Part shown: in pieces, positions 1 to 64,000 of the stretch
How positions within the stretch are numbered: position 1 is the first letter of the stretch
Layout of the letters: every line of letters starts with the position of its first letter
Source of the DNA: Dehalococcoidia bacterium
Lineage (GTDB): Bacteria > Chloroflexota > Dehalococcoidia > Lucifugimonadales > UBA3495
Length of the DNA stretch: 64,000 nt
Direction: 5' to 3'
Assembly: GCA_965116565.1 (NCBI GenBank)
Contig: OZ220699.1
Location: 3,790,849 to 3,854,848 of the forward strand
The notes under the pieces: generated by a model
The model's database searches: none
Seen by the model: the letters and a program-made list of their open reading frames with translations, nothing else
Told to the model about the DNA's origin: nothing
Made by a program: the position numbers and the translations under genes

Positions 1-82
1 GGCGCACGTCGCCGGCGGCAAGCTCGCTGCGGGCTTGTGCCAGCAGCTTCCGGCTGTCTTCCCTGTACTTCTGCGTGGTCAT
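1..82 (-). CDS. Partial CDS (first 27 codons only, continues past window start); unknown function
   Basis: Minus-strand ATG at 82-80 reads MTTQKYREDSRKLLAQARSELAAGDVR to the window edge. Too short to classify. Confidence 0.3.
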   Translation of the reverse strand, partial: MTTQKYREDSRKLLAQARSELAAGDVR

Positions 83-111
83 GGCGTGCTCATACCCAAG
101 TGTAGCGCGCC

Positions 112-1710
112 CTACGCCTCCACCGGGGCGGGCGACGCGCTGGACTCCTGGAAGTCGCGCGTAAGCTGGGACAGCAGGAAGAATATGTTCTCCACCGCGT
201 TGGTGGCATCCACGATGATGCGCTGCTGGTCGCCGGCGTCCTCGGGCGTCAGGGCCAGGTAGCGGGCCCGCACCTCCTGCATCAGCACGCGACGGTCGCC
301 CATCAGTTGCTCCACAAAGGCCCAACCGTCGGGGTCGTCCTCGTCGAGGGCGTCCAGGAAGATGAGGAACGCCGCGTCGGTGCCCTCCACCACGCTCATG
401 CGGAATGCGTCCAGGGTCGGGTCCTCCGGCAGGCCGCCCAGGACCTCCGGGATGGTCGAGAACTGCTCCTCCAGCCAGGTGATGAGCTTCTGCCGGCTGA
501 GCACCAGGTTGCGCCGCTCGCTGGACTGGCCGGGCCGCTGTCGCCCCAGCTCATCCAGGAACTCGTCGATGCGTGCGTTGACCTCGCGGGCCCACTCGCG
601 AACAACGCCGGCGGGCTGGCCGTCGCGGGCGCGCTCCAGGTAGTCGGAGAACATGCCAAGGACGCGCCTCTGCTCCAGGTGCGTCAGGTCCAGCGCCGTC
701 TCCACGTCGTCCATGGCCTGATCGTGGATGTACCAGGGCCGCGACTGCTGCTCGGACACGCTGGCCGGCCAGATGCGCGAGAACAGCCGCATCGTCCAGT
801 CGGGAGCGGACAGCACCACGATGCGCGACGGCATGCCGAATATGATCACCGCGATCGCCATCTGCGGGCCCAGGCCGATGTCGGGCCAGGTGATCAGCGC
901 CTTGACCAGCGGCACGTTGCCATACACCTCGATGTACAGCAGCGCCACCAGGATGACCGCCGAGAAGAAGACCTGGCACGCCCAGAACATGCCAAGCTGC
1001 CGCGCCGTGCCGCTGAGGCCGTAGGACACCACCATCACGCTGATGGCCAGCCCCACGTACGACCCGTACACGTACATCAGCACCTGCTCCACGCCCACCA
1101 GGCCGGCGGCGGCCAGCCCGATGCCGAAGGCGACCACCGGCACCAGCGCCTGCACGATGAACGTCAGCAGCGCCCCGATGATGAACGACAGCAGGATGGA
1201 GCCGGCGGAGATGTCCAAGCCGGCGCGGAACCACGGCTGCTCGGACAGGGGCGCGGCCGACTCCTTGATCAGCACCAGCCCGAACAGCAGCGCGGCGACG
1301 CCGAACAGCATCGCGCCGGCCTCGCGGTAATTGCCGCGGCTGAACCGCGTGACCACCACGCCGCCGATACCGACGCCGATCAGCGCGGCCACGCGAATAT
1401 CGACGGTTACGATGAAGAGAATCAGCCCGACGCCCATCTGCGCGCCCAGGGCGATGGGGTAGCCCTGCCGGGCTGAGATAAGGCCCGACCGCAGCATGCT
1501 GATGGTGATGAAGGTTACGGCCGGCGAACTCTGCGTGATGGCGCCGGCCAGGGTCCCCCAGGCGAAGCCGGCGAAGCGGTTGTCGGCCAGGCGGCTGGCC
1601 AGCACGCGCAGACGCGGGCCGACCACGGCCTTGAGGTTCTCGGAAAGCAGCCACATCCCGAAGAAGAGCAGCCCGACGCCGCCCAGGATGCCGCCAAAGA
1701 CTTCAAGCAT
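112..1710 (-). CDS. Na+/phosphate cotransporter family protein with C-terminal PhoU-like soluble region
   Basis: 532-aa ORF. N-terminal two thirds is multi-pass hydrophobic with NptA/YjbB-like motifs (GMWLLSENLK, AITQSSPAVTFITISM). C-terminal ~190 aa is helical and soluble. Confidence 0.8.
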   Translation of the reverse strand: MLEVFGGILGGVGLLFFGMWLLSENLKAVVGPRLRVLASRLADNRFAGFAWGTLAGAITQSSPAVTFITISMLRSGLISARQGYPIALGAQMGVGLILFIVTVDIRVAALIGVGIGGVVVTRFSRGNYREAGAMLFGVAALLFGLVLIKESAAPLSEQPWFRAGLDISAGSILLSFIIGALLTFIVQALVPVVAFGIGLAAAGLVGVEQVLMYVYGSYVGLAISVMVVSYGLSGTARQLGMFWACQVFFSAVILVALLYIEVYGNVPLVKALITWPDIGLGPQMAIAVIIFGMPSRIVVLSAPDWTMRLFSRIWPASVSEQQSRPWYIHDQAMDDVETALDLTHLEQRRVLGMFSDYLERARDGQPAGVVREWAREVNARIDEFLDELGRQRPGQSSERRNLVLSRQKLITWLEEQFSTIPEVLGGLPEDPTLDAFRMSVVEGTDAAFLIFLDALDEDDPDGWAFVEQLMGDRRVLMQEVRARYLALTPEDAGDQQRIIVDATNAVENIFFLLSQLTRDFQESSASPAPVEA

Positions 1711-1901
1711 GAGTTATCGAGCCCCCGTCCACCAAGATATGAGACCCGATGGCATTATCGGCCGCAGGCGCGGGATATTCAAGCGGGCGCCGATGCACTG
1801 CCAACACCCAACACGAGCAGGGATTGAAGCGATTTATAGCGAATTTACTGCGGTTTACCCCAAGTTACTATGGTTTACAAGAATCTTGTAACTTGGGGTA
1901 A

Positions 1902-2522
1902 CTATGCCCCATCGCGGGGAACGGGCTTGCCGCTCCTGATCACAATATCGGAGCGGCTGTAAACGGCTGCGTCCCGAAACCTGGTAGCGGGTTTGATCAC
2001 GCCGAACGTCTCCGTTCGGCCGCCTCCGCCGGCGCCGGCCGTGCTTGATTCGTATTTCCAGTCCGACGCTTGTAAAAACGCCAGGTGAACCCGCCACACT
2101 ACCACCCGCCGGCCGGGTTCGATCGTAGCTGTCGGATCTACCAGGTAGCGCACGACGCAATACCAGCCCGGATGGTCGTAGTGCGCCTGTAGCGCCCAGG
2201 GCCGTGCGCTGGCCTTGATCTCCAAGGAGTCGTTTGGCGCTGGCGTAGTGGGAGAGCCGCGCCGCTTCAGATCCGGGAAACGCTGTTGGGCAAGATCGGT
2301 ATGCCGGTGTTTTTCATACACGGTCAGCGCGGAAAACGCTCGCGCGGCGAATATCCCAACCAGCGCGCTGAACACGTTGGCTTGCTCGAAATAGACCTCC
2401 ACGAACTGGTCGACCTCATCCTCCACCGAGGCAATCACACGGGCCAATTGGCCGACCGTCAGGCCGGGAGGCAGCGGTACAGCGGAGTCGAACCAATCAG
2501 ACCTGGAGAATCGGTCAGTCAT
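1902..2522 (-). CDS. Putative type II restriction endonuclease (PD-(D/E)XK-like) paired with adjacent methyltransferase
   Basis: 206-aa ORF overlapping the methyltransferase stop by 8 nt on the same strand. Contains FPDL...x18...LEIK, compatible with a PD..(D/E)XK core. No family recognised by eye. Confidence 0.45.
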   Translation of the reverse strand: MTDRFSRSDWFDSAVPLPPGLTVGQLARVIASVEDEVDQFVEVYFEQANVFSALVGIFAARAFSALTVYEKHRHTDLAQQRFPDLKRRGSPTTPAPNDSLEIKASARPWALQAHYDHPGWYCVVRYLVDPTATIEPGRRVVVWRVHLAFLQASDWKYESSTAGAGGGGRTETFGVIKPATRFRDAAVYSRSDIVIRSGKPVPRDGA

Positions 2523-3501
2523 CTTCCAGGGTGGTCAGCAACGGAACTGCCCGAAGCGCCAGAGCGTGATACTCGCTCGACTCTTCAATCCCCACCGCAT
2601 GCAGTCCCACCGCCCTCGCCGCGGCTATCGTGGAACCCGAGCCCATGAATGGGTCGAGAATCGTACCGGTGCCCAGGGGCAACGCGGCGCGGGCCAACTG
2701 TCGCATCAACCGCTGCGGCTTCAGCGACGGGTGCGGTGCGATTTCCCTTTCCGCCTTCGATGCCGGCGGGCTGATGATGACATCCCAGAATGGTTGGTCG
2801 TCGGAAATCCGGCGCAACCCTCCCGTTCCCCATCGCCGCAGGTTGTCCTGCACCCTCCCTTCCAGGGGTTTGCGGAACAGTCCCCACGGTTCCCAACCCG
2901 AACGCGGCATCACCGAAACGTCCGCAAACTCTTCGTGAGCGCCCTTGGGACGGTCTCCGCCGCGCAGGGTCTTTACGACGCGAACTATCTCCCCTCGCTT
3001 TTCAAAGCCCGCCGCCATCATTGGCCCGTACACATGATGCGACAGCAGTGGATTGGTCGCAATGAAAACGTGGGACCCCGGCACCAGGACCCGCATCAGC
3101 AGCGGCGCCAGACGGGCGAAGAATTTCTGCAGATTGGCTTCCTCAGTGGGTGTCAGTACCGTGAAGCGAGGTAGCGGGCTGCGTTGCGCGCCATCGAAAC
3201 TCGGCGGAATGCGCCAAACGCCTCCTCTGCCGCTTTTGCGCTTGTTCAGCTGGTCCGACTGGTATTCGAGCAGCCCGTAGGGCGGATCGGTCACCACTGC
3301 GTGTATTGATGCAGCCTCCGCATTGGCCAGCCAATCGAAGGCGTCCGCCCGTATCAGATCAGGATCATCTGGTACGCCCACCGCGACGTCAGTTCCCTGA
3401 CCAGTCGTCGCCGGCAATTCAGAGTCATCCACAAAGTTGTGCAGTTCGGGCTGTATCGCCATGCGTGCCTCTTGCGCGGCAAGGATAGCGCAGCGCTCCA
3501 A
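2515..3501 (-). CDS. Site-specific DNA methyltransferase (N4-C/N6-A, DPPY type)
   Basis: VVTDPPYG (motif IV) lies N-terminal and ILDPFMGSGSTIAAA (AdoMet motif I) C-terminal, i.e. beta-class order. Confidence 0.85.
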   Translation of the reverse strand: MERCAILAAQEARMAIQPELHNFVDDSELPATTGQGTDVAVGVPDDPDLIRADAFDWLANAEAASIHAVVTDPPYGLLEYQSDQLNKRKSGRGGVWRIPPSFDGAQRSPLPRFTVLTPTEEANLQKFFARLAPLLMRVLVPGSHVFIATNPLLSHHVYGPMMAAGFEKRGEIVRVVKTLRGGDRPKGAHEEFADVSVMPRSGWEPWGLFRKPLEGRVQDNLRRWGTGGLRRISDDQPFWDVIISPPASKAEREIAPHPSLKPQRLMRQLARAALPLGTGTILDPFMGSGSTIAAARAVGLHAVGIEESSEYHALALRAVPLLTTLEDD

Positions 3502-3507
3502 AGCTGT

Positions 3508-4854
3508 CTATTGAGCAGTTGGTCCGTCCCCCCACGGCACCTCCGGCAGATTGCGCTCGCGGCGCACCTCGTTGATGGTGATGACGCCGCGATCCAGCAG
3601 AGCCGTCTCCCGCTGCACGCGGCTGTTCTCGTCCTCCTGCAGCGCCTCGACCACCGACAGGTCGAACTCCACCGTCAGCTGCGGGTAGCCCAGCTTGGGC
3701 AGCAGGGCGCGGTTCACCTGCTCCTCCAGGAACTTGACCTCCGGCACCACGGTGTTGCGCCAGAACATCCTCTCCGACGCCTGCACGTTGGCGTACGTGG
3801 CCCGCTCGAAATCGCCCAGCAGCAGCTTGGGCACGCCGTAGGTGCGGCTGACCTCCTCAAGGCTCCAGCGCAGCCCCTGGATGAAATCGATGTCGCGGTG
3901 CGACAGCCCCAGCGTTTTCACGTCTCGCACGGCGGAGGCCACGGCGGGACGGTGGGCATTGCCGGGACCCTGATACCGCTGCTCCCATCGGGCGTAGAAG
4001 TCCTCGAGTTCGGCGTCGTTCATCTCCTGGTTGGTCAGCAGCAGGAAATCGGGCCGCGCCGAGTTGCGCAGCAGGTGCCGGTTGAAGTGCAGGCCCTCGT
4101 GCCCCATGTCCGCCGACAGCCGCGCCGGCGCCAGCGGCGAGAGGCCGGCCATCTCCTCCAGCGGGTTGAAATAGCGGAGCCACACCACCTCGTCGGGAGT
4201 GTAGGCCACCTGCTCCACCGCGCCGCGATACACGAAGCCGCGCACGTAGCGCCGCCGGTCGGGAATCACGGCCATGCGGTCGGGACGCAGGGGCCACAGT
4301 TCCGGCTCACCGTCCTCGCCGCGCTCGATGGCCCAGAACGCCGCGCCCCACAGGCACAGGTAGATCTCGGTGGCGCGCCACAGGTCGGCGCGGGTGTACC
4401 ACGGGTTGACCCGCTCCAGCAGCCGCGACACCGGATGGGACGCCTCAACGGGTACGCGCCGCTCGCCCTTTGCCTGTGGTTCGACAAGCTCACCATGAGC
4501 GGCGCTTCTCCGCTCACCCTGTGCTTCGCTTCCCCGCTCACCCTGAGCCTGTCGAAGGGCCGACTCCGTTCGGTACACGCGCAGGAGCGGCCGCGTCACC
4601 GCCTCAGAGCGCAACCTCACCGCGGAGTACACGGACGGCGACGTCGCCATGTAGCGCCCATATTCCGGACGCGCCCAGCCCTCGGCGCCCGCGCCAATCC
4701 CCGCATCGCCGCTCATCCTGAGCCCGTCGAAGGACGCCGCCGCCGCGCGGTTGGCCCGCTGCACCACGACGCCCGGCCCCCTGCCATCTTCGTCCTTTCT
4801 GGAAAATGCACGCAGCATCTTTCCGATTCCCAACATCATACTCCTGACCTCCAA
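3508..4854 (-). CDS. Phage portal protein (HK97-like family)
   Basis: 448-aa ORF with portal-typical C-terminal two thirds (LWPLRPDRM..., FNRHLLRNSARPDFLL, GVPKLLLGDFERATYANVQASERMFW). It overlaps the TerL stop by 19 nt. Confidence 0.85.
   Translation of the reverse strand: MEVRSMMLGIGKMLRAFSRKDEDGRGPGVVVQRANRAAAASFDGLRMSGDAGIGAGAEGWARPEYGRYMATSPSVYSAVRLRSEAVTRPLLRVYRTESALRQAQGERGSEAQGERRSAAHGELVEPQAKGERRVPVEASHPVSRLLERVNPWYTRADLWRATEIYLCLWGAAFWAIERGEDGEPELWPLRPDRMAVIPDRRRYVRGFVYRGAVEQVAYTPDEVVWLRYFNPLEEMAGLSPLAPARLSADMGHEGLHFNRHLLRNSARPDFLLLTNQEMNDAELEDFYARWEQRYQGPGNAHRPAVASAVRDVKTLGLSHRDIDFIQGLRWSLEEVSRTYGVPKLLLGDFERATYANVQASERMFWRNTVVPEVKFLEEQVNRALLPKLGYPQLTVEFDLSVVEALQEDENSRVQRETALLDRGVITINEVRRERNLPEVPWGDGPTAQ
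4480..4556. repeat. REP/MITE-like inverted-repeat element inside the portal gene (in frame)
   Basis: Arms TTCGACAAGCTCACCATGAGC (4480-4500) and GCTCACCCTGAGCCTGTCGAA (4536-4556) are near reverse complements. Translated in the portal as LRQAQGERGSEAQGERRSAAHGELVEP. Confidence 0.7.
4711..4733. repeat. Half copy of the same REP-like motif (GCTCAYCCTGAGCCYGTCGAAGG) inside the portal gene
   Basis: GCTCATCCTGAGCCCGTCGAAGG. Read in frame as FDGLRMSG in the portal N-terminus. Confidence 0.65.
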
Positions 4855-6383
4855 TCGTTATGTTCACCAAGGCCGTCCAGCCAGAACTCATCGGGATCGT
4901 CGTCGAGAAACGCCAGCATCAGCGCGTCGGCCTTGTCCGGCGACTGAGCGCCGCGTTTTCGCATGCTCTCCTTGCTTTCCATGAGCAGGCGGCCGCGGCT
5001 GTTGTAGCGGTAACGGAGCGACGCCAGTTCCGAGATCAACTCGGTGTCGCGGGGGATGCGGATGCGACGGTCCCGAAACCGTCCGGCCAGCAACCGGTAG
5101 CCCTCGGCGCGCAGGTTGGCGCAGGTGCGGTCGCGCCGCGGCCCCTCGGCCACGTTTATTCCCTGGGCGCGCACTCCCTGCTCCCGCAGGCGGTCAACCA
5201 CGCCGGCTCCGACCCCGATGTCGTCCACGTTCACCGCGTCGGGACGGTGTTCGCGCACCGCCACCATCACCCGGCCCACGGCGGACATGGTGTCCATGCG
5301 GGAGAAGGCGCGGATCGACTCCACGCGGTCGCCGCGCCGCATCAGCACCACCGTGCGGTCGCTGCCGAAGCGGGCCACGTCCACGCCGACGACCACGCGC
5401 CCGTATCCGCCCATCGATGAACCCGCCGAGGGCCCCATGCCGGGCAGAAACAGGTCGAACGGATCGTCCTGGACCGTCTGTCTCCATGCTCCAACCGCGC
5501 CGGCGCGCTCATCCTGAGCCTGTCGAAGGATGGGCGCATCCTCATCCTCCTCGTAAATCGCCGCGTTAATGTCCTCCATTGAAATCAAGTTGTCCTCCCC
5601 TCGCAGCGGGAACTCGCCCCGCACTCTGGAGCGGAACAGGTCGCTGTTCTCGCCCCAAACTTCGCGGCGTTCCTCCACCCACTCCGCCGTGGTCAGGCCG
5701 GCAATTTCGATGCGGCCCTCCCTCACGTTGGGCGACTCCAGCGCCGATATCGTGATCGGGCGGTAGATGCCTATCTCCTCGTGGAACGCCCGGTGAAACG
5801 GCCCGGACGTGGATGTGGGATTGCCGATGAGCAGCAGCGTCGGGTTCTGCGAGGTCATCACCGAGTCGATGGCCTCGTAGATCTCCTCGTCCACCCCCTC
5901 GGCCTCGTCAACGACCACCAGGACGTTGGGGCAGTGGAACCCCTGGAACTGGTCCGCGCCGTCGGCCGACAGCCCCAGGGCGTAGCGGTCCTCGGCCAGA
6001 TCCCAGCGGGTGTCCAGCATCGTGCCGCCCAGCATGTCCGCCGCGCCGCGATGCAGGCGGTGGATCTGCCGCCACAACACGTGGCGAACCTGCCGGAAAG
6101 TCGGCGCGGTGCTCAGAACGATGGCCGGGTCGTGGCAGTGCAGGTACCACAGCACGGCCACCGCCGCGATGAAGTCCTTGCCCAGGCCATTGCCCGACTT
6201 GACCGCCACGCGCCGCTCCCGCATCACCGCGTCCAGCACCTCGCGCTGCTTTTCCCAGGGGTCCACCCCCAGCACGTCCGTAGCGAACCGCAGGGGATGG
6301 ACCCAGTTTTCGTTGCCGCCGGCCCGGAACCGGGACAGGTCCGGTTCCGGCCGATCGAACTCCGACAGATCAGGTTCCGACAA
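4836..6383 (-). CDS. Phage terminase large subunit (TerL)
   Basis: Contains a Walker-A-like VKSGNGLGKD, Walker B VLVVVDEAEG and a C-terminal RNase-H-like nuclease motif VGVDVARFGSDRTVV. The ORF-track start is a TTG and the frame stays open upstream, so the true start is uncertain. Confidence 0.85.
   Translation of the reverse strand: MSEPDLSEFDRPEPDLSRFRAGGNENWVHPLRFATDVLGVDPWEKQREVLDAVMRERRVAVKSGNGLGKDFIAAVAVLWYLHCHDPAIVLSTAPTFRQVRHVLWRQIHRLHRGAADMLGGTMLDTRWDLAEDRYALGLSADGADQFQGFHCPNVLVVVDEAEGVDEEIYEAIDSVMTSQNPTLLLIGNPTSTSGPFHRAFHEEIGIYRPITISALESPNVREGRIEIAGLTTAEWVEERREVWGENSDLFRSRVRGEFPLRGEDNLISMEDINAAIYEEDEDAPILRQAQDERAGAVGAWRQTVQDDPFDLFLPGMGPSAGSSMGGYGRVVVGVDVARFGSDRTVVLMRRGDRVESIRAFSRMDTMSAVGRVMVAVREHRPDAVNVDDIGVGAGVVDRLREQGVRAQGINVAEGPRRDRTCANLRAEGYRLLAGRFRDRRIRIPRDTELISELASLRYRYNSRGRLLMESKESMRKRGAQSPDKADALMLAFLDDDPDEFWLDGLGEHNDWRSGV
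5507..5529. repeat. REP-like motif copy inside the terminase gene (in frame)
   Basis: GCTCATCCTGAGCCTGTCGAAGG. Translated in TerL as ILRQAQDER. Confidence 0.65.
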
Positions 6384-6413
6384 GTCGAACTCCGACAGAT
6401 CAGGTTCCGATAG
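6324..6413. repeat. Three tandem ~30-bp repeats at the 5' end of the terminase ORF
   Basis: CGAACTCCGACAGATCAGGTTCCGA(CAAGT/TAGAT) occurs twice (6354-6383, 6384-6413), with a diverged copy at 6324-6353. Encodes EPDLSEFD-type decapeptides. Confidence 0.7.
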
Positions 6414-6511
6414 ATCGCGTTCCGGCGCCGGCTCGTCTGCTGCCGGTCCAGGTTCAGTTGGTACATATTCATCAAGGGCTTGAGTGCCGTCCGTCCACGG
6501 CTGGACCAGCG

Positions 6512-6760
6512 CTAGCCCCGGTTGGGTCGGGGACGCATGGCGGCGATCCGGGCGCGGCGAAGCCTGATGGCCTCACCCCCGGGACGCAGCGGCGACGACT
6601 CCACGCCGGCCTCGGGCGCCGCGCCGTCCGGCGGGCTGAACAGGAAACCACAGACCTTGCAGCGATAGACCGTGTGGTCCTGGCCGTCCAGCCGGACCAG
6701 TTCGAGCAACGCCTCTGAATTACAACGACGACAATTCAACACGTACACCTCAAGCGCCAT
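6512..6760 (-). CDS. Small zinc-ribbon protein (phage remnant), function unknown
   Basis: Internal ATG at 6760 gives MALEVYVLNCRRCNSE...YRCKVCGF, two CxxC pairs. Lies directly upstream of TerL on the same strand. Confidence 0.4.
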   Translation of the reverse strand: MALEVYVLNCRRCNSEALLELVRLDGQDHTVYRCKVCGFLFSPPDGAAPEAGVESSPLRPGGEAIRLRRARIAAMRPRPNRG

Positions 6761-7003
6761 TGGGCGCGGATACAAAAATTCATCCGCCGGTGTCAGGCGA
6801 ACGTATGTACAGGTTATTGAGGCCGACACCCCAGCGTCAACGGCCCCGTGTCAGCGATGTAAAATTCGTCACGGCAATCTATGACACCATGAAACGAACC
6901 GTCCCGATGGAGCGTGATAGGATGTAACAGTCGGTCGGCTACCTTGAGGTACGTCCCATTTAAACAATAGCGCAGGCAATGAAAAAACTCTCCAGAGGCA
7001 ACA

Positions 7004-8011
7004 ATGTTCGCCCAACTAATTAGAGAATTGAACAGGATGCAAGGCCCAATCCAACTAACAACCAGCGTTGAGATAGATGACAAAGGTTATTTGGACCGCT
7101 CCTGTCCATCGGACGAATGCGGCGAACGATTCAAGGTTGCTTTTGAAGAATGGCAAAGTTTGGTGACCGAACAATCTATGTGGTGCCCTAGATGCGGACA
7201 TGCGGAAGGTTCGGCGTCGTGGAGCACGCCTGAACAACGTGAGCAGCATTTAAGCGAGGCACGTAACTACGTGCGGAAAAGAATCGGCAATGCGATAAAT
7301 CGACAAGCTCGAAGCTTCAACGCGCAACAAAAACCCGGAAGTTTCATCAAGATGCGGATGTCGTATCGGCCAGGCCGCCCCGAGTTAGTGATGCCCGCCA
7401 AAGCCTCGGAGGTGATGACACAAGATTTCCGGTGTGAACACTGCGCATGTAGATACACGTCGATTGGAGCGGCATTCTTCTGTCCCGCGTGTGGCAAGGA
7501 CTCTATATTGGCAAACTTTTGGACCTCATTGGAAACCACGAAACTGACCGTGCGCAACATCACCGCACTGCGTCAGACCATGGAGGAACTATCGGGGAAA
7601 GATGTTGCAGCGGATATGAGCCGGCAACTCCTAGAAGAGGCTTTGGGAAAAGTGGTTGCATGTTTTCAGAAATTTGCCGAGGTACGTTTCTTAGAGTTGA
7701 AGAACGCGATCGATTTTGAGATCCGCCCTAACCTCTTTCAAAACCTCGCAGAATCTGACAGGATTTGGCGTGCAGCAATATCCACTGGATACACCGATAT
7801 CTTGACCAACAATGAATACCAACGATTGGTGGCTTACTTTCAACAGCGCCATGTATTGGAGCACCAAGACGGATTCATCGATCAAATGTATGTTGACCGT
7901 ACGGACGACCGACGGTTTAAAGTTGGACAGCGGTTAGTGGTAACAGACGATGGTGTGCTAGATCTAATCGCGCTGTGCGAAAAGCTTGCGCAGGGCATTA
8001 ATTCCCATTGA
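7004..8011 (+). CDS. Double zinc-ribbon protein with C-terminal HEPN-like Rx4H motif; hypothetical
   Basis: 335-aa ORF in an AT-richer segment. Cys motifs: CPSDEC...CPRCGH and CEHCAC...CPACGK. The C-terminal helical region contains QQRHVLEHQDG (R-x4-H). Confidence 0.6.
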   Translation: MFAQLIRELNRMQGPIQLTTSVEIDDKGYLDRSCPSDECGERFKVAFEEWQSLVTEQSMWCPRCGHAEGSASWSTPEQREQHLSEARNYVRKRIGNAINRQARSFNAQQKPGSFIKMRMSYRPGRPELVMPAKASEVMTQDFRCEHCACRYTSIGAAFFCPACGKDSILANFWTSLETTKLTVRNITALRQTMEELSGKDVAADMSRQLLEEALGKVVACFQKFAEVRFLELKNAIDFEIRPNLFQNLAESDRIWRAAISTGYTDILTNNEYQRLVAYFQQRHVLEHQDGFIDQMYVDRTDDRRFKVGQRLVVTDDGVLDLIALCEKLAQGINSH

Positions 8012-8104
8012 TACAACTGGATTGAAAGCGATGGGGCTACCAGTGTTTGAGATTCTCGGCGTCTTGGTATGGGCCCGGTCAATTTTCCACGTGGAGAGAG
8101 AGCA

Positions 8105-8305
8105 ATGAAAACCGTCGCAGAAATTCAGCAAGCGATTTTGGAACTGCCCGAGGATGACTATGCCCAACTGAGCCGCTGGTTTCACGAACTGGACTGGCAA
8201 CAGTGGGACTCCGAGATTGAGCGGGATTCCAGCGACGGGAAGCTCAACTTCCTGGCCGATCAAGCCGCCAGGGCTAAAGCCGACGGCACGATGCGGGAAC
8301 TCTGA
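8105..8305 (+). CDS. Putative antitoxin of RelE/ParE-type TA pair
   Basis: 66 aa starting MKTVAEIQQAILELPEDDYAQL, with GGAGAGAGAG upstream. Its stop overlaps the toxin start (TGATG). Confidence 0.6.
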   Translation: MKTVAEIQQAILELPEDDYAQLSRWFHELDWQQWDSEIERDSSDGKLNFLADQAARAKADGTMREL

Positions 8306-8559
8306 TGCATCGGGCCACCCCGGAGTTTTGGGATCTCCTTGATGGGCTCCCGGAACACATTCGGAGGATAGCCACGCAAAACTTTGACCGACTCAAAGCC
8401 AACCCCCGGCATCCGTCCCTGCAATTCAAAAAGGTTGGAACTTTCTGGTCAGTACGGGTTGGACGTTCATACCGCGCCCTTGCCGTCGAGGACGGCGATG
8501 ATTTCATCTGGGTTTGGATCGGCTCCCATGGCGAGTACGACCACCGGATAAGGCCATGA
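8305..8559 (+). CDS. RelE/ParE family type II toxin
   Basis: 84 aa with the family-typical ...FDRLKANPRHPSLQFKKV...WSVRVGRSYRALAVEDGDDFIWVWIGSHGEYD. Confidence 0.8.
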   Translation: MHRATPEFWDLLDGLPEHIRRIATQNFDRLKANPRHPSLQFKKVGTFWSVRVGRSYRALAVEDGDDFIWVWIGSHGEYDHRIRP

Positions 8560-8639
8560 GGGTCAAATACTTTGCGGATACCGACACGCTGTACATTGAA
8601 CTGTACGCCGCCAGCAGGTTAGCGTCTGACCACAGACCG

Positions 8640-8951
8640 TCAGAGTTTGGCCCATACGACCAGAACAGCAGTCGCAACAACTGCCATCACCTGAATCGTA
8701 AAGAGCCCAGCGGCTTCCTGAGCCCGGTTGCGTTTGCGGTCTTCCTCGTCGCTGAAAATAGAGGCAAACGCATAAGCTAAGCACACGAAGTATGCTCCGA
8801 CGGTGATTGCTCCGGTGAGCATCGCCTGGATCCGGAATCTGTCGGAAGCGAGAACTTCGTCGGAGAATCCCACGAGGGTGAACAACGCCGCCAATGATGC
8901 GGTGGCAAGGGTGATTACAGCGATGCAGATCGGGTCCCAGCGGTTGGGCAC
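8640..8951 (-). CDS. Small membrane protein (start uncertain)
   Basis: C-terminal part of the 162-aa ORF is hydrophobic (ICIAVITLATASLAALFTLVGF, GAITVGAYFVCLAYAFASIF, VMAVVATAVLVVWA). A GTG at 8951 is the first start after the upstream gene's stop. It may be one frameshifted gene together with 8968..9162. Confidence 0.3.
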   Translation of the reverse strand: MPNRWDPICIAVITLATASLAALFTLVGFSDEVLASDRFRIQAMLTGAITVGAYFVCLAYAFASIFSDEEDRKRNRAQEAAGLFTIQVMAVVATAVLVVWAKL

Positions 8952-8967
8952 GGAGGCGTTCGGATTG

Positions 8968-9162
8968 CTAATCTTTGTTTCGCAGTTTCCGGTCGCGCAC
9001 ATAGCTGAACCCCAGTGCAGCCGCCGCGAATAACACGCAAGCCACGGTACTCCAGATGAAGACCCCCTCATCTTCGTATTTGCGGCTGGCCAAATACGCG
9101 CCCCAACTGGGGATCCCAGCGGCGACAATAAAAACCGCCAGGTAGAACCATGCGCCTTTCAT
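8968..9162 (-). CDS. Small two-TM membrane protein
   Basis: MKGAWFYLAVFIVAAGIPSWGAY...STVACVLFAAAALGF, with GGAGGTGG upstream of the ATG at 9162. Confidence 0.4.
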   Translation of the reverse strand: MKGAWFYLAVFIVAAGIPSWGAYLASRKYEDEGVFIWSTVACVLFAAAALGFSYVRDRKLRNKD

Positions 9163-9228
9163 CCGGGCCACCTCCACGCTATCTCACAGTGTAGTGTACC
9201 ATCGTATGATGCTCCGCTAATGGGGAGG

Positions 9229-10065
9229 TCACCCCACCCGCGCCAGCTTCTGCACCCGCTGCGTCGAGGTATCCGCCCCGTAGATGTTGCCCTGCGAGTC
9301 GGTGTACACCTGGTGCGCGTACTCGAAGGTGCGGCCCCGGGCCAGCAGGTTGCCGTCCAGGTCCAGGATGCTGAGGCGCGGCACCTGGTCGCTGACGTAC
9401 ACCGTCTGCTGCGCGTCGATGTGGACGCCCATGGGACACTTGAAGTCGGTCCACTGGTCCAGGAACTGCCCGTCCGACGCGAACACCTGCACCCGGTTGT
9501 TCTCCCGGTCCGCCACATAGACCCTGCCGTCCGCCGACACCCGTACGCTGTGGGGCACGATGAACTCGCCCGGCCCGCGCCCGGGACTGCCGAAGGACAC
9601 GATGTGCGTGCCGTCGGACGCGAACCGGTGCACGCTGGAGTTGCCGTAACCGTCGGCCACGTAGAGGTCGCCGGAGGGCGCGACGCAGATGTCGGCCGGA
9701 TGGTTGAACGGCGCCTGCAGCGCGGCCCGGTCGCGCGTTCCCATGGTGGACAGCAGCACCCCCGTGGATGCGTACTTCAGGATCTGGTGCGCGTCCCGGT
9801 CCACCAGGTACACCGAGTCGTCGGGCCCGATGTGGATGTGGTGAGCGTCGGCCGGAACCCCGCTGGGGCGCGGCCACTCGGCCAGCAGGTTCCCGTCGGG
9901 ATCGAATACCAGCACGGGCGGGCCCCGCCGCTGGAACACGTACACCCGGTCCTGGCTGTCCACGGCGACCCCGCTGATGCCGCCGAACCCCTGCCCCACC
10001 GGCAGGCGGGCCCAATCCGGTTCGTATTCGTACACGTAGTCACCCATACCCACCGTGATCGCCAT
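9229..10065 (-). CDS. NHL-repeat beta-propeller protein (peptidyl-alpha-hydroxyglycine lyase-like fold)
   Basis: Repeated (D/S)xxGxxYVxD blades: DSQDRVYVF, PDDSVYLVDRD, SGDLYVADGYG, DGRVYVADREN, QQTVYVSDQ, QGNIYGAD. ATG at 10065 is preceded by GGAGGTG. Confidence 0.8.
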   Translation of the reverse strand: MAITVGMGDYVYEYEPDWARLPVGQGFGGISGVAVDSQDRVYVFQRRGPPVLVFDPDGNLLAEWPRPSGVPADAHHIHIGPDDSVYLVDRDAHQILKYASTGVLLSTMGTRDRAALQAPFNHPADICVAPSGDLYVADGYGNSSVHRFASDGTHIVSFGSPGRGPGEFIVPHSVRVSADGRVYVADRENNRVQVFASDGQFLDQWTDFKCPMGVHIDAQQTVYVSDQVPRLSILDLDGNLLARGRTFEYAHQVYTDSQGNIYGADTSTQRVQKLARVG

Positions 10066-10282
10066 ATCGCCACCTCCGTCGTGTCGCTGCGCCTGAATAG
10101 CGCCGATTCTAGCACCGCCCGACGTCACGTCGGGTAACAATAACGCCGAAATCTGCTTCCGTTTGTTATTCGGCGGTTGCCATCGGCTGACTATACTTCC
10201 GGTGAATCACATATTTTCGCCGCGTCCGGCCCCGGTCCAGGCGTGCACAACGGCCTTGGTGGCTGACTTCCGGAGGATTCTG

Positions 10283-11299
10283 GTGCCACGAAAAACGTAC
10301 GACATCGTCCTGTCCAGCCCGTTCTCGAACTACGACTTTTTTGCACACAAGATGCGCGAGTTGTGCGGCCAGATGGACCTCACCTTCTTTCTCGCCGACG
10401 ACGTGTGGGTGGATGAATTCCTGGGCAAGCTCAAGACCCGGGAGATCGCCGTCCGCGCCATGCTGGACCTGACCGCCAATCAGACCGACCCCACCGACGT
10501 GTACACCAGGCTCGCCTACGAGGTGAAAGAGCAGGGCGGCGTGGTGATCGACGACCCCGAACTCACCGCCTTTTCCGCGCACAAGGCCAAGCTCCACGAC
10601 CTGCTCGTGCAGCACCAGGTTCCGGTGCCGGAAACCGTGATCGTGCCGCGGAACCGGGTCGCCGATTTCCGCATCACGCGGGACATCCGCAACCGCATCG
10701 GCGTGCCCTTCGTGGTCAAGCCCGCCTGGGGAGACTCGGGCGTGGGCGTCATAGTGGACGCCACCTCGGAGTACGACCTGCAGATGTCCCACGCCCAGGC
10801 GCCGAAATCCGACGCTTTCCTGATCCAGAAACAGCTTAAAATGCAGCCCTTGGGCGAGCGCATGGGCTGGTTCCGTCTGTATCACATCTGCCGCGAGGTT
10901 ATCCCGTGCTGGTGGAACCCCGATACCCACGAGTACCAGATGGTGTCGCCGGCGCAGGTCAAACGGTACAAGCTGCAACCCCTGCGTCGCATCATGCGCA
11001 AAATCGCCCAGGTCTCCCGCATGAAGAAGTTCAGCAGCGAAATCTGCCTGCACGAGGACGGCAAGTTCTACGCGGTGGACTACGTGAACGCCGACCCTGA
11101 TATGAACCCCAAGTCCTTCTACGCCAACGGCGTGCCCGACGAGATCGTGCGTCATATCGTGTGGCTGCTGTTCTACGAGGCCATGCAGGTCGCCAAGCGG
11201 GGCCACGGCTTCTTCGACGACGAGCTTGAGGCATCGGAGGCGTCGGCCAACTGGGTCGAACGCCGCCGGATGGAACAGGCCGCCCTGCTGGTCAGCTGA
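10283..11299 (+). CDS. ATP-grasp domain protein
   Basis: GVPFVVKPAWGDSGVGVIV and a downstream FLIQKQL...AVDYVNADPDM layout, typical of the ATP-grasp fold. GTG at 10283 is preceded by GGAGGA. Confidence 0.65.
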   Translation: MPRKTYDIVLSSPFSNYDFFAHKMRELCGQMDLTFFLADDVWVDEFLGKLKTREIAVRAMLDLTANQTDPTDVYTRLAYEVKEQGGVVIDDPELTAFSAHKAKLHDLLVQHQVPVPETVIVPRNRVADFRITRDIRNRIGVPFVVKPAWGDSGVGVIVDATSEYDLQMSHAQAPKSDAFLIQKQLKMQPLGERMGWFRLYHICREVIPCWWNPDTHEYQMVSPAQVKRYKLQPLRRIMRKIAQVSRMKKFSSEICLHEDGKFYAVDYVNADPDMNPKSFYANGVPDEIVRHIVWLLFYEAMQVAKRGHGFFDDELEASEASANWVERRRMEQAALLVS

Positions 11300-11336
11300 G
11301 CGGGCGCCACAGCCGTGCGACCTGCTTTTATCCGCC

Positions 11337-11412
11337 CACGGTGAGCCTGTCGAACCACCCGCTCACGGTGAGCCTGTCGAACCACCCGCTCATGGTCAGC
11401 CCGTCGAACCAC
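11337..11412. repeat. Three tandem 27-bp REP-like repeats (intergenic)
   Basis: CACGGTGAGCCTGTCGAACCACCCGCT occurs twice, then a diverged third copy. Shares the GAGCCTGTCGAA core with the repeats in the portal and TerL genes. Confidence 0.8.
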
Positions 11413-11460
11413 GAGGGGCCCATATGACGACTTTGGAACGGCCCCTATGATGGAGTCGCG

Positions 11461-12153
11461 ATGCTTGATTACGACCGTTACGAGTGGCTGAGCTTCGACT
11501 GCTACGGCACGCTGGTTGACTGGGAGACGGGCATCTCCACTGCCGTCGCCGATGTCCTGAGTTCGCACGGCGTCTCCATATCCAGCCCCGAGATCCTGGC
11601 CCTGTTCGCCGACGCGGAGCCCCGGGCCCAAACGGCCCACGGATTCCTGGAATACCGCGCCGCGCTGCGCGAGGTCATGGCACTGATCGCAGCCGAGCTG
11701 GGCATCAGCCTCAGCGAGTCGGAGATGGGCTGCCTGGCCGACAGCCTGCCCCGCTGGCCCGTATTCCCCGACGCCGCCGACGCCCTGAACACCCTGCAAG
11801 CGCGCTACCGGCTGGCCATCATCTCCAACGTAGACGACGACCTGTTCGCCGGCTCCGCCCGTGCGCTGGGCGTTGATTTCGACGCCGTGATCACGTCCCA
11901 GCAGGTGCGCGCCTACAAGCCCGACCTGCGCGGTTTCAACGCCGCCCTGGAACGCATGGGGTGCAACCGGGAGAACTGGCTGCACATCGGCGAGAGCCTG
12001 TACCACGACATCGGTCCGGCCAACCGCATGGGCATCGCCAGCGTGTGGGTCAACCGCCCCGACCGCGGCGGCGGCACCCGTCAGACCGACGCGACGCCCG
12101 ACCTGGAGGTATCCGACCTCGCGGAGTTGGCGGGTATAATGTGCCCGGCGTAA
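11461..12153 (+). CDS. HAD-superfamily hydrolase, haloacid dehalogenase type II-like
   Basis: N-terminal FDCYGTLVDWE (DxYGT nucleophile motif), with ISNVDDD and KPD motifs downstream. Confidence 0.8.
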   Translation: MLDYDRYEWLSFDCYGTLVDWETGISTAVADVLSSHGVSISSPEILALFADAEPRAQTAHGFLEYRAALREVMALIAAELGISLSESEMGCLADSLPRWPVFPDAADALNTLQARYRLAIISNVDDDLFAGSARALGVDFDAVITSQQVRAYKPDLRGFNAALERMGCNRENWLHIGESLYHDIGPANRMGIASVWVNRPDRGGGTRQTDATPDLEVSDLAELAGIMCPA

Positions 12154-12168
12154 CAACGCCGGGGCAGG

Positions 12169-12798
12169 TTGATGATCAGCGAAATCGGGTCGCATCCCAG
12201 CGATGGGCGACCGCTGCTCCTGGTGGAGAACCAGGAGGAATGGCGAACGTGGTTGGCACAGAACCACGGTGATTCTCCCGGCATCTGGCTGGTGTCGTGG
12301 AAGCAGGCTACCGGCAAGCCCTTCGTGCCCTACACGGACACGGTGGACGAGGCCCTGTGTTTCGGGTGGATCGACTCCAGGGTGAACACGCTGGACGACG
12401 AGCGGGCCATGCGCCTGTTCACCCGCCGCAATCCCAAAAGTCCGTGGTCGCGCATCAACAAGGACAAGGCCCTGCGCCTCATGAAACAGGGCCGCATGAT
12501 GGAAGCCGGCGCGAGGATGCTGGCGGCCGCCCAATCCAACGGCGCGTGGACCATCTACGACGAGATCGAGGACCTGGTGGTCCCGCCCGACCTGGCCGCC
12601 GCCCTGGCCCACAACGAGGCAGCCCAAACCCACTTCAACAACTTCCCGCCCTCATCCAAAAAGAACATCCTCTGGTGGATCAAATCGGCCCGCAAACCCG
12701 ACACGCGGGCCGCCCGCATCGCTAAAACCGCAGAACTGGCCGCCCAAAACCGCATCGCCAACCACCCAGCAGGGCGCAACCAGGAGCGGGGCGAATAA
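12169..12798 (+). CDS. YdeI/OmpD-associated family protein
   Basis: ALCFGWIDSRVNTLDDERAMRLFTRRNPKSPWSRINK and a C-terminal ...WWIKSAKKPDTRAARI pattern, typical of this family. Confidence 0.7.
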   Translation: MMISEIGSHPSDGRPLLLVENQEEWRTWLAQNHGDSPGIWLVSWKQATGKPFVPYTDTVDEALCFGWIDSRVNTLDDERAMRLFTRRNPKSPWSRINKDKALRLMKQGRMMEAGARMLAAAQSNGAWTIYDEIEDLVVPPDLAAALAHNEAAQTHFNNFPPSSKKNILWWIKSARKPDTRAARIAKTAELAAQNRIANHPAGRNQERGE

Positions 12799-12812
12799 GT
12801 GACATTTGATGA

Positions 12813-14966
12813 TTGACAATGCTACCGCATGCGTTGTTAGGATCGCACAGCGAATCTCCAAAAGCGACTCAAATGCACTACGACGAGAAACAAGCCCTCG
12901 AACTGCTCCGTGTAGGCGCAGGCATCGCCGATGCGCAATTTAGGGAGGGACAAGAGGAAGCCATCCGCCATGTTGTGGAAGGACGAGGCAAGTTGCTGGT
13001 CGTCCAGAAAACGGGCTGGGGCAAGAGCTTCGTCTATTTCATTGCGACCAAGCTGCTGCGGGAAGGCGGTGCTGGCCCGGCCTTGCTGATTTCGCCCTTG
13101 CTGGCGCTGATGCGAAACCAGATAGCGGCAGCGAAACGCATGGGCGTCCGAGCGGTTACCATCAATTCAGACAATAAAGATGAATGGGATGATGTGGCGC
13201 GCCGGATAAGCATGGATTCAGTCGATATCCTGCTCATCTCCCCGGAACGGCTGGCCAACGAGGATTTTGTCGCCAACACTCTTGCTGCTATGGCGGCGCG
13301 GGTATCGATGCTGGTCATCGACGAAGCCCATTGCATTTCCGATTGGGGCCACGATTTTCGCCCCGACTACCGGAGAATTGAACGCATCGCCCGCACGCTG
13401 CCGGAGAACATCCAACTACTAGGAACAACGGCAACTGCGAACAAGCGCGTGATGGATGACCTTGAGGAAATCCTTGGCCCAAATATAACGACGTTGCGAG
13501 GAGACCTCAACCGCCCCTCGCTGCTGCTGCAAACCATCCGGATGCCGAGTCAAGCCGAAAGGCTAGCGTGGCTGGCGGAACGATTGTCGGAGATTCAACG
13601 TTCCGGAATAATTTACACATTGACCAGACGCGACGCTAGACAGGTATCTGATTGGCTCCAGTCTCAAGGCTTGAACGTTCAACCGTATATGGGCGGTTCC
13701 CGAAATCAGGAAGAACGGGACGAGAGAGAACGGTTAGAAGATGCATTGCTGGAAAATCGCGTCAAGGCACTGGTCGCAACGGTGGCCCTGGGTATGGGTT
13801 ACGACAAGCCTGATTTGGCTTTCGTCATCCATTACCAGACGCCTGCGTCGGTAGTGCATTATTACCAGCAGGTTGGGCGTGCCGGGCGGGGGTTGGACGC
13901 CGCGCACGGTGTACTGTTAAGCGGTGTCGAAGATACAGAAATTACGGACTTTTTCATCCGCAGCGCTTTTCCGACCAGGGAAGAAGTACAGCAGGTAGTC
14001 GCAGCTTTGAGAGACGAGCCGGAGGGCCTTTCCGCACCTCAATTGCTACAGCAGGTCAACATCAGTACCGACCGTCTTGCCCGGGCCATAAAGTTGCTGT
14101 CTTTGGAATCTCCGGCACCCATCGCCAGAGTGGGAACAAAATGGCAATTGACTCCAACACTACTCAACGAGGAATTCTGGGAACGGGCGGAAAGGCTAAC
14201 TGCGCTACGCCAAGCCGAGCAGCAACAAATGCAGGAATATGTGGCATTGGATTCTGGACATATGAAGTTCCTCATTCGCGCCTTGGATGGCAACCCGGAG
14301 AGCGTTCAAACTCCAAACATGTCGCCTCTTCCCACCAACGTAGGACCAGCAACCGTGCATCAGGCAGTAGAGTTTCTCCATCGCACACGAGTGACGATTC
14401 AGGCACGAAAAAGATGGCCAAACGGCGGTTCGCCGGGTGACTGGATGCGCGGCAACATACCTAAGGAACAACGGGCGGAGGATGGCTTTGCGCTGTGCTA
14501 TTGGGGCGATGCCGGCTGGGGTGATACAGTTCGGAATGGAAAATACCGTGATAATTACTTTGCGGATGAGTTGGTGACGGCTTCGGTGAATCTGATAAAG
14601 GAATGGCAACCGCGACCCTCTCCAGCTTGGGTAACCTGCATCCCCTCGAGAAGACACCCAGAACTAGTGCCGGATTTCGCTGAACGACTGGCTAGAGCGT
14701 TAAAACTGCCTTTCAGTCCTTGTTTGGTCAAAGCCGATGACCGGCCGGAACAAAAAGATATGGCTAACAGCGCGCAACAGGCGCGGAACGTTGATGGCTC
14801 ACTTGGCTTTTCTCAGGGCCCAGTTTTGCCGGGGCCTGTCTTGCTTGTGGATGATATGGTAGATTCCGGCTGGACATTTACGGTTGCCGCGGCGCTGTTG
14901 AGAGAGCGAGGATGTAGTGCAGTATTTCCATTCGCGCTTGCGGACACTGGCAACCGACAGGGCTGA
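12813..14966 (+). CDS. RecQ-family helicase fused to a C-terminal ComF-type phosphoribosyltransferase domain
   Basis: RecQ motifs: [50 protein letters not shown]-terminus carries [10 protein letters not shown]...[13 protein letters not shown] (PRPP-binding signature). Segment is AT-richer than its flanks. Confidence 0.85.
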
Positions 14967-14967
14967 G

Positions 14968-16266
14968 ATGATGAGTACCAGATTATCTCCCAATACCCAA
15001 GCAATTCTGCTACTGACAGCTCCTTTGATTGTGGGTAGAGGCGGGAGTAAAAATTCGGTAACGCCGCTGAGCCTCGCCGAGTATAACCAACTCGCGCTGC
15101 GCCTCTGTCAATTTGAGTGGCAACCGGCCGACCTGCTTGGTACTGAAGCTCGCGCTGTATTGAGCGAGTGTGCCGACGACGCTGACAACCAGCGAATTAT
15201 TCGGTTGCTGGAGCGGGGCTTTCTACTTAGCCAAGCACTGGAGCATTGGCAGAGCCGCGCGATTTGGGTGACCAGTCGAGCTGATGCTGAATACCCTATA
15301 CGTTTCAAAGAGCGCCTCGGCAAGTTTGCTCCCCCGGTCCTTTACGGCTGCGGTAACGCAACCCTGTTGGAAAATGGTGGGCTGGCTGTAGTGGGTTCAC
15401 GGGATGCAAACGCTGAGATTCTAGAGTATGCCGGCAGCGTTGGTCGATTAGCGGCAGAAGCACAATACCCAATCATTTCTGGCGGCGCGCGTGGGGTTGA
15501 TATGGCAGCGATGCGCGGAGTGTTGTCAGAGGGTGGTACGGCCGTTGGCATCTTATCCGGCGGCTTGGAGAAAGATGCAATGAACCGGTCGAACCGGGAC
15601 TTGCTGATCAACGAACAATTGGTCCTAGTCTCTCCATACGACCCGAAGGCAGGTTTCAATGTCGGCAATGCCATGCAGCGCAACAAGTTGGTATATGCGT
15701 TGTCTGACACCGGACTGGTGGTTGAAACTGATACAAAAGGTGGCACTTGGACGGGCGCCTTGGAGCAACTGGACAAATTGCACCTGGTTCCAATATATGC
15801 CCGCTCTGAAGGTGAAATCAGTAAAGGCATCAGTGCGTTGCGCAGGAAAGGAGCGTTGGCTTGGCCAAACCCTGAAACAGCCGACGACTTGCGCGCAGTT
15901 ATCTCCGGAGAGTATCAATATCCCGACGCCGAACCTGCCCGTCAGCCATCTTTGTCTTTAGATAGTGACGCTCCAACTGAACCACATAAACATGATGCAG
16001 ATGGGCAAATCGTGAAGCCTGTACTGGATATTGAGCCGTTAAACCTTCAGCAAACAAATCTAGCCGACCAGCTTTTGTTGTCAGTTGAACGTCTCTTGAC
16101 ATCAATTGATGGGCCCATTACAGCTTCTGACGCCGCGAAGCGCCTTCACGTTTCCAAAAAGCAAGCAGGAGACTGGCTAAAACGGCTTGAGCAGGCGGGG
16201 AAGTACCAACGGAGGAACAAGCGCTCGCCTTATGAGCGGGTTACCCAAGTCAATTCCTTGCTTTAG
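14968..16266 (+). CDS. DprA/Smf-like (SLOG Rossmann) protein with C-terminal wHTH-like tail
   Basis: [10 protein letters not shown]...[15 protein letters not shown]...GILSGGL...[11 protein letters not shown]...GGTWTGA. The tail [31 protein letters not shown] looks like a wHTH. ATG at 14968 lies 1 nt after the upstream TGA. Confidence 0.85.
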
Positions 16267-16377
16267 TGGCCGCTGAGTCGTCGTCCTTGCCCCCACCACC
16301 ACCCCCTGCTAAACTGCGGCGCATCACATCACACCACACCTACCTGACCCGCGTTCCGCAGCAAAGGAGCCGCCGTT

Positions 16378-17640
16378 ATGCTGATTGGCCATTTCACCGA
16401 ACAGCCCTGGCAGGATGAAAACTCCGGCCTCATGGGCACCCAGAGCACCGACCTGGGCATCTCCAACTCCCACTACCGACCCGATATCGGCGCCCAGCTC
16501 TACAATCGCTACCTTGACGAAAAGGTCTATGCCGAGCAGATGGGCTTCGACGCCGTCATGCTCAACGAGCACCACTCCACTCCCTTCTGCATGCAGGGCG
16601 TCACCAACGTCGGCGCGTCCATCCTCGCCCGCATCACCGAAAAGGTCAAGATCATCATCCTGGGCAACGTCCTGCCCATCTGGGACGACCCCCTGTGGCT
16701 GGCCGAGCAGCTTTCCATGATCGACATGATCTCCCACGGCCGCCTGGTCTCCGGCTTCGTGCGCGGCGGCGGACGCGAGAGCTGGTCCCACAACTCGCCT
16801 CCCAACTTCAACCGCGAGCGGTTCGAGGAAGCCCACGACCTGATCATCAAGGCGTGGACCGAGCCCGGCCCCTGGCGCTGGGAGGGCAAGCACTTCCACT
16901 ACCGCTACGTCAACCCGTGGGCCAAGCCGCTGCAGGAACCCCACCCACAGATCTGGATCCCGTCCACCGTGTCCGTCGAGACCGTGAAGTGGTGCGCCGA
17001 GCATCGCTACCCGCTGGTCCTCCTGGCCACCCGCCTGGAGCCCACCCGCGAAGCCTTCCAGCTCTACCACGACACCGCCGCCGAGTGCGGCTACGAGTCC
17101 GGCACCCAGAACGTCGCCTACCTGTGGAAGGTCCATGTCGACGAGACCGAGGAACTGGCCGAGGAAGTCGGCCGCAAGTACCTGTCCGGCGTCAGCAACC
17201 CCTTCCTGGCCGGCAACGAGGGCGGCATCAACCCCGCCATCATGAACCTGCCGGGCCACACGTCCCGCACGTCGCGCCGCCTGTCCGCCGCCGCCTTCGG
17301 CCCCGCCGGACGCTTCGGCACCAACCGCCGTCCCTTCGAGGACCAGGTCGCCGACAGCACCATCATCACCGGCACCCCCAAGACGGTCATCCCCAAGATC
17401 CGCGAGGTGCTGGAATACCTGCGCCCCGGCAGCGTCTTCTTCTGGGACGGCGACGGCGCCATGACCCACGAGGACCAGATGCGCAGCCTGCGGCTCATGG
17501 GCGAGGAGGTCATCCCCGCCGTCCGCGAAATGGGCAAGGAGCTTGAGCTCTACTCCCCCTTCGAGGTGGACCCCCGCACCAACCAGCCCATCGTGGCCAG
17601 CGCCACCGCTGCCGAAACCGCGACCACCACCGCCGACTAG
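16378..17640 (+). CDS. LLM-class (luciferase-like) flavin-dependent oxidoreductase
   Basis: GFDAVMLNEHH... and overall LLM layout. AAAGGAG lies upstream of the ATG. Confidence 0.8.
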   Translation: MLIGHFTEQPWQDENSGLMGTQSTDLGISNSHYRPDIGAQLYNRYLDEKVYAEQMGFDAVMLNEHHSTPFCMQGVTNVGASILARITEKVKIIILGNVLPIWDDPLWLAEQLSMIDMISHGRLVSGFVRGGGRESWSHNSPPNFNRERFEEAHDLIIKAWTEPGPWRWEGKHFHYRYVNPWAKPLQEPHPQIWIPSTVSVETVKWCAEHRYPLVLLATRLEPTREAFQLYHDTAAECGYESGTQNVAYLWKVHVDETEELAEEVGRKYLSGVSNPFLAGNEGGINPAIMNLPGHTSRTSRRLSAAAFGPAGRFGTNRRPFEDQVADSTIITGTPKTVIPKIREVLEYLRPGSVFFWDGDGAMTHEDQMRSLRLMGEEVIPAVREMGKELELYSPFEVDPRTNQPIVASATAAETATTTAD

Positions 17641-17665
17641 CGTCGGCATACTCCGCAACCCACGT

Positions 17666-17689
17666 AGGGGCGAATAATTATTCGCCCCT
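17666..17689. repeat. Perfect 24-nt palindrome AGGGGCGAATAATTATTCGCCCCT (REP/terminator-like)
   Basis: Lies 26 nt after the LLM gene stop. A sibling copy is at 19064-19091. Confidence 0.8.
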
Positions 17690-17832
17690 TAATGTTTCGG
17701 TTGTTCGGCTCGTACCTGGTCGTCGAAAGCGGGGAAATTCCCGTCACCCAGACTGCTTGTCTTGTGCTTCGCGCGCCACTGGTTCAGGATCATTCCAAGC
17801 TGTAGACAGGTTGGGGTGGGTTTTGGCAATCA

Positions 17833-18918
17833 TCAGTCAAACAGATTAACTAATCTCAACCGTTTGGAATGCCAGTTTTCTACAGGCAGCACAGGAGGAG
17901 CGTCCGGAAAAGAGAGATCCGTGCGCGGCATTGTTGATCGGAAATAATCCTTGATGGCGTCTTTTCTCTCATCTGTATAAGCCTCCCAGACCTCTGGATA
18001 TACAACAATGCCTTCCATGCGCCCTAGGAGATCACAGCTTACCCTGCGCTGCAGCGTTTCTGCGTCAGCGTTGCGAACATGCCACGTTGCTTTCCGTATT
18101 ATTGATTCGTCTGCGGATGGGAAGTGATATATCAAGATGTGCTCGTTCTGCAACGGATAAACAGTACATCCCCATTGACCAATCTTTTCTACAACAATGT
18201 CATCTAGTCCTCGTTCTACCCACCACCTCAACCCGTTGGTCCATGAACTGACGGCAATGGAAGGCCGCCTGCTTGGCACTGGTACTACGAAGTGCTTGAT
18301 AACGTCAGGTTCTTCATCGTAAGGTGATGGTTGTTGTGCTATACCCAGCATCACCTCAGTTAGGCGTTTGTAATATCCGATACCAGATTCTTTCTTCCGA
18401 CACAATCGGACCATGTAGTTAGGAAAGTCACTTTTAGGATCCGCTTTCTCCATGCTCTCAAATGCGGCCAGTTGCACCTTGATGTCCCACATAGCCTTCA
18501 GCAATGCCTTATACGCAAGCAAAATCAAGTGCCGCTCGTTTTCGAATTCAGGGACGCACCGCTCCACATCGGAGAACAATCCTTCGTGATTTCTGCAGGT
18601 GAAATACCCCGTCAAGGCATGGTTGATTGGTACTTCGTCCGGGAACCGCATGTCATCGACTAGCGGATTTTGGGAGAACGCCATAACATAAGGCTTTTCC
18701 GTCCACCGGCGCATAACTGCGCGCTGAACGTCATGACCTTCTACAGTCGGCCCTCCGTGCTCACCTGGAACTAAACACTGTTTCAAAGCAGTTCTTTTGG
18801 TTTTAGCGGTCAGAATTTGCAGTATCCTTTTCTGCTCACTTTCTGGCATTGTCACCAGTTCATTATGGAATTGTTTTCCCCACCAGCGTGGCGGCCATTC
18901 GTTATTCATGCTAGCCAT
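17833..18918 (-). CDS. Hypothetical protein (361 aa), AT-rich orphan
   Basis: Long clean ORF in a markedly AT-richer segment bracketed by the two GGGGCGAAT palindromes. No motif recognised. Confidence 0.6.
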   Translation of the reverse strand: MASMNNEWPPRWWGKQFHNELVTMPESEQKRILQILTAKTKRTALKQCLVPGEHGGPTVEGHDVQRAVMRRWTEKPYVMAFSQNPLVDDMRFPDEVPINHALTGYFTCRNHEGLFSDVERCVPEFENERHLILLAYKALLKAMWDIKVQLAAFESMEKADPKSDFPNYMVRLCRKKESGIGYYKRLTEVMLGIAQQPSPYDEEPDVIKHFVVPVPSRRPSIAVSSWTNGLRWWVERGLDDIVVEKIGQWGCTVYPLQNEHILIYHFPSADESIIRKATWHVRNADAETLQRRVSCDLLGRMEGIVVYPEVWEAYTDERKDAIKDYFRSTMPRTDLSFPDAPPVLPVENWHSKRLRLVNLFD

Positions 18919-19063
18919 CCAAAATAAAAGCGATCTACTATGTAATATAACACGACGATGTTGTTACAGAGTTTAGTCAAACCCTGTCTACCCTCAACAG
19001 GCACCGCTCATCATTCGACAGGCTCCCCCGGAACGTGTCGAAACCCGAAACAACGCGGCCGCT

Positions 19064-19091
19064 GTAGGGGCGAATGATCATTCGCCTCTAC
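19064..19091. repeat. Palindrome GTAGGGGCGAATGATCATTCGCCTCTAC (REP/terminator-like)
   Basis: Immediately downstream of the hisA stop. Same family as 17666-17689. Confidence 0.8.
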
Positions 19092-19093
19092 AT

Positions 19094-19810
19094 TTACGAC
19101 ACCGCCGCCACCGCCTCGCCAATCGTAATATCCCCCGTGTACAGCGCGCGCCCGATGATGGCCGCCTCCGCGCCGGTGGGCACCAGCTTCGCCACGTGCT
19201 CCGCCGCGCCGACGCCGCCGGCTGACAGGACGGCCAAACCGCTGTCCCGAACCAGCGCCGCCGTCGCGTCGTAGTTCGGTTCCTCCAGCGTGCCGTCGCG
19301 CGATATGTCTGTGTAGAGTAATCGCACCACACCCAGGTCGGCCATGCGTCCGGCCAGTTCCGTCGCGGTGATCTCCGACGTCTCCGTCCACCCGCGGATC
19401 GCCACCAGGCCGTCCCGAGCATCCAGCGCGACCACCACGCGCTCGCTGCCGAACCGCCGGCACAACTCCTCCACCAGTTCGGGGTTGGACACGGCAGCGG
19501 TGCCCACCACCACGCGGGCCGCGCCGGCGTCGAACAGGCCGGCCGCCGTGTCCGCGCTGCGGATGCCGCCCCCAACCTGCACCGGTATGTTCAGCGCGCG
19601 CGTGATGGCGGTGATGGCGGCCAGGTTCGCCGGATTGCCCGTGTGCGCGCCGTCCAGGTCAACGATGTGCAACCGCTCACCGCCCTCAGCCTGCCAGCGC
19701 TCCGCCACTCCCAGCGGGTCGTCGGAGAACACCGTCTCCTGCTCGTAGTCGCCCTGGTACAGGCGGACGCAGTTGCCGCCCCGCAGGTCAATTGCCGGTA
19801 TGATTTCCAT
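19094..19810 (-). CDS. hisA: ProFAR isomerase HisA
   Basis: MEIIPAIDLRGGNCVRLYQGDY...HIVDLDGA...GGGIR... typical of HisA. Confidence 0.9.
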   Translation of the reverse strand: MEIIPAIDLRGGNCVRLYQGDYEQETVFSDDPLGVAERWQAEGGERLHIVDLDGAHTGNPANLAAITAITRALNIPVQVGGGIRSADTAAGLFDAGAARVVVGTAAVSNPELVEELCRRFGSERVVVALDARDGLVAIRGWTETSEITATELAGRMADLGVVRLLYTDISRDGTLEEPNYDATAALVRDSGLAVLSAGGVGAAEHVAKLVPTGAEAAIIGRALYTGDITIGEAVAAVS

Positions 19811-19814
19811 TAGC

Positions 19815-20201
19815 CTATCCCGATATCCCAGCCGTCAGCGGCCCAATCGTAACCGCGCCGTTGTCGATCACCTCGGCGGTGAGCAGGCTGCCCCACAGCA
19901 GCGCGGTCCCGATCAGCGGATCGCCTTCGGCCTCAAGTATCTCGACGGGTCGCCTTTCTCCCCGCCAGAGAACAATACCCTCATATGCAGTAACGGTGAT
20001 GACCAAGTCGTTTGCCAACCCCATGTCAACCGGTTCAGTGGCAGGAACCCCCAATTGTCGGATCAAATCGGATGGCAAAGCCAGGTAGCCATTGAAACCC
20101 GTATCGACTACGGCCTCGACACGGTGGACGTGTTCGTTCGTATCCAACAAACCAACAGGAACCCGAAGATCGCCCCGAACGCCTACGTGACCGGAAATCA
20201 A
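19815..20201 (-). CDS. Retropepsin-like clan AA aspartic protease (DTGF type), cassette copy 1
   Basis: AVVDTGFNGYLALP catalytic motif plus C-terminal IGTALLWGSLL. The TTG start overlaps the upstream stop (TTGA). Confidence 0.7.
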   Translation of the reverse strand: MISGHVGVRGDLRVPVGLLDTNEHVHRVEAVVDTGFNGYLALPSDLIRQLGVPATEPVDMGLANDLVITVTAYEGIVLWRGERRPVEILEAEGDPLIGTALLWGSLLTAEVIDNGAVTIGPLTAGISG

Positions 20202-20470
20202 GGCGCGTCGTACCTGATTCGGGGACCGTGGCTATGGTACGGCGCCGGAAAACCTATCCGCATCAGGTAGGTGACCGCGTCCGGCGATTTGGCCTTCAAC
20301 TTGTGCCGCGCCGTAATGACATCACGGTCAATGGCGTAATCCCCGGATGCAACGTCAATCACCAGGAACTTGCCCTTTTCCTGCGGCTCGACCAGCGGCT
20401 TGATCTTCTCGTTGTAGATCCTCCAGCCCAACTCGCGGGTCTTTTCAAAATCGGTTTCAGGCGTCGTCAT
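20198..20470 (-). CDS. Small partner protein, cassette copy 1
   Basis: MTTPETDFEKTRELGW...GKFLVIDVASGDYAI. GAGGTGA lies 7 nt upstream of the ATG at 20470. Translationally coupled to the protease. Confidence 0.65.
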   Translation of the reverse strand: MTTPETDFEKTRELGWRIYNEKIKPLVEPQEKGKFLVIDVASGDYAIDRDVITARHKLKAKSPDAVTYLMRIGFPAPYHSHGPRIRYDAP

Positions 20471-20524
20471 AGCAGATTCACCTCGCGCGTTCGCCAACCA
20501 TCCGCCGGTGCGATTTCCACTAGC

Positions 20525-20911
20525 CTATCCCGATATCCCAGCCGGCAGCGGCCCAATCGTAACCGCGCCATTGTCGATCACCTCGGCGGTGAGCAGGCTG
20601 CCCCACAGCAGGGCAGTGCCGATGAGCGGTGTGCCTTCGGCCTCTAAAATCCGGACCGGTCGCTGATCCCCACCCCAGAGCACAGTCCCCCGAAATGAGT
20701 TGAACCTGAAGGCCTCCTCGTTGACCACGAGCGCCTCAACCTGTCGATCCATCACCAGGCCGAGTTCGCGAATATGGTCAGACGGTAGGGTCAGATCTCC
20801 GGTGAATCCGGTGTCAACGATCCCTTCGAATCGGTGGACATGCCCATCGGTGTCCAACACCCGTATGGGCACGATCAGTTCTCCCTCCGGGGTTACGTTT
20901 CCACCTGTCAT
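20525..20911 (-). CDS. Retropepsin-like clan AA aspartic protease (DTGF type), cassette copy 2
   Basis: GIVDTGFTGDLTLP, and the same C-terminal 35 aa as copy 1. ATGA overlap with the upstream small gene. Confidence 0.75.
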   Translation of the reverse strand: MTGGNVTPEGELIVPIRVLDTDGHVHRFEGIVDTGFTGDLTLPSDHIRELGLVMDRQVEALVVNEEAFRFNSFRGTVLWGGDQRPVRILEAEGTPLIGTALLWGSLLTAEVIDNGAVTIGPLPAGISG

Positions 20912-21180
20912 GACTTGTCGTACCGAATCCTCATACTTGGCAAGCGAAACGGCGCCGGGTATCCGATCCGAATTGTGTAAACAACGCCATCGGGCCGACG
21001 AGCTTCCAACTCGTCCTCGGCCAGTATGAGGTCACGGTTGATCGCGTAGTCTCCCGTGGCAACGTCAATCACCAGGAATTTGCCCTTTTCCTGCGGCTCG
21101 ACCAGCGGCTTGATCCTCTCGTTGTAGATCCTCCAGCCCAACTCGCGGGTCTTTTCAAAATCGGTTTCAGGCGTCGTCAT
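20908..21180 (-). CDS. Small partner protein, cassette copy 2
   Basis: N-terminal ~50 aa nearly identical to copy 1; C-terminal ~40 aa divergent. Confidence 0.65.
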   Translation of the reverse strand: MTTPETDFEKTRELGWRIYNERIKPLVEPQEKGKFLVIDVATGDYAINRDLILAEDELEARRPDGVVYTIRIGYPAPFRLPSMRIRYDKS

Positions 21181-21234
21181 AGCAGATTCACCTCGCGCGT
21201 TCGCCAACCATCCGTCGGTGCGATTTCCATGCGC

Positions 21235-21642
21235 CTATCCCGATATCCCGGCCGTCAGCGACCCAATCGTAATCGCGCCGTTGTCGATCACCTCGGCGGT
21301 GAGCAGACTGCCCCACAGCAGCGCGGTCCCGATGAGGGGTGTATTTTCGGCTTCGAGAACCCGAATCGGCCTTCGTTCTCCCCTCCAAATTGCTATCGCG
21401 AAGTATGAATTGACCTCAAAAGTTCTGCCAGTGGCCACCACCATGTCTATGCGTTGAGAGAATCGCAACCCCATGGCTCTGATCTGCTCAGGCGACAGCG
21501 ACAGATACCCTTCAAACCCCGTATCCACCACGGCCTCGGATCGGTGGACGTGCTCGTTGGCATCCAACAATCTGACCGGCACCACCAGTTCGCGATGCGA
21601 ATTGACATGCCCTTCAATCATGACTACGTTCCCGTGTCCCAC
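21235..21642 (-). CDS. Retropepsin-like clan AA aspartic protease (DTGF type), cassette copy 3
   Basis: AVVDTGFEGYLSLS with the conserved C-terminus. The start may instead be MIEGHV at 21621. Confidence 0.7.
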   Translation of the reverse strand: MGHGNVVMIEGHVNSHRELVVPVRLLDANEHVHRSEAVVDTGFEGYLSLSPEQIRAMGLRFSQRIDMVVATGRTFEVNSYFAIAIWRGERRPIRVLEAENTPLIGTALLWGSLLTAEVIDNGAITIGSLTAGISG

Positions 21643-21905
21643 AAAATCCGAGGAGTAAGCAAACGGAATACTGCCGGATGTCCGATCCTGACGGTATGGA
21701 TGACGGCATCGGGATAGCGGTCCAGCAGATCCTGGGTCGCGTATCCCAGGTCGCTGCCAATAACATAGTCTCCCGTCTTGATGTCCAGCACCAGGAACTT
21801 GCCCTTCTCCCGCGGATCCACCAGGGGCTTGATCTTCGTCTCGTAGATCTCTTTACCCTTGGCGTAGTTCTTCCTGGCTTCGTCGTCCATGGTCGGGCTC
21901 GACAT
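21624..21905 (-). CDS. Small partner protein, cassette copy 3 (divergent)
   Basis: MSSPTMDDEARKNY...GKFLVLDIKTGDYVI...VRIGHPA. GAGGAGG upstream. Confidence 0.65.
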   Translation of the reverse strand: MSSPTMDDEARKNYAKGKEIYETKIKPLVDPREKGKFLVLDIKTGDYVIGSDLGYATQDLLDRYPDAVIHTVRIGHPAVFRLLTPRILWDTGT

Positions 21906-21926
21906 ACTGTATCCTCCTCGGCCCCA

Positions 21927-22559
21927 TCAGCGACCCTCGGCAACCTGCCGCACGAAGTTGGCGTAGATGCGCAGACCCGTCTCCCCGCTCTTCTCCGGGT
22001 GGAACTGCGTCGCCACCACGTTGTCCCGCGCGTAGATGCTGCAGAAGGGCACGCCGTACTCGGTTAGGCCGGCCACGTCGGCCCGCCCGTCGGGGTCGGC
22101 GTAGTAGCTGTGCACGAAGTAGAAGTGGCTGTCCTGCGCGATGCCGTCCCACAGCGGATGCTCGCGCTGGAACCGCACCGTGTTCCAGCCCATGTGCGGC
22201 ACCTTCAACCCGTCGGGCAGTCGCCTTACCCGCCCGGGCACCAGCCCCAGGCAATCGGCGTCGCCCTCGTCGGTGGCGTCCAGCAGGAGTTGCAACCCGA
22301 GGCAAACGCCGAGGAACGGCCGGCCGCCGGCGATATAGTCCAGCAAAGGCCCGACGAGACCGCGAGATTGCAGCGCGCTCATCGCTGCCGGCCCGGACCC
22401 CACGCCCGGCAGAATCACGCCGTCGGCTGTGTCCAGCGCGGCGGGGTCGGAGGTTACGTTGGGGGTTACGCCGGCCCTCTCCACAGCGCGGGCGACGCTG
22501 CGCAGGTTGCCCGATTCATAGTCGATGATGACAATGCCGAGGTTGGAAGACGCCGCCAT
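21927..22559 (-). CDS. hisH: Imidazole glycerol phosphate synthase, glutamine amidotransferase subunit HisH
   Basis: IVIIDYESGNLRSV..., GVCLGLQ (catalytic Cys), FHPEKS. Confidence 0.9.
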   Translation of the reverse strand: MAASSNLGIVIIDYESGNLRSVARAVERAGVTPNVTSDPAALDTADGVILPGVGSGPAAMSALQSRGLVGPLLDYIAGGRPFLGVCLGLQLLLDATDEGDADCLGLVPGRVRRLPDGLKVPHMGWNTVRFQREHPLWDGIAQDSHFYFVHSYYADPDGRADVAGLTEYGVPFCSIYARDNVVATQFHPEKSGETGLRIYANFVRQVAEGR

Positions 22560-22566
22560 CTCGCCG

Positions 22567-23157
22567 TCAGACCCGGTCGCCGGTGGCCCGCTCGATGGGA
22601 ATGTCCCGGTCGTGGTAGCGGGCCAGCACGAACAGCAAATCGCCCAGACGATTCAGGTAGGCCAGGATCAGCGGATTGGTCAGGCCGCCGGCTTCCGACA
22701 GGGAGACGACGCGACGCTCCGCCGTGCGGATCACGGTGCGGGCCGAGTCCATCGCCGACGATGACGGAGTGCCGCCGGGCAGGATGAACACCTGCGGCAT
22801 CTGGAAGTGGGTTTCCAGCTCGTCGATGGTCTCTTCCAGGTTGTCCACCATCTCCTCGGTAACCGGCTTGAAGTGCTGGTGGAACAGGTCGTATTTCTCG
22901 GGGTCGGTCGCCAGCTCGGCGGCCACGGTGAACAACTCCCGCTGCAGGTCGCGCAGGATGTTCTTCACCTTTTCGTCGTCGGTGAGGGCGCGGGCCAGGC
23001 CCATCAGGCTGACCGCTTCGTCCGTGATGCCATACGCCTCGGTGTGCGGGCTGGCTTTGGATACGCGTCCCCCATACAGCAGGCTGGTTTCGCCCTTGTC
23101 CCCGTACTTGGTGTAGACCCGCTTGCGGCGCGATTCTGATGATGAAGACGTGCTCAT
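22567..23157 (-). CDS. PduO-type ATP:cob(I)alamin adenosyltransferase
   Basis: VYTKYGDKGETSLLYGGRVSK...TEAYGITDE... typical N-terminal motif. Confidence 0.85.
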   Translation of the reverse strand: MSTSSSSESRRKRVYTKYGDKGETSLLYGGRVSKASPHTEAYGITDEAVSLMGLARALTDDEKVKNILRDLQRELFTVAAELATDPEKYDLFHQHFKPVTEEMVDNLEETIDELETHFQMPQVFILPGGTPSSSAMDSARTVIRTAERRVVSLSEAGGLTNPLILAYLNRLGDLLFVLARYHDRDIPIERATGDRV

Positions 23158-24019
23158 GGCAATACACTCCCAACCCGGATGGCTACGTTGGACAATTCTA
23201 GCACTCCCACATTACCGTCGCCACGCGCTCCCAAGACTCGTAACCGCTCAGGTTTGCGGTGACTGACCAGCGCCAAAACCGTCATACCGGCCTTGAGCCG
23301 GTATCCGGAAAATCCCTCCCACGCTCACGTTCCCGTATCCGCATACTCTGCGGGGTTCCACCGGCCCGCCGGTCAAGCCTCATAACAGGGAAACCCGCCG
23401 ACCCAGAAACCCGATCCTGTCCATCCTGTCGCGGGTCCGCCTCTGGTGGATAAATCTCTATGAAAAATTGATTCCGCAGTGTGACACCACGTCGTTGCCC
23501 CACTACGCACCCACGTTCTATCCTACATATGTCAGGTTCCCCGCAACGTACTCGAGAACCGCGCGGGGTCGCCGCATCGCATGCAGCGGCAGCCACCAAA
23601 CTACGGAAACATGGCGAGGTGTCAAAAGGTTCGGGTCGCATAACGGCCTGTCGGTTACCAAAAGCAGAATACGGTTCCTCTGGAGCCTAGAGTCGCTCTA
23701 TTACCCGACCAAGCTCCCGGAACCCAGCGGGTGTCACCACCGCCCCGTGCCGCAAAGCTACGGCTCGTTGAGTCGGAGAACTGCGGGACACGGAAACCTA
23801 GGACGATATCTTTCTGCGCAAGCAAAAAACAGTGTTGGCCGTGCTCCGACACGCAACCCGAACCATCAACCTGACGCCCAAGGATCCCATCCCAACCAAT
23901 CGGAGGTGAACAACATCAGATAACCCAGGCCGACGCGACGACCAACCACCGCTCCGGTACGTACGAACCCGGTAATTATGAACCCGGTACTTGCGAACCC
24001 GGTCCAATCCATCAACGAT

Positions 24020-24077
24020 CCCTCTCCCGGCTTGGCCTTACGCCGGGTGTGCCCCGGCTCAACCGTGCGGGAGAGGG
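24020..24077. repeat. Nested GC-rich hairpin (REP-like), about 195 nt upstream of the L25 gene
   Basis: CCCTCTCCCG (24020-29) pairs with CGGGAGAGGG (24068-77). There is an inner GCCGG...CCGGC stem. Confidence 0.6.
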
Positions 24078-24272
24078 CGTCGGCGCCCCTGCCGCCGTGG
24101 CCGCCATCACGCAGTCATGGTCGACCGCCCAATCCGGCCTGCGCTACCGGCCGTCTGGGCTTGCGCGCCGCTGCCGGCACGCTGCCTCAATTCGGTATGT
24201 GCTATGATATGCGCTCACTGTCCGGGCCATTGCAGCCCGCCATGCCATACGTATCCAGGAGTCCCTGAAACA

Positions 24273-24581
24273 ATGACCACCCAGGCGGTTTCCCTCGAAC
24301 TTGAACCCCGGGAGATGTTGGGCAAGAAGGTGAAAGCCCTCCGTCGCACCGGCATCGTGCCCGTCCATCTATACGGGCGAGGCCTTGAGTCTCGTTCCTT
24401 GCAGTGTGAGGTCCGCACCTTGCTCCGCGCCATCAGCCGCGCCGGCGGCGAGGACGGCCAGCCCATGAACCTCGCCATCGCAGGAGAATCCGGCACATTC
24501 ACCGCCGAAGCGTCCGAAATACAGTGGGACCCCCGTACCGGCGACGTGCTGCACGTGGACTTCCGCACCGTCTCGTCCTGA
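24273..24581 (+). CDS. rplY: Ribosomal protein bL25 (short form)
   Basis: Internal ATG of the 196-aa ORF gives MTTQAVSLELEPREMLGKKVKALRRTGIVPVHLYGRG..., the L25 N-terminal signature. Confidence 0.8.
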   Translation: MTTQAVSLELEPREMLGKKVKALRRTGIVPVHLYGRGLESRSLQCEVRTLLRAISRAGGEDGQPMNLAIAGESGTFTAEASEIQWDPRTGDVLHVDFRTVSS

Positions 24582-24666
24582 CAACACGGAACTGACCATT
24601 GGGGGCGGGCGCTGAACCCGCCCCTGACCCTTTACCGCATCCTGTCGCCGCCCCGGGAGGCTTCCC

Positions 24667-25437
24667 ATGTACATGGTTTTCCTCAGTGAGTCCGGTCTTA
24701 CCGGCACCAGCGCCAACGATCCCAACCAGCCCCACCATATCCATGCGGGCCTGATGGTACAGGAAAGCCAGTACATTTCCATGTGCGGCGAGTATGACGC
24801 CCTGGTCCGCCGACACTTCGGAGGCCCTCCGGGTTCGGACGGCACTCCCGCCGGATTGAACCCCCGGCACATGTACCAGGGCACCGGACCGTTCCGCTCC
24901 TGGCGGCCTGAGCGACGGGCCGAACTGATCCAGGACTGCCTGAGCATCCTTGTCCGGCGCGAAACTCCCGTGCTCGTTTCCTACATCAACAAGGAGGAGT
25001 ACGTCGCCGCCACCACCACCGAGGGCAATGCTCTCTACGGGCATACTGATCCCTCCCGCCTCGCGTTCAGCCGTTTCCTGCTGGCCCTCACCATGTTCCT
25101 CGACGAGAACGTGATGTCGCAGATGAATCCCGATGACATCATGCAGTCGGTCTGGGACGTGAACGACTACGCGATGTTGATCGCCGGTTCGGAGTCCGGA
25201 TCCATTGCCTCAGCGATGGCCGAGTTCCTGGGCGAGGAATCCGACACCGTATCGCCGTCCATGTACGACGACCTGATGATCGCGCCGCCCGAAACCTCCA
25301 TCGGCTCCCAGTTGGTCAACCTCTGCGCCTACATCATCCGTCGCTGGCTGCAGCAGCCCGGCGTGGCCCACGGATACTTTGACGCCCTGCGCGACGGCCG
25401 CGTCATCCAGGTCATATACCCCTACCAGTTCGACTAA
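24667..25437 (+). CDS. DUF3800-like protein
   Basis: N-terminal MYMVFLSESG (hhhDESG-type start) and overall length fit DUF3800. Family call is from memory. Confidence 0.6.
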   Translation: MYMVFLSESGLTGTSANDPNQPHHIHAGLMVQESQYISMCGEYDALVRRHFGGPPGSDGTPAGLNPRHMYQGTGPFRSWRPERRAELIQDCLSILVRRETPVLVSYINKEEYVAATTTEGNALYGHTDPSRLAFSRFLLALTMFLDENVMSQMNPDDIMQSVWDVNDYAMLIAGSESGSIASAMAEFLGEESDTVSPSMYDDLMIAPPETSIGSQLVNLCAYIIRRWLQQPGVAHGYFDALRDGRVIQVIYPYQFD

Positions 25438-25558
25438 TCCTCTGCCACAGCCCTCTGCCAAAAACCAAAATCCGGTTGAACGGATTATCCGTATATCCAT
25501 TTGACGGCAATTTTGGTGCGCGTCAAGCTCGTGAAAACCGCTTGGCGGGAGGTAGGGC

Positions 25559-25717
25559 ATGACTCCGAAAGTGAAGGCGAAAGTTCCACTGTCCAGAATC
25601 CTCACGCCGGAAGAAATAAAGGACAGGGAACGGAAGGATCGAGAACTGTACGACGCAGCCATGGATCTCAAGCGGATTATGGAGCAGCAAGGATTGCCTG
25701 TGGACGAGAACATCTAG
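25559..25717 (+). CDS. Possible small ORF (52 aa), unknown function
   Basis: ATG preceded by GGGAGG. Reads MTPKVKAKVPLSRILTPEEIKDRERKDRELYDAAMDLKRIMEQQGLPVDENI. Below the ORF-track size cutoff. Confidence 0.3.
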   Translation: MTPKVKAKVPLSRILTPEEIKDRERKDRELYDAAMDLKRIMEQQGLPVDENI

Positions 25718-26131
25718 GCGCTGTCCGCGATAGAAGCGTTGATCCGGTGCCAGCGGCTCTGCGAATCTGCGCTTGTCAGACATTCGGCAGAGTTGCTGGC
25801 TTTTGACGACTTGAACGGGACCCGTTCGTCGCCTCAGTTTCGCCGAGATTTATTGGTTGCGGTCCAAAACGGAGAATGCTTGATTCCTCTAGTGGTTTGA
25901 ACGTTTTTATTGAACGGTTCTGGGATCATGACCCCCTGATTCGTCGGGGTTTCGGCGACCTGCAATCAATGCTGAAGCCAACTTTGATCATATTAGCCAA
26001 CGCCCAAATGCACGGCCTCGATGTTGCTGAATGACCTCGAGGCAGTATCAGCGCCAACGCGGAGTGATCAGGAAAGAGTTTCCGGCTCTGACACAATTAC
26101 CGTGTGTTGCAATTCTCCCGAAGTGGGCCCC

Positions 26132-27706
26132 GTGAAATTGGATTCAACGCGCCACATAATTTCGTTGCTCAAGACTGTCTGCATCGTCGCGGCGCTCGCT
26201 TTGTTGGTGTTGTCGTGTGGACAACCGGGACAGAGTGGCGAATCAACCGCCGCCCTCACCCAACCGCCCCCGGCCACCGACGCCCCTCCAACGTCGGAAG
26301 CCGCCGCCGACCCGACCGACACGCCGGCAGAGTCGCCCTACCGCTCGGTGCCGAGCGGCGGAACCTACGACCCCAACCGGACCATGTACCGGATCTGGGA
26401 CGGGCTGGGCCACGACCGCAGCGAGTCGCTGGCGGGCCTGGAGGACGCCGTCTTCTACGACGACAAGTCTCAGGCCTACGTCATCCTGGAGGCTCTGAAG
26501 TTTTTCAACCTGGACGTCGCCAGGAGCGCTTTGGACACGCTTACCGAGCTTACCGGCGAGGATTTCGACTTCGACCGGCGGCTGTGGAGAGAGTTTACCG
26601 GAGCGCGGGAGGAGGAGTACGCGCCGCCGTCGGATTACGGTCGGTGGAAGGTGAACGCGCTGGCGGTGATCGACACCGAGATGGCAGCCATGCTTGAGCC
26701 CGGCATCGAGCGCTCCCGCGTGAATCTCACCGAGGTGGTCTGGGGCGGTGTCCGAGTGGACGGTATCCCTCCATTGGAGCACGCGCCGTACGTCCTGCCC
26801 GAAGATGCCACGTACCTGTTGCCCGACGACCGGGTGTTTGGCGTATCCATCAACGGCGAGCACCGCGCTTACCCATTGCGCGTGATGAACGCCCACGAAC
26901 TCGCCAACGACACGCTGGGCGGCGAACCCATCTCGCTGGTGTATTGAACTCTCTGCGGCACCGGAATCGTGTATTCCGGCATCGTCAACGGCGAACCCAC
27001 CACCTTCGGCACCTCCGGCCTGCTCTACCGCAGCAACAAGGTGATGTACGACCGGGCCACCCGCTCCCTCTGGAACCAGTTCATCGGCGAACCGGTCATC
27101 GGACCGCTGGCCGACTCGGGTATCCGCCAGCCCTTCTTCCCGTCCGTGGTAACCACCTGGGGAGAATGGTGGGACGAGCACCCCGACACCACGGTGCTGG
27201 CCCAGGACACCGGCATCTATCCCGCCTCCTTCTACGTGCCCGAGGACAATCCCCAGGCCATCTATTTCAGCTATTTCACGGCTGAGGAGGTGATGTTCCC
27301 GGTGTGGCTGCGGGACGAGACTTTCCAGCCCAAACAGGTCGTCGTCGGCCTCTCCGTGGGCGACTCGGCCAAGGCCTACTCGGTGGGCGACCTGCAGAAT
27401 GAGCGCCTGGTCAACGACACAGTGGGCGGGCTGAACGTGGTGGTGGTGGCGTCGCCGGAGTCCCGCGCCGGCCGCATCTACGAGCGCGGCGATTTATCAT
27501 TCGCGCCGGCAGGGGACGACAATCCGGACCTTGCCCCGGCCGTGCTGGTTGATGACACCGGCGCGCGGTGGACGGTCACCGAGACGGGGTTGGTCAGCGA
27601 AGCTGACTCCTCGAATATGCTGACGCGCATCCCCAGCATCACGTCGTTCTGGTTCGGCTGGTTCCAGTACCACCCCGACACGGAGATCTATTCACCGTCC
27701 CAGTAG
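26132..27706 (+). CDS. DUF3179-family lipoprotein with an in-frame TGA (26945-26947) at the first Cys of the CxxC motif; candidate selenoprotein or pseudogene
   Basis: ORFs 26021..26947 and 26969..27706 are in the same frame: ...GGEPISLVY-TGA-TLCGTGIVYSG...FGTSGLLYRSNKVMYDRATRSLWNQ. Lipobox LLVLSCG is near the N-terminus. The start (GTG 26123 or 26132) is uncertain. Confidence 0.6.
26961..26979 (+). promoter_or_regulatory. Hairpin 13 nt downstream of the in-frame TGA (candidate bacterial SECIS)
   Basis: CCGGAAT-CGTGT-ATTCCGG, a perfect 7-bp stem and 5-nt loop with G at loop position 2. Confidence 0.35.
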
Positions 27707-27740
27707 TCCGCTTGCCTCGCATTTCGACCTTATTCTCGTA

Positions 27741-27766
27741 GGCGGGTGGGTGAAAACCCATCCGCC
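27741..27766 (+). terminator. Hairpin after the DUF3179 gene (putative terminator)
   Basis: GGCGGGTGGGT-GAAA-ACCCATCCGCC followed by a GTAGTATTTTGTTG tail. Confidence 0.5.
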
Positions 27767-27827
27767 GTAGTATTTTGTTGTAATATCAGTGAACAAGAAA
27801 TGAACTTGATCAAGGAAAGCATCCAAC

Positions 27828-28097
27828 ATGGAATCGGGCAAAGGCTGGCTGGAAATTCTCAAGCTCTTGCCAAAGCCATTATGTTACGGAATAGGAACAG
27901 GAATTATGCTGGCGATATTCGCCTGGATCGCCCTACCGCCTCTGGAAAGGGTGGACGACGTGCATCCGACTGTCAAAATCGTCGCCAACACCCTCAGGAC
28001 AGTGATTGCCGTCATGCCGTATCCTAAAGGTCTGATAGTGTTCGGTTTCTATCTTTACCGGGAACGCCGCGCTGTCCGGCCCGAAAATGATCAATGA
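27828..28097 (+). CDS. Small membrane protein, AT-rich islet
   Basis: 89 aa with hydrophobic helices (GIGTGIMLAIFAWIAL, GLIVFGFYLY). Converges on and overlaps 28024..28530. Confidence 0.4.
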   Translation: MESGKGWLEILKLLPKPLCYGIGTGIMLAIFAWIALPPLERVDDVHPTVKIVANTLRTVIAVMPYPKGLIVFGFYLYRERRAVRPENDQ

Positions 28098-28530
28098 CAG
28101 TTCGCGCTAATTTCCATAGCAATACGACGCCAATGCCGAGCCATATCGTTTCCGCCAGGAGGAAAACCAACATCCCGGCTAGCATGAGTTCAAGATGCTT
28201 TCCTTGGTCGCCCCACCAGATCATGCCGGTTCCAACGACCAGGAAGACTATTGACAAGCCGAACGCCCGATAGTAAGCCGCGTACTGGCTGTCAACTAGC
28301 AGCAGGCTCCGCAACACCGGGAGGGTTGGTCGAAATAGGCCACCCAGTTTGCCGAACAAGCCGACCAAATCGATTTTGGTCTCACGCTGATACATCTTAA
28401 TTCTCGCCACCGCGGCGCGTATTGCAACTATAGCATACGCTGGGCATTGTATGCCGGTTTGGATCTCCTTGAATTGCACTAGTAGTTGAAACCTGTCGCG
28501 CTTTTTGCTCTTGGGGCCTGGGACGTACAT
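28024..28530 (-). CDS. Small membrane protein, AT-rich islet
   Basis: Only the AT-rich 3' part of the 444-aa ORF looks coding, from MYVPGPKSKK at 28530. Two TM helices (GLSIVFLVVGTGMIWW, LAGMLVFLLAETIWLGIGVVLLW). Confidence 0.4.
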   Translation of the reverse strand: MYVPGPKSKKRDRFQLLVQFKEIQTGIQCPAYAIVAIRAAVARIKMYQRETKIDLVGLFGKLGGLFRPTLPVLRSLLLVDSQYAAYYRAFGLSIVFLVVGTGMIWWGDQGKHLELMLAGMLVFLLAETIWLGIGVVLLWKLARTVIDHFRAGQRGVPGKDRNRTLSDL

Positions 28531-28580
28531 ATTAGTCGTCTCTTTTGCGTCGCTCGGAGCATCCAGACACTCCTCGTCCT

Positions 28581-29465
28581 CTACTCCCACCGCACCCGCC
28601 GCCTCAACTGCGCGCTCAGGATGTCCACTGCAATCACCAGCAGCAGGTACCACACCAGCAGCAGCGCAACGTCGTCGTAGTGGAACCACGACATCCTCAG
28701 GCGGAACTCCCGCCCCAGGCCGCCGGCGTTGAGGAACCCGACCACCACCGTGGTGCGGATCACCACCTCCCAGCGATACATCAGGAACGTCAGGAACATG
28801 GGCAGCGCCTGCGGAAACACGCCGTATAGCAGCACCTTGGGGCTGGACGCGCCCGCCACCCGCAGCGCCCGCGCCGGCGCGGGATCCAGGTTCTCCACCA
28901 CCTCGGACGTGAGCCGGCCCACGATGCCCAGGTTGTGTATGCCCAGCGCCAGCGCGCCGGGGATGATTCCAGGCGACAGGAAGAACACGATGAGCATGGC
29001 CCATACCAGTTCGGGTATCGCGCGGGTCAACGCGTAGAACACCCGCACGGCCGCGTAGACCACGGCGCCGGCGGCGGAAGGCGCGCCGCCCAGGGTACCG
29101 TCGCTCACGCTGCGCGCCCCCGGCATCAGCAGGACCAACGCGCCCACGCCGGCAATGCCCATTGCCAGAACCGACATCGCCAGCGTATTCAGGGCCAACC
29201 CTCCCGTTTCCAGCCAGCGGGCCGACTGGCCGAACGGCGACGGGTCGGATGACCCGGCGCCCGCCAGGCCGGCTACGAACCGGCCGGCGTTCTGCCAGGT
29301 GCGCTCCCGAAACAGATCGCCGAACCCGCTGTCGCCGTCCAGCAGTATGAAAGCCCACGCCAGCATCACCAGCAGCGCCGCTGCATACACCGACCAGCGC
29401 AGCACGTTGAATCGAGAGCGTGTTTCACCGCTCGGTCGCAATTGCTCGAAGCCGGCGCGGTCCAT
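28581..29465 (-). CDS. phnE: Phosphonate ABC transporter permease PhnE
   Basis: Typical PhnE layout (RTWQNAGRFVAGL..., EVVENLDPAPARALRVAGAS). Last gene of the phnDCEE operon. Confidence 0.8.
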   Translation of the reverse strand: MDRAGFEQLRPSGETRSRFNVLRWSVYAAALLVMLAWAFILLDGDSGFGDLFRERTWQNAGRFVAGLAGAGSSDPSPFGQSARWLETGGLALNTLAMSVLAMGIAGVGALVLLMPGARSVSDGTLGGAPSAAGAVVYAAVRVFYALTRAIPELVWAMLIVFFLSPGIIPGALALGIHNLGIVGRLTSEVVENLDPAPARALRVAGASSPKVLLYGVFPQALPMFLTFLMYRWEVVIRTTVVVGFLNAGGLGREFRLRMSWFHYDDVALLLVWYLLLVIAVDILSAQLRRRVRWE

Positions 29466-30277
29466 CAGTACGCCATGCTCCGGCGGACGCGGCTGCTCCA
29501 CCAGTCAACCGCCATCACCAACGCCACCAGGAATATCAACAGCGTCCAGACCTGCCGGAACAGCAGATCGGCCATCGACAGTTCAAGCTGAAAACCGATC
29601 CCGTCGATCCCAACGAAACTCATGATGGCGGCGGCCCTGATGCCGCATTCCAGGCGGTAGAAGGTATAGCTCAGCAGGTCGGGCAGGGCCATTGGAATGT
29701 AGCCGTACAGCAGGACCCGAACGGGAGACGCGCCGGTACTCCTCAGCGCGGCCACCGGTTCGGGCGGAACGTCCTGAATCTGTTCCGCGTAGATGCGGCC
29801 CAGGATGCCGGCGTACGGAATGGCCATGGCCAGGATCGCGGCCATCGGCGACAATCCGACGGCCGCCACGAACAGCAGCGCCCAGACCAGTTCATGCACC
29901 GAGCGCATCGCCGCCACCAGGAACCGCACCGACGCCATGAGGGTCCAGCGTCCCGCGCGGCTTCCATCTGTCCCCGGCGCCAAAACCCCCGACGCGAGCA
30001 CCCCAAGGGGCAGGCCCAGCGCGATCGCAAGGGACATTCCGGCCACGGCGTACGCCAGCGTGTGCCAACTCGCCACCACGCAGATGCGCAGGAACTCGGG
30101 CGTCAGGTCCGGCGGGAACAGGGCCAGCAGGACTTTCAGCGCGGCTGCCCCGCCTCCGGTGTGGCCGATGGGCTGCTGCCAGTCAACGCGCGACAGGCTC
30201 CACGCCAGCGCGAACACGATGCCCAGCGTGAGCAGGCGCGGGCCGGTGAGCCAGGATTCAAGCCGCCGGATCGACAT
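29465..30277 (-). CDS. phnE: Phosphonate ABC transporter permease PhnE (second copy)
   Basis: Paralogous permease (AEQIQDVPPEPVAALRSTGAS...) in the same operon. Confidence 0.8.
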   Translation of the reverse strand: MSIRRLESWLTGPRLLTLGIVFALAWSLSRVDWQQPIGHTGGGAAALKVLLALFPPDLTPEFLRICVVASWHTLAYAVAGMSLAIALGLPLGVLASGVLAPGTDGSRAGRWTLMASVRFLVAAMRSVHELVWALLFVAAVGLSPMAAILAMAIPYAGILGRIYAEQIQDVPPEPVAALRSTGASPVRVLLYGYIPMALPDLLSYTFYRLECGIRAAAIMSFVGIDGIGFQLELSMADLLFRQVWTLLIFLVALVMAVDWWSSRVRRSMAY

Positions 30278-30295
30278 GGGAGCAGCGGCTATTGT

Positions 30296-31159
30296 CTAGC
30301 CGTCGCGTACCGCCAAACCGGCCAGCGGTTCGATTTCATCGGTGTCTCCGCCCAGATCATACAGCTCGTCCAGCATGGCATCCGTGAGTTCAGGAGCGGG
30401 TATGTCGAACTGCACGTGGCTCTCCCGGAGGCCGATCACGCGCGTAAAATGTCGTCGGATGAGGGATGCGGTGTGGAGGCTGGCGATCAGGGTGCGCTGG
30501 CTCGCGCCGTTGGCGTCGTTCCATGAGACCAGGCCCACCAGCAACCCCATCACTTCCTCGGCGCGGGCCGGATCCAGGGACGCAACCGGTTCGTCGGCGA
30601 GAATCACCACCGGCGACTGCATCATCATGCGGGCGATGGCTACTCTCTGCTGCTCGCCGCCGGACAGATGCCCCGGGCGCTCATTGATCTTGTCCGCAAT
30701 CCCCACCCGCTCCAGCGCCTGCTGCGCGGCGCGGCGCTCCATGGGCCAGACCAGCGAGAGTACCGAGCGGGCCAGGCTCCAGTGGCCCAGGCGGCCAGCC
30801 AGCACGTTATGCAGGACCGGTAGGTGGGGGACCAGGTCGAAACGCTGGCTCACGATGCCCACCAGCGAGGCCAGTTCGCTGCCGGGTTTCAGACCGGCGG
30901 GAGACTTGCCGCTGATCGATACGGTGTGCGGCCCCTCATCGGGTACCAGCGCGCCGGCCAGCAGACGCAACAGCGTGGTTTTACCGCTTCCCGAGGGACC
31001 AACCAGCGCCACCCGCTCGCCGGCGTGGATGGCAAGGTTCAGCGGCGCAAGGCCCCGGTTTATTCCATAAACCTTTGACGCGCTATCAATCGCTACCAGC
31101 GGCTTGGCTACAGCAAACTGCTCACCGGCCCGCCGCAGGCGGACACCGGTTGCAGTCAT
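30296..31159 (-). CDS. phnC: Phosphonate ABC transporter ATP-binding protein PhnC
   Basis: Walker A GPSGSGKTTLLR, signature LSGGEQQRVAIAR, Walker B VILADEP. 4-nt overlap with phnD. Confidence 0.85.
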   Translation of the reverse strand: MTATGVRLRRAGEQFAVAKPLVAIDSASKVYGINRGLAPLNLAIHAGERVALVGPSGSGKTTLLRLLAGALVPDEGPHTVSISGKSPAGLKPGSELASLVGIVSQRFDLVPHLPVLHNVLAGRLGHWSLARSVLSLVWPMERRAAQQALERVGIADKINERPGHLSGGEQQRVAIARMMMQSPVVILADEPVASLDPARAEEVMGLLVGLVSWNDANGASQRTLIASLHTASLIRRHFTRVIGLRESHVQFDIPAPELTDAMLDELYDLGGDTDEIEPLAGLAVRDG

Positions 31160-32118
31160 TGGATTATGCCCAGTTCTCTAGCCACTTGCTCAATCGCCTG
31201 GTAGTTGTCGTTTTCCGTCGCGATGAACCGTTCGGTGCTGAACAGTTCCAGGATTTCGCCGTGGTCCTGCGGGTTCAGCGCCAGCAGGGCGGCCTGCACT
31301 TTGTCGGTGAACCCGTCGCCGTACACTTCGTCCAAATCACCACGCGCCGTCCAGTTGTAGTTGAAATAGTTCGGCGTGGTGGCCAACTCGCGCACCTTGG
31401 CGGGGTCGGCTTTGCCCTCCGTCACCGCCCGCTCCCACACGTCCTCGGCCAGCGCGCCCAGGTCGTAGGAACCGGCCTCCACCAGCTGCCAGGTTTTGTC
31501 GTGAGAACCTGAGAATCCCGGCGGAGTACGGAAATCGTTGACGACGTTGATGCCGGCCTCACCCAGGAAATACCGCGGCATCAGGTGGCCGGAGGTAGAG
31601 CTCTCACTGCCGAAGGTAATAGTCAGGTTGCCGGTCTTGCCAATCAGATCATCCAGGCTGTTCAGGTCAGCGAACTCGTCGCCTCCGCGCACGACGTACT
31701 TGGAGTGAAACTCGGCATCGTGGGCACGCTGTACGATAGCCCGGGCTCCGGGGTTCTGCATACGGGCCTGCACCCCGGTCAGCGCGCCGAAAAACGCCAG
31801 CTGCACGTCGTTCTGGCTGAACGCCGTCACCACTGCGGAGTAGGACACGCTGGGCACGTATTCCACAGGCACGTTCAACTCCTGGGACAGGTAGTTGGCG
31901 AAGATCTCATAGCGTCGAGCCAGACGCTGGGCGTCCTGGTCTGGTATGCCTCCCACCCGCAGGGGCGGAGTCTCTTCCTGGGCGCACGACACGCCGAGCA
32001 ACCCAATGAGGAGCAATACGGTCGCTGACAGAATGGGTCGAAGTATCTTGAATGAGAAAGGCACTACAATTCCCCTGCGCCGCGCGCGGGGCAAATAAAC
32101 TGGCTGGGATGGTATCAA
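31156..32118 (-). CDS. phnD: Phosphonate ABC transporter substrate-binding lipoprotein PhnD
   Basis: Lipobox LLGVSCAQ and PhnD-like FGSESSTSGHLMPRYFL. Confidence 0.8.
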   Translation of the reverse strand: MIPSQPVYLPRARRRGIVVPFSFKILRPILSATVLLLIGLLGVSCAQEETPPLRVGGIPDQDAQRLARRYEIFANYLSQELNVPVEYVPSVSYSAVVTAFSQNDVQLAFFGALTGVQARMQNPGARAIVQRAHDAEFHSKYVVRGGDEFADLNSLDDLIGKTGNLTITFGSESSTSGHLMPRYFLGEAGINVVNDFRTPPGFSGSHDKTWQLVEAGSYDLGALAEDVWERAVTEGKADPAKVRELATTPNYFNYNWTARGDLDEVYGDGFTDKVQAALLALNPQDHGEILELFSTERFIATENDNYQAIEQVARELGIIQ

Positions 32119-32267
32119 TGAATCCGCTGTCGGTCAACATGAACGTGCCGCCCCAAGGCCGCCCGGTCCTCGAAGTCTCCCTTCGGTGATCAGTCCGTCA
32201 AAGGCCAGATCGTCAACATGCTATAATGCGATTTGCGGCGCCGCGGCGACCCATCGGCGCGTGGTGC

Positions 32268-32357
32268 GGAGAGGTGCCAGAGTGGACGAATGGGCGCGAC
32301 TGGAAATCGCGTAGGGGTTAACGCCTCTCGCGGGTTCGAATCCCGCCCTCTCCGCCA
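32268..32357 (+). tRNA. tRNA-Ser (anticodon GGA), class II with long variable arm, CCA encoded
   Basis: Acceptor GGAGAGG/CCTCTCC. Anticodon arm CGCGA-CTGGAAA-TCGCG. T arm GCGGG-TTCGAAT-CCCGC. Discriminator G followed by CCA. Confidence 0.95.
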
Positions 32358-32773
32358 TTTGTTCTAAGCGAGGAGATTTGAGTAGGAATAACTCGACTGT
32401 TGCATGATCGACCGCCGAATTCCCGGCCCGACACGCGAATTTCTTGCTAATTCGGCGGAACGGGACGGAATCGAACCTATACCCATGGGCCCAGTTTGAA
32501 CTACTGCCAATAACCCCTGGGATCACACAGAATCCGATTAATTGAATTGGCCGCAGCGACCAAGTTGCAACCCGCTGCGACCAACGATTCCCCAACCGAA
32601 AGAGAAGGAAATCGTGAGGATTATATCAGGGACGGTACTGATCGCTAAGGCGGCAGGTCTTTCGTGGATAGGCTCCAACCAATCGCTGGGGAACGACGAG
32701 GAGAGCCTTTTCCAGTTTGTGAAGGGGCGATAACGAAGTTGGTCGAGACCCCTGGGACAGACCGCGAACCGAT

Positions 32774-33187
32774 ATGCTAACCTACGGGGACGACACTGAA
32801 CGCGAAGCCTTCCAGGCCGCCATCGAGCGGGCCCGGAAGAACGGTCTGTCCGAAGCCGAAATGGCCAGCATGATCACTGCCGCCAAACACGACACCCACC
32901 AGACTAACGGAGTCCATCCTAAAGAAACGGACGACGTTATCTACGAGCCTGGCGAACTCCCAGAAGACCTGATTGACCTGCCCAGCGTAATGAGGGAACA
33001 CCGCATCAGCAGGTCTACGTTGCACACTTGGATCAAAGCAGGGAAATTGCCTCTGAGGGGCAAAGTGCGCGCACCCGCACGGGGCGGCGGCTATAACGTT
33101 GTTAGAAAAGACGAAGTGATGAGCCTGATCGAGGGTCCCATCAACAAAGGTGGCAGACCACGCAAAGTCCGAAAAAAAACTCCGTAA
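32774..33187 (+). CDS. HTH DNA-binding protein (excisionase/AlpA-like C-terminus)
   Basis: LPSVMREHRISRSTLHTWIKAGKLP helix-turn-helix and a basic tail GGRPRKVRKK. Confidence 0.55.
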   Translation: MLTYGDDTEREAFQAAIERARKNGLSEAEMASMITAAKHDTHQTNGVHPKETDDVIYEPGELPEDLIDLPSVMREHRISRSTLHTWIKAGKLPLRGKVRAPARGGGYNVVRKDEVMSLIEGPINKGGRPRKVRKKTP

Positions 33188-33223
33188 ACCGTTGACAAAC
33201 TACGTACACTGTATGTAGCCTAG

Positions 33224-33251
33224 CCTCCAACTGAAAGGTTGGAGGTTTTTT
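33224..33251 (+). terminator. Rho-independent terminator
   Basis: CCTCCAAC-TGAAAG-GTTGGAGG followed by TTTTTT, abutting the next ATG. Confidence 0.75.
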
Positions 33252-33602
33252 ATGGACTGTACCAAGTGCGGGTTGCCAATCGAGGGCGGGCGGTGGGGTC
33301 CGGACGCCGTGGTGCTGGAATATGCCGATGGCTTTCCTCGACCCGCCAAAGTCGTCTACCACGTTGATTGCGTGCTGGATCCCGTCAGCCTGATCGGTCA
33401 TCAATTTCAAAAGTGGACGGTCGCCATGATCGAAAGGATCCAGGCGGCCGCCAGCCAGCAGGTTCACAACCACAACGATCTGGTTGATGCGCTGGAGGAA
33501 CTCAACCAGGTACCCGCGCTGCCTACGAGCAGATCCTGCTCCGCGGTTAACGACAACGCCGCCATCGGGACGCCGAATCCCAACGACGGCGCAAAAGTGT
33601 AG
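33252..33602 (+). CDS. Hypothetical protein (element early region)
   Basis: 116-aa ORF with an N-terminal CxxC. Confidence 0.5.
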   Translation: MDCTKCGLPIEGGRWGPDAVVLEYADGFPRPAKVVYHVDCVLDPVSLIGHQFQKWTVAMIERIQAAASQQVHNHNDLVDALEELNQVPALPTSRSCSAVNDNAAIGTPNPNDGAKV

Positions 33603-33622
33603 AGCAAGAGGAGTCTAACACA

Positions 33623-33838
33623 ATGACCACCACCAACCACCCCAACCTCGACGCCGAACCCGACGACGAGCTCGTTGTCATCAAGCTGCTCAACGAGATG
33701 ATCCTGGACGAGCGCTGGGAACTCACCGGCCACGGGCGCGATTACCTGCAAGAAGCCCGAGCCGAGGACTCCGAGATTCTGGAACGTCTCCAGGACCGGG
33801 ACGAGCCGCGCGTCAATCACATCCTGGCCAACCGGTAA
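33623..33838 (+). CDS. Hypothetical acidic small protein
   Basis: 71-aa ORF with AGGAG upstream. Confidence 0.5.
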   Translation: MTTTNHPNLDAEPDDELVVIKLLNEMILDERWELTGHGRDYLQEARAEDSEILERLQDRDEPRVNHILANR

Positions 33839-33916
33839 CCACAACGAACAGCGCCGCCGGTGGGAGGGCATTCCCACGGCGGCGTGGCGCTAAAACAGCA
33901 ACAGGAGTCTACCACA

Positions 33917-34354
33917 ATGCTGGAACAGAACCGACCTCAGTTCATACACCTCTGCGACGACTGCAACGTCGAATACGTGGGCGGCCACTGCGCGCCGTGC
34001 CCGCTGTGCCCACAACGGGAGAAACTACAGGCGGCGCGCCTGGAGGTTCACCGCTACGAGCCGTACCTCCTGCTGTCTCACAACGACACAGGCGGCATCG
34101 AGGCGCTGCTCAACGATGCCTGCTCGGACGATTGGGATCTCAGGGATCTCAAGGTCGCTCACGAGGAGGACCGCGACAACGGGGGCCCGCTGTTCGTAGC
34201 CTTGCTGCGCCGGGAACACTACGACCACGCCCAGCACCAGGCCGCGGTCGAAGCCCGGCGACTGGCCTTGATCTCGCACCGTGAGCAGCGCGCGGCCATC
34301 GAGGTCGAGACCCAGGCCTTCCGCGACGGCCGGGACGGGCGGACGGCGTCATGA
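33917..34354 (+). CDS. Hypothetical Cys-rich protein
   Basis: ATG at 33917 preceded by AACAGGAG. Contains CDDC...CAPCPLC. Confidence 0.5.
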   Translation: MLEQNRPQFIHLCDDCNVEYVGGHCAPCPLCPQREKLQAARLEVHRYEPYLLLSHNDTGGIEALLNDACSDDWDLRDLKVAHEEDRDNGGPLFVALLRREHYDHAQHQAAVEARRLALISHREQRAAIEVETQAFRDGRDGRTAS

Positions 34355-34686
34355 CGGCGAGTACCGCTGCGACGGCTCTTTGCGCCTGGTGTCGGGAACC
34401 TTTCGTCAGGATCGCCGGCGGCGACGAGGTGTCGGTCTACTGCAGCCGTCTGAACCAGGACTGGGCCGACGCGGTGGCGATGGGCAAGTATCCGTTGGTG
34501 GAATGTCCGCGCTGCGGTTGCAGCGACCTGCGCGTCGCGGCGCCGGACTGGGGCTTCTGCCAGACATGCGGATACCTCACCGATCGTCCAGATTTGGAGG
34601 TCGGACGCATCACGCCAAAAAAATCAAAACGGGGAATTTCGTACTTGAGGAACAATTTGGCGGCATACCCCATAGAGGAGGAATAG
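34351..34686 (+). CDS. Zinc-ribbon protein
   Basis: ATGA overlap with the upstream gene. Contains CAWC...C, CPRCGC...CQTCG. Confidence 0.5.
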   Translation: MTASTAATALCAWCREPFVRIAGGDEVSVYCSRLNQDWADAVAMGKYPLVECPRCGCSDLRVAAPDWGFCQTCGYLTDRPDLEVGRITPKKSKRGISYLRNNLAAYPIEEE

Positions 34687-34688
34687 AG

Positions 34689-36977
34689 ATGCCGTCATAC
34701 TCACCAAACGACCCCGGCCAGGAATCGGCGTTGGGTTCCGATTGCGAAAGCCAATGGCCTGCCGATCTGTGGCCTGAGCACCGGGATTACCTCTGGCAGC
34801 GCGGGGTAACGCCCGCAGTGGCGCGGGCGCGGAAATATCGGTCCGTCCGAGGCGGCGGAGGCCGCAACGTCGATGAATCCTACGCGGCGGCCTATCACGG
34901 GCTGCCGCGCCGCAGCGGGCTGCTGATGCCCCTTCATCCGCTCCTGGGGGGCGATCAACGCTACCAGCTGCGGCCGGACGAGCCCCGCCTGAATAACGAT
35001 CACAAGCCCATCAAGTTCGAGTCGCAGGCGGGATTGGGCAACGTGCTGGCCACGTCGCCGCTGACTGCATCGGCGCTGCAGCAGGAAACCCAGACCATCA
35101 TCATCGCGGAGGGCATAACCCGCGTGGACGCCCTGGCGACCTACGGGATACCCGCCGTGGCCATACCGGGATGCTACGCATGGCGCGACAAGAACGGAGT
35201 GCTGCCCGACTTCGAAGCCCTGCGCCTCTCGGGCAACGCTTACATTCTCGCCTTTGACGGCGACGCCGCCTCCAACCCGTCGGTGAACGCCGCCCTGGCT
35301 CGCCTCGCCCGCTACCTTCGCGCCAAGGGGGCGAAGGTGGGACTCCTCCAGGTGCCGGACGATGAGGAGGGCCGACAGCGCGGCCTGGACGACTGGCTGG
35401 CCGAGGCGCGCTTCCCCGACACGGCCGCCGTGATGCGCGAGCTGCAGCAGCATTCGGTGGATTCCATCGACTTCGATCCGCTGATGGGGGAGGACAGCGC
35501 GGCGGCCAGGTACCGCAACCGCAACCGAGACGTGCCGGACATCTACGCCGGCGTGGACGACCTGGCGTACCAGGAGGACCAGATTCTGGAGGCTTTGGAC
35601 GACGCCAATGCCGACCCTGGGTTTGACCGGATCTACAACCGCTCCGACCAGCGGGTTTCAATCCACCAGACGACAGCGGGCCCGGTGGTACGGCCACTTT
35701 CCGTGGCGTCGTTTCGCTCCCGACTCCATCGGGCCGCCAATTTCTGGCGATACCTCGGAGAGCAGCGGATACTCTGCCCGGCTCCGGCGGTGGCCATCAC
35801 CGGCCTGTTTGACGCTGGACCCATCAACGAACCGCCGCTCTACGGCCTGGTTCCCCATCCGGTGCTGACGCCCGACGGCGCCAGGTTGGTGGACTCGCCC
35901 GGTTACGACGAGGGGACGGGGCTGTATCTGAACCTGTGTGATCTGACGCCCATGGCCGCGGCCGACGCGGTGGCCGAGCTGGACCGGCTCTTCGTCGACT
36001 TCCCGATCGAAACGGACCACGACCGGGCTGGCCTTTACGCCATGCTGCTGACGCCAATCATCAGGCCGGCCGTCTCGACCGCGCCGATGATGCTGGTGAC
36101 GAAACCACAGCCACGGGAGGGCGCATCGCTGTTGACCACGCTGATCGGGCTGATTCTCACCGGCGGCAGCTACCAGTCAATCGCGGTGTCCAACAACGTC
36201 AAGGACCTGGACGAGAACCTTCGCAAGGCCCTGGCGTCCGCCATCGTAGATTCCAGCGGCCGGGTGATGTGGCGCTACGACAACATGCCGGCCACCTTCG
36301 ACAGTCCGACCCTGGCGGAGATGCTCACCGAACCCGCCTGGAGCACGCGGCTCTTGGGCGGCAACCAGAACGCCACCCTTCCTCAGACCGGCGTCACGGT
36401 GTACGGCACCGTCAACTCGGTGGACATATCCCACGAGCTGGGTCTGCGCTGCTACGAAACCAGAATCAACAGCGGCAATCCGCGGCCATGGGAGCGAAAG
36501 GAATTCATCCTCCCCGAGATTAAACGCCACGTCCTCCGCAACCGCGGCTGGTACCTTTCGGCCTGCGTGGCCCTGGTGCGTCACTATCTCGAGCAGGGGC
36601 GACCGGAGGCCGAGCATCCGGCGGGACTGGGCGGTTTCGAGGACTGGCGATCGATGATGGCCGGAATCCTAGCCTCCATCGGCGTCGACGGGTTCATGAC
36701 GCAGATGCATCGCCTGCAGGAACGGGCGATGCCCGAGACGAGCAACGAGCGGGCGTTCATTCAGGCCTGGTGGGACCAGCACCAGGGGAACGAGGTGACC
36801 AGCAAACAGCTTTGGGAAACCGCCCACGTCGATGACCAGTGCCTGCTTCCAATCAGGGGCACCACCGACCGCGCCCTGCAGACGTCCTTCGGCGCCCAGC
36901 TGCGCCGGCTCATGGGACCAGCACCAGGGGAACGAGGTGACCAGCAAACAGCTTTGGGAAACCGCCCACGTCGATGA
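34689..36977 (+). CDS. Toprim-domain replication/primase-like protein (DUF3854-like N-terminus), 3' end frameshifted by a 142-bp tandem duplication
   Basis: ATG at 34689 after GAGGAATAGAG. Toprim motifs IIIAEGITRVDA and AYILAFDGDAASN. The ancestral C-terminus continues in ORF 36832..37179. Confidence 0.65.
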   Translation: MPSYSPNDPGQESALGSDCESQWPADLWPEHRDYLWQRGVTPAVARARKYRSVRGGGGRNVDESYAAAYHGLPRRSGLLMPLHPLLGGDQRYQLRPDEPRLNNDHKPIKFESQAGLGNVLATSPLTASALQQETQTIIIAEGITRVDALATYGIPAVAIPGCYAWRDKNGVLPDFEALRLSGNAYILAFDGDAASNPSVNAALARLARYLRAKGAKVGLLQVPDDEEGRQRGLDDWLAEARFPDTAAVMRELQQHSVDSIDFDPLMGEDSAAARYRNRNRDVPDIYAGVDDLAYQEDQILEALDDANADPGFDRIYNRSDQRVSIHQTTAGPVVRPLSVASFRSRLHRAANFWRYLGEQRILCPAPAVAITGLFDAGPINEPPLYGLVPHPVLTPDGARLVDSPGYDEGTGLYLNLCDLTPMAAADAVAELDRLFVDFPIETDHDRAGLYAMLLTPIIRPAVSTAPMMLVTKPQPREGASLLTTLIGLILTGGSYQSIAVSNNVKDLDENLRKALASAIVDSSGRVMWRYDNMPATFDSPTLAEMLTEPAWSTRLLGGNQNATLPQTGVTVYGTVNSVDISHELGLRCYETRINSGNPRPWERKEFILPEIKRHVLRNRGWYLSACVALVRHYLEQGRPEAEHPAGLGGFEDWRSMMAGILASIGVDGFMTQMHRLQERAMPETSNERAFIQAWWDQHQGNEVTSKQLWETAHVDDQCLLPIRGTTDRALQTSFGAQLRRLMGPAPGERGDQQTALGNRPRR

Positions 36978-37054
36978 CCAGTGCCTGCTTCCAATCAGGG
37001 GCACCACCGACCGCGCCCTGCAGACGTCCTTCGGCGCCCAGCTGCGCCGGCTCA
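36771..37054 (+). repeat. Perfect 142-bp tandem duplication (36771-36912 = 36913-37054)
   Basis: The two copies are identical base for base on manual alignment. 142 is not a multiple of 3. Confidence 0.9.
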
Positions 37055-37234
37055 TCGAGCGACCCTTCGAGGTGGAAGCCGGCGTGGTTTCCGTCGCCAG
37101 ATTGGGGGTACGGCACAAGGCCGCCACCTACGCCCTGCGTCTGCGGAAATTGGGCGATGGCGACGCCGGAGAAAATTAGAACACATGGGGATTCGGCTGC
37201 CAGAAATCTCAGAGCTCCGGAGGATCTCTCAAAA

Positions 37235-37442
37235 GGTTCTCCAGGTTCCCCAAGTTCCCCTTTTGAGTAGGCAATTGGTGGTGAACCTTGACGTCGCCAT
37301 CTCCGAGGTTCCCCCGGAGGTTCCCCAGAAGTTCCCAAAGGTTCCCAGAGGTTCCCCCGAGGTTCCCCGGCAATTTGCGCCTCTTTTGAGTAGGAATTCC
37401 TCATGGGGTGGGAACCTGGGGAACCTGGGGAACCTTTTCCCC
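37235..37442 (+). promoter_or_regulatory. Iteron array, candidate origin of replication of the element
   Basis: About 9 direct GGTTCCCC-type repeats, 3 inverted GGGGAACCT repeats, and two CTTTTGAGTAGG boxes (37260, 37383). Lies immediately downstream of the replication gene. Confidence 0.55.
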
Positions 37443-37554
37443 AGTCCGGCCTGGAATTTTCCAAAACCCTGTTTCAGTGGTTTTCAACGTTCGGATTATG
37501 CGTACTGTTTCGGACGTTTCAAACCGACACGACAGCGCCCAAGGAGGCTCGACG

Positions 37555-37710
37555 ATGACCGCCAAGAAGGTCCCTGAAGTGCTGGGCCGCACCAGACGCT
37601 ACGGCGGCCTCTGCACCGGACGTAAGAAGTGGATCTACGCCCAGACACGCAAGCAATGGCAGCGGGCGGTGAGATCTCCCTGTCCCCACTGGGGCAAGAG
37701 GGGTTGGTGA
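37555..37710 (+). CDS. Small basic protein (51 aa)
   Basis: Strong AAGGAGG 7 nt upstream of the ATG at 37555. Reads MTAKKVPEVLGRTRRYGGLCTGRKKW... Confidence 0.5.
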   Translation: MTAKKVPEVLGRTRRYGGLCTGRKKWIYAQTRKQWQRAVRSPCPHWGKRGW

Positions 37711-37712
37711 TC

Positions 37713-37964
37713 ATGGATCCCCGCGATGTTGTGTGCACGGCTTGCAATGCGGCGCCGTCCGAACCCTGCACGACCATGAGCGGCATCGAGCGCCCGCCCC
37801 ACGCGCCCAGGGTGCAGCTGGCGGAACATCCCGACATCTGCGGCAGCTGCGGAGCCGGCTACGGTGAACCCTGCCGCAAGGTGTCGGGCACCCTCTCGAT
37901 GTATCCCCACCGAGCCAGGCTGAGAGCAGGCAGGAACACGGAGGACATCGCATGGACGACGTGA
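37713..37964 (+). CDS. Cys-rich small protein
   Basis: MDPRDVVCTACN...CGSCGAGYGEPC. Starts 2 nt after the upstream stop. Confidence 0.5.
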   Translation: MDPRDVVCTACNAAPSEPCTTMSGIERPPHAPRVQLAEHPDICGSCGAGYGEPCRKVSGTLSMYPHRARLRAGRNTEDIAWTT

Positions 37965-38200
37965 ACTACATCGTGATGGTGAACGAAGAGAACCGCGGCC
38001 TCGTGAAATACCGCCTGGCGCTGACCGACGGGAACAGCCGCGAGTTTGACGACCTGGAGCAGGCCATCGACTTCGCCGGCGCCAATGACGTCTACGAAGT
38101 CGACGTCGTGTTCCCTGACGGCGACGTCCACCCGATCCCGCTGTTTGTCCCCGGCGTGTTCGACCCGAGACACCATGACACAACCCGCAAGAACAGCTGA
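37952..38200 (+). CDS. Hypothetical small protein
   Basis: 82-aa ORF overlapping the upstream gene end. Confidence 0.5.
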   Translation: MDDVNYIVMVNEENRGLVKYRLALTDGNSREFDDLEQAIDFAGANDVYEVDVVFPDGDVHPIPLFVPGVFDPRHHDTTRKNS

Positions 38201-38206
38201 GCAACC

Positions 38207-38644
38207 ATGCCGATCAGCAAGGAAATGGCGCCGCGCTACCCCGCCGACTGGAAGACACGCCGCCGGTTCATCATCCAGTACCGGGCCGCCAACCGATGTG
38301 AGTGGTGCTCTGCCCAGAACGGCGAGCCCCATCCCGACACGGGCAGCAAGGTTGTTCTCACGCTGGCCCACGTGTGGGACAAGGCTCCGGAGAACGCGTC
38401 GCTCCTGAACCTGGCGTGCCTCTGCCAACGCTGCCACAACCGGTGGGACGCCGCCGACCGGCGCATGAGCCGGATCCGGCGGCGCGTTGCCTGCTTGCTG
38501 CGGTCGGGACAACTGCCGTTGCCGTTGCCACCGGCCGCCTCGATGGCCATGGAGATCTACCAGCTGCTCATCGACGTGGGACAGATCACGCCGCCGGTGG
38601 TGCAGTTGCCGATCCCCCGCGAAGCCTACGAATACGTGGCGTGA
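38207..38644 (+). CDS. HNH endonuclease
   Basis: CEWC...H...LLNLACLCQRCHNRWD (HNH/His-Me finger with flanking Cys pairs). Confidence 0.7.
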   Translation: MPISKEMAPRYPADWKTRRRFIIQYRAANRCEWCSAQNGEPHPDTGSKVVLTLAHVWDKAPENASLLNLACLCQRCHNRWDAADRRMSRIRRRVACLLRSGQLPLPLPPAASMAMEIYQLLIDVGQITPPVVQLPIPREAYEYVA

Positions 38645-38661
38645 ACAAACAGGAGATGCAC

Positions 38662-38847
38662 ATGACTGATCCAAAAGACAAACCCGAAGACACCGGCGCC
38701 CTGCAGCAGGAACTCCGCGACCGAGGCTGGCGGCCCGAGGACATGTTTGACCCGTTGACCGGTATCTCGTTCACCCGATGGTTTCCGCCCGGAAAGCCGA
38801 ACCCCGCCAGGGAAGAGGACCCTCGCACCGAGGGCGATCGATCATGA
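38662..38847 (+). CDS. Hypothetical small protein
   Basis: ACAGGAG upstream. Reads MTDPKDKPEDTGALQQELRDRGW... Confidence 0.45.
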   Translation: MTDPKDKPEDTGALQQELRDRGWRPEDMFDPLTGISFTRWFPPGKPNPAREEDPRTEGDRS

Positions 38848-39116
38848 ACGCCACCTATCACTGGTCGTATACACCCATCACCGGGACCTGCGACCGCTGC
38901 GGACGCCAGGACATCCCCGACGATGAGCTTTACCTGGCGGTGCGGTGGGACAACCGGCTCGGCACTTCGATGTGGGTGGGCGTCTGCGAGTCCTGCGACG
39001 ACGGGGACGGATCGCTCCGTTACCACGGCCGAACTCTGGCTGAACTCAGGGCCGAGACAGTGTTCGGCTCGTGGATGTTGAGCGGGACGACCATCCACCC
39101 CTGGATACCGGCGTAG
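38844..39116 (+). CDS. Hypothetical Cys-rich small protein
   Basis: ATGA overlap with the upstream gene. Contains CDRCG...CESC. Confidence 0.45.
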   Translation: MNATYHWSYTPITGTCDRCGRQDIPDDELYLAVRWDNRLGTSMWVGVCESCDDGDGSLRYHGRTLAELRAETVFGSWMLSGTTIHPWIPA

Positions 39117-39131
39117 GTCTGAGGAAGCCGT

Positions 39132-39554
39132 ATGACCCATCGTCGACGGACTCGCCTGGCGGTTTTCCACAAAGACGGCAGGACCGAAAACCTCTCCCTC
39201 ACTGTGGAGATCCAGCGTTTCTGTTCCTGCAACTTCGGCGGGCCGCCGGTTCCCCACACGGCCGTGGCGGCCGCCAAGCGCTGCCTCTGGACCCGCTGCG
39301 ACAACTGCGGCCACATCAGCCTGCACGTCACCGCGGCGGACTTCAACCGGCCGTTGAGGGGCTGTGGGATGGAGGGATGCCTGCTGAGCATGTACGTCAG
39401 CAGGAACCATCTGCCCTTCTGGATGTGTTCGTGCGGGCAGTGCCACAACACGCTGGACCTGCAGGGTTGGTGTGTTCGTCGGGATCCGGACCAGCCCCAT
39501 CCCTACGACCGCATCGACTACCCCTACACCGACTCGGCAGGCAACACACCATGA
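39132..39554 (+). CDS. Hypothetical protein
   Basis: 140-aa ORF, Cys/His-rich. Confidence 0.45.
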   Translation: MTHRRRTRLAVFHKDGRTENLSLTVEIQRFCSCNFGGPPVPHTAVAAAKRCLWTRCDNCGHISLHVTAADFNRPLRGCGMEGCLLSMYVSRNHLPFWMCSCGQCHNTLDLQGWCVRRDPDQPHPYDRIDYPYTDSAGNTP

Positions 39555-39778
39555 TTCCCGCCGACGCCATCGCCATCGTTACGCCCCACGGTCGCTACGA
39601 GCGGGTGATGCGCGGCCGCAGGATCGCGCTGCCGTGCGGTCATCACACCGCCATGGACGAAATCGCCTGGCAGCCGGACACCAAAACACCGGTCTGCCGA
39701 CTGCCCAACCTGATTTGCCACGCGTGTATGCGGGCCTGGGTGGCGGAATTTGTCGCCGGCAAGGAGCGCGCAGCGTGA
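39551..39778 (+). CDS. Hypothetical small protein
   Basis: ATGA overlap with the upstream gene. Reads MIPADAIAIVTPHGRYERVMRG...CHACMRAW. Confidence 0.45.
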   Translation: MIPADAIAIVTPHGRYERVMRGRRIALPCGHHTAMDEIAWQPDTKTPVCRLPNLICHACMRAWVAEFVAGKERAA

Positions 39779-40236
39779 CTATTGCTCGAGGTCCTGGCGT
39801 CACGTTCCGCCGCTGCCAGTGGTGCGGCGAGGACTTCGACGACTACCAGGAGAGCCGTATCACGAGCACTGCGCGCCCAGCGCCGCGGCCGTTCCACGGC
39901 AAACGCCCTGGTGGCAGAAGCGGCAACGGCCCACGACCCGCCGGCGGTAGAGGCGCCGGCAGGACCACCGGGGAAATCCATCGCGCAACCATCCCCGCCG
40001 GTTACCTGAAGGATAGGGATATTGACCGCAACTGGACACATCACCGCCGTCCCCGCCTGCATCGGGTTCGAGCGAGCGCCCGTGGACGCGAAAGAGCTCA
40101 TGGTTCCATGCCCGCGCAAGGCGAGCCAGGAGTGCTGCGGCCACCGTTTCTACGCCGAGCACTACGGCCGCCACCGGGCCGGCGTTCATCCGCCGAAGTG
40201 GACTCCGCCTCGGGCGCGGTGAGCGGGAGAACGACC

Positions 40237-40569
40237 ATGGCCCATGACGAGCTGCAACGAGACCCGTCCCAACTGATCGCCGACTTTATTGAGCACACCA
40301 GGGAGGCGTGCTGGGACCTGCAGTTTTACCTGGAATGGTGCATCAACCACGACCTCGCACCGGACCCGATGATCAGCACCTTTGCCAACCTACTGTCTGC
40401 GTTTCGAGGGGGGGCGCGGGAGGGTCTGGATGATGGCCACCAACTGATTGTCAATGTCTCCGGCGACGAGTGCGGCGGCATCGGATTCCGAATGGCCGAT
40501 TGCGCCGTCAATTTCCACGACGCGGTGTGGGAGGCATACCAGCCGCCCAACCCTCGGGCTGATCGCTAA
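40237..40569 (+). CDS. Hypothetical protein
   Basis: ATG at 40237 after GGGAGA. 110 aa with non-repetitive composition. Confidence 0.5.
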   Translation: MAHDELQRDPSQLIADFIEHTREACWDLQFYLEWCINHDLAPDPMISTFANLLSAFRGGAREGLDDGHQLIVNVSGDECGGIGFRMADCAVNFHDAVWEAYQPPNPRADR

Positions 40570-40592
40570 CGGCCACAGATCGCAACCTCGGC

Positions 40593-42908
40593 ATGCCCAA
40601 GGACACCAGCAAGTTCCCGCCCAGGGTCACCCACTACACCGATGACCCGTTCCGGTGGCCATGGCCGGAGAACCCCTGCCACAGCCACGTACTGGGCTGG
40701 GACCGCTTTTCCGACACCTGGGCGCTGGTGTCATGCGCCCGGTGCCTGGAACACTGGCCGGCCCAACGGCCCTTGGAGAATGCGCCCATGACCGACCGCC
40801 AGCCCATCGCCGACCTGTACGTGTGCTGGAACTGCGACGACCACGACGTGGAGGTGGCGGTCGGCGCGGACCCGCCGGAGTATCACGCGGCCTGCTGCTA
40901 CGGCCCTCTGCAGTGGAGCGGACAATTGTACGTCCGGGGGCCGTGGGCGCGGGTTTACGAGGCAAGAACGACCAGAGTTAAGCAACGCCCGGTTGGGCAA
41001 AGGAGCCGCAAAGTGAGAACCAGGCAACGAATCGACCTTGATTTGATCGACGACAACCCTTACCAACCTCGCCGGGAAATTGCGCCCGCGCAGGTGGAAA
41101 GACTGGCCGACAACATCGACAGCGTGGACCTGTTGCAACTACCCCTGGCGCGGCCTTCGCCAGTAGCGACGGGTCGCTACCAGACCGCCTTTGGCCACTA
41201 CCGGGTCGCGGCGATTCGTCTGCTGGAACAGCGGGGACGATTGCAACTGGAGCGTCCGCGCTTCGGTTACTACCTCGACGACGGAGGAAAAGCCGTCGGC
41301 TACGTTGAAATGGATGTCGATGAACTCACCGACGAAAAGATGGCGGTCATAGCCCTCAGTGAAAACGTGGCACGCAAGCAGATGACCCAGATCGAGGTGG
41401 TGCGCGCCCACCGGCGGGCCATCGACGAGACAGGCCTGTCCATCCAGGGTCTGGCCGACGAGCTGGGCGTGAGCCGCAGCGGGCTGTCCAACAACCTGCG
41501 CGTGCTGGAGCTGCCCGATTTCGTCCTGGAACACGTCGAGATCGGCGCGCTGCACGCAACTGTGGCCAGGGAGTTTCTCGTGCTGCAGAACGCCGACCAC
41601 TGCCACGCCGAGGATATGCGCGAGGTAATCCGCAGGGTCGTCAATGAGGCGGCGTACGGCAACCGGGTTCCCAACTGGCAGCGCCGGAACGTGCGGAAGC
41701 TGATCAGCGAGCGCGTGTCCTTCCAGGAGAACAACGGCTTCCGGCCCATCGGACCCAGGACCGGCCACGTGGTTGGCGGCGGGCACCGCGAGCCGACCTT
41801 CGACGTGGACGCGTTCAGCGCCGAGTATCCCGAGAGCCTCCACACCATTCCGGCCGACGACGGCAGCATGAAGAACCACCGGATGGAGGAGCGCTACGAC
41901 CAGTCCCGGATCTGGACCTGCGAGGTGAGGGAATGGAGCCGGCGGCAGAGCAGGGCGACTCGGGAAGCCAACAAGACGGCCGAGGTGTCTGGCGCCATGT
42001 CCGGAACCAAATCCGGGTCTAAATCCGGCGCTGCCGCCGCGCCCAGCCGCGACAGGCAGTTCGAGCAGGCGTTGGCCGCGGATCCCGTCTTCAACGGAGT
42101 CGTCGCCGGCCGGACGAAGAAGGGCCCCAACCGGCCGGTCACCGATGCGGAACGGGCGGCGCTGGGCACCCGGGCGGAGTTGAGGGACGTGGACTACAAC
42201 ACAAGGTTCTGGAAGATCCTCGCCAAGGGCAATCCATCGAATATTCGCGACTGGCAGCGACAGGACGGCGGCCACGTCCCTCCCTACTTCCCGCTGGACG
42301 AGTGCGCCAACTGCATAGCAGGCGCCGCCCACGCCAAGTCCAGGTCGTCCTACATCCTGGACAAGGTCACCCTGGTCTGCACGAACCAGAAGTGCTACCA
42401 GGACAGATGCGGAGCCGGCGGCTCCCGATACCGGGATGAACTGGAGGCGCACAAGCTGGCCGTCCAGCGCCAGGACGCACAGGTGGCCAGACAGGTAAAC
42501 CTGGAACTGGAGGGCCTCTCTGCCGTGGCTCTCCGGACGCTGGCCACCGTCATCGTGTCCGCCGAGATCCGGCTGGACTGGCAGCATCCGTTCGGGGAGC
42601 CGATCAAGAAGTGGAGCTGGGAGACGGGCGCGGTGGCCAGGATCTGCGATCTGCTCCGGGCCGAGCAACCCGCGTTCGAGCAATGGGGCCGCAAACCCTA
42701 CGGCCACGCCGAGATTGACGCCGAATCCCTGCAGGACGTGGCGGACGGCGATCTGCGGGACCTGGTGGCCAATCTGGTGGTCCACCACCTGCGCCGGTCG
42801 GGGAAGATGGAGACCGTTTCCGGGGAACGGGCGCAATCGCCGCCGGATCCCCTGGAGGTCCGGCAGACGCTCGCCGGCGAACCGGCGCCCGCGGGGATGC
42901 CGGCATGA
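40593..42908 (+). CDS. ParB/Srx-like N-terminal-domain protein (771 aa) with Cys-rich leader and long C-terminal extension
   Basis: IDLDLIDDNPYQPRREI...LLQLPLARP...YQTAFGHYRVAAIRLL (ParB N-domain boxes), then an HTH-like LSIQGLADELGVSRSGLSNNLRVLELP. Confidence 0.7.
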   Translation: MPKDTSKFPPRVTHYTDDPFRWPWPENPCHSHVLGWDRFSDTWALVSCARCLEHWPAQRPLENAPMTDRQPIADLYVCWNCDDHDVEVAVGADPPEYHAACCYGPLQWSGQLYVRGPWARVYEARTTRVKQRPVGQRSRKVRTRQRIDLDLIDDNPYQPRREIAPAQVERLADNIDSVDLLQLPLARPSPVATGRYQTAFGHYRVAAIRLLEQRGRLQLERPRFGYYLDDGGKAVGYVEMDVDELTDEKMAVIALSENVARKQMTQIEVVRAHRRAIDETGLSIQGLADELGVSRSGLSNNLRVLELPDFVLEHVEIGALHATVAREFLVLQNADHCHAEDMREVIRRVVNEAAYGNRVPNWQRRNVRKLISERVSFQENNGFRPIGPRTGHVVGGGHREPTFDVDAFSAEYPESLHTIPADDGSMKNHRMEERYDQSRIWTCEVREWSRRQSRATREANKTAEVSGAMSGTKSGSKSGAAAAPSRDRQFEQALAADPVFNGVVAGRTKKGPNRPVTDAERAALGTRAELRDVDYNTRFWKILAKGNPSNIRDWQRQDGGHVPPYFPLDECANCIAGAAHAKSRSSYILDKVTLVCTNQKCYQDRCGAGGSRYRDELEAHKLAVQRQDAQVARQVNLELEGLSAVALRTLATVIVSAEIRLDWQHPFGEPIKKWSWETGAVARICDLLRAEQPAFEQWGRKPYGHAEIDAESLQDVADGDLRDLVANLVVHHLRRSGKMETVSGERAQSPPDPLEVRQTLAGEPAPAGMPA

Positions 42909-44821
42909 GCATCCACGAAACCGGCGCTGGACCGGCCCTCCTGGTCGCCGACCTGTTCTGCGGTGCGGGCGGGTCATCCACCGGCGCCAAGCGCGCTATC
43001 GAGGAGCTGGGCCACTCCATGGAGTTGGTGGCGGTCAACCACTGGAACACCGCCGTCGCCACCCACCAGGCCAACCATCCCACCGCGCGCCACCTGGTCG
43101 AGGACGTGAGCATCGTGGATCCCGAGGCCGTGGTGCCCGAGGGACGCCTTGACCTGCTCATGGCCAGTCCGGAATGCACCTACCACAGCCGCGCCAGAGG
43201 CGGCAAGCCCATCCACGACCAGGGCCGCATGAACCCCTGGGCGATTCACAACTGGCTGACCAGGCTGGACGTGCGGTGCGTCATCATCGAGAACGTGCCG
43301 GAGTTCGTGGCGTGGGGACCTCTGGACGCGCACGGCAAGCCCGACAAGGCCCACCGGGGCGAGCACTTCCAGGCGTGGTTCCTCACCTTCCTGTCCCTGC
43401 GCTACCAGGCACAGTGGCGGATGCTGAACGCGGCCGACTACGGCGACGCCACCACGCGCACACGGTTCTTTCTCATCGCCCGCAAGGACGGCGTGCCCGT
43501 CGCCTGGCCCGAGCCCACCCACGCCAAGCGCGACGGCACCCTGATGCCCGGCCGGCTCCCGTGGCGGGGCGCCCGGGAGATCATCAACTGGGACAACCCA
43601 GGCAGGTCCATCCTGGACGATCCCAAGTACGTCAGCAAGCCCCTGAGCGAGAACACCCGACGCCGCATCGCCCGCGGCCTCGAGCGTTTCGGCGGACCGC
43701 TGGCCCCGCTGTACATCCGGCTGCTGGACCTGCCCGACAGCTCCGACGCTGCGCTCATCGGCAAAAGCGGCCGCAACGGCCACGGCGAGGCGTTCATACT
43801 CAACCGCCACGGGGACAACGGCGGCGACCGCGCCCATTCCACCGACGAGCCGGCGCCCACCGTAACCACCCGCGGCGCGGGCTACCTGGTGCGGCCGGTG
43901 GCCGACCGGTTCATCGCCGCCAACCGCACCGACAACTCACCCAGGGGCATCGACGAGCCCGTGCCGCCCATCACCACAGCCTACGGCGGCGGCTCGTTCA
44001 TCGTGGCGGCGGACGCGCTGCCGTTCATGCTGGGGCAGCAGAGCGGCAGCGCGCCCAGGGACACCGACCGGCCCACGCCCACCATCAGCACGGCGGGCGC
44101 CATCTCCCTGGTGCGGCCGTCCATCATCCTGTACTACGGGCAGAGCGACGCCCAGGCGGTTGACGCGCCGCTGTCGTCCATCACCGCCAACGGCCGCAAG
44201 CACGGGCTGGTCAGGCCCACGCTGGTGGAATACTACGGCAACAGCGACGCGGCCGACGTGGACCAGCCCCTGCCCACGGTTACGGCCAGGGCGAGGCACG
44301 GGCTGGCCAACCCGACCCTGATCCAGGTGAACCATGGCAACGGGGCGCAGGGACACCCAGGCAACGACCGGCGGGTGAGGTCGCTGGAGGATCCGCTGCC
44401 GTCGATCACCACATCGCCAGGGCTGGGCCTGGCGCAACCCTGCATCGTCCCCAACTTCGGCGAACGCGCCGGTCAGTCGCCGCGGGCGCACGACATCGGC
44501 TGTCCCGTGCCGGCCATCACCAGCCGTGGCGCGGGAAACCTGGTGGTCCCGCGATTGGAACAGGCGGAGAACGACGATGAGGTCAGCGACGCCATCGACC
44601 CAAAACGGCTGGTGTTGGTGGACGGCCAGCCGTACCTGCTGGACATAAGGTTCCGGATGCTGCAGAACGACGAGTTGGCCCGTGCCATGGGATTCGACGA
44701 CGAGGAGACGCGGTACGAGTTCCACGGCAACGTCGGCGAGGTGACCAAGCAGATCGGCAACGTCGTGCCCGTCAACCTGGCCACCGCGCTGGTCACGGCG
44801 ACCTTGAGCGAATCACAATGA
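42905..44821 (+). CDS. DNA (cytosine-5) methyltransferase with about seven tandem TRD-like repeats
   Basis: Motif I DLFCGAGGSS, IV SPECTYHS, VI ENVPEF, VIII LNAADYGDATTRTRFFLIA, IX RMLQNDELARAMGF, X QIGNVVPV. Between VIII and IX lie 7 x D-P-x-P-(T/S)-(I/V)-T modules. Confidence 0.85.
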   Translation: MSIHETGAGPALLVADLFCGAGGSSTGAKRAIEELGHSMELVAVNHWNTAVATHQANHPTARHLVEDVSIVDPEAVVPEGRLDLLMASPECTYHSRARGGKPIHDQGRMNPWAIHNWLTRLDVRCVIIENVPEFVAWGPLDAHGKPDKAHRGEHFQAWFLTFLSLRYQAQWRMLNAADYGDATTRTRFFLIARKDGVPVAWPEPTHAKRDGTLMPGRLPWRGAREIINWDNPGRSILDDPKYVSKPLSENTRRRIARGLERFGGPLAPLYIRLLDLPDSSDAALIGKSGRNGHGEAFILNRHGDNGGDRAHSTDEPAPTVTTRGAGYLVRPVADRFIAANRTDNSPRGIDEPVPPITTAYGGGSFIVAADALPFMLGQQSGSAPRDTDRPTPTISTAGAISLVRPSIILYYGQSDAQAVDAPLSSITANGRKHGLVRPTLVEYYGNSDAADVDQPLPTVTARARHGLANPTLIQVNHGNGAQGHPGNDRRVRSLEDPLPSITTSPGLGLAQPCIVPNFGERAGQSPRAHDIGCPVPAITSRGAGNLVVPRLEQAENDDEVSDAIDPKRLVLVDGQPYLLDIRFRMLQNDELARAMGFDDEETRYEFHGNVGEVTKQIGNVVPVNLATALVTATLSESQ

Positions 44822-44994
44822 ACAGCAATACCGCCTGGTACGTCGCCGTCGTGATGGCCTGCCGGTTCATCACTTTCTACTCGCTGCCCGACGTCATGAC
44901 GTCCCCGGTCAGGCTAACGATGATGGTGCTGGTGCAGATCGGTGTTGGTGTCGTGCTGAAAGGCGTAGAAAAGGACCTGAACGATGACTTCTGA
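44818..44994 (+). CDS. Small hydrophobic protein (58 aa)
   Basis: ATGA overlap with the methyltransferase stop. Reads MNSNTAWYVAVVMACRFITFYSL...MMVLVQIGVGVVL. Confidence 0.4.
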   Translation: MNSNTAWYVAVVMACRFITFYSLPDVMTSPVRLTMMVLVQIGVGVVLKGVEKDLNDDF

Positions 44995-45116
44995 TATGCA
45001 ACCCATCGAACCCTGGTGCCAGCTTCAACGCAGCAACAATCCCGCGGCACGAGTCCAGTTCCCGACGTGCGGGGCCGCGCCCGGGTGGCGGTGCTCAGTA
45101 AGATCCGTGTGTGAAC

Positions 45117-45934
45117 TAGGGCGTGTTCACACTACAGCAGTGCGTCGATGATGAGTGCGAAAGAGATGAACCCCAGGAAGAGCACGTCCAGCTTCTCAAA
45201 GCGAGAGAATATGCGGCGAAATCCCTTCAACCGGCGGAACAACCTTTCAATCTCGTTCCGCCGCTTGTACATCTCCCGGTCATAGGCCCAAGGCTCCACA
45301 CGGGTGCTCAACGGTGGAACCACCGGCACAAACCCCAAGGCCAGGGCCAGTTGGCGGGTCTCATTGCCCTCGTAGGCTCGGTCCATCAACAGGAACGGTC
45401 CCGAGCACTGCGGTCCCAGACGGGTCAGCAACTTGCGCCCTTCCGGCGCATCATGGGCCTGCCCTGGGGAGAGCGAGAACGTTATGGCAGTTCGAGCATC
45501 CGCGGCAACCATATGAACCTTGGTGGTCCAACCCCCTCGGGACTTTCCGATGGACTGGGGTCCGTTTTTTTGAGGGCGCCAGTGCCGTCCGGATGGACCT
45601 TGACCATGGTGCTGTCCAGGGCTACCGCTTCAAGCTTGACGCGCACGATCTGTTCCCGCTGCAGGTGTTCAAACACCCGGTCCAGCACTCCATTCTTGGA
45701 CCAGCGGTTCATCCTGGTGTAGACGGTATGCCAGTTGCCGAAGCGGGGCGGCAGGCCCCGCCACTTGCAGCCGTGCTCGGCCACGTACAGGATGGCGTTG
45801 ATCACCTGCAGGTTGGACAGCTTGACGTTGCCGCGCTGGACCGGAAGGACTGGCGCGATGCGTTCATACTGGGCTGGTGTAATCTCCATGCGGAGAGGAT
45901 AGCATCCCCGCACAGTTAGTGTGAACACGCCCTA
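45117..45934 (-). mobile_element. IS5-family (IS427/IS1031-like) insertion sequence, 818 bp
   Basis: 18-bp terminal inverted repeats TAGGGCGTGTTCACACTA (45117-45134, and reverse complement at 45917-45934). TA is present at both junctions. Confidence 0.85.
45132..45928 (-). CDS. IS5-family transposase (OrfA/OrfB, programmed -1 frameshift)
   Basis: ORFs 45482..45928 and 45132..45512 overlap. There is an A7 slippery run (T7 on the plus strand at 45565-45571). The -1 frame reads KNGPQSIGKSRGGWTTKVHMVAAD, continuing into the DDE region. Confidence 0.85.
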
Positions 45935-46032
45935 ACCCCTCGCGGCCCCGAGAAGCGGTTTTGATCAACTGTGTTTCGCCTAGTACCATCAACGTTAGGC
46001 ACGACCTGCCACCTCCATCCGAGAGTCGATCC

Positions 46033-46275
46033 ATGATACATACCGAACTGGCGATCCATATTCTGGGCAAGCACCAACACGTAGAGATCAGCGACGTTCC
46101 AGCCGTGCCCGATGTCGGTGAAACCATCCTGCTGAACGTCGAAATGGACGATGCTGTCTTGAACGGCAGATTCACGGTCCTTTCTCGCCAATGGGTGTAT
46201 CTGTTTAGACGACGACGAGAACCTCCAGAAATCTTGAGGTGCGAATTAGAGGTCGTGGAGGTCGCGCCAGGTTAG
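46033..46275 (+). CDS. Hypothetical small protein
   Basis: ATG at 46033 within ORF 45961..46275. 80 aa. Confidence 0.35.
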   Translation: MIHTELAIHILGKHQHVEISDVPAVPDVGETILLNVEMDDAVLNGRFTVLSRQWVYLFRRRREPPEILRCELEVVEVAPG

Positions 46276-46373
46276 CGAAAGGAATCTGCAAACGGCTGGA
46301 GCCCAGCGCAACCTCAACAAGGCCCGGGTTCGCAGCGCTGCGGCCGTTGTCAACAGCCACAGGAGTTGATGCT

Positions 46374-46844
46374 ATGCCCTACGCCGCACAGACCAAGGTT
46401 CCCATCTCCAGGACCAAGACAGACATTGAGGAGTTGCTGGGAAAGCACGGTGCCCTCGGATTCGCCTATGCAACCGAGAGCGACCGCGCGCTCATAGCGT
46501 TCAACATGGCGGGGCGACGCGTGCAGATCATGCTGGTGATGCCGTCGGTGGACGATTTCGCCAGGACGCCGCGGAACGCCCGGCGTTCGGCAGCCGCGCA
46601 GCAGTCAGCGTGGGAACAGGCCTGCCGCCAGCGGTGGCGGGCCCTGCTGCTGATCATTCGGGCCAAGCTGGAGGCGGTGGAATCCGGCATCACCACGTTG
46701 GAGAGCGAGTTCCTGGCCAACCTGGTTTTACCCGACGGCGGCACGGTGGGAGATTGGTTGGCGCCACAGATTGACCAGGCGTACGCGACGGGCAGAATGC
46801 CGCCGATGCTTAAATCTGGTACATCCTCGAAGGGTATTGAATAG
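46374..46844 (+). CDS. Hypothetical protein (phage-like)
   Basis: ATG at 46374 after AGGAG. 156 aa with balanced composition. Confidence 0.5.
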   Translation: MPYAAQTKVPISRTKTDIEELLGKHGALGFAYATESDRALIAFNMAGRRVQIMLVMPSVDDFARTPRNARRSAAAQQSAWEQACRQRWRALLLIIRAKLEAVESGITTLESEFLANLVLPDGGTVGDWLAPQIDQAYATGRMPPMLKSGTSSKGIE

Positions 46845-46872
46845 TTGCAGGTGTGCGGCATGGAGCGCGTAG

Positions 46873-48420
46873 TTAGTTGATTGAATCGCGGACTCTGTCG
46901 AAAATCGATCCAATGTGTTCGATCATAGGGGCAAGCCAACTTGGAGTGGGGATTTGGGTGCCAACCATGATAAGGCTCAGCAGCGTTAGCGCAACTACAA
47001 ACCGCGTCAGCCTTGTTATGGCTTTCTGAAGCCGTACATCCTCTGTGGCGGCTCTTACCGTTCCCAATTGCGCAAGTTGGTCCATCACGGATTGGTTGGT
47101 GATACCAAGCCACTGCGCCCGTTCGCTGATCGAATTGAGCAGCATATCCAAAAGCGTGTCGTTGCCGGGGTATAGCTGCGGTTGGCATGGCCGGAACCGC
47201 CCTCCATCATGAATTGGCCTGCGACGCAACTTTTTGGCTTCAGTTAGGTCAGATGCGACCGCGGCGACGTCAGTCAGATTGGCAATATGGCTACCCACAA
47301 TCTCCAAGGCTTTCGACACGTTGGTCGTGTTACCGACCCTTCCGGCTCCTGAATTCCGGACTCTGTTGATTCGTTCTGTGTACCCGCTCAATAGAGGCCA
47401 GAGCGCCCAACAGTCCAAGAAATCGGGAATCATGTGGGAAACGAAATTTACTCGCGCGTGCCTTGGCTCCTTACCGTACATTTCGAATTCGCCTGTCGGC
47501 CAATTTTGTTCGTTAATTGCGAGAACCGCATGGTGTCGCGGGCCGTTTCGTGAGCCAGCATCGACCGCAAACCTAAGGCCGGATATCTGAGTGTGTGCCC
47601 ACGCTGCCCAGTTTCGGTGAACCCCAAGTATGCTCATATATCGTTCGTCTGGATTATTGAACTGTTCGGTTGGGCCGAAAGGGTCCCCTTTCCTTAGAGT
47701 AAAAAACTCGCAAGTGGGCAATTGCCCTCCCAATAATCCTTCGGAGAAGACGCCTGGCATATATTCTCGAAACCATGATGCGGCGCGCTGGGACATCTGG
47801 GTGCGGAGCGTTTCGACGGCGTTTTTCTTTTGTGTTTCAGGTTCGAAATACGAAGCTCCCCCGCGGAATGGTACCGTGTAGGTCTCCCGGTCCACGCGAA
47901 GTAGATCGTCGAAGCACGTTGCGAATTCGTTGTCAAATACGAAGCACACTGTGACGCTGATGATTGACGGTGAAACGGATGACATCCTCCCCTTCGCGTA
48001 AGCCACCCCCTCCGGAAGTTCCATGTAACGGTCGAGGGACAGGAACAACGGGGCGCTTCCCTTGGGTTGCCATAATCCTAGGTCCAACCAAGAAGCGGCG
48101 AACGGGCTCCTCACGGTGTTGTCTAACCAGGCAGCGACCGTCGTACGCTGCGGGGAAGACGTTCGAGAAGCGTTATCCAAGTTGATTGCAGATTTCGCTA
48201 GATCGTCCATGTGAGCTGGCGTGTAGAACTCAACGGCCCACATGCAGCATAGGTCCACGTATTCGTCGTCTGGCGGTGTAGTAGCGGAATTCTCTGCATG
48301 ATCTCTTTCACGCGTCAGAGCCAGCATGTCTTCCGAGTTCGACGCATGCCCCTTACGCCACGGAAACCCCAGCTTATTTGTAAGGTTGACCAAAGTTTTA
48401 TCGATGAGTTCGGGTTTCAT
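46873..48420 (-). CDS. Hypothetical 515-aa protein with C-terminal TM anchor, AT-rich orphan
   Basis: Clean long ORF. Single C-terminal hydrophobic helix FVVALTLLSLIMVGTQI. No motif recognised. Confidence 0.6.
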   Translation of the reverse strand: MKPELIDKTLVNLTNKLGFPWRKGHASNSEDMLALTRERDHAENSATTPPDDEYVDLCCMWAVEFYTPAHMDDLAKSAINLDNASRTSSPQRTTVAAWLDNTVRSPFAASWLDLGLWQPKGSAPLFLSLDRYMELPEGVAYAKGRMSSVSPSIISVTVCFVFDNEFATCFDDLLRVDRETYTVPFRGGASYFEPETQKKNAVETLRTQMSQRAASWFREYMPGVFSEGLLGGQLPTCEFFTLRKGDPFGPTEQFNNPDERYMSILGVHRNWAAWAHTQISGLRFAVDAGSRNGPRHHAVLAINEQNWPTGEFEMYGKEPRHARVNFVSHMIPDFLDCWALWPLLSGYTERINRVRNSGAGRVGNTTNVSKALEIVGSHIANLTDVAAVASDLTEAKKLRRRPIHDGGRFRPCQPQLYPGNDTLLDMLLNSISERAQWLGITNQSVMDQLAQLGTVRAATEDVRLQKAITRLTRFVVALTLLSLIMVGTQIPTPSWLAPMIEHIGSIFDRVRDSIN

Positions 48421-48492
48421 TTTTCAATCACCCATCAGAGGTCGGTATTGTCAACTGCGCTGCCCTGAGAAAGGACAGCTTACCTACAATCG

Positions 48493-49062
48493 TTATGGCA
48501 CGTCGCTAACGTCTCCCAGCGTGTCCGGCGCCAGCACCAGGTAGGTGTTGAGCGTCACGGTGGGGCTTCTATGGCCCAATCAAACAGAAACGGCGTTGAC
48601 GTTCAGGCCGGACTGCAGCCAATGCCGGGCGCAACTGTGGCGCAAACTGTGGCTGGCGGGTCGCTTCACGCCGGTTCCCGTAGCGGCCGCCTGAAGACCG
48701 GCATTGGCGATCCCGTCAGCGATCCAGCGGGCCGCGGTCCTCGGCGAAAGTGGCTTGCCGCCACGACCGGTGAAGACCTTGTCGCCTGGGCTTCGATTGG
48801 GAACTGAGCGGAAGGCGTCCACGAGCTCTGGGTGCGCCGGAACCACGCGGTACTTGCCGCCCTTCCCGTTGCGGACCGTCAACGATGGCTGAGCGCTGGC
48901 GAATTGCAGATCGCGCCACTCTAGGTTGAGGGCTTCGGCCTGGCGAAGGGCGGTGCGCCAGAGCAGCAACCCGAGCAGCCATGGTTGTCCGGGCGGCAAG
49001 GCGTCCAAGATCATCTTCACTTGGTCAGGGGTCCAGTAGTGGGGGAGCCCTCGTGTGGCCAT
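48493..49062 (-). pseudogene. Short tyrosine recombinase (catalytic domain only) with an in-frame TGA at a conserved Trp position
   Basis: WRTALRQAEAL (Arg I) and HSLRHSCA (HxxR). Then ...NAVSV-TGA-LGHRSPTVTLNTYL continues in frame and supplies the LGH and catalytic Tyr motifs. The TGA is at 48580-48582. Confidence 0.7.
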
Positions 49063-49077
49063 GGCCCGAGTTTAACA

Positions 49078-49104
49078 TGGCAGACTTCCGTTCAAACTCT
49101 GCCA
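49078..49104. repeat. Hairpin of the TGGCAGAsT...AsTCTGCCA family (imperfect copy)
   Basis: TGGCAGACT-TCCGTTCAA-ACTCTGCCA, between the integrase start and the next gene's 3' end. Confidence 0.6.
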
Positions 49105-49236
49105 ATCGGCTCTCGGCGGCCAACCGAAAGACCAACCCGATGCGCCGCCGGAACGATGGTGAAACTGGGCAACACCCAACGGTGGCCGGTATCGCCCGGG
49201 CCAACATTTCCCGGACCGGTGGTCACACAAAGGCGG

Positions 49237-50061
49237 TTAGGGGTTGGGCGATGGTCCTCCGAAATCGATAAATGCACCGGGGTCTTCCTCATCGTTGACC
49301 CTTATGTGTACTGCCACCTGAGCGGTGCCGTCAGGGTCGTATCCCAGCACTTCGATCACAGACTCGCTTGGCACGGTGCCCGGTGGTAGTCCCTTGATAG
49401 CGGCACCCCGAATTTTGGTTACCACTGCGTCCTGTGGAGGTGCATTCGGCTGCGAAGCGTGGATAATCCCGTTGGCGTACCTTTTCGGTTCGGCTACGCT
49501 GGCGAACGTAAACAGGTCGGGGTCGGCTTTGTTTTTGGCCCTCGGATTGGGAACGTACAGATGGTCGCTCCAGGTCGAATGTAGGATCCCAGAACAATGT
49601 TCGTATTTGCCAAATAGCCCATGAGCGTCGTCAGTACCGTCCCACAAGTTGCACCACTTCCCGGCTCGGAATCGCCAAGCCCCAAAAGCCACGTCCATGA
49701 TGGAACTGTCGTACATAGAGCAGTCTCGGTTTTCTATGGCGACGACTAGCGGAAGGCTTCCGGTCCAATCCATCGAATATTTTTTTAATTTCTGTTCGAT
49801 CGAATGGTACAAACGGCAGTTGAGTTCGTTCGGTTCAGTGCTACCGAAAATGTGGTCAGCGTGCCGGCAACTGATCCCGCGTTCCAAGGTAGTGCATTCG
49901 ATTACGGTCTTATGTCCGAGTAAATTGGTCGCGAGCAAATCAGGCGTTTTCCCACCGATGTTCGGCTCGCGTTTTATCAATGCCGACTGACTTACCAGTC
50001 TGGTCAAGGTGTTTTCGTACCGCAACCCGTTGTCTAGCACATTGTCGTCCCAGTTCCGCAT
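49237..50061 (-). CDS. Hypothetical 274-aa protein (possible PD-(D/E)XK-like N-terminus)
   Basis: AT-rich ORF. GKTPDLLA...VIECTT loosely resembles a PD...ExK core. Weak. Confidence 0.55.
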   Translation of the reverse strand: MRNWDDNVLDNGLRYENTLTRLVSQSALIKREPNIGGKTPDLLATNLLGHKTVIECTTLERGISCRHADHIFGSTEPNELNCRLYHSIEQKLKKYSMDWTGSLPLVVAIENRDCSMYDSSIMDVAFGAWRFRAGKWCNLWDGTDDAHGLFGKYEHCSGILHSTWSDHLYVPNPRAKNKADPDLFTFASVAEPKRYANGIIHASQPNAPPQDAVVTKIRGAAIKGLPPGTVPSESVIEVLGYDPDGTAQVAVHIRVNDEEDPGAFIDFGGPSPNP

Positions 50062-50238
50062 GATTCCACTATACTCCGCTGAAGGGTCTACCGCGACCGA
50101 TCTCCAGATCCCTGCCTACGACGTCTTTTCTATTTGGGTAGGGTTTCACAAGCAGCAGTTGCTTTCGGCACCGAGTGGTAACATGTCTCAATGGCCGAGT
50201 TTATACCAAGTTGGTCATTCTGTTCCGGGTGGTTGAGT

Positions 50239-51414
50239 TCAGGGTCGTTTGGACAATAAGACCTCCAGCTGATCGCTCAACCCTGATGCTAACCGAGACG
50301 CCCAGCGGGAACGTTTCATCGGGTGGTAAGACGCTGACATCTGACGATCTATCTGCGGCGCGATTGTTTCGGCTTCCTTGTGCGCACGAAGAAATGCCTC
50401 TCCCGTTTCTTTCTGCAAAGCATTCACGATTATCAACGCGACTGCCTGATCGATCGACGGGTTTAAACTCACCAAAGAAGCGGTGATATGAGTTAGCGAC
50501 AATGCTACGCCATGCCCTGGGTCCGCCAACCCTAGAGTGCTCGGTCCAGTGAGCAAGACCTCGCCTCGGTGGACATCTGCCAAACCCAGTTTGAAGAACG
50601 CTGCGTGTGCGTTTGGATGAACGTTGTGGTTAGCCATTTGGTAGTATGGCCGCAAGTGGTCCAACCCTACAACTTCCTCGATGTCCACGAACGTCGGCCG
50701 ATTTTTTCCTAAGGCGGACGAGGCCCACCCGTAATCGAAACCGAAGGATTCGCCATACTTGCCAACCAGTGAGTGGTACCGCTCGTCCAAAACGTCGATT
50801 TCGGCTTGAGTGAGCGGGTCGAGTTCAGCCTGAATCTCGTGCGCCTTGTACGCCCGCGCTAATTTTCGTTGCTGGACTACGCCGTGGCTCAAATACCGTT
50901 CAGCCACATCCTCACCGTGTTCGCTGATGAAACTGGCGACTACTGCTAACTCATGAAGGGACCTCCAACGTGCATGAGCATCGTCGGCGAATCCCGAACG
51001 TAACAAGGCTAGTATCGCCCGTGACATTTGGCATCCTCTCGCGTGGATAGCCGCCAAAGCATCGAGAGCGTGGTTGCGAACATTTCCGTGATCCTCAGTT
51101 GGCACGATGCTTTCGATCGTCCCAATCCCGACTTCTTCCGCTATTTCGACGGTCAACTGGAGCAACTGGAGAGGCCTTGCCCAGTGTTTGGCCAGCTCAC
51201 GTTCGAATCTTTCCCTTTGCCGTCGCCGTCGCTTCAACTCGCGCTTGGCATCCTTTTTGATCTGGGTTGCGACCACGTCCGCGGCAATTTCAGCAAACTT
51301 GGGGAGGATCTCGCTCGTTAATCTGGCCAGATCTTCCCCATTGGGCTTAACATCCCCCTGTTCTATCGCTGTGGCGATAACAGTTTCTGTCAGCAATTTT
51401 TCGAGTGGTCGCAT
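50239..51414 (-). CDS. DUF5677-like protein (391 aa)
   Basis: Helical protein. The region ARGCQMSRAILALLRSGFADDAHARWRSLHELAVVASFI resembles the DUF5677 core as I recall it. Confidence 0.55.
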   Translation of the reverse strand: MRPLEKLLTETVIATAIEQGDVKPNGEDLARLTSEILPKFAEIAADVVATQIKKDAKRELKRRRRQRERFERELAKHWARPLQLLQLTVEIAEEVGIGTIESIVPTEDHGNVRNHALDALAAIHARGCQMSRAILALLRSGFADDAHARWRSLHELAVVASFISEHGEDVAERYLSHGVVQQRKLARAYKAHEIQAELDPLTQAEIDVLDERYHSLVGKYGESFGFDYGWASSALGKNRPTFVDIEEVVGLDHLRPYYQMANHNVHPNAHAAFFKLGLADVHRGEVLLTGPSTLGLADPGHGVALSLTHITASLVSLNPSIDQAVALIIVNALQKETGEAFLRAHKEAETIAPQIDRQMSASYHPMKRSRWASRLASGLSDQLEVLLSKRP

Positions 51415-51427
51415 AGCTATATTCTAC

Positions 51428-51458
51428 AATGGCAGACTTTGACCGAAAGTCTGCCATT
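51428..51458. repeat. Perfect 13-bp-stem hairpin AATGGCAGACTTT-GACCG-AAAGTCTGCCATT
   Basis: Read directly. Lies 14 nt upstream of the 50239..51414 start. Confidence 0.8.
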
Positions 51459-51522
51459 TTCCTTCCCTTTCGGCGGACCTCGGCAGCTGTGTTACGCACG
51501 GCGCCGGTCCGGATCGGACTTG

Positions 51523-51555
51523 GAATGGCAGAGTTGCTAATGAACTCTGCCATTC
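51523..51555. repeat. Perfect 13-bp-stem hairpin GAATGGCAGAGTT-GCTAATG-AACTCTGCCATTC
   Basis: Read directly. Same family as 51428 and 49078. Confidence 0.8.
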
Positions 51556-51951
51556 GACCGTGGACCGATAAGCGGACCCAACGACATCACCCAACATTCC
51601 AGCCCAGCCGGCGCGTTGGCGGCACCTCGCGGCAAATTGTGACCTCAGAAACGGTTGGATCAGCGCTCAGTTGGCGGAAATCGCATTGCGATGGGCCCGG
51701 AGTTGTACGTCGGCGCAATAACACTTATCTGTTTTTAGCCTTCAACTCACTTCTGGACGGGATCCCGCTCCCGGTCAAGGTAGCGATGATGATGGTTCCA
51801 GAGAACGTGGCGAGATTGATGCGCCACGTTATTCTTGGGGCTCTGGTCAGTACTTCGCCTTCGGCCCGTCTGCCGCCCGCGCACGGGTGCGTGTACGACG
51901 ATCCCGTCGTGGCGGCTTGTCTTGGATAGCCGCCGGTCGTACACTCAAAGA

Positions 51952-53196
51952 ATGTCGCAGTACGAACAGAGACCCTCCCCATACGGTTCGGCGCGTGACC
52001 TGCCGTCTTTTCAAGAGATCACCCGTCAGATTCAAGGCAGTAAACTGCTGGCCCGATTCATTGGGCGCGATCAGCGCTCCCAGTTTCTCGAAATTGAACA
52101 TCAACTGAATAACCTTGTGGCCGTCGTCGACCGCTTCTACGACCGGCTAGGACCGCGGAACTGGATATTCCACGATTCGCTCAACGTCTCGGCCGTTGAG
52201 GCGATTCTCGACCAAACGAACAACTGCGAAGAGGCTGAACAGCGACTCATTGCGATCTATCGAGACGAAGACTATCTGAATTTCTGGACTGGCCGGCTGT
52301 GTAGTATCGACGGCCTCAGAGAGCGTGCCCACCTGATCGATCGGGCTCTCGAGCACTATTGCGCGGGCCAGTTCGACAGCGCCGTTCTCCATCTGATCGC
52401 TGTGACGGATGGGTTCGTCAACGATTTCGAGCCGGATCGGAGACGCGGCCTTCACTCGCGCGACCCGGATTCGATGATCGCCTGGGACAGTGTCGTTGGT
52501 CATCATTTGGGGCTAACGCACGCTCTCAAGTCATACCACAAGGCGATTAACAAGCGGTTAGACGAGGAGGTCTACGAGTTGCACCGCCACGGGATAGTCC
52601 ACGGCACAATCACGAGATTCGACAATATAGTCGTCGCGACAAAAGCGTGGAACATGCTGTTCGCGGTTGTCGACTGGGCGAAGGCAAGCGTGAAGGCATG
52701 CCAGCCGAAAGTTCCTGAACCGACGTTCCGGGAAATACTACGACAGATGGTTGCAAACACACGAACGAAGAACATGTTGGAAACCTGGCAACCGAGCCGC
52801 CTTTCCGATTCAGATGCGGGGTTCGAAGAGCACAAGATCCACGTACTAACGGTGAAGTTTCTGACCAGTTGGCGTGATCGCAACTTCGGTAAGCTGGCGC
52901 TCTTCCCAAGTAGACAATTCGATATCGGAGACGCAACACCGCGACAATTGGCAGGGCAAATGCGGGGGATTTTTGAGGGTTTCGTCCTTTCGGAATTTCG
53001 GGTCCAAGAGTTGGAAAACCCTGCGCTTGCCATTTGGGTGTCGAGGGGGGACGCGACGGTGAACGGTGCACTAGGCAGCTATGAATGCCGATGGGCCCTC
53101 GAGGAAGCTGACGGGAGCTTCGGGTACGGCTCCGATTCGGCGCAGTGGCGCCTAGTATTCTACGACCCCGCCGTTGTCTGGCGGCCGAGTGAGTAG
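51952..53196 (+). CDS. Hypothetical 414-aa protein with HEPN-like Rx4H motif
   Basis: ATG at 51952. The central helical region contains YELHRHGIVHGT (R-x4-H followed by G). Confidence 0.55.
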   Translation: MSQYEQRPSPYGSARDLPSFQEITRQIQGSKLLARFIGRDQRSQFLEIEHQLNNLVAVVDRFYDRLGPRNWIFHDSLNVSAVEAILDQTNNCEEAEQRLIAIYRDEDYLNFWTGRLCSIDGLRERAHLIDRALEHYCAGQFDSAVLHLIAVTDGFVNDFEPDRRRGLHSRDPDSMIAWDSVVGHHLGLTHALKSYHKAINKRLDEEVYELHRHGIVHGTITRFDNIVVATKAWNMLFAVVDWAKASVKACQPKVPEPTFREILRQMVANTRTKNMLETWQPSRLSDSDAGFEEHKIHVLTVKFLTSWRDRNFGKLALFPSRQFDIGDATPRQLAGQMRGIFEGFVLSEFRVQELENPALAIWVSRGDATVNGALGSYECRWALEEADGSFGYGSDSAQWRLVFYDPAVVWRPSE

Positions 53197-53288
53197 AAAT
53201 ATGGCCGTTGTGTGACGCGCAGTCGCCCAGGCCGTAGTAGGATGTCCATGAGCCACGTACAGCGATAACCAATTTCGCCGACCGAACT

Positions 53289-53628
53289 ATCTGGACCGGG
53301 GACAACCCAGACAATCCCGCGCGACCTCAACTCCGCGTCGGTTGACCTCATCTACCTGGACCCGCCGTTCAACTCCTACCGCAATCATGCTGCACCGGTG
53401 GGTAGCGCAGCAGCCGGCGCCGCTTTCAATGACACCTGGACGCTGTCCGATATGGACGTGGCCTGTATAGGTTTGAGCGCCGATGAGCATCCGGCCATTT
53501 ACTATGCACTCCAAGCTGCCGACCTCACTTACGGCTATTCGAAGACCAGATCAGGCTCTGTGGCAGGTCCAAGAAGACGGCCGTTTCTCTTATTGTCTGG
53601 ACTCGATCAACAAGATCCTCATCCGTAA
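53289..53628 (+). pseudogene. Remnant of an N4/N6 DNA methyltransferase (N-terminal part only, frameshifted)
   Basis: IWTGDN in one frame, then after a +1 shift DLNSASVDLIYLDPPFNSYRNHAAPVGSAAAGAAFNDTWTLSD. No AdoMet-binding half follows. Confidence 0.65.
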
Positions 53629-53800
53629 CGGCGTCCCGCCTATCTCCGAGAAGGCTCACTTCCGGTACTTGAAGCGAGCTTGCGATGAGTACGCGGCCAT
53701 GAGGCGTCACCAGTGGCGTACAACAAGGATGAGATGCTTGGCCAGCTGATCAGGCGCTACAACCAAATCAGCCAGGCCCGGGTGACATTAGAGGTGTCCA

Positions 53801-55123
53801 ATGGCCCTAGACAAACAGACCGTACTCAGACCCGCCAACAGCTGCGTTTGGTACGTCCTGGCGACAATCCACGGCGAACCGGGGCAGAGTCCGAACCCTC
53901 GCGAGACACAGCAGCGAAATCGGGAATTTTGGAACTCGCTTATGAGCAGGCGGGTCGGTCCCACCTTGTCGTTGCTATGGCCTGAGCGACGAATGGAGGG
54001 ATTGCCTCGGTGGGGTGATGAGCAAGAGAGAATCGCAGCGGAACTTTTGCCTGTTCGAGGGTTTCGTCGCGCCGATGTTCCCGACTTGAACAGCACCATC
54101 GATTTCTCCGGCGTCGACTTCCGGGAAGAAACTTGCTTCGATGGCTTCGTGTTCGCCGGCCCAGTCGCGTTCGATGGGGCCAGGTTTGGAGTTGGATCCC
54201 ATAGTTTCAATGGCGCAATATTTGACCAACAGGCGACTTTCGATAGGGCAGAGTTCGTTGGCGAGTTCTCAGGCTCCCGCATGCTTTTCTCATCGCTCGC
54301 AAGTTTCAAAGGCGTAAAATTCCGTTCAAACGCGCTCTTTGGAAACAGCCAATTTCGGACTGACCCCAATTTCAGTAGCGCATTATTCGAACAACGTGCT
54401 TGGTTTCACGGCTGCACTTTTGGAGACGCAGCCAGGTTCACGGACACTGAGTTCCGCGGCGTAACTGACTTTGATCAGGTGGAAATCCAGAACAGCTGCC
54501 TTTTTCGGGGCGCCTCGTTTGATGGGACCGTGCCGAGATTCTTCGGGGCCACGCTTCCGGAATACACCGATTGGCATGGTGCGAAATGGCCCAAAGTGGC
54601 TACGAAAGCCGACGAGGCCCTGGACCAGTTACAGGCATATCAACGACTGGCCCGGATGATGAACGGCCTGGAGAAGTTCGACGACCAGCGTATGTTCGTA
54701 CGACAGGAGATGCGCGTGCGACGGCGGGTCGATGGTTGGTTTCCCGTAGGGTCGATGAACCTAGCTTACGAGCTCATCTGCGATTACGGCCATGGCCTGC
54801 GGAGAGTCGCGGGATGGTGGCTAGCTCATATGTTGTCGGGGGCGATAGCGCTTAGTTTCTCCAAATTCATTCGATCATCAGACCAAGAGCCCGCATGGCA
54901 GGCGATACGCGAGTCGTTTTCAGAATTTGGTTCGGCAATGCTGGTCAGTGCAGGCAACGCCCACGGGTTTCTAAGGTTGAACGATCAGTTTTTTGGCGAG
55001 GCAACGAAGGTTTTCAAAGACCTCCCCGGATACAATGGGATAGGTGCGTTTCAAACCATCGTCGGGGTCATCATCTTGTTCTTCCTACTTTTGACTATTC
55101 GCAACCGTTTCCGCATGCGATAG
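53801..55123 (+). CDS. Pentapeptide-repeat protein with C-terminal transmembrane region
   Basis: GAGGTG upstream of the ATG. Has a long run of A(D/N)LxX-type pentapeptides (FSGVDFREETCFDGFVFAGPVAFDGARF...) and C-terminal helices WWLAHMLSGAIALSF and IGAFQTIVGVIILFFLLLTI. Confidence 0.7.
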   Translation: MALDKQTVLRPANSCVWYVLATIHGEPGQSPNPRETQQRNREFWNSLMSRRVGPTLSLLWPERRMEGLPRWGDEQERIAAELLPVRGFRRADVPDLNSTIDFSGVDFREETCFDGFVFAGPVAFDGARFGVGSHSFNGAIFDQQATFDRAEFVGEFSGSRMLFSSLASFKGVKFRSNALFGNSQFRTDPNFSSALFEQRAWFHGCTFGDAARFTDTEFRGVTDFDQVEIQNSCLFRGASFDGTVPRFFGATLPEYTDWHGAKWPKVATKADEALDQLQAYQRLARMMNGLEKFDDQRMFVRQEMRVRRRVDGWFPVGSMNLAYELICDYGHGLRRVAGWWLAHMLSGAIALSFSKFIRSSDQEPAWQAIRESFSEFGSAMLVSAGNAHGFLRLNDQFFGEATKVFKDLPGYNGIGAFQTIVGVIILFFLLLTIRNRFRMR

Positions 55124-55291
55124 AAGCCAAATTTTGGACGGCGGGATCACTGGCGAGTCGTGCGGCCTACCCCGACTAAAACAAAGTGAGCTATGCGTTC
55201 CGGTGGAATTGAACCTGGACGCGTCATTGGCGGGTGGAGGGTAGTCGGTCGTAAGGTCTCACGTTGTTGCATCGTGCGGACACAGTCGCTG

Positions 55292-55567
55292 CTAAGTGCG
55301 CTTTTGATACTGATTTTGGTTCCCACAATAGAGTTTACGTAAATCCATTTGTTCGAGGAGATTGGTGCCGCCCTCGATTGCGTTTTTCGTCAGGCGGCTT
55401 CGAGCCTTTCCGATAGATGGTTTTCGTCTCGCATCTAATCGGATTACGTCGCACCAGTCGTCCAATGCTATCGTGACCTCGACGAATTTCGTTACATAAC
55501 CGAAGCCGGCAACCCAGAGCCCCGCGGCGAGGCTATTGATACCGATTTCAGGGCGCGAATAGCGCAA
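55292..55567 (-). CDS. Hypothetical small protein (uncertain)
   Basis: 91-aa ORF. May be the 3' part of a frameshifted gene together with 55548..55736. Confidence 0.3.
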   Translation of the reverse strand: MRYSRPEIGINSLAAGLWVAGFGYVTKFVEVTIALDDWCDVIRLDARRKPSIGKARSRLTKNAIEGGTNLLEQMDLRKLYCGNQNQYQKRT

Positions 55568-55811
55568 CGATCCGTCCTCCTGGCAGGGGGTGACGCCGGT
55601 CGGCAGGACCGCTAAATCCCCAGAACGCCGTTAGCCTATCCACCAACTGCTCGCGGGACGTTGCCCTGCCATGACCGCCGTCGACCCGGTCAATATACCA
55701 CCAGGCACGGCGTTGGCCGTTCCTGTTGACGGGCACTCAAGCGGAGGCGATGATGTGCCGGCTGTCGAACGAGAGGCGCAGCGCCATCAATCCCATCGCA
55801 GAGGGAACACC

Positions 55812-57341
55812 ATGCCACTCACCAGTCAGGAACTGCAATCGAAACTCTGGCAGGCCGCCGACATCCTGCGCGGCCAGATCGACTCGGCGGACTACAAGAA
55901 CTACATCTTCTCGATGCTGTTCCTGAAGCGGTTGTCCGACCGGTTCGACGAGGAGGTGGCGATCGCCGTCGCTGCGGGCGTGCCCCAGGCCGCCGCCGTG
56001 GCCGACCCCGACGAGCACCAGTTCGCGGTGCCAGAATCCGCCCACTGGAGCCGGATCGTCAAGGCGACCATGAACCTGGGCGAGGCGCTGAACATCGCCA
56101 GCCACGAGATCGAGGACGCCAACGCCGGCCGCATCGACGGCGTGCTCACCGGCACCAACTGGAACGACGAGTCCAAGCTGGGCAGCCCCGCCAACCGCGA
56201 GCGCATCATCCGCAACCTGCTGAACCATTTCAGCGACCTGGACCTGCGGGATGCCAACTTCGCCACCGACGGCGAGGGCACCGGCAACGTGTTGGGCGAC
56301 GCCTACGAGTACCTCATCTACCAGTTCGCGGATGATGCGGGAAAGAAAGGGGGCGAGTTCTACACGCCGCGCTCGGTCGTTCGCCTGCTCGTGGAGCTGT
56401 TGCAGCCCAGGGAGGGTATGCGCATCTGCGATCCGACTTTCGGCTCGGCGGGTATGCTCATTTTCGCCGCAGACTACGTGGAGGAGCACGAAGGCAATAG
56501 CCACAACCTGGTCCTGGAAGGGCAGGAGCGGAATCTGGGCACCTTCGCCATCGGCAAGCTCAATATGCTGCTGCACGGTCTGGCGTCGGCGTGGCTGGTG
56601 CCTGGCGACGTCATCGCCGAACCCGGCCTGGTGGACCCGCAGGGGCGGCTTCTATCCTACGACCGGGTCATCGCCAATCCGCCCTTCAGCATGAAGAACT
56701 GGGGCCACGATTTCGCGCCGTCCGATCCGCACCACCGTTTCGACCGCTACGGAGCCATACCGCCACGGACCCGCGGCGATCTGGCCTTCCTGCTGCACAT
56801 GCTGGGCGTGACCAACGCGGAGGGCATGGTGGGCGTGGTGATGCCCCACGGCGTCCTGTTCCGCGGCGGCGCGGAGGGCAAGATACGCAAGGGTATCGTG
56901 GACGCCGACCTGTTCGAGGCGATCATCGGCCTCGCGCCCAACCTGTTCTTCGGCGCCAGCATACCGGTGTCCATCTGCGTGCTGAACAAGGCCAAGCCGG
57001 CGGAGCGCCGCGGCAAGGTGCTATTCGTCGATGCTGCGCAGGATGGCTACTACCGGCCGGGCAAGGCGCAGAACTTCCTGGACCAGGAACATATCGACCA
57101 CATAGTCAGCGCGTTCCAGGCATACGAGGACATCGAGCGGTTCGCCCACGTCGCCGACCTGGAGGAGATCACCGGCAACGACTACAACCTGAACATCAGC
57201 CGGTACGTGGACACCACGGAACCGGTGGAAGTGATGAGCGTGGAGGACGCGCTCGCCCAGTTGAGCGACGCGGAGCGCCGCCGCGACGAAGCGGTCGCCC
57301 GCATGGACGAACTGCTGGCCGGCATGGGTTACACGCGCTAG
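55812..57341 (+). CDS. hsdM: Type I restriction-modification system methyltransferase subunit HsdM
   Basis: MPLTSQELQSKLWQAADILRG (HsdM N-domain), CDPTFGSAGML (motif I), VIANPPFSMKNWG (NPPF motif IV). Confidence 0.9.
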   Translation: MPLTSQELQSKLWQAADILRGQIDSADYKNYIFSMLFLKRLSDRFDEEVAIAVAAGVPQAAAVADPDEHQFAVPESAHWSRIVKATMNLGEALNIASHEIEDANAGRIDGVLTGTNWNDESKLGSPANRERIIRNLLNHFSDLDLRDANFATDGEGTGNVLGDAYEYLIYQFADDAGKKGGEFYTPRSVVRLLVELLQPREGMRICDPTFGSAGMLIFAADYVEEHEGNSHNLVLEGQERNLGTFAIGKLNMLLHGLASAWLVPGDVIAEPGLVDPQGRLLSYDRVIANPPFSMKNWGHDFAPSDPHHRFDRYGAIPPRTRGDLAFLLHMLGVTNAEGMVGVVMPHGVLFRGGAEGKIRKGIVDADLFEAIIGLAPNLFFGASIPVSICVLNKAKPAERRGKVLFVDAAQDGYYRPGKAQNFLDQEHIDHIVSAFQAYEDIERFAHVADLEEITGNDYNLNISRYVDTTEPVEVMSVEDALAQLSDAERRRDEAVARMDELLAGMGYTR

Positions 57342-57829
57342 CGATGCAGCATCGTCTGAGATTTTCGACTCCTTCACGTCGCCTTTTGACCGCTTAGCTT
57401 CAAGGAGTGCTGTTGATGAACACGGACCGACACACGGCAATCCTTGAACTTTGCGAAGCTGCGGAGTATGTGCTCTTCCAAATCCCATTAGAGATTGTGT
57501 CCTCACGGGAACATCACTTCGCTCAAGCCAACCTCTGGGCTTTGGAGATCGAGAGCACATGCAGCCAAGTCATACAGTATTACAGGGCGATCTCCATTCT
57601 CATCAACCAAGAACTACCCCGCCCCGCTGCGGCTCTCGCTAGGAGCATCCACGAAGCCTGTTTCCGGCTCAACTACTTGGAAGATCATGCTTTTGAATTG
57701 AAAGATTGGGAAAAATGGCAAATCGCCAGGGACTATCAAATCATTCAGGACTATCTGCTGCATGGGGATGTTGAGGACGAGGACTATAAGCGAAACTTAG
57801 AGGACAGGTTGAAGTTCTGGGAATGCTTG

Positions 57830-59310
57830 CTAGCAGCCTGTCCGAGGATTGGTCATTGGGGGTGATGGAGGCGTATCCGGACCGGTGAGTTATGCTGCCT
57901 GGGCGCTGTGCCATCGTGGATTGACTATGGAGCTGCCGAACTTGAAGAGATTCAGCAGGTTGTGGCCGGTGCAGATCAGCGACCACTCGCCCTGAACCTT
58001 CTGCAGCCCACGCAGCAGGAACTGCCGGAATCCTCGACCCTGCTTGATCTGGCCGAAGACCGGCTCCACGGTGGCCATGCGTAACGCGTAGCGTTGGCGA
58101 CCTCGTTTGGTCTGCAACTTGCGCCGCATCCGGTCCCTGGGGGAGAGAGCCTTGGGGATACGTCCTTTGGGCGCGGGCGGTGGCTTGTGGCCGTGCCGGG
58201 TCTTCTCCGGCGCGACGAACGGGTCTGTGCCCAAAGCGTGCAAATCGTCGATCACCTGGGCCGAGTAGTATCCCGCATCGGCAGATACCTCTCTGGGCAC
58301 CGCGCCGACATTGTCGATAGTCTCTGCGATCATCACCACCGCCTGCTGCTTGTCCGAGGTCAGGTTGGTGGCCCGGGCCGCAATGATCACCTGATACTCG
58401 TGATCCACCACCGCCTGGCAGTTATAGGCCTGCAGGAAGTCCCGTCCACCGGGACCGGGCATGATGCGAGACCCCGGGTCGGTGAAGTTGCGCTGGGCCT
58501 TGTCCTCGGGCACACCGGAATGCTCCCTGCCTGCTGCGTCAGCTTCCTCGGCAGCAGCCTGGGCCTCAGCCTCCATTGCCGCCATGGCCTCCCGGATCCT
58601 CTCCAAACGGCCCTCCCGAAAGGACAACTCCTCCGGCAACTCGTCGCCGCGCTTGTCCCTGCCGTAGCGTTTGTCTTCCTCCTCATCCACCTCCTGGGCC
58701 CGCCGCAGCAACTCATCCACCTCCCCCTGCAACTCCTCTTCCTTCTCTTTCATCCGCTGATAGCTCATGGCCTTGTGTTTCGATGCGTTGGCCCTCACCT
58801 TGGTCCCGTCCAGCGCCACGTGGCCCAGCTTCACCATCCCAGCACCCTGGCAAAACGCCAATACCTGCAGGAACAGCCCCGACAACGCCTCCAGATGGTC
58901 CTTCCTGAAGTCCGAGATGGTGCGGAAGTCCGGCGTGTTATTCGCCGCCAGCACCCGGAAGGCGATGTCCTCGTGCAACCTTTGGGCGATGCGCCGCGAC
59001 GACGGCACCCCGACGCAATAGGCGTAGAGCAGCACCTTCACCATCATCAGCGGATGGTAGGGCGGGCCGCCACGCCTTTCGCCCTCGTAGCGGGCCGTGA
59101 TCTCAGACAGGTCCAACTGGTCCACCATGTCGGAGATGAAATACGCCAGATGGTTCTCCGGCAGCCACTCCTGCAGTGCCTGGGGCAGCAGCAACTGCTG
59201 GTCGGGATCATATGGCAGGTAAGTCTTGCTCATCAATGGCTCCGCACAACTGGACTGCCCCCATCATACCTTTCCGGCCCGCCAACCGGGTTTCTCGGAC
59301 GGGCTGCTAG
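57830..59310 (-). mobile_element. IS1182-family insertion sequence (~1.48 kb)
   Basis: Terminal inverted repeats TAGCAGCCTGTCCGAGGA (57831-57848) and TAGCAGCCCGTCCGAGAA (reverse complement of 59292-59309), 16/18 identical. No clear target duplication. Confidence 0.75.
57890..59236 (-). CDS. IS1182-family (IS5-like DDE) transposase
   Basis: 448 aa. N-terminus ...LLLPQALQEWLPENHLAYFISDMVDQLDL, central coiled acidic linker, C-terminus DAGYYS...VEPVFGQIK..RGFRQFLLRGL. Confidence 0.85.
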   Translation of the reverse strand: MMSKTYLPYDPDQQLLLPQALQEWLPENHLAYFISDMVDQLDLSEITARYEGERRGGPPYHPLMMVKVLLYAYCVGVPSSRRIAQRLHEDIAFRVLAANNTPDFRTISDFRKDHLEALSGLFLQVLAFCQGAGMVKLGHVALDGTKVRANASKHKAMSYQRMKEKEEELQGEVDELLRRAQEVDEEEDKRYGRDKRGDELPEELSFREGRLERIREAMAAMEAEAQAAAEEADAAGREHSGVPEDKAQRNFTDPGSRIMPGPGGRDFLQAYNCQAVVDHEYQVIIAARATNLTSDKQQAVVMIAETIDNVGAVPREVSADAGYYSAQVIDDLHALGTDPFVAPEKTRHGHKPPPAPKGRIPKALSPRDRMRRKLQTKRGRQRYALRMATVEPVFGQIKQGRGFRQFLLRGLQKVQGEWSLICTGHNLLNLFKFGSSIVNPRWHSAQAA

Positions 59311-59784
59311 GCGGACGACCCAACCGTCGCGTTCCAAATTCGTGGAAGAACACCAATGAGTTGTTTCGCAACCTGCAAGCAGCCCTACCGGATGGCCGTG
59401 AGAAAAGACTAAGCCGGACGCTGATCGGTTTCTTTTCCGAGTTTGTTCATATCCGTAGGACGATAGAACCGCCTCCATCCTTCACGATGGCGACGGCCGA
59501 TTTCTGCGTATTGCTAACGATACGGCGCGCCATGGACCTGTGCCTGGGTCAAGGATTGCTTGCCGTCGACGACGGCGAATTGGCGAGTAGCGTCATGTCG
59601 CGGTGCGAAAATTTGCTCGAATCGGGGCTACAAAAATCGAGGTAGTGCTAATGCAGCGGCTAGTGGACGAACTGCTGGCGGGCATGGGTACACACGGTAG
59701 ATATCCACTGGCCGCGCATCGCTGACCATGGTCATGACCATTGTATAATGGTCGCAGGGCAAACCTGACCGCCCCACTGGAGCG

Positions 59785-60072
59785 TTGACCATGACCACCC
59801 ACAGCGCAGACACCGGCCAGAGCCGGACAATGAAGGCATCCGAGTTCAAGGCCAAGTGCCTGGGGCTGATGGACGAGGTGGCCGAGCACGGCGGCGAGAT
59901 CGTCATCACCAAGAACGGCAAGCCCGTGGCCAGGCTGACCGCCTACCACGAGCGCCCCAAGTCCCTGTTCGGCATCGACAAGGGGCGGCTGAAGATCACG
60001 GGCGACATCATCTCGCCCATCGACGTTGAATGGGAAGCCCAGTCCGACCCGGATCGGGTGCTCAACCCATGA
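59785..60072 (+). CDS. Phd/YefM-family antitoxin
   Basis: MKASEFKAKCLGLMDEVAEHGGEIVITKNGKPVARL. The start could be 59785 or 59830. Confidence 0.75.
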   Translation: MTMTTHSADTGQSRTMKASEFKAKCLGLMDEVAEHGGEIVITKNGKPVARLTAYHERPKSLFGIDKGRLKITGDIISPIDVEWEAQSDPDRVLNP

Positions 60073-60467
60073 TCCTTCTGGACACTCACGCCGCCCTCTG
60101 GTTGAGGGCCGGCGACGCCAGGCTGGGCCCGGTGGCTCGCGCCGAGATTGAACGGGCCTGGCAGGCGGCGGAAGTCGCCATGTCTGCCATCTCATTCTGG
60201 GAGATGGCGATGCTTCGAGAGAAGGGCCGCATAGAATACCCTGACGACGTGAGCCGGTGGCGGCTGGAGCAGTTGGGCCAAGGCCTGATCGAAATCCCCG
60301 TGGACGGCGAGATTGGCATCCGCGCCAACGAGTTAGCAGACTTCCACGCCGACCCGGCCGACCGCATCATCGTCGCCACCGGTATGAACGGTCACCGGCT
60401 GGTAACCGCCGACCGTCGCATCCTGGAATGGTTCGGCGGCCTGAGATGCGTGGACGCGGCGCGATGA
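60069..60467 (+). CDS. vapC: PIN-domain toxin VapC
   Basis: MILLDTHAALW...SAISFWEM...DPADRIIVAT... (acidic PIN residues). ATGA overlaps with both phd and hsdS. Confidence 0.8.
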   Translation: MILLDTHAALWLRAGDARLGPVARAEIERAWQAAEVAMSAISFWEMAMLREKGRIEYPDDVSRWRLEQLGQGLIEIPVDGEIGIRANELADFHADPADRIIVATGMNGHRLVTADRRILEWFGGLRCVDAAR

Positions 60468-61654
60468 GGACCGCGCGCAAAATATCCGCTGCCGATCTGC
60501 CGGACGGTTGGCGGATGGTTCGTCTAGGGGAATTTACCACGATAGGAGCCGGTAAGACTCCGACTTACTCTAACGATGATGGCGCCGTTCCGGTGATCGG
60601 GTCCAATGGGCGCATAGGTCTCACCGATAAGTCAAACTTTTCGAACGGCGTAGCGGTGGGACGAGTGGGAGCGAGCGGGTCTGTTCATCGCATCTCAGAG
60701 CCGGTTTGGCTATCGGACAATGTTTTGTTCGTTCAGCCTGACGCTGAGAAATGGGACGTATCATATTTATACAATGCCCTGCAATTGGCTCGCCTGCCGG
60801 ATCTAGCATCGAAGACCGCTCAACCCTTGTTGACGCAAACCAATTTAACCGGGATCAATTTGCTCCTTCCGCCCTTGCCCGAGCAGCGTGCCATCGCCGA
60901 CGTGCTGGACTCCATCGACGAGGCCATCGAGCGCACCGAGGCGGTCATCGCCGCCACCGAGACCCTGCGCGACTCCCTGCTCCACGAACTGCTCACCCGC
61001 GGCGTCCCCGGCTGGCACACCGAGTGGAAGGAGGTGCCCGGCATCGGCACCATCCCCGCCGACTGGGAGGTTGTGCGGCTGGGGGAGGTGATCCCGAAAT
61101 TCGATTACGGCACGTCCGTGCAATGCTTCAGCGAACCAATCGGTACGCCTGTGCTCCGCATACCCAATATCGCATCCGGTGACCTCAATCTTTCCGACCT
61201 GAAGTATGGCGACCTGAGTTCAAGTGAACTCGCAAAACTGCGCCTCGGCACAGGTGACATCCTTTTGGTGCGCACCAACGGCAATCCGGACATCTGTGGC
61301 CGATCCTGGGTGACACAAAAACTGCAGGGAGATTGGGCGTTCGCGTCGTATCTGGTTCGCGGCAGACCAGATCCATCGCGCGTCGAGCCTGCGTTCGTAG
61401 GGCACTTCCTGAAATCCGATGCCGGTCGTCGGTTGCTCAGGGGGCACATACGTACTTCGGCAGGGAATTACAACCTCAGCGTAGGCGAACTCGGCTCGAT
61501 ACCTTTCCCATGCCCACCGCTCTCTGAGCAGGAGCGCATAATTGACTCGGTCTCAAGTAACGCCGATCTGATTGAGGGTTTACGCATAGAATTAGGTAGA
61601 TTGAACTTGGCGAAAAACGCCACCTCCCATGTCCTCTTGAGTGGGCACGTCTGA
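60464..61654 (+). CDS. hsdS: Type I restriction-modification specificity subunit HsdS
   Basis: Two variable target-recognition halves separated by conserved LPPLPEQRAIADVLDSIDEAIE..., with a C-terminal PPLSEQERII.... The TRDs are AT-richer than the central conserved region. Confidence 0.85.
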   Translation: MRTARKISAADLPDGWRMVRLGEFTTIGAGKTPTYSNDDGAVPVIGSNGRIGLTDKSNFSNGVAVGRVGASGSVHRISEPVWLSDNVLFVQPDAEKWDVSYLYNALQLARLPDLASKTAQPLLTQTNLTGINLLLPPLPEQRAIADVLDSIDEAIERTEAVIAATETLRDSLLHELLTRGVPGWHTEWKEVPGIGTIPADWEVVRLGEVIPKFDYGTSVQCFSEPIGTPVLRIPNIASGDLNLSDLKYGDLSSSELAKLRLGTGDILLVRTNGNPDICGRSWVTQKLQGDWAFASYLVRGRPDPSRVEPAFVGHFLKSDAGRRLLRGHIRTSAGNYNLSVGELGSIPFPCPPLSEQERIIDSVSSNADLIEGLRIELGRLNLAKNATSHVLLSGHV

Positions 61655-61678
61655 GTAGCGAATCGATAACCAACCACC

Positions 61679-62629
61679 GTGGATTTTCGGAAGGATACGC
61701 ATATGGTCAGTCGATCATTGAACCCGATATTGGAAGAGATGTTTGCGCACGCCTATTCTAAACGTCTTCAAACTATCACGGAGCGTGCTAGCGCCGCTCC
61801 GTTCGCCGACCTGAGCAAGTCACTGGCGCGGTTGCAGACAGCCACCGCACCACAGTTCGCCGACCTGAGCAAGTCACTGGCGCGGTTGCAGACAGCCACC
61901 GCACCACAGTTCGCCGACCTGAGCAAGTCGCTGGCGCGATTGCAAACAGCCACCGCACCACAGTTCGCCGACCTGAGCAAGTCGCTGGCGCGATTGCAGA
62001 CAGCCACCGCACCACAGTTCGCCGACCTGAGCAAGTCACTGGCGCGATTGCAGACAGCCACCGCGCCACAGTTCGCCGACCTGAGCAAGTCACTGGCGAA
62101 GCTGCAGCGGTCCTCACAACCACCGGTGCCTAGGCAATGGTTTACCAACCCGGTTAGCGGGGTGATAGATAGGGTTCCAGAGGTAATCTCCCTCGCAGAC
62201 GCGGCGATCGCCGACGGGACTCGGTTTTGGCAGTTGCAGTTTGACTTTCTCGTGACCGATGGAGGGCTCCGCGAAGCTTGCAGGAATTTGTTCATGGATG
62301 GCTACCACGCCGAGGCCGTGAGAAATGCGTTCACTTACTTCGATAACTTGGTGAGAAACAAATCGGGCCAGGCGGAGAAGGATGGTGCCGATTTAATGCG
62401 TACTGCATTCAGCGTCAACAACCCGATACTTAGGTTCAACGACCTGAAGTCTCGTTCCGACAGGAACGAACAGCAAGGCTATATGGAAATGTGCGCGGGC
62501 GCGATGATCGGTATTAGGAATCCTCGATCCCATGAGCACAACTTTGTCGATGACCCTGAAGAAGCCCTAGAGATGCTGGTATTAGCTAATCACCTCGTCA
62601 GAAAGGTACACAAAACCGCGTTCAACTAG
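61679..62629 (+). CDS. Ymh/TIGR02391-type HEPN protein with six N-terminal 18-aa tandem repeats
   Basis: C-terminal ...AMIGIRNPRSHEH... (RNxxSH HEPN motif) and the family-typical FMDGYHAEAVRNAF. N-terminal repeats read FADLSKSLARLQTATAPQ. Confidence 0.75.
   Translation: MDFRKDTHMVSRSLNPILEEMFAHAYSKRLQTITERASAAPFADLSKSLARLQTATAPQFADLSKSLARLQTATAPQFADLSKSLARLQTATAPQFADLSKSLARLQTATAPQFADLSKSLARLQTATAPQFADLSKSLAKLQRSSQPPVPRQWFTNPVSGVIDRVPEVISLADAAIADGTRFWQLQFDFLVTDGGLREACRNLFMDGYHAEAVRNAFTYFDNLVRNKSGQAEKDGADLMRTAFSVNNPILRFNDLKSRSDRNEQQGYMEMCAGAMIGIRNPRSHEHNFVDDPEEALEMLVLANHLVRKVHKTAFN
61802..62125 (+). repeat. Six tandem 54-bp in-frame repeats
   Basis: Copies start at 61802, 61856, 61910, 61964, 62018 and 62072. 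Differences among copies 1-5 are all synonymous. Copy 6 diverges at its end. Confidence 0.9.
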
Positions 62630-62653
62630 TACCTCATCTAAGCGACCGCCAGA

Positions 62654-64000
62654 ATGACCACGCCCAACAAGCTCAACGAGTTCAACCACGCCGAGGACCC
62701 GGCCCGCCGGCTGCTGGAGCAGCTGGGCTGGACCTACGTGCCGGCGGAGCAGTTGGCGGCGGAACGCCCCAATGAGCGCGATGTGCTGCTCAAGGACCGG
62801 CTCCGGGCGGCGCTGCTACGGCTGAACGAAGGGCTGACCGGAGCGCAGGCCGAGCGGGTCATCTTCGACCTGGAACGCGCCGACGGCATCGGGATGGCGC
62901 GGAACCGGCTGGTGCATGAGTACCTGACCTACGGTATGACTCTGACGGTGGACGGCCCCAGCGGCAGGGATACGCGCACCGTCCGTTTCTTCGATTTCGA
63001 TGATCCCACGGGCGGGTTGAACGAGTTCGTGGTCACCACGCAGTTCCGCGTGCTGCGCGGCAACGAGAAGGGCGACCTCAATGACGACCAGCGCGTGGTC
63101 ATTCCCGACCTGGTGCTGTTCGTCAACGGCATCCCGCTGGTGGTGATGGAGGCCAAGTCGCCCACGCTGATGGACGTGTGGAAGACCCAGGCCGTCCGCC
63201 AGTTGCGTCGCTACCAGGAGGCCGAACCCCAATGGTCCGGCGCCGGCGCGCCGGCGCTGTTCCACTACAACCTGCTGTGCGTCGCGCACTGCGGGGCCGC
63301 CGCCGCGTTCTCGTCCCTGTACGCGCCGGAGAACGTGTACTCCGAGTGGAAGTCGGCGCTCCCGTACACGGAGCAGGAGGTGCGCGACCGTTTCGGCTTA
63401 GAACCCCAGGGCCAGGCCCAGTTAATCATCGGCCTGCTGTCGCCGTCGACGCTGCTGGACATCCTGCGGGACTACGTGGTCTATGAACTGGACAGCGGCA
63501 AGCTGGTTAAGAAGCTGCCGCGCTACCAGCAGTACCGGGCGGTCACCGCGGCCATGCAGCGGCTCACCGAGGGCCGGTGTCCTGAGGAACGCGGAGGCGT
63601 GGTGTGGCACACCCAGGGTTCCGGCAAGTCGCTAACCATGTTGTGGCTGGCCACCAAGCTGCGCCGAGAGCCGGCACTGAACAACCCGACCATCGTGGTG
63701 GTCACCGACCGCAAACAGTTGGACAGGCAGATCTCCGACACATTCCGTGCGTGTGGATTCCCGGCGCCCGAGCAAGCCGCCAGCGGAAACGACCTGCGCC
63801 GCCTGCTCACGTCCATCCCCGGCCGCACGGTGATGACCACCATCCAGAAGTTCGAGGAGGTGCTGGACACTCCCGACGGCAAACTGGACGCGCTCAACAC
63901 CGCCGACAACATCGTCGTGATGGTGGACGAGGCCCACCGCACCCAGTACGGCCTGCTGGGCACCATCCTGTCCAAGGCGCTGCCCAACGCCGTCCTGGTG
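62654..64000 (+). CDS. hsdR: Type I restriction enzyme R subunit HsdR (5' part, runs off window end)
   Basis: ATG at 62654. N-terminal nuclease-like region ...IPDLVLFVNGIPLVVMEAKS..., helicase motif I WHTQGSGKSLTM, motif II MVDEAHRTQ. Absent from the ORF track because there is no stop in the window. Confidence 0.85.
   Translation, partial: MTTPNKLNEFNHAEDPARRLLEQLGWTYVPAEQLAAERPNERDVLLKDRLRAALLRLNEGLTGAQAERVIFDLERADGIGMARNRLVHEYLTYGMTLTVDGPSGRDTRTVRFFDFDDPTGGLNEFVVTTQFRVLRGNEKGDLNDDQRVVIPDLVLFVNGIPLVVMEAKSPTLMDVWKTQAVRQLRRYQEAEPQWSGAGAPALFHYNLLCVAHCGAAAAFSSLYAPENVYSEWKSALPYTEQEVRDRFGLEPQGQAQLIIGLLSPSTLLDILRDYVVYELDSGKLVKKLPRYQQYRAVTAAMQRLTEGRCPEERGGVVWHTQGSGKSLTMLWLATKLRREPALNNPTIVVVTDRKQLDRQISDTFRACGFPAPEQAASGNDLRRLLTSIPGRTVMTTIQKFEEVLDTPDGKLDALNTADNIVVMVDEAHRTQYGLLGTILSKALPNAVLV

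Follow-up and report, generated by a model that had tools for sequence, protein, structure and literature searches.

We found that a two-gene insert in a Dehalococcoidia/SAR202-type Chloroflexota MAG is very probably a PsyrTA (RqlHI) module, a toxin-antitoxin-type anti-phage pair that reached a defence-gene hotspot of this genome by horizontal transfer. The window, the whole 64,000-nucleotide stretch of DNA that we analysed, carries it with a ydeI-like gene on one side and an LLM oxidoreductase gene on the other. Every sub-region of both proteins matched PsyrT or PsyrA best among PADLOC models, and the E values, 1e-273 and 1e-126, leave no room for chance. The pair has the features by which PsyrTA is recognized: a RecQ-like core, a C-terminal phosphoribosyltransferase (PRTase) with a PRPP loop, an RqlH-specific linker without HRDC, and an abutting DprA/SLOG partner. 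Coordinates below are window positions, and all features are on the + strand except the inserted segment, which has no strand.

The insert is sharply delimited. The initial annotation had described a 3.5-kb, lower-GC insert between the ydeI-like and LLM genes, and this was confirmed by the GC profile, by GC3 and by the domains of the flanking proteins (OmdA/YdeI, 78 bits; Bac_luciferase, 122 bits). The GC content was 0.52-0.56 in the insert and 0.64-0.69 in the flanks, and GC3 was 0.58 and 0.53 in the two insert genes compared to 0.84-0.93. We set the boundaries of the inserted segment (12791..16283; ~3.49 kb, GC ~0.55) by comparison with L029, a close relative that is empty at the same site and has only ~100 nt between the ydeI stop and the LLM promoter. 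Homology (blastn) to L029, L005 and L012 stopped at 12784-12790 and restarted at 16280-16284. Around the insert we found no tRNA, no integrase and no meaningful flanking repeats. The variable slot has a fixed right edge, marked by a conserved promoter-like element of the LLM gene (TTGCCC-N17-TGC-TAAACT; 16287..16315), which belongs to the host and not to the system. In the upstream regions of 80 LLM orthologues, conservation among the closer relatives begins at this element and everything further upstream differs.

The two genes and their domains

Gene 1 is psyrT (rqlH; 12873..14966), encoding the putative toxin, a RecQ-like helicase joined to a ComF-type PRTase (697 aa). The long open reading frame runs from 12813 to 14966, with a TGA stop at 14964-14966. 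The true start is almost certainly the ATG at 12873 rather than the TTG at 12813, because the PsyrT model match begins at residue 21 of the long frame and because the public gene call is 697 aa, as in many of the closest homologues (the rest are 675-712 aa). The PADLOC PsyrT model matched residues 21-714 of the long frame over model positions 1-686 of 689 (E 1.1e-273). A possible, weak psyrT promoter (TTGACA-N19-TAGGAT; 12813..12843) was inferred from sequence only; our scan did not call it because its 19-nt spacer falls outside the 16-18 range.

The helicase core of PsyrT appears to be intact. The SF2 RecQ-like core (aa 1-360; 12873..13952) matched Pfam DEAD (90 bits) and Helicase_C (51 bits), TIGR00614 recQ_fam (239.5 bits, above the cutoff of 219.8) and RecQ cores in the PDB (1e-51). 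All RecQ motifs quoted in the initial annotation were present in the translation: motif I (GWGK51S), motif II (D150-E151-AH) and motif VI (QxxGRxGR). K51, D150/E151 and QxxGRxGR lie in columns that are at least 90% conserved, so that ATPase motifs I, II and VI are intact. The Pfam domain search detected no HRDC domain. Estimates of dN/dS were 0.08-0.14 for psyrT overall and 0.07-0.13 for the helicase core.

The C-terminal domain (aa 492-697; 14346..14963) is a ComF-like, type I PRTase domain. Pribosyltran scored 24.3 bits in the full protein and 27.1 bits on the isolated domain, above the gathering threshold (GA 26.3), in agreement with the ComFC-type PRPP-binding signature noted earlier. With the PRTase domain alone, the PADLOC PsyrT model gave 230 bits and ShosT gave 23.8 bits, the latter over the PRTase core only. 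The fold was confirmed independently by an AF2 model searched with Foldseek, which matched APRT (9.5e-5), H. pylori ComF (7p0h, 3.4e-4), ShosT (8zvc, 1.9e-3) and also PurF; we found no solved PsyrT structure among the PDB matches. The PRPP-binding loop (aa 656-668; 14838..14876) places D661-M-V-D664 opposite D660-I-V-D663 of E. coli RqlH, and the aligned loop of the E. coli homologue reads VLLVDDIVDSGWT. Family-wide, conservation is at least 90% at loop residues D660, D661, S665, W667 and T668. Using the non-helicase half alone as query, we recovered 320 protein clusters at E<=1e-30, with full-length members of 680-750 aa.

Gene 2 is psyrA (rqlI; 14968..16266), encoding a putative DprA/SLOG-type antitoxin with a C-terminal winged helix-turn-helix (wHTH; 432 aa). 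Its long open reading frame is 14917..16266, and its ATG at 14968 follows the gene 1 stop after a 1-nt gap, as reported before. The PADLOC PsyrA model matched residues 20-440 of the long frame over model positions 2-395 of 398 (E 9.6e-127). The motifs quoted earlier for a DprA Rossmann core were also found, and both this core and the wHTH-like tail have Pfam matches. The Rossmann (SLOG) core (15250..15855) matched DNA_processg_A (124.5 bits) and LDcluster4 (SLOG cluster4, 42.7 bits). The tail (16096..16224) matched FaeA (22.0 bits, GA 20.7) and, weakly, MarR, HTH_20 and HTH_29; it falls within PsyrA model positions 320-395 and pairs with the C-terminal end of E. coli PsyrA in the alignment. 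Two putative ssDNA-binding arginines of the core, R145 (GSRD) and R238 (QRNK), stood opposite ShosA R139 and R234 in alignments to ShosA (9vzo) and H. pylori DprA; R139 and R234 are essential in ShosA (PMC12961424). For psyrA, dN/dS was ~0.09-0.10 where dS was defined.

Three other identities were considered and rejected. For housekeeping RecQ, TIGR01389 gave 280.6 bits (cutoff 640.2) and NF008279 gave 210 (cutoff 1015), and HRDC was absent. For competence DprA, the scores were 89.8 with TIGR00732 (cutoff 191.15) and 56 with NF008007 (cutoff 495). The PADLOC DpdF models, for 7-deazaguanine DNA modification, gave strong partial matches on the helicase core of gene 1, but NF041063 scored 164.8 against a cutoff of 550, the neighbours are the ydeI-like gene, LLM and hisA, and no dpd gene cluster appeared in the gene list around the locus.

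The insertion slot and the predicted function

PsyrTA is patchily distributed among related loci. The pair was present in 6 of 81 LLM-bearing loci (the window's own contig and 5 of 80 species genomes). The same slot in relatives held Type III, IIG or IV restriction-modification (R-M), a HerA system, a C5-methylase system, or PsyrTA. In the same genome pairs, dS was ~0.9-1.0 for psyrT and larger or saturated for psyrA, compared to ~0.2 for LLM, a contrast that is inflated by the extreme GC3 bias of LLM. Beyond this lineage, the E. coli pair at locus L082 sits inside a Type I R-M operon, and a copy in E. coli that is split by an IS carries the annotation 'ComF family protein' on its C-terminal piece. 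The empty site in L029, the presence in only 6 of 81 loci and the R-M systems in the slot support the earlier suggestion that this is an acquired defence pair of the toxin-antitoxin or abortive-infection type rather than a repair or competence pair.

The function of the pair can be predicted from E. coli RqlHI. Without RqlI, E. coli RqlH causes SOS induction, filamentation and growth arrest, effects that depend on the PRPP-binding loop in its PRTase domain, the toxic module (PMC4670107). The changes D663A and DIVD-to-EVME abolished growth inhibition, SOS induction and filamentation, with a modest loss of viable counts remaining (PMC4670107). RqlI co-precipitates with RqlH only when the PRTase domain is present (PMC4670107). 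Phage protection was reported for cloned PsyrTA, and attempts to transform a psyrA deletion failed (Millman et al. preprint). Our literature search found no paper dedicated to the structure or mechanism of PsyrTA, and we used the mechanism of ShosTA as an analogy (PMC12961424, PMC11961720).

Judged by its domains and motifs, the window's PsyrT is a predicted RecQ-like 3'-5' DNA helicase with a C-terminal ComF-type PRTase, and PsyrA is a predicted ssDNA-binding protein of the DprA/SLOG fold with a wHTH tail, encoded in the same operon. K51, D150/E151 and the PRPP loop are all kept in the pair, as are the two arginines that serve ssDNA binding in DprA/ShosA. Toxicity of the PRTase and its neutralization by the partner are predicted from E. 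coli RqlHI and from residue conservation, and phage resistance is predicted from the defence-hotspot context. We suggest that in uninfected cells PsyrA would restrain the PRTase domain. Phage ssDNA replication intermediates, or a shut-off of host expression, might then titrate or deplete PsyrA. The helicase-tethered PRTase could use PRPP to damage DNA or nucleotide metabolism, and the outcome would be a stop to both phage and host replication, that is, abortive infection or growth arrest.

The results might also indicate a purely selfish addiction cassette, acting by post-segregational killing or genotoxic dependence and giving no phage protection in this host. We consider this unlikely. The toxin-antitoxin-like behaviour of E. 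coli RqlHI is documented (PMC4670107), the pair was found on plasmids in 11 records, and in one native-host study no protection by E. coli PsyrTA was detectable against the phages used, and its expression in K-12 led to a growth defect. As a point against the main reading, Russell and Mulvey regarded RqlHI as only toxin-antitoxin-like, since the toxin is encoded ahead of its partner and RqlH occurs without RqlI in many bacteria (PMC4670107). Against the selfish reading, phage resistance has been reported for cloned PsyrTA (Millman et al. preprint), and the systematic co-location with R-M, here and in the E. coli Type I R-M operon, is the usual signature of defence. In any case, addiction and defence are not mutually exclusive.

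It is very unlikely that the pair serves housekeeping repair or recombination, with RqlH replacing RecQ, a role put forward for mycobacteria, and a DprA paralogue loading RecA, or competence in the manner of ComFA/ComFC/DprA. M. smegmatis RqlH is biochemically RecQ-like and those mycobacteria that have RqlH are without RecQ (PMC3378886), gene 1 passed the TIGR00614 cutoff, gene 2 keeps the DprA fold and its ssDNA-binding arginines, and Russell and Mulvey discussed links to transformation (PMC4670107). However, when we looked for syntenic housekeeping conservation across the lineage, the pair's rarity and the empty site in L029 spoke against it, as do the occupation of the same slot by R-M and other defence systems and the foreign GC and GC3. 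In addition, the equivalog cutoffs were failed for RecQ (281 vs 640) and DprA (90 vs 191), HRDC was undetected, and the gene list around the locus contained no com genes.

The PsyrT linker and its degenerate zinc module

The ~200-aa segment between helicase and PRTase, described earlier as a linker, does exist, but it is not a plain linker. It holds a confidently modelled winged helix and a Zn module in degenerate form, and it also takes in the ComF-like domain's N-terminal part. The linker alone gave 98 bits to PsyrT model positions 356-514. The winged-helix module (aa 369-426; 13977..14150) was recognized from an AF2 model and a weak HTH_11 match; residues 9-66 of the modelled fragment form an H-H-H-E-E arrangement (pLDDT 84-91).

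The module that follows (aa 453-489; 14229..14339) has lost its four Cys ligands. The Cys columns are 85-87% conserved among 38 distant family members; the window protein has G462 in the first, deletions in the next two and T480 in the last. This loss is not private to the window. Gly occupied the first Cys column in 115 of 117 close-clade clusters, several distant clusters also lacked the cysteines, and all Cys-less members, close or distant, had intact full-length open reading frames. The strict definition of the RqlH clade includes a tetracysteine zinc module (Ordonez et al. 2012); here the homologous segment is present and the ligands are absent. From the alignments, the cysteine loss is best described as a subclade trait and gives no ground for exclusion from the PsyrTA family, since the match to the family profile continues across the segment.

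Loss of the cysteines could in principle have inactivated the helicase module, leaving a decaying or helicase-dead remnant. All four ligands are missing, AF2 confidence is low across the segment (pLDDT ~40), and an M. smegmatis RqlH construct cut at aa 1-465, inside the Zn module, was insoluble (PMC3378886). We find decay highly improbable: the loss is shared by nearly the whole close clade and by distant clusters with intact frames, every ATPase motif is intact, and dN/dS was 0.17-0.25 in the Zn-less segment in addition to the low values in the helicase core. Helicase function in the Cys-less clade is nonetheless an assumption, because the zinc cysteines are missing and the M. smegmatis truncation was insoluble. 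Taken together, the comparisons indicate that the only departure from known PsyrTA is a clade-wide loss of the four zinc-binding cysteines under purifying selection.

A joint reading of the module and the slot is tentative, and we think it less likely than not to hold as a whole. The Cys-less modules may define a functional 'Zn-free' PsyrT subclade, to which nearly every close Dehalococcoidia-type homologue and a small number of distant clusters would belong, and in which the helicase would fold and sense DNA differently. The slot immediately upstream of the conserved LLM promoter may be a lineage-wide defence hotspot free of mobility genes, where whole cassettes (PsyrTA, Type III/IIG/IV R-M, HerA) would be swapped by homologous recombination in the flanks.

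Relation to known systems

The architecture of the window pair is an established one. RqlH was defined in 2012 as a RecQ-like ATPase followed by a linker, a Zn module and a ComF/PRTase C-domain (PMC3378886). Its DprA-like partner RqlI, described in 2015, binds the PRTase domain (PMC4670107), and phage defence by PsyrTA was shown in 2022 (Millman et al.). PsyrTA has been equated with RqlHI, and both PsyrTA and ShosTA consist of a PRTase toxin and a DprA-like antitoxin (Millman et al. preprint). The initial annotation was thus right that a PRTase paired with a DprA-like protein constitutes ShosTA, as Millman et al. state, and wrong that PsyrTA is a RecQ-like helicase plus a SLOG-type partner, since PsyrT/RqlH carries a PRTase by definition.

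The apparent novelty of the locus arose because PsyrT had been taken as 'RecQ only'. That the pair is a genuinely new hybrid, bridging ShosTA and PsyrTA by a helicase-PRTase fusion, has next to no probability: helicase and PRTase do share one polypeptide beside a DprA-like partner, with a weak ShosT match and a ShosA match of 85 bits limited to residues 99-281 (421 bits for PsyrA), but the bit scores of PsyrT and PsyrA exceeded those of ShosT and ShosA by about 10-fold and 5-fold, the three earlier descriptions give such a fusion as the canonical architecture of PsyrT/RqlH, the same C-terminal half recurs in the 320 clusters, and the E. coli PsyrTA pair also gives a ShosA side-match (97 bits). 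That E. coli pair (L082) itself scored 1019 bits with PsyrT and 577 bits with PsyrA, carries K49, D148 and the DIVD loop, and is 47% identical to the window's PsyrT (697 aa) and 35% identical to its PsyrA, in full-length, end-to-end alignments. The profile searches that the initial annotation had proposed therefore place both genes, end to end, in a described system of identical architecture. The locus adds no new system, because PsyrTA/RqlHI is defined by exactly this combination of a helicase fused to a PRTase and a partner of the DprA type.

The main value of the analysis is this correction: a feature that looked new is textbook PsyrTA/RqlHI. The locus also documents PsyrTA in sponge-associated or marine Dehalococcoidia, in a defence hotspot whose limits are well defined and for which the empty site of a relative is a clean control. 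The large subclade without the zinc ligands of the RecQ accessory module is a natural experiment on helicase-PRTase cooperation in PsyrT, and the public labels 'RecQ family helicase' and 'DprA' conceal such defence systems.

ShosTA of E. coli KTE181 (8zvb, 8zvc, 8zvd, 9vzo) combines a PRTase toxin that needs PRPP binding with a DprA-like ssDNA-binding antitoxin. The fold of ShosT resembles the window C-domain (TM-score 0.30-0.32 normalized to the query), and the two essential arginines of ShosA are kept in the window's PsyrA. In contrast, ShosT is a stand-alone PRTase with a pyrophosphatase domain and without a helicase, whereas the window toxin has a fused helicase; and ShosA does not bind ShosT, whereas RqlI binds RqlH. 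With scores of 23.8 bits for ShosT and a partial 85 bits for ShosA, ShosTA was rejected as the identity of the pair.

The window PRTase is ComF-like, with H. pylori ComF (7p0h) matching at 3.4e-4 and with the joint-highest TMq, and the ComFA/ComFC/DprA trio is echoed by the helicase, PRTase and DprA of the window. Unlike ComFA, the window helicase is RecQ-like and fused, the competence gene context is absent, and the system occurs patchily, in association with a defence hotspot. Canonical RecQ and DpdF share the SF2 RecQ-family core; the window protein differs in failing their equivalog cutoffs (recQ, 281 vs 640; DpdF, 165 vs 550) and in having no HRDC.

M. smegmatis RqlH (MSMEG_5935), the founder of the RqlH clade, is close in size (691 aa, compared to 697 aa in the window) and likewise has a RecQ-like ATPase, the RqlH-specific linker, a ComF/PRTase C-domain and no HRDC. 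Its Zn module is of the CxxC-type tetracysteine kind and it has no RqlI, whereas the window protein lacks the cysteines and has the partner. The phyla previously reported to have RqlH include Chloroflexi (PMC3378886).

The closest counterpart is E. coli F11 RqlH/RqlI, the 'PsyrTA' of PADLOC and DefenseFinder. The window pair, whose function is predicted, differs in its Dehalococcoidia/SAR202-type host and in the clade-wide loss of the four zinc cysteines. The two systems agree in gene content and gene order, and in both the partner start abuts the toxin stop. Along the toxin, RecQ-like core, linker, Zn-module position and ComF/PRTase follow one another identically in the two. Each partner is made up of an N-domain, a DprA/SLOG core and a C-terminal wHTH, and the window toxin has conserved counterparts of K49, D148 and the DIVD663 loop.

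Identity of the gene pair

The ORF calls, Pfam matches, GC and GC3 confirmed the two-gene, lower-GC insert that the initial annotation had placed between a ydeI-like gene and an LLM oxidoreductase gene. Pfam identifies the products of the flanking genes as YdeI/OmdA and as a luciferase-like monooxygenase. GC is 0.52-0.56 within the insert and 0.64-0.69 in the flanks; GC3 is 0.58 (gene 1) and 0.53 (gene 2) compared to 0.84-0.93 in flanking genes. The longest ORFs, both on the forward strand, are 12813-14966 for gene 1 and 14917-16266 for gene 2. The gene 1 stop codon (TGA, 14964-14966) is followed by an ATG at 14968, in agreement with the reported 1-nt gap between the genes, and all of the motifs originally quoted were found in the translations. 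Gene 1 most likely starts at the ATG at 12873 and so encodes 697 aa: the PsyrT profile match sets in at residue 21 of the longest ORF, and 697 aa is also the length of the publicly annotated gene product and of many of the closest homologues. Gene 1 has Pfam matches to DEAD, Helicase_C and a PRTase domain, the last below the Pfam cutoff of 26.3 bits in the whole protein (24.3 bits) and above it with the isolated C-domain (27.1 bits). Gene 2 matches DNA_processg_A and SLOG cluster4, and wHTH models weakly at its C-terminus. Scanning the psyrTA operon for promoters and terminators gave no convincing sites; a TTGACA-N19-TAGGAT element, read by eye, is a weak candidate for the operon promoter.

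We found that both genes belong to a described system. The PADLOC PsyrT profile matched gene 1 over model positions 1-686 of 689 (E = 1.1e-273), and the PsyrA profile matched gene 2 over positions 2-395 of 398 (E = 9.6e-127). When the linker, PRTase domain, PsyrA N-domain and C-terminal tail were scanned singly, PsyrT or PsyrA was the top match each time. The PRTase domain alone scored 230 bits with PsyrT versus 24 bits with ShosT. Gene 2 scored 421 bits with PsyrA versus 85 bits with ShosA, and the ShosA match was limited to the Rossmann core.

Ordonez, Unciuleac and Shuman (2012) described Mycobacterium smegmatis RqlH as a protein of 691 aa without an HRDC domain, in which a RecQ-like ATPase is followed by a linker specific to RqlH, then a Zn module with four cysteines, and finally a ComF-like C-domain that contains a PRTase module. 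Homologues occur across many phyla, Chloroflexi among them, and the 3'-5' helicase activity does not require the C-domain (PMC3378886). The gene rqlH is always ahead of rqlI (PMC4670107). Because the RqlH/RqlI/PsyrTA literature already describes a helicase-PRTase fusion with a DprA-like partner, the earlier view of the pair as an uncharacterised ShosTA-PsyrTA hybrid is refuted; its apparent novelty came from treating PsyrT as a RecQ helicase only. Judged from its sequence, the pair is a canonical PsyrTA/RqlHI, located in a Dehalococcoidia defence hotspot and belonging to a cysteine-less subclade.

The fusion is common. A search of the whole library with the non-helicase half of PsyrT (aa 361-697) returned 320 clusters with E<=1e-30 (991 with E<=1e-10), and the full-length members, of 680-750 aa, matched at about 355-700. 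The phage collection searched with this half gave zero matches. An identity as DpdF, raised by strong PADLOC DpdF sub-model matches, was rejected because the protein did not reach the cutoff of the NCBIfam equivalog model and has no dpd context. Two short models labelled DpdF (PDLC02866 and PDLC02869) matched the ComF/PRTase C-domain of PsyrT (14313-14963) at 72-74 bits. RqlH-like C-domains therefore appear to underlie some of the DpdF-labelled models, which could misname PsyrT fragments.

Missing zinc cysteines and predicted structure

The Zn-module cysteines (C...CxxCxxC) are 85-87% conserved in 38 distant family members. At these four columns the PsyrT of the window has G462, two deletions and T480. 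Gly occupies the first Cys column in 115/117 close-clade clusters, and a few distant clusters are also without the cysteines. In these alignments, cysteine loss is the sole real departure from known PsyrT and is not peculiar to this locus. Against same-slot orthologues, dN/dS was 0.08-0.14 for psyrT overall and 0.17-0.25 for the Zn-less segment (a set that leaves out the locus L066), and about 0.09-0.10 for psyrA where synonymous sites were unsaturated. Pseudogenisation, considered on account of the absent cysteines, was rejected in view of the clade-wide conservation, the intact ORFs and dN/dS.

An AlphaFold model of the non-helicase half (mean pLDDT 74.7) predicts a winged helix with confidence and an alpha/beta domain that Foldseek matched to type I PRTases including APRT and PurF; the stretch between them, the Zn-less segment, has low confidence. 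The top query-normalised TM-scores were with Helicobacter pylori ComF (7p0h) and ShosT (8zvc, 8zvb and 8zvd). No solved PsyrT/RqlH structure was found by PDB sequence search, which matched RecQ cores only. PsyrA keeps R145 and R238, which align with H. pylori DprA R52/R143 and with ShosA R139/R234; ShosA requires its two arginines to bind ssDNA and to act as an antitoxin (PMC12961424).

The slot upstream of the LLM gene

We compared the window, which is from a metagenome assembly, with 80 species-level genomes that have LLM orthologues 82-100% identical. Nearly all are Dehalococcoidia, SAR202 or Chloroflexota MAGs, and some bin names suggest that they may be from sponge metagenomes. Presence or absence at the LLM loci was determined by tblastn of window proteins. 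One locus (L029) is an empty site, in which HAD-ydeI-LLM-hisA is kept and about 180 nt separate ydeI from LLM; homology to it stops at ~12790 and restarts at ~16284. Two loci (L005 and L012) have different content between ydeI and LLM. PsyrTA is directly upstream of LLM in five more species (L022, L027, L033, L035 and L066), with 64-82% (PsyrT) and 47-62% (PsyrA) identity to the window. In the closer relatives, the sequence conserved ahead of LLM starts precisely with a promoter-like TTGCCC-N17-TGC-TAAACT (16287-16315), and all that lies farther upstream differs; the right border of the insert is sharp simply because the conserved LLM promoter starts there. No tRNA, integrase, structured RNAs or meaningful direct or inverted repeats were found at the insert borders.

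To determine the contents of the slot, we grouped the upstream genes into clusters and scanned cluster representatives. Seven genomes have Type III R-M there and nine have Type IIG enzymes; the other contents are GmrSD Type IV, a HerA-type system, a C5-methylase/PDC-M33A system, PsyrTA or nothing. The slot upstream of the LLM promoter-like element (window 16267-16315; ~5 kb in the related loci L002-L081) serves as a defence hotspot throughout the lineage and has no mobility genes.

For the same genome pairs, dS was about 0.9-1.0 for psyrT and larger or saturated for psyrA versus about 0.2 for LLM, a contrast to be read with the LLM GC3 of 0.93, which lowers LLM dS. Because the psyrT and psyrA values are far above that of the adjacent LLM gene, they suggest cassette exchange rather than co-descent of psyrTA. 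Between L022 (9697-11262) and the window (16063-17639), nucleotide identity is 90% from ~200 nt before the psyrA stop and 74% over most of psyrTA, which suggests a recombination breakpoint within the wHTH-coding end of psyrA.

The empty site, the swapped R-M and defence cargo and the dS contrast therefore mark psyrTA as accessory defence-hotspot cargo. PsyrTA, which Millman et al. equate with RqlHI and list among phage-defence systems, gives phage resistance when cloned. A largely selfish TA role is less probable but conceivable, because one native E. coli PsyrTA did not protect against the phages tested. A housekeeping role in repair or competence is argued against by the status of the pair as hotspot cargo absent from L029, and by sub-threshold matches to the recQ (281 vs 640 bits) and dprA (90 vs 191 bits) equivalogs. 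The original preference for a TA or defence module is thus supported by accessory status and hotspot context.

Other parts of the window also stand out. A 361-aa ORF (17833-18918, reverse strand, GC 0.49) with zero Pfam or PADLOC matches occupies the LLM-hisA gap, which is only about 0.2-0.3 kb in L003 and L029. After LLM, L012 has a 409-aa ORF that by eye is like an MmeI-type methylase N-terminus, and L005 a 101-aa ORF that by eye is like RelE. The gap resembles a second variable slot that carries a cargo gene. Between hisA and hisH (19815-21905, reverse strand) is a two-gene module in three tandem copies. In each copy, the gene for a 93-99-aa protein is followed, with stop/start overlap, by that for a protein of 128-135 aa, which has a retropepsin-like VVDTGF motif and a faint match to Asp_protease_2 (15.5 bits). 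These larger proteins share nearly identical C-termini, and the layout is TA-like. A 515-aa ORF (4836-6383, reverse strand) looks by eye like the large subunit of a phage terminase. The low-GC block (0.48-0.51) after it encodes a protein of 335 aa with many CxxC pairs (7004-8011, forward strand), and the region may be another island or what is left of a prophage.

Proposed mode of action and comparison with known systems

PsyrTA and ShosTA both consist of a PRTase toxin and a DprA-like antitoxin, and a psyrA deletion was not transformable (Millman et al.). In E. coli, Russell and Mulvey (2015) found that the downstream DprA homologue RqlI restrains RqlH, that the PRTase domain is required for genotoxicity and its PRPP loop for toxicity, and that RqlI binds this domain, co-precipitating only with RqlH that bears it (PMC4670107). 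E. coli RqlH mutated at the positions equivalent to window K51 or D150 was still harmful. Our literature search found no dedicated PsyrTA mechanism or structure paper. By analogy with ShosTA, PsyrA would restrain the PRTase in the resting state. Phage ssDNA intermediates or host shut-off might remove PsyrA, and the freed, helicase-tethered PRTase could then consume or transfer PRPP, damaging DNA or nucleotide pools and halting replication. The window pair has all relevant residues conserved, purifying selection and a defence context.

An E. coli IncF plasmid (L082, NZ_OX030731.1) encodes a "RecQ family ATP-dependent DNA helicase" (710 aa) and then a "DNA-processing protein DprA" (462 aa), the start of the second gene overlapping the stop of the first; these proteins score 1019 bits on PsyrT and 577 bits on PsyrA. 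This allele is in 53 of 5,426 complete E. coli genomes (listed as chromosomal), always under generic RecQ/DprA names. On this conjugative plasmid psyrTA is nested in a Type I R-M operon (596-10675; hsdM, hsdS, psyrT, psyrA, hsdR). In E. coli NZ_CP124405.1 an IS3-family element splits a psyrT homologue, whose C-terminal piece is named "ComF family protein"; Russell and Mulvey described a similar split in Shigella sonnei 53G (PMC4670107). Full-length alignments of the window and plasmid proteins, including the C-terminal wHTH of the partner, gave 47% identity for PsyrT and 35% for PsyrA. The residues mutated in published work (K49, D148 and the DIVD loop of the plasmid PsyrT) correspond to K51, D150 and D661-M-V-D664 in the window.
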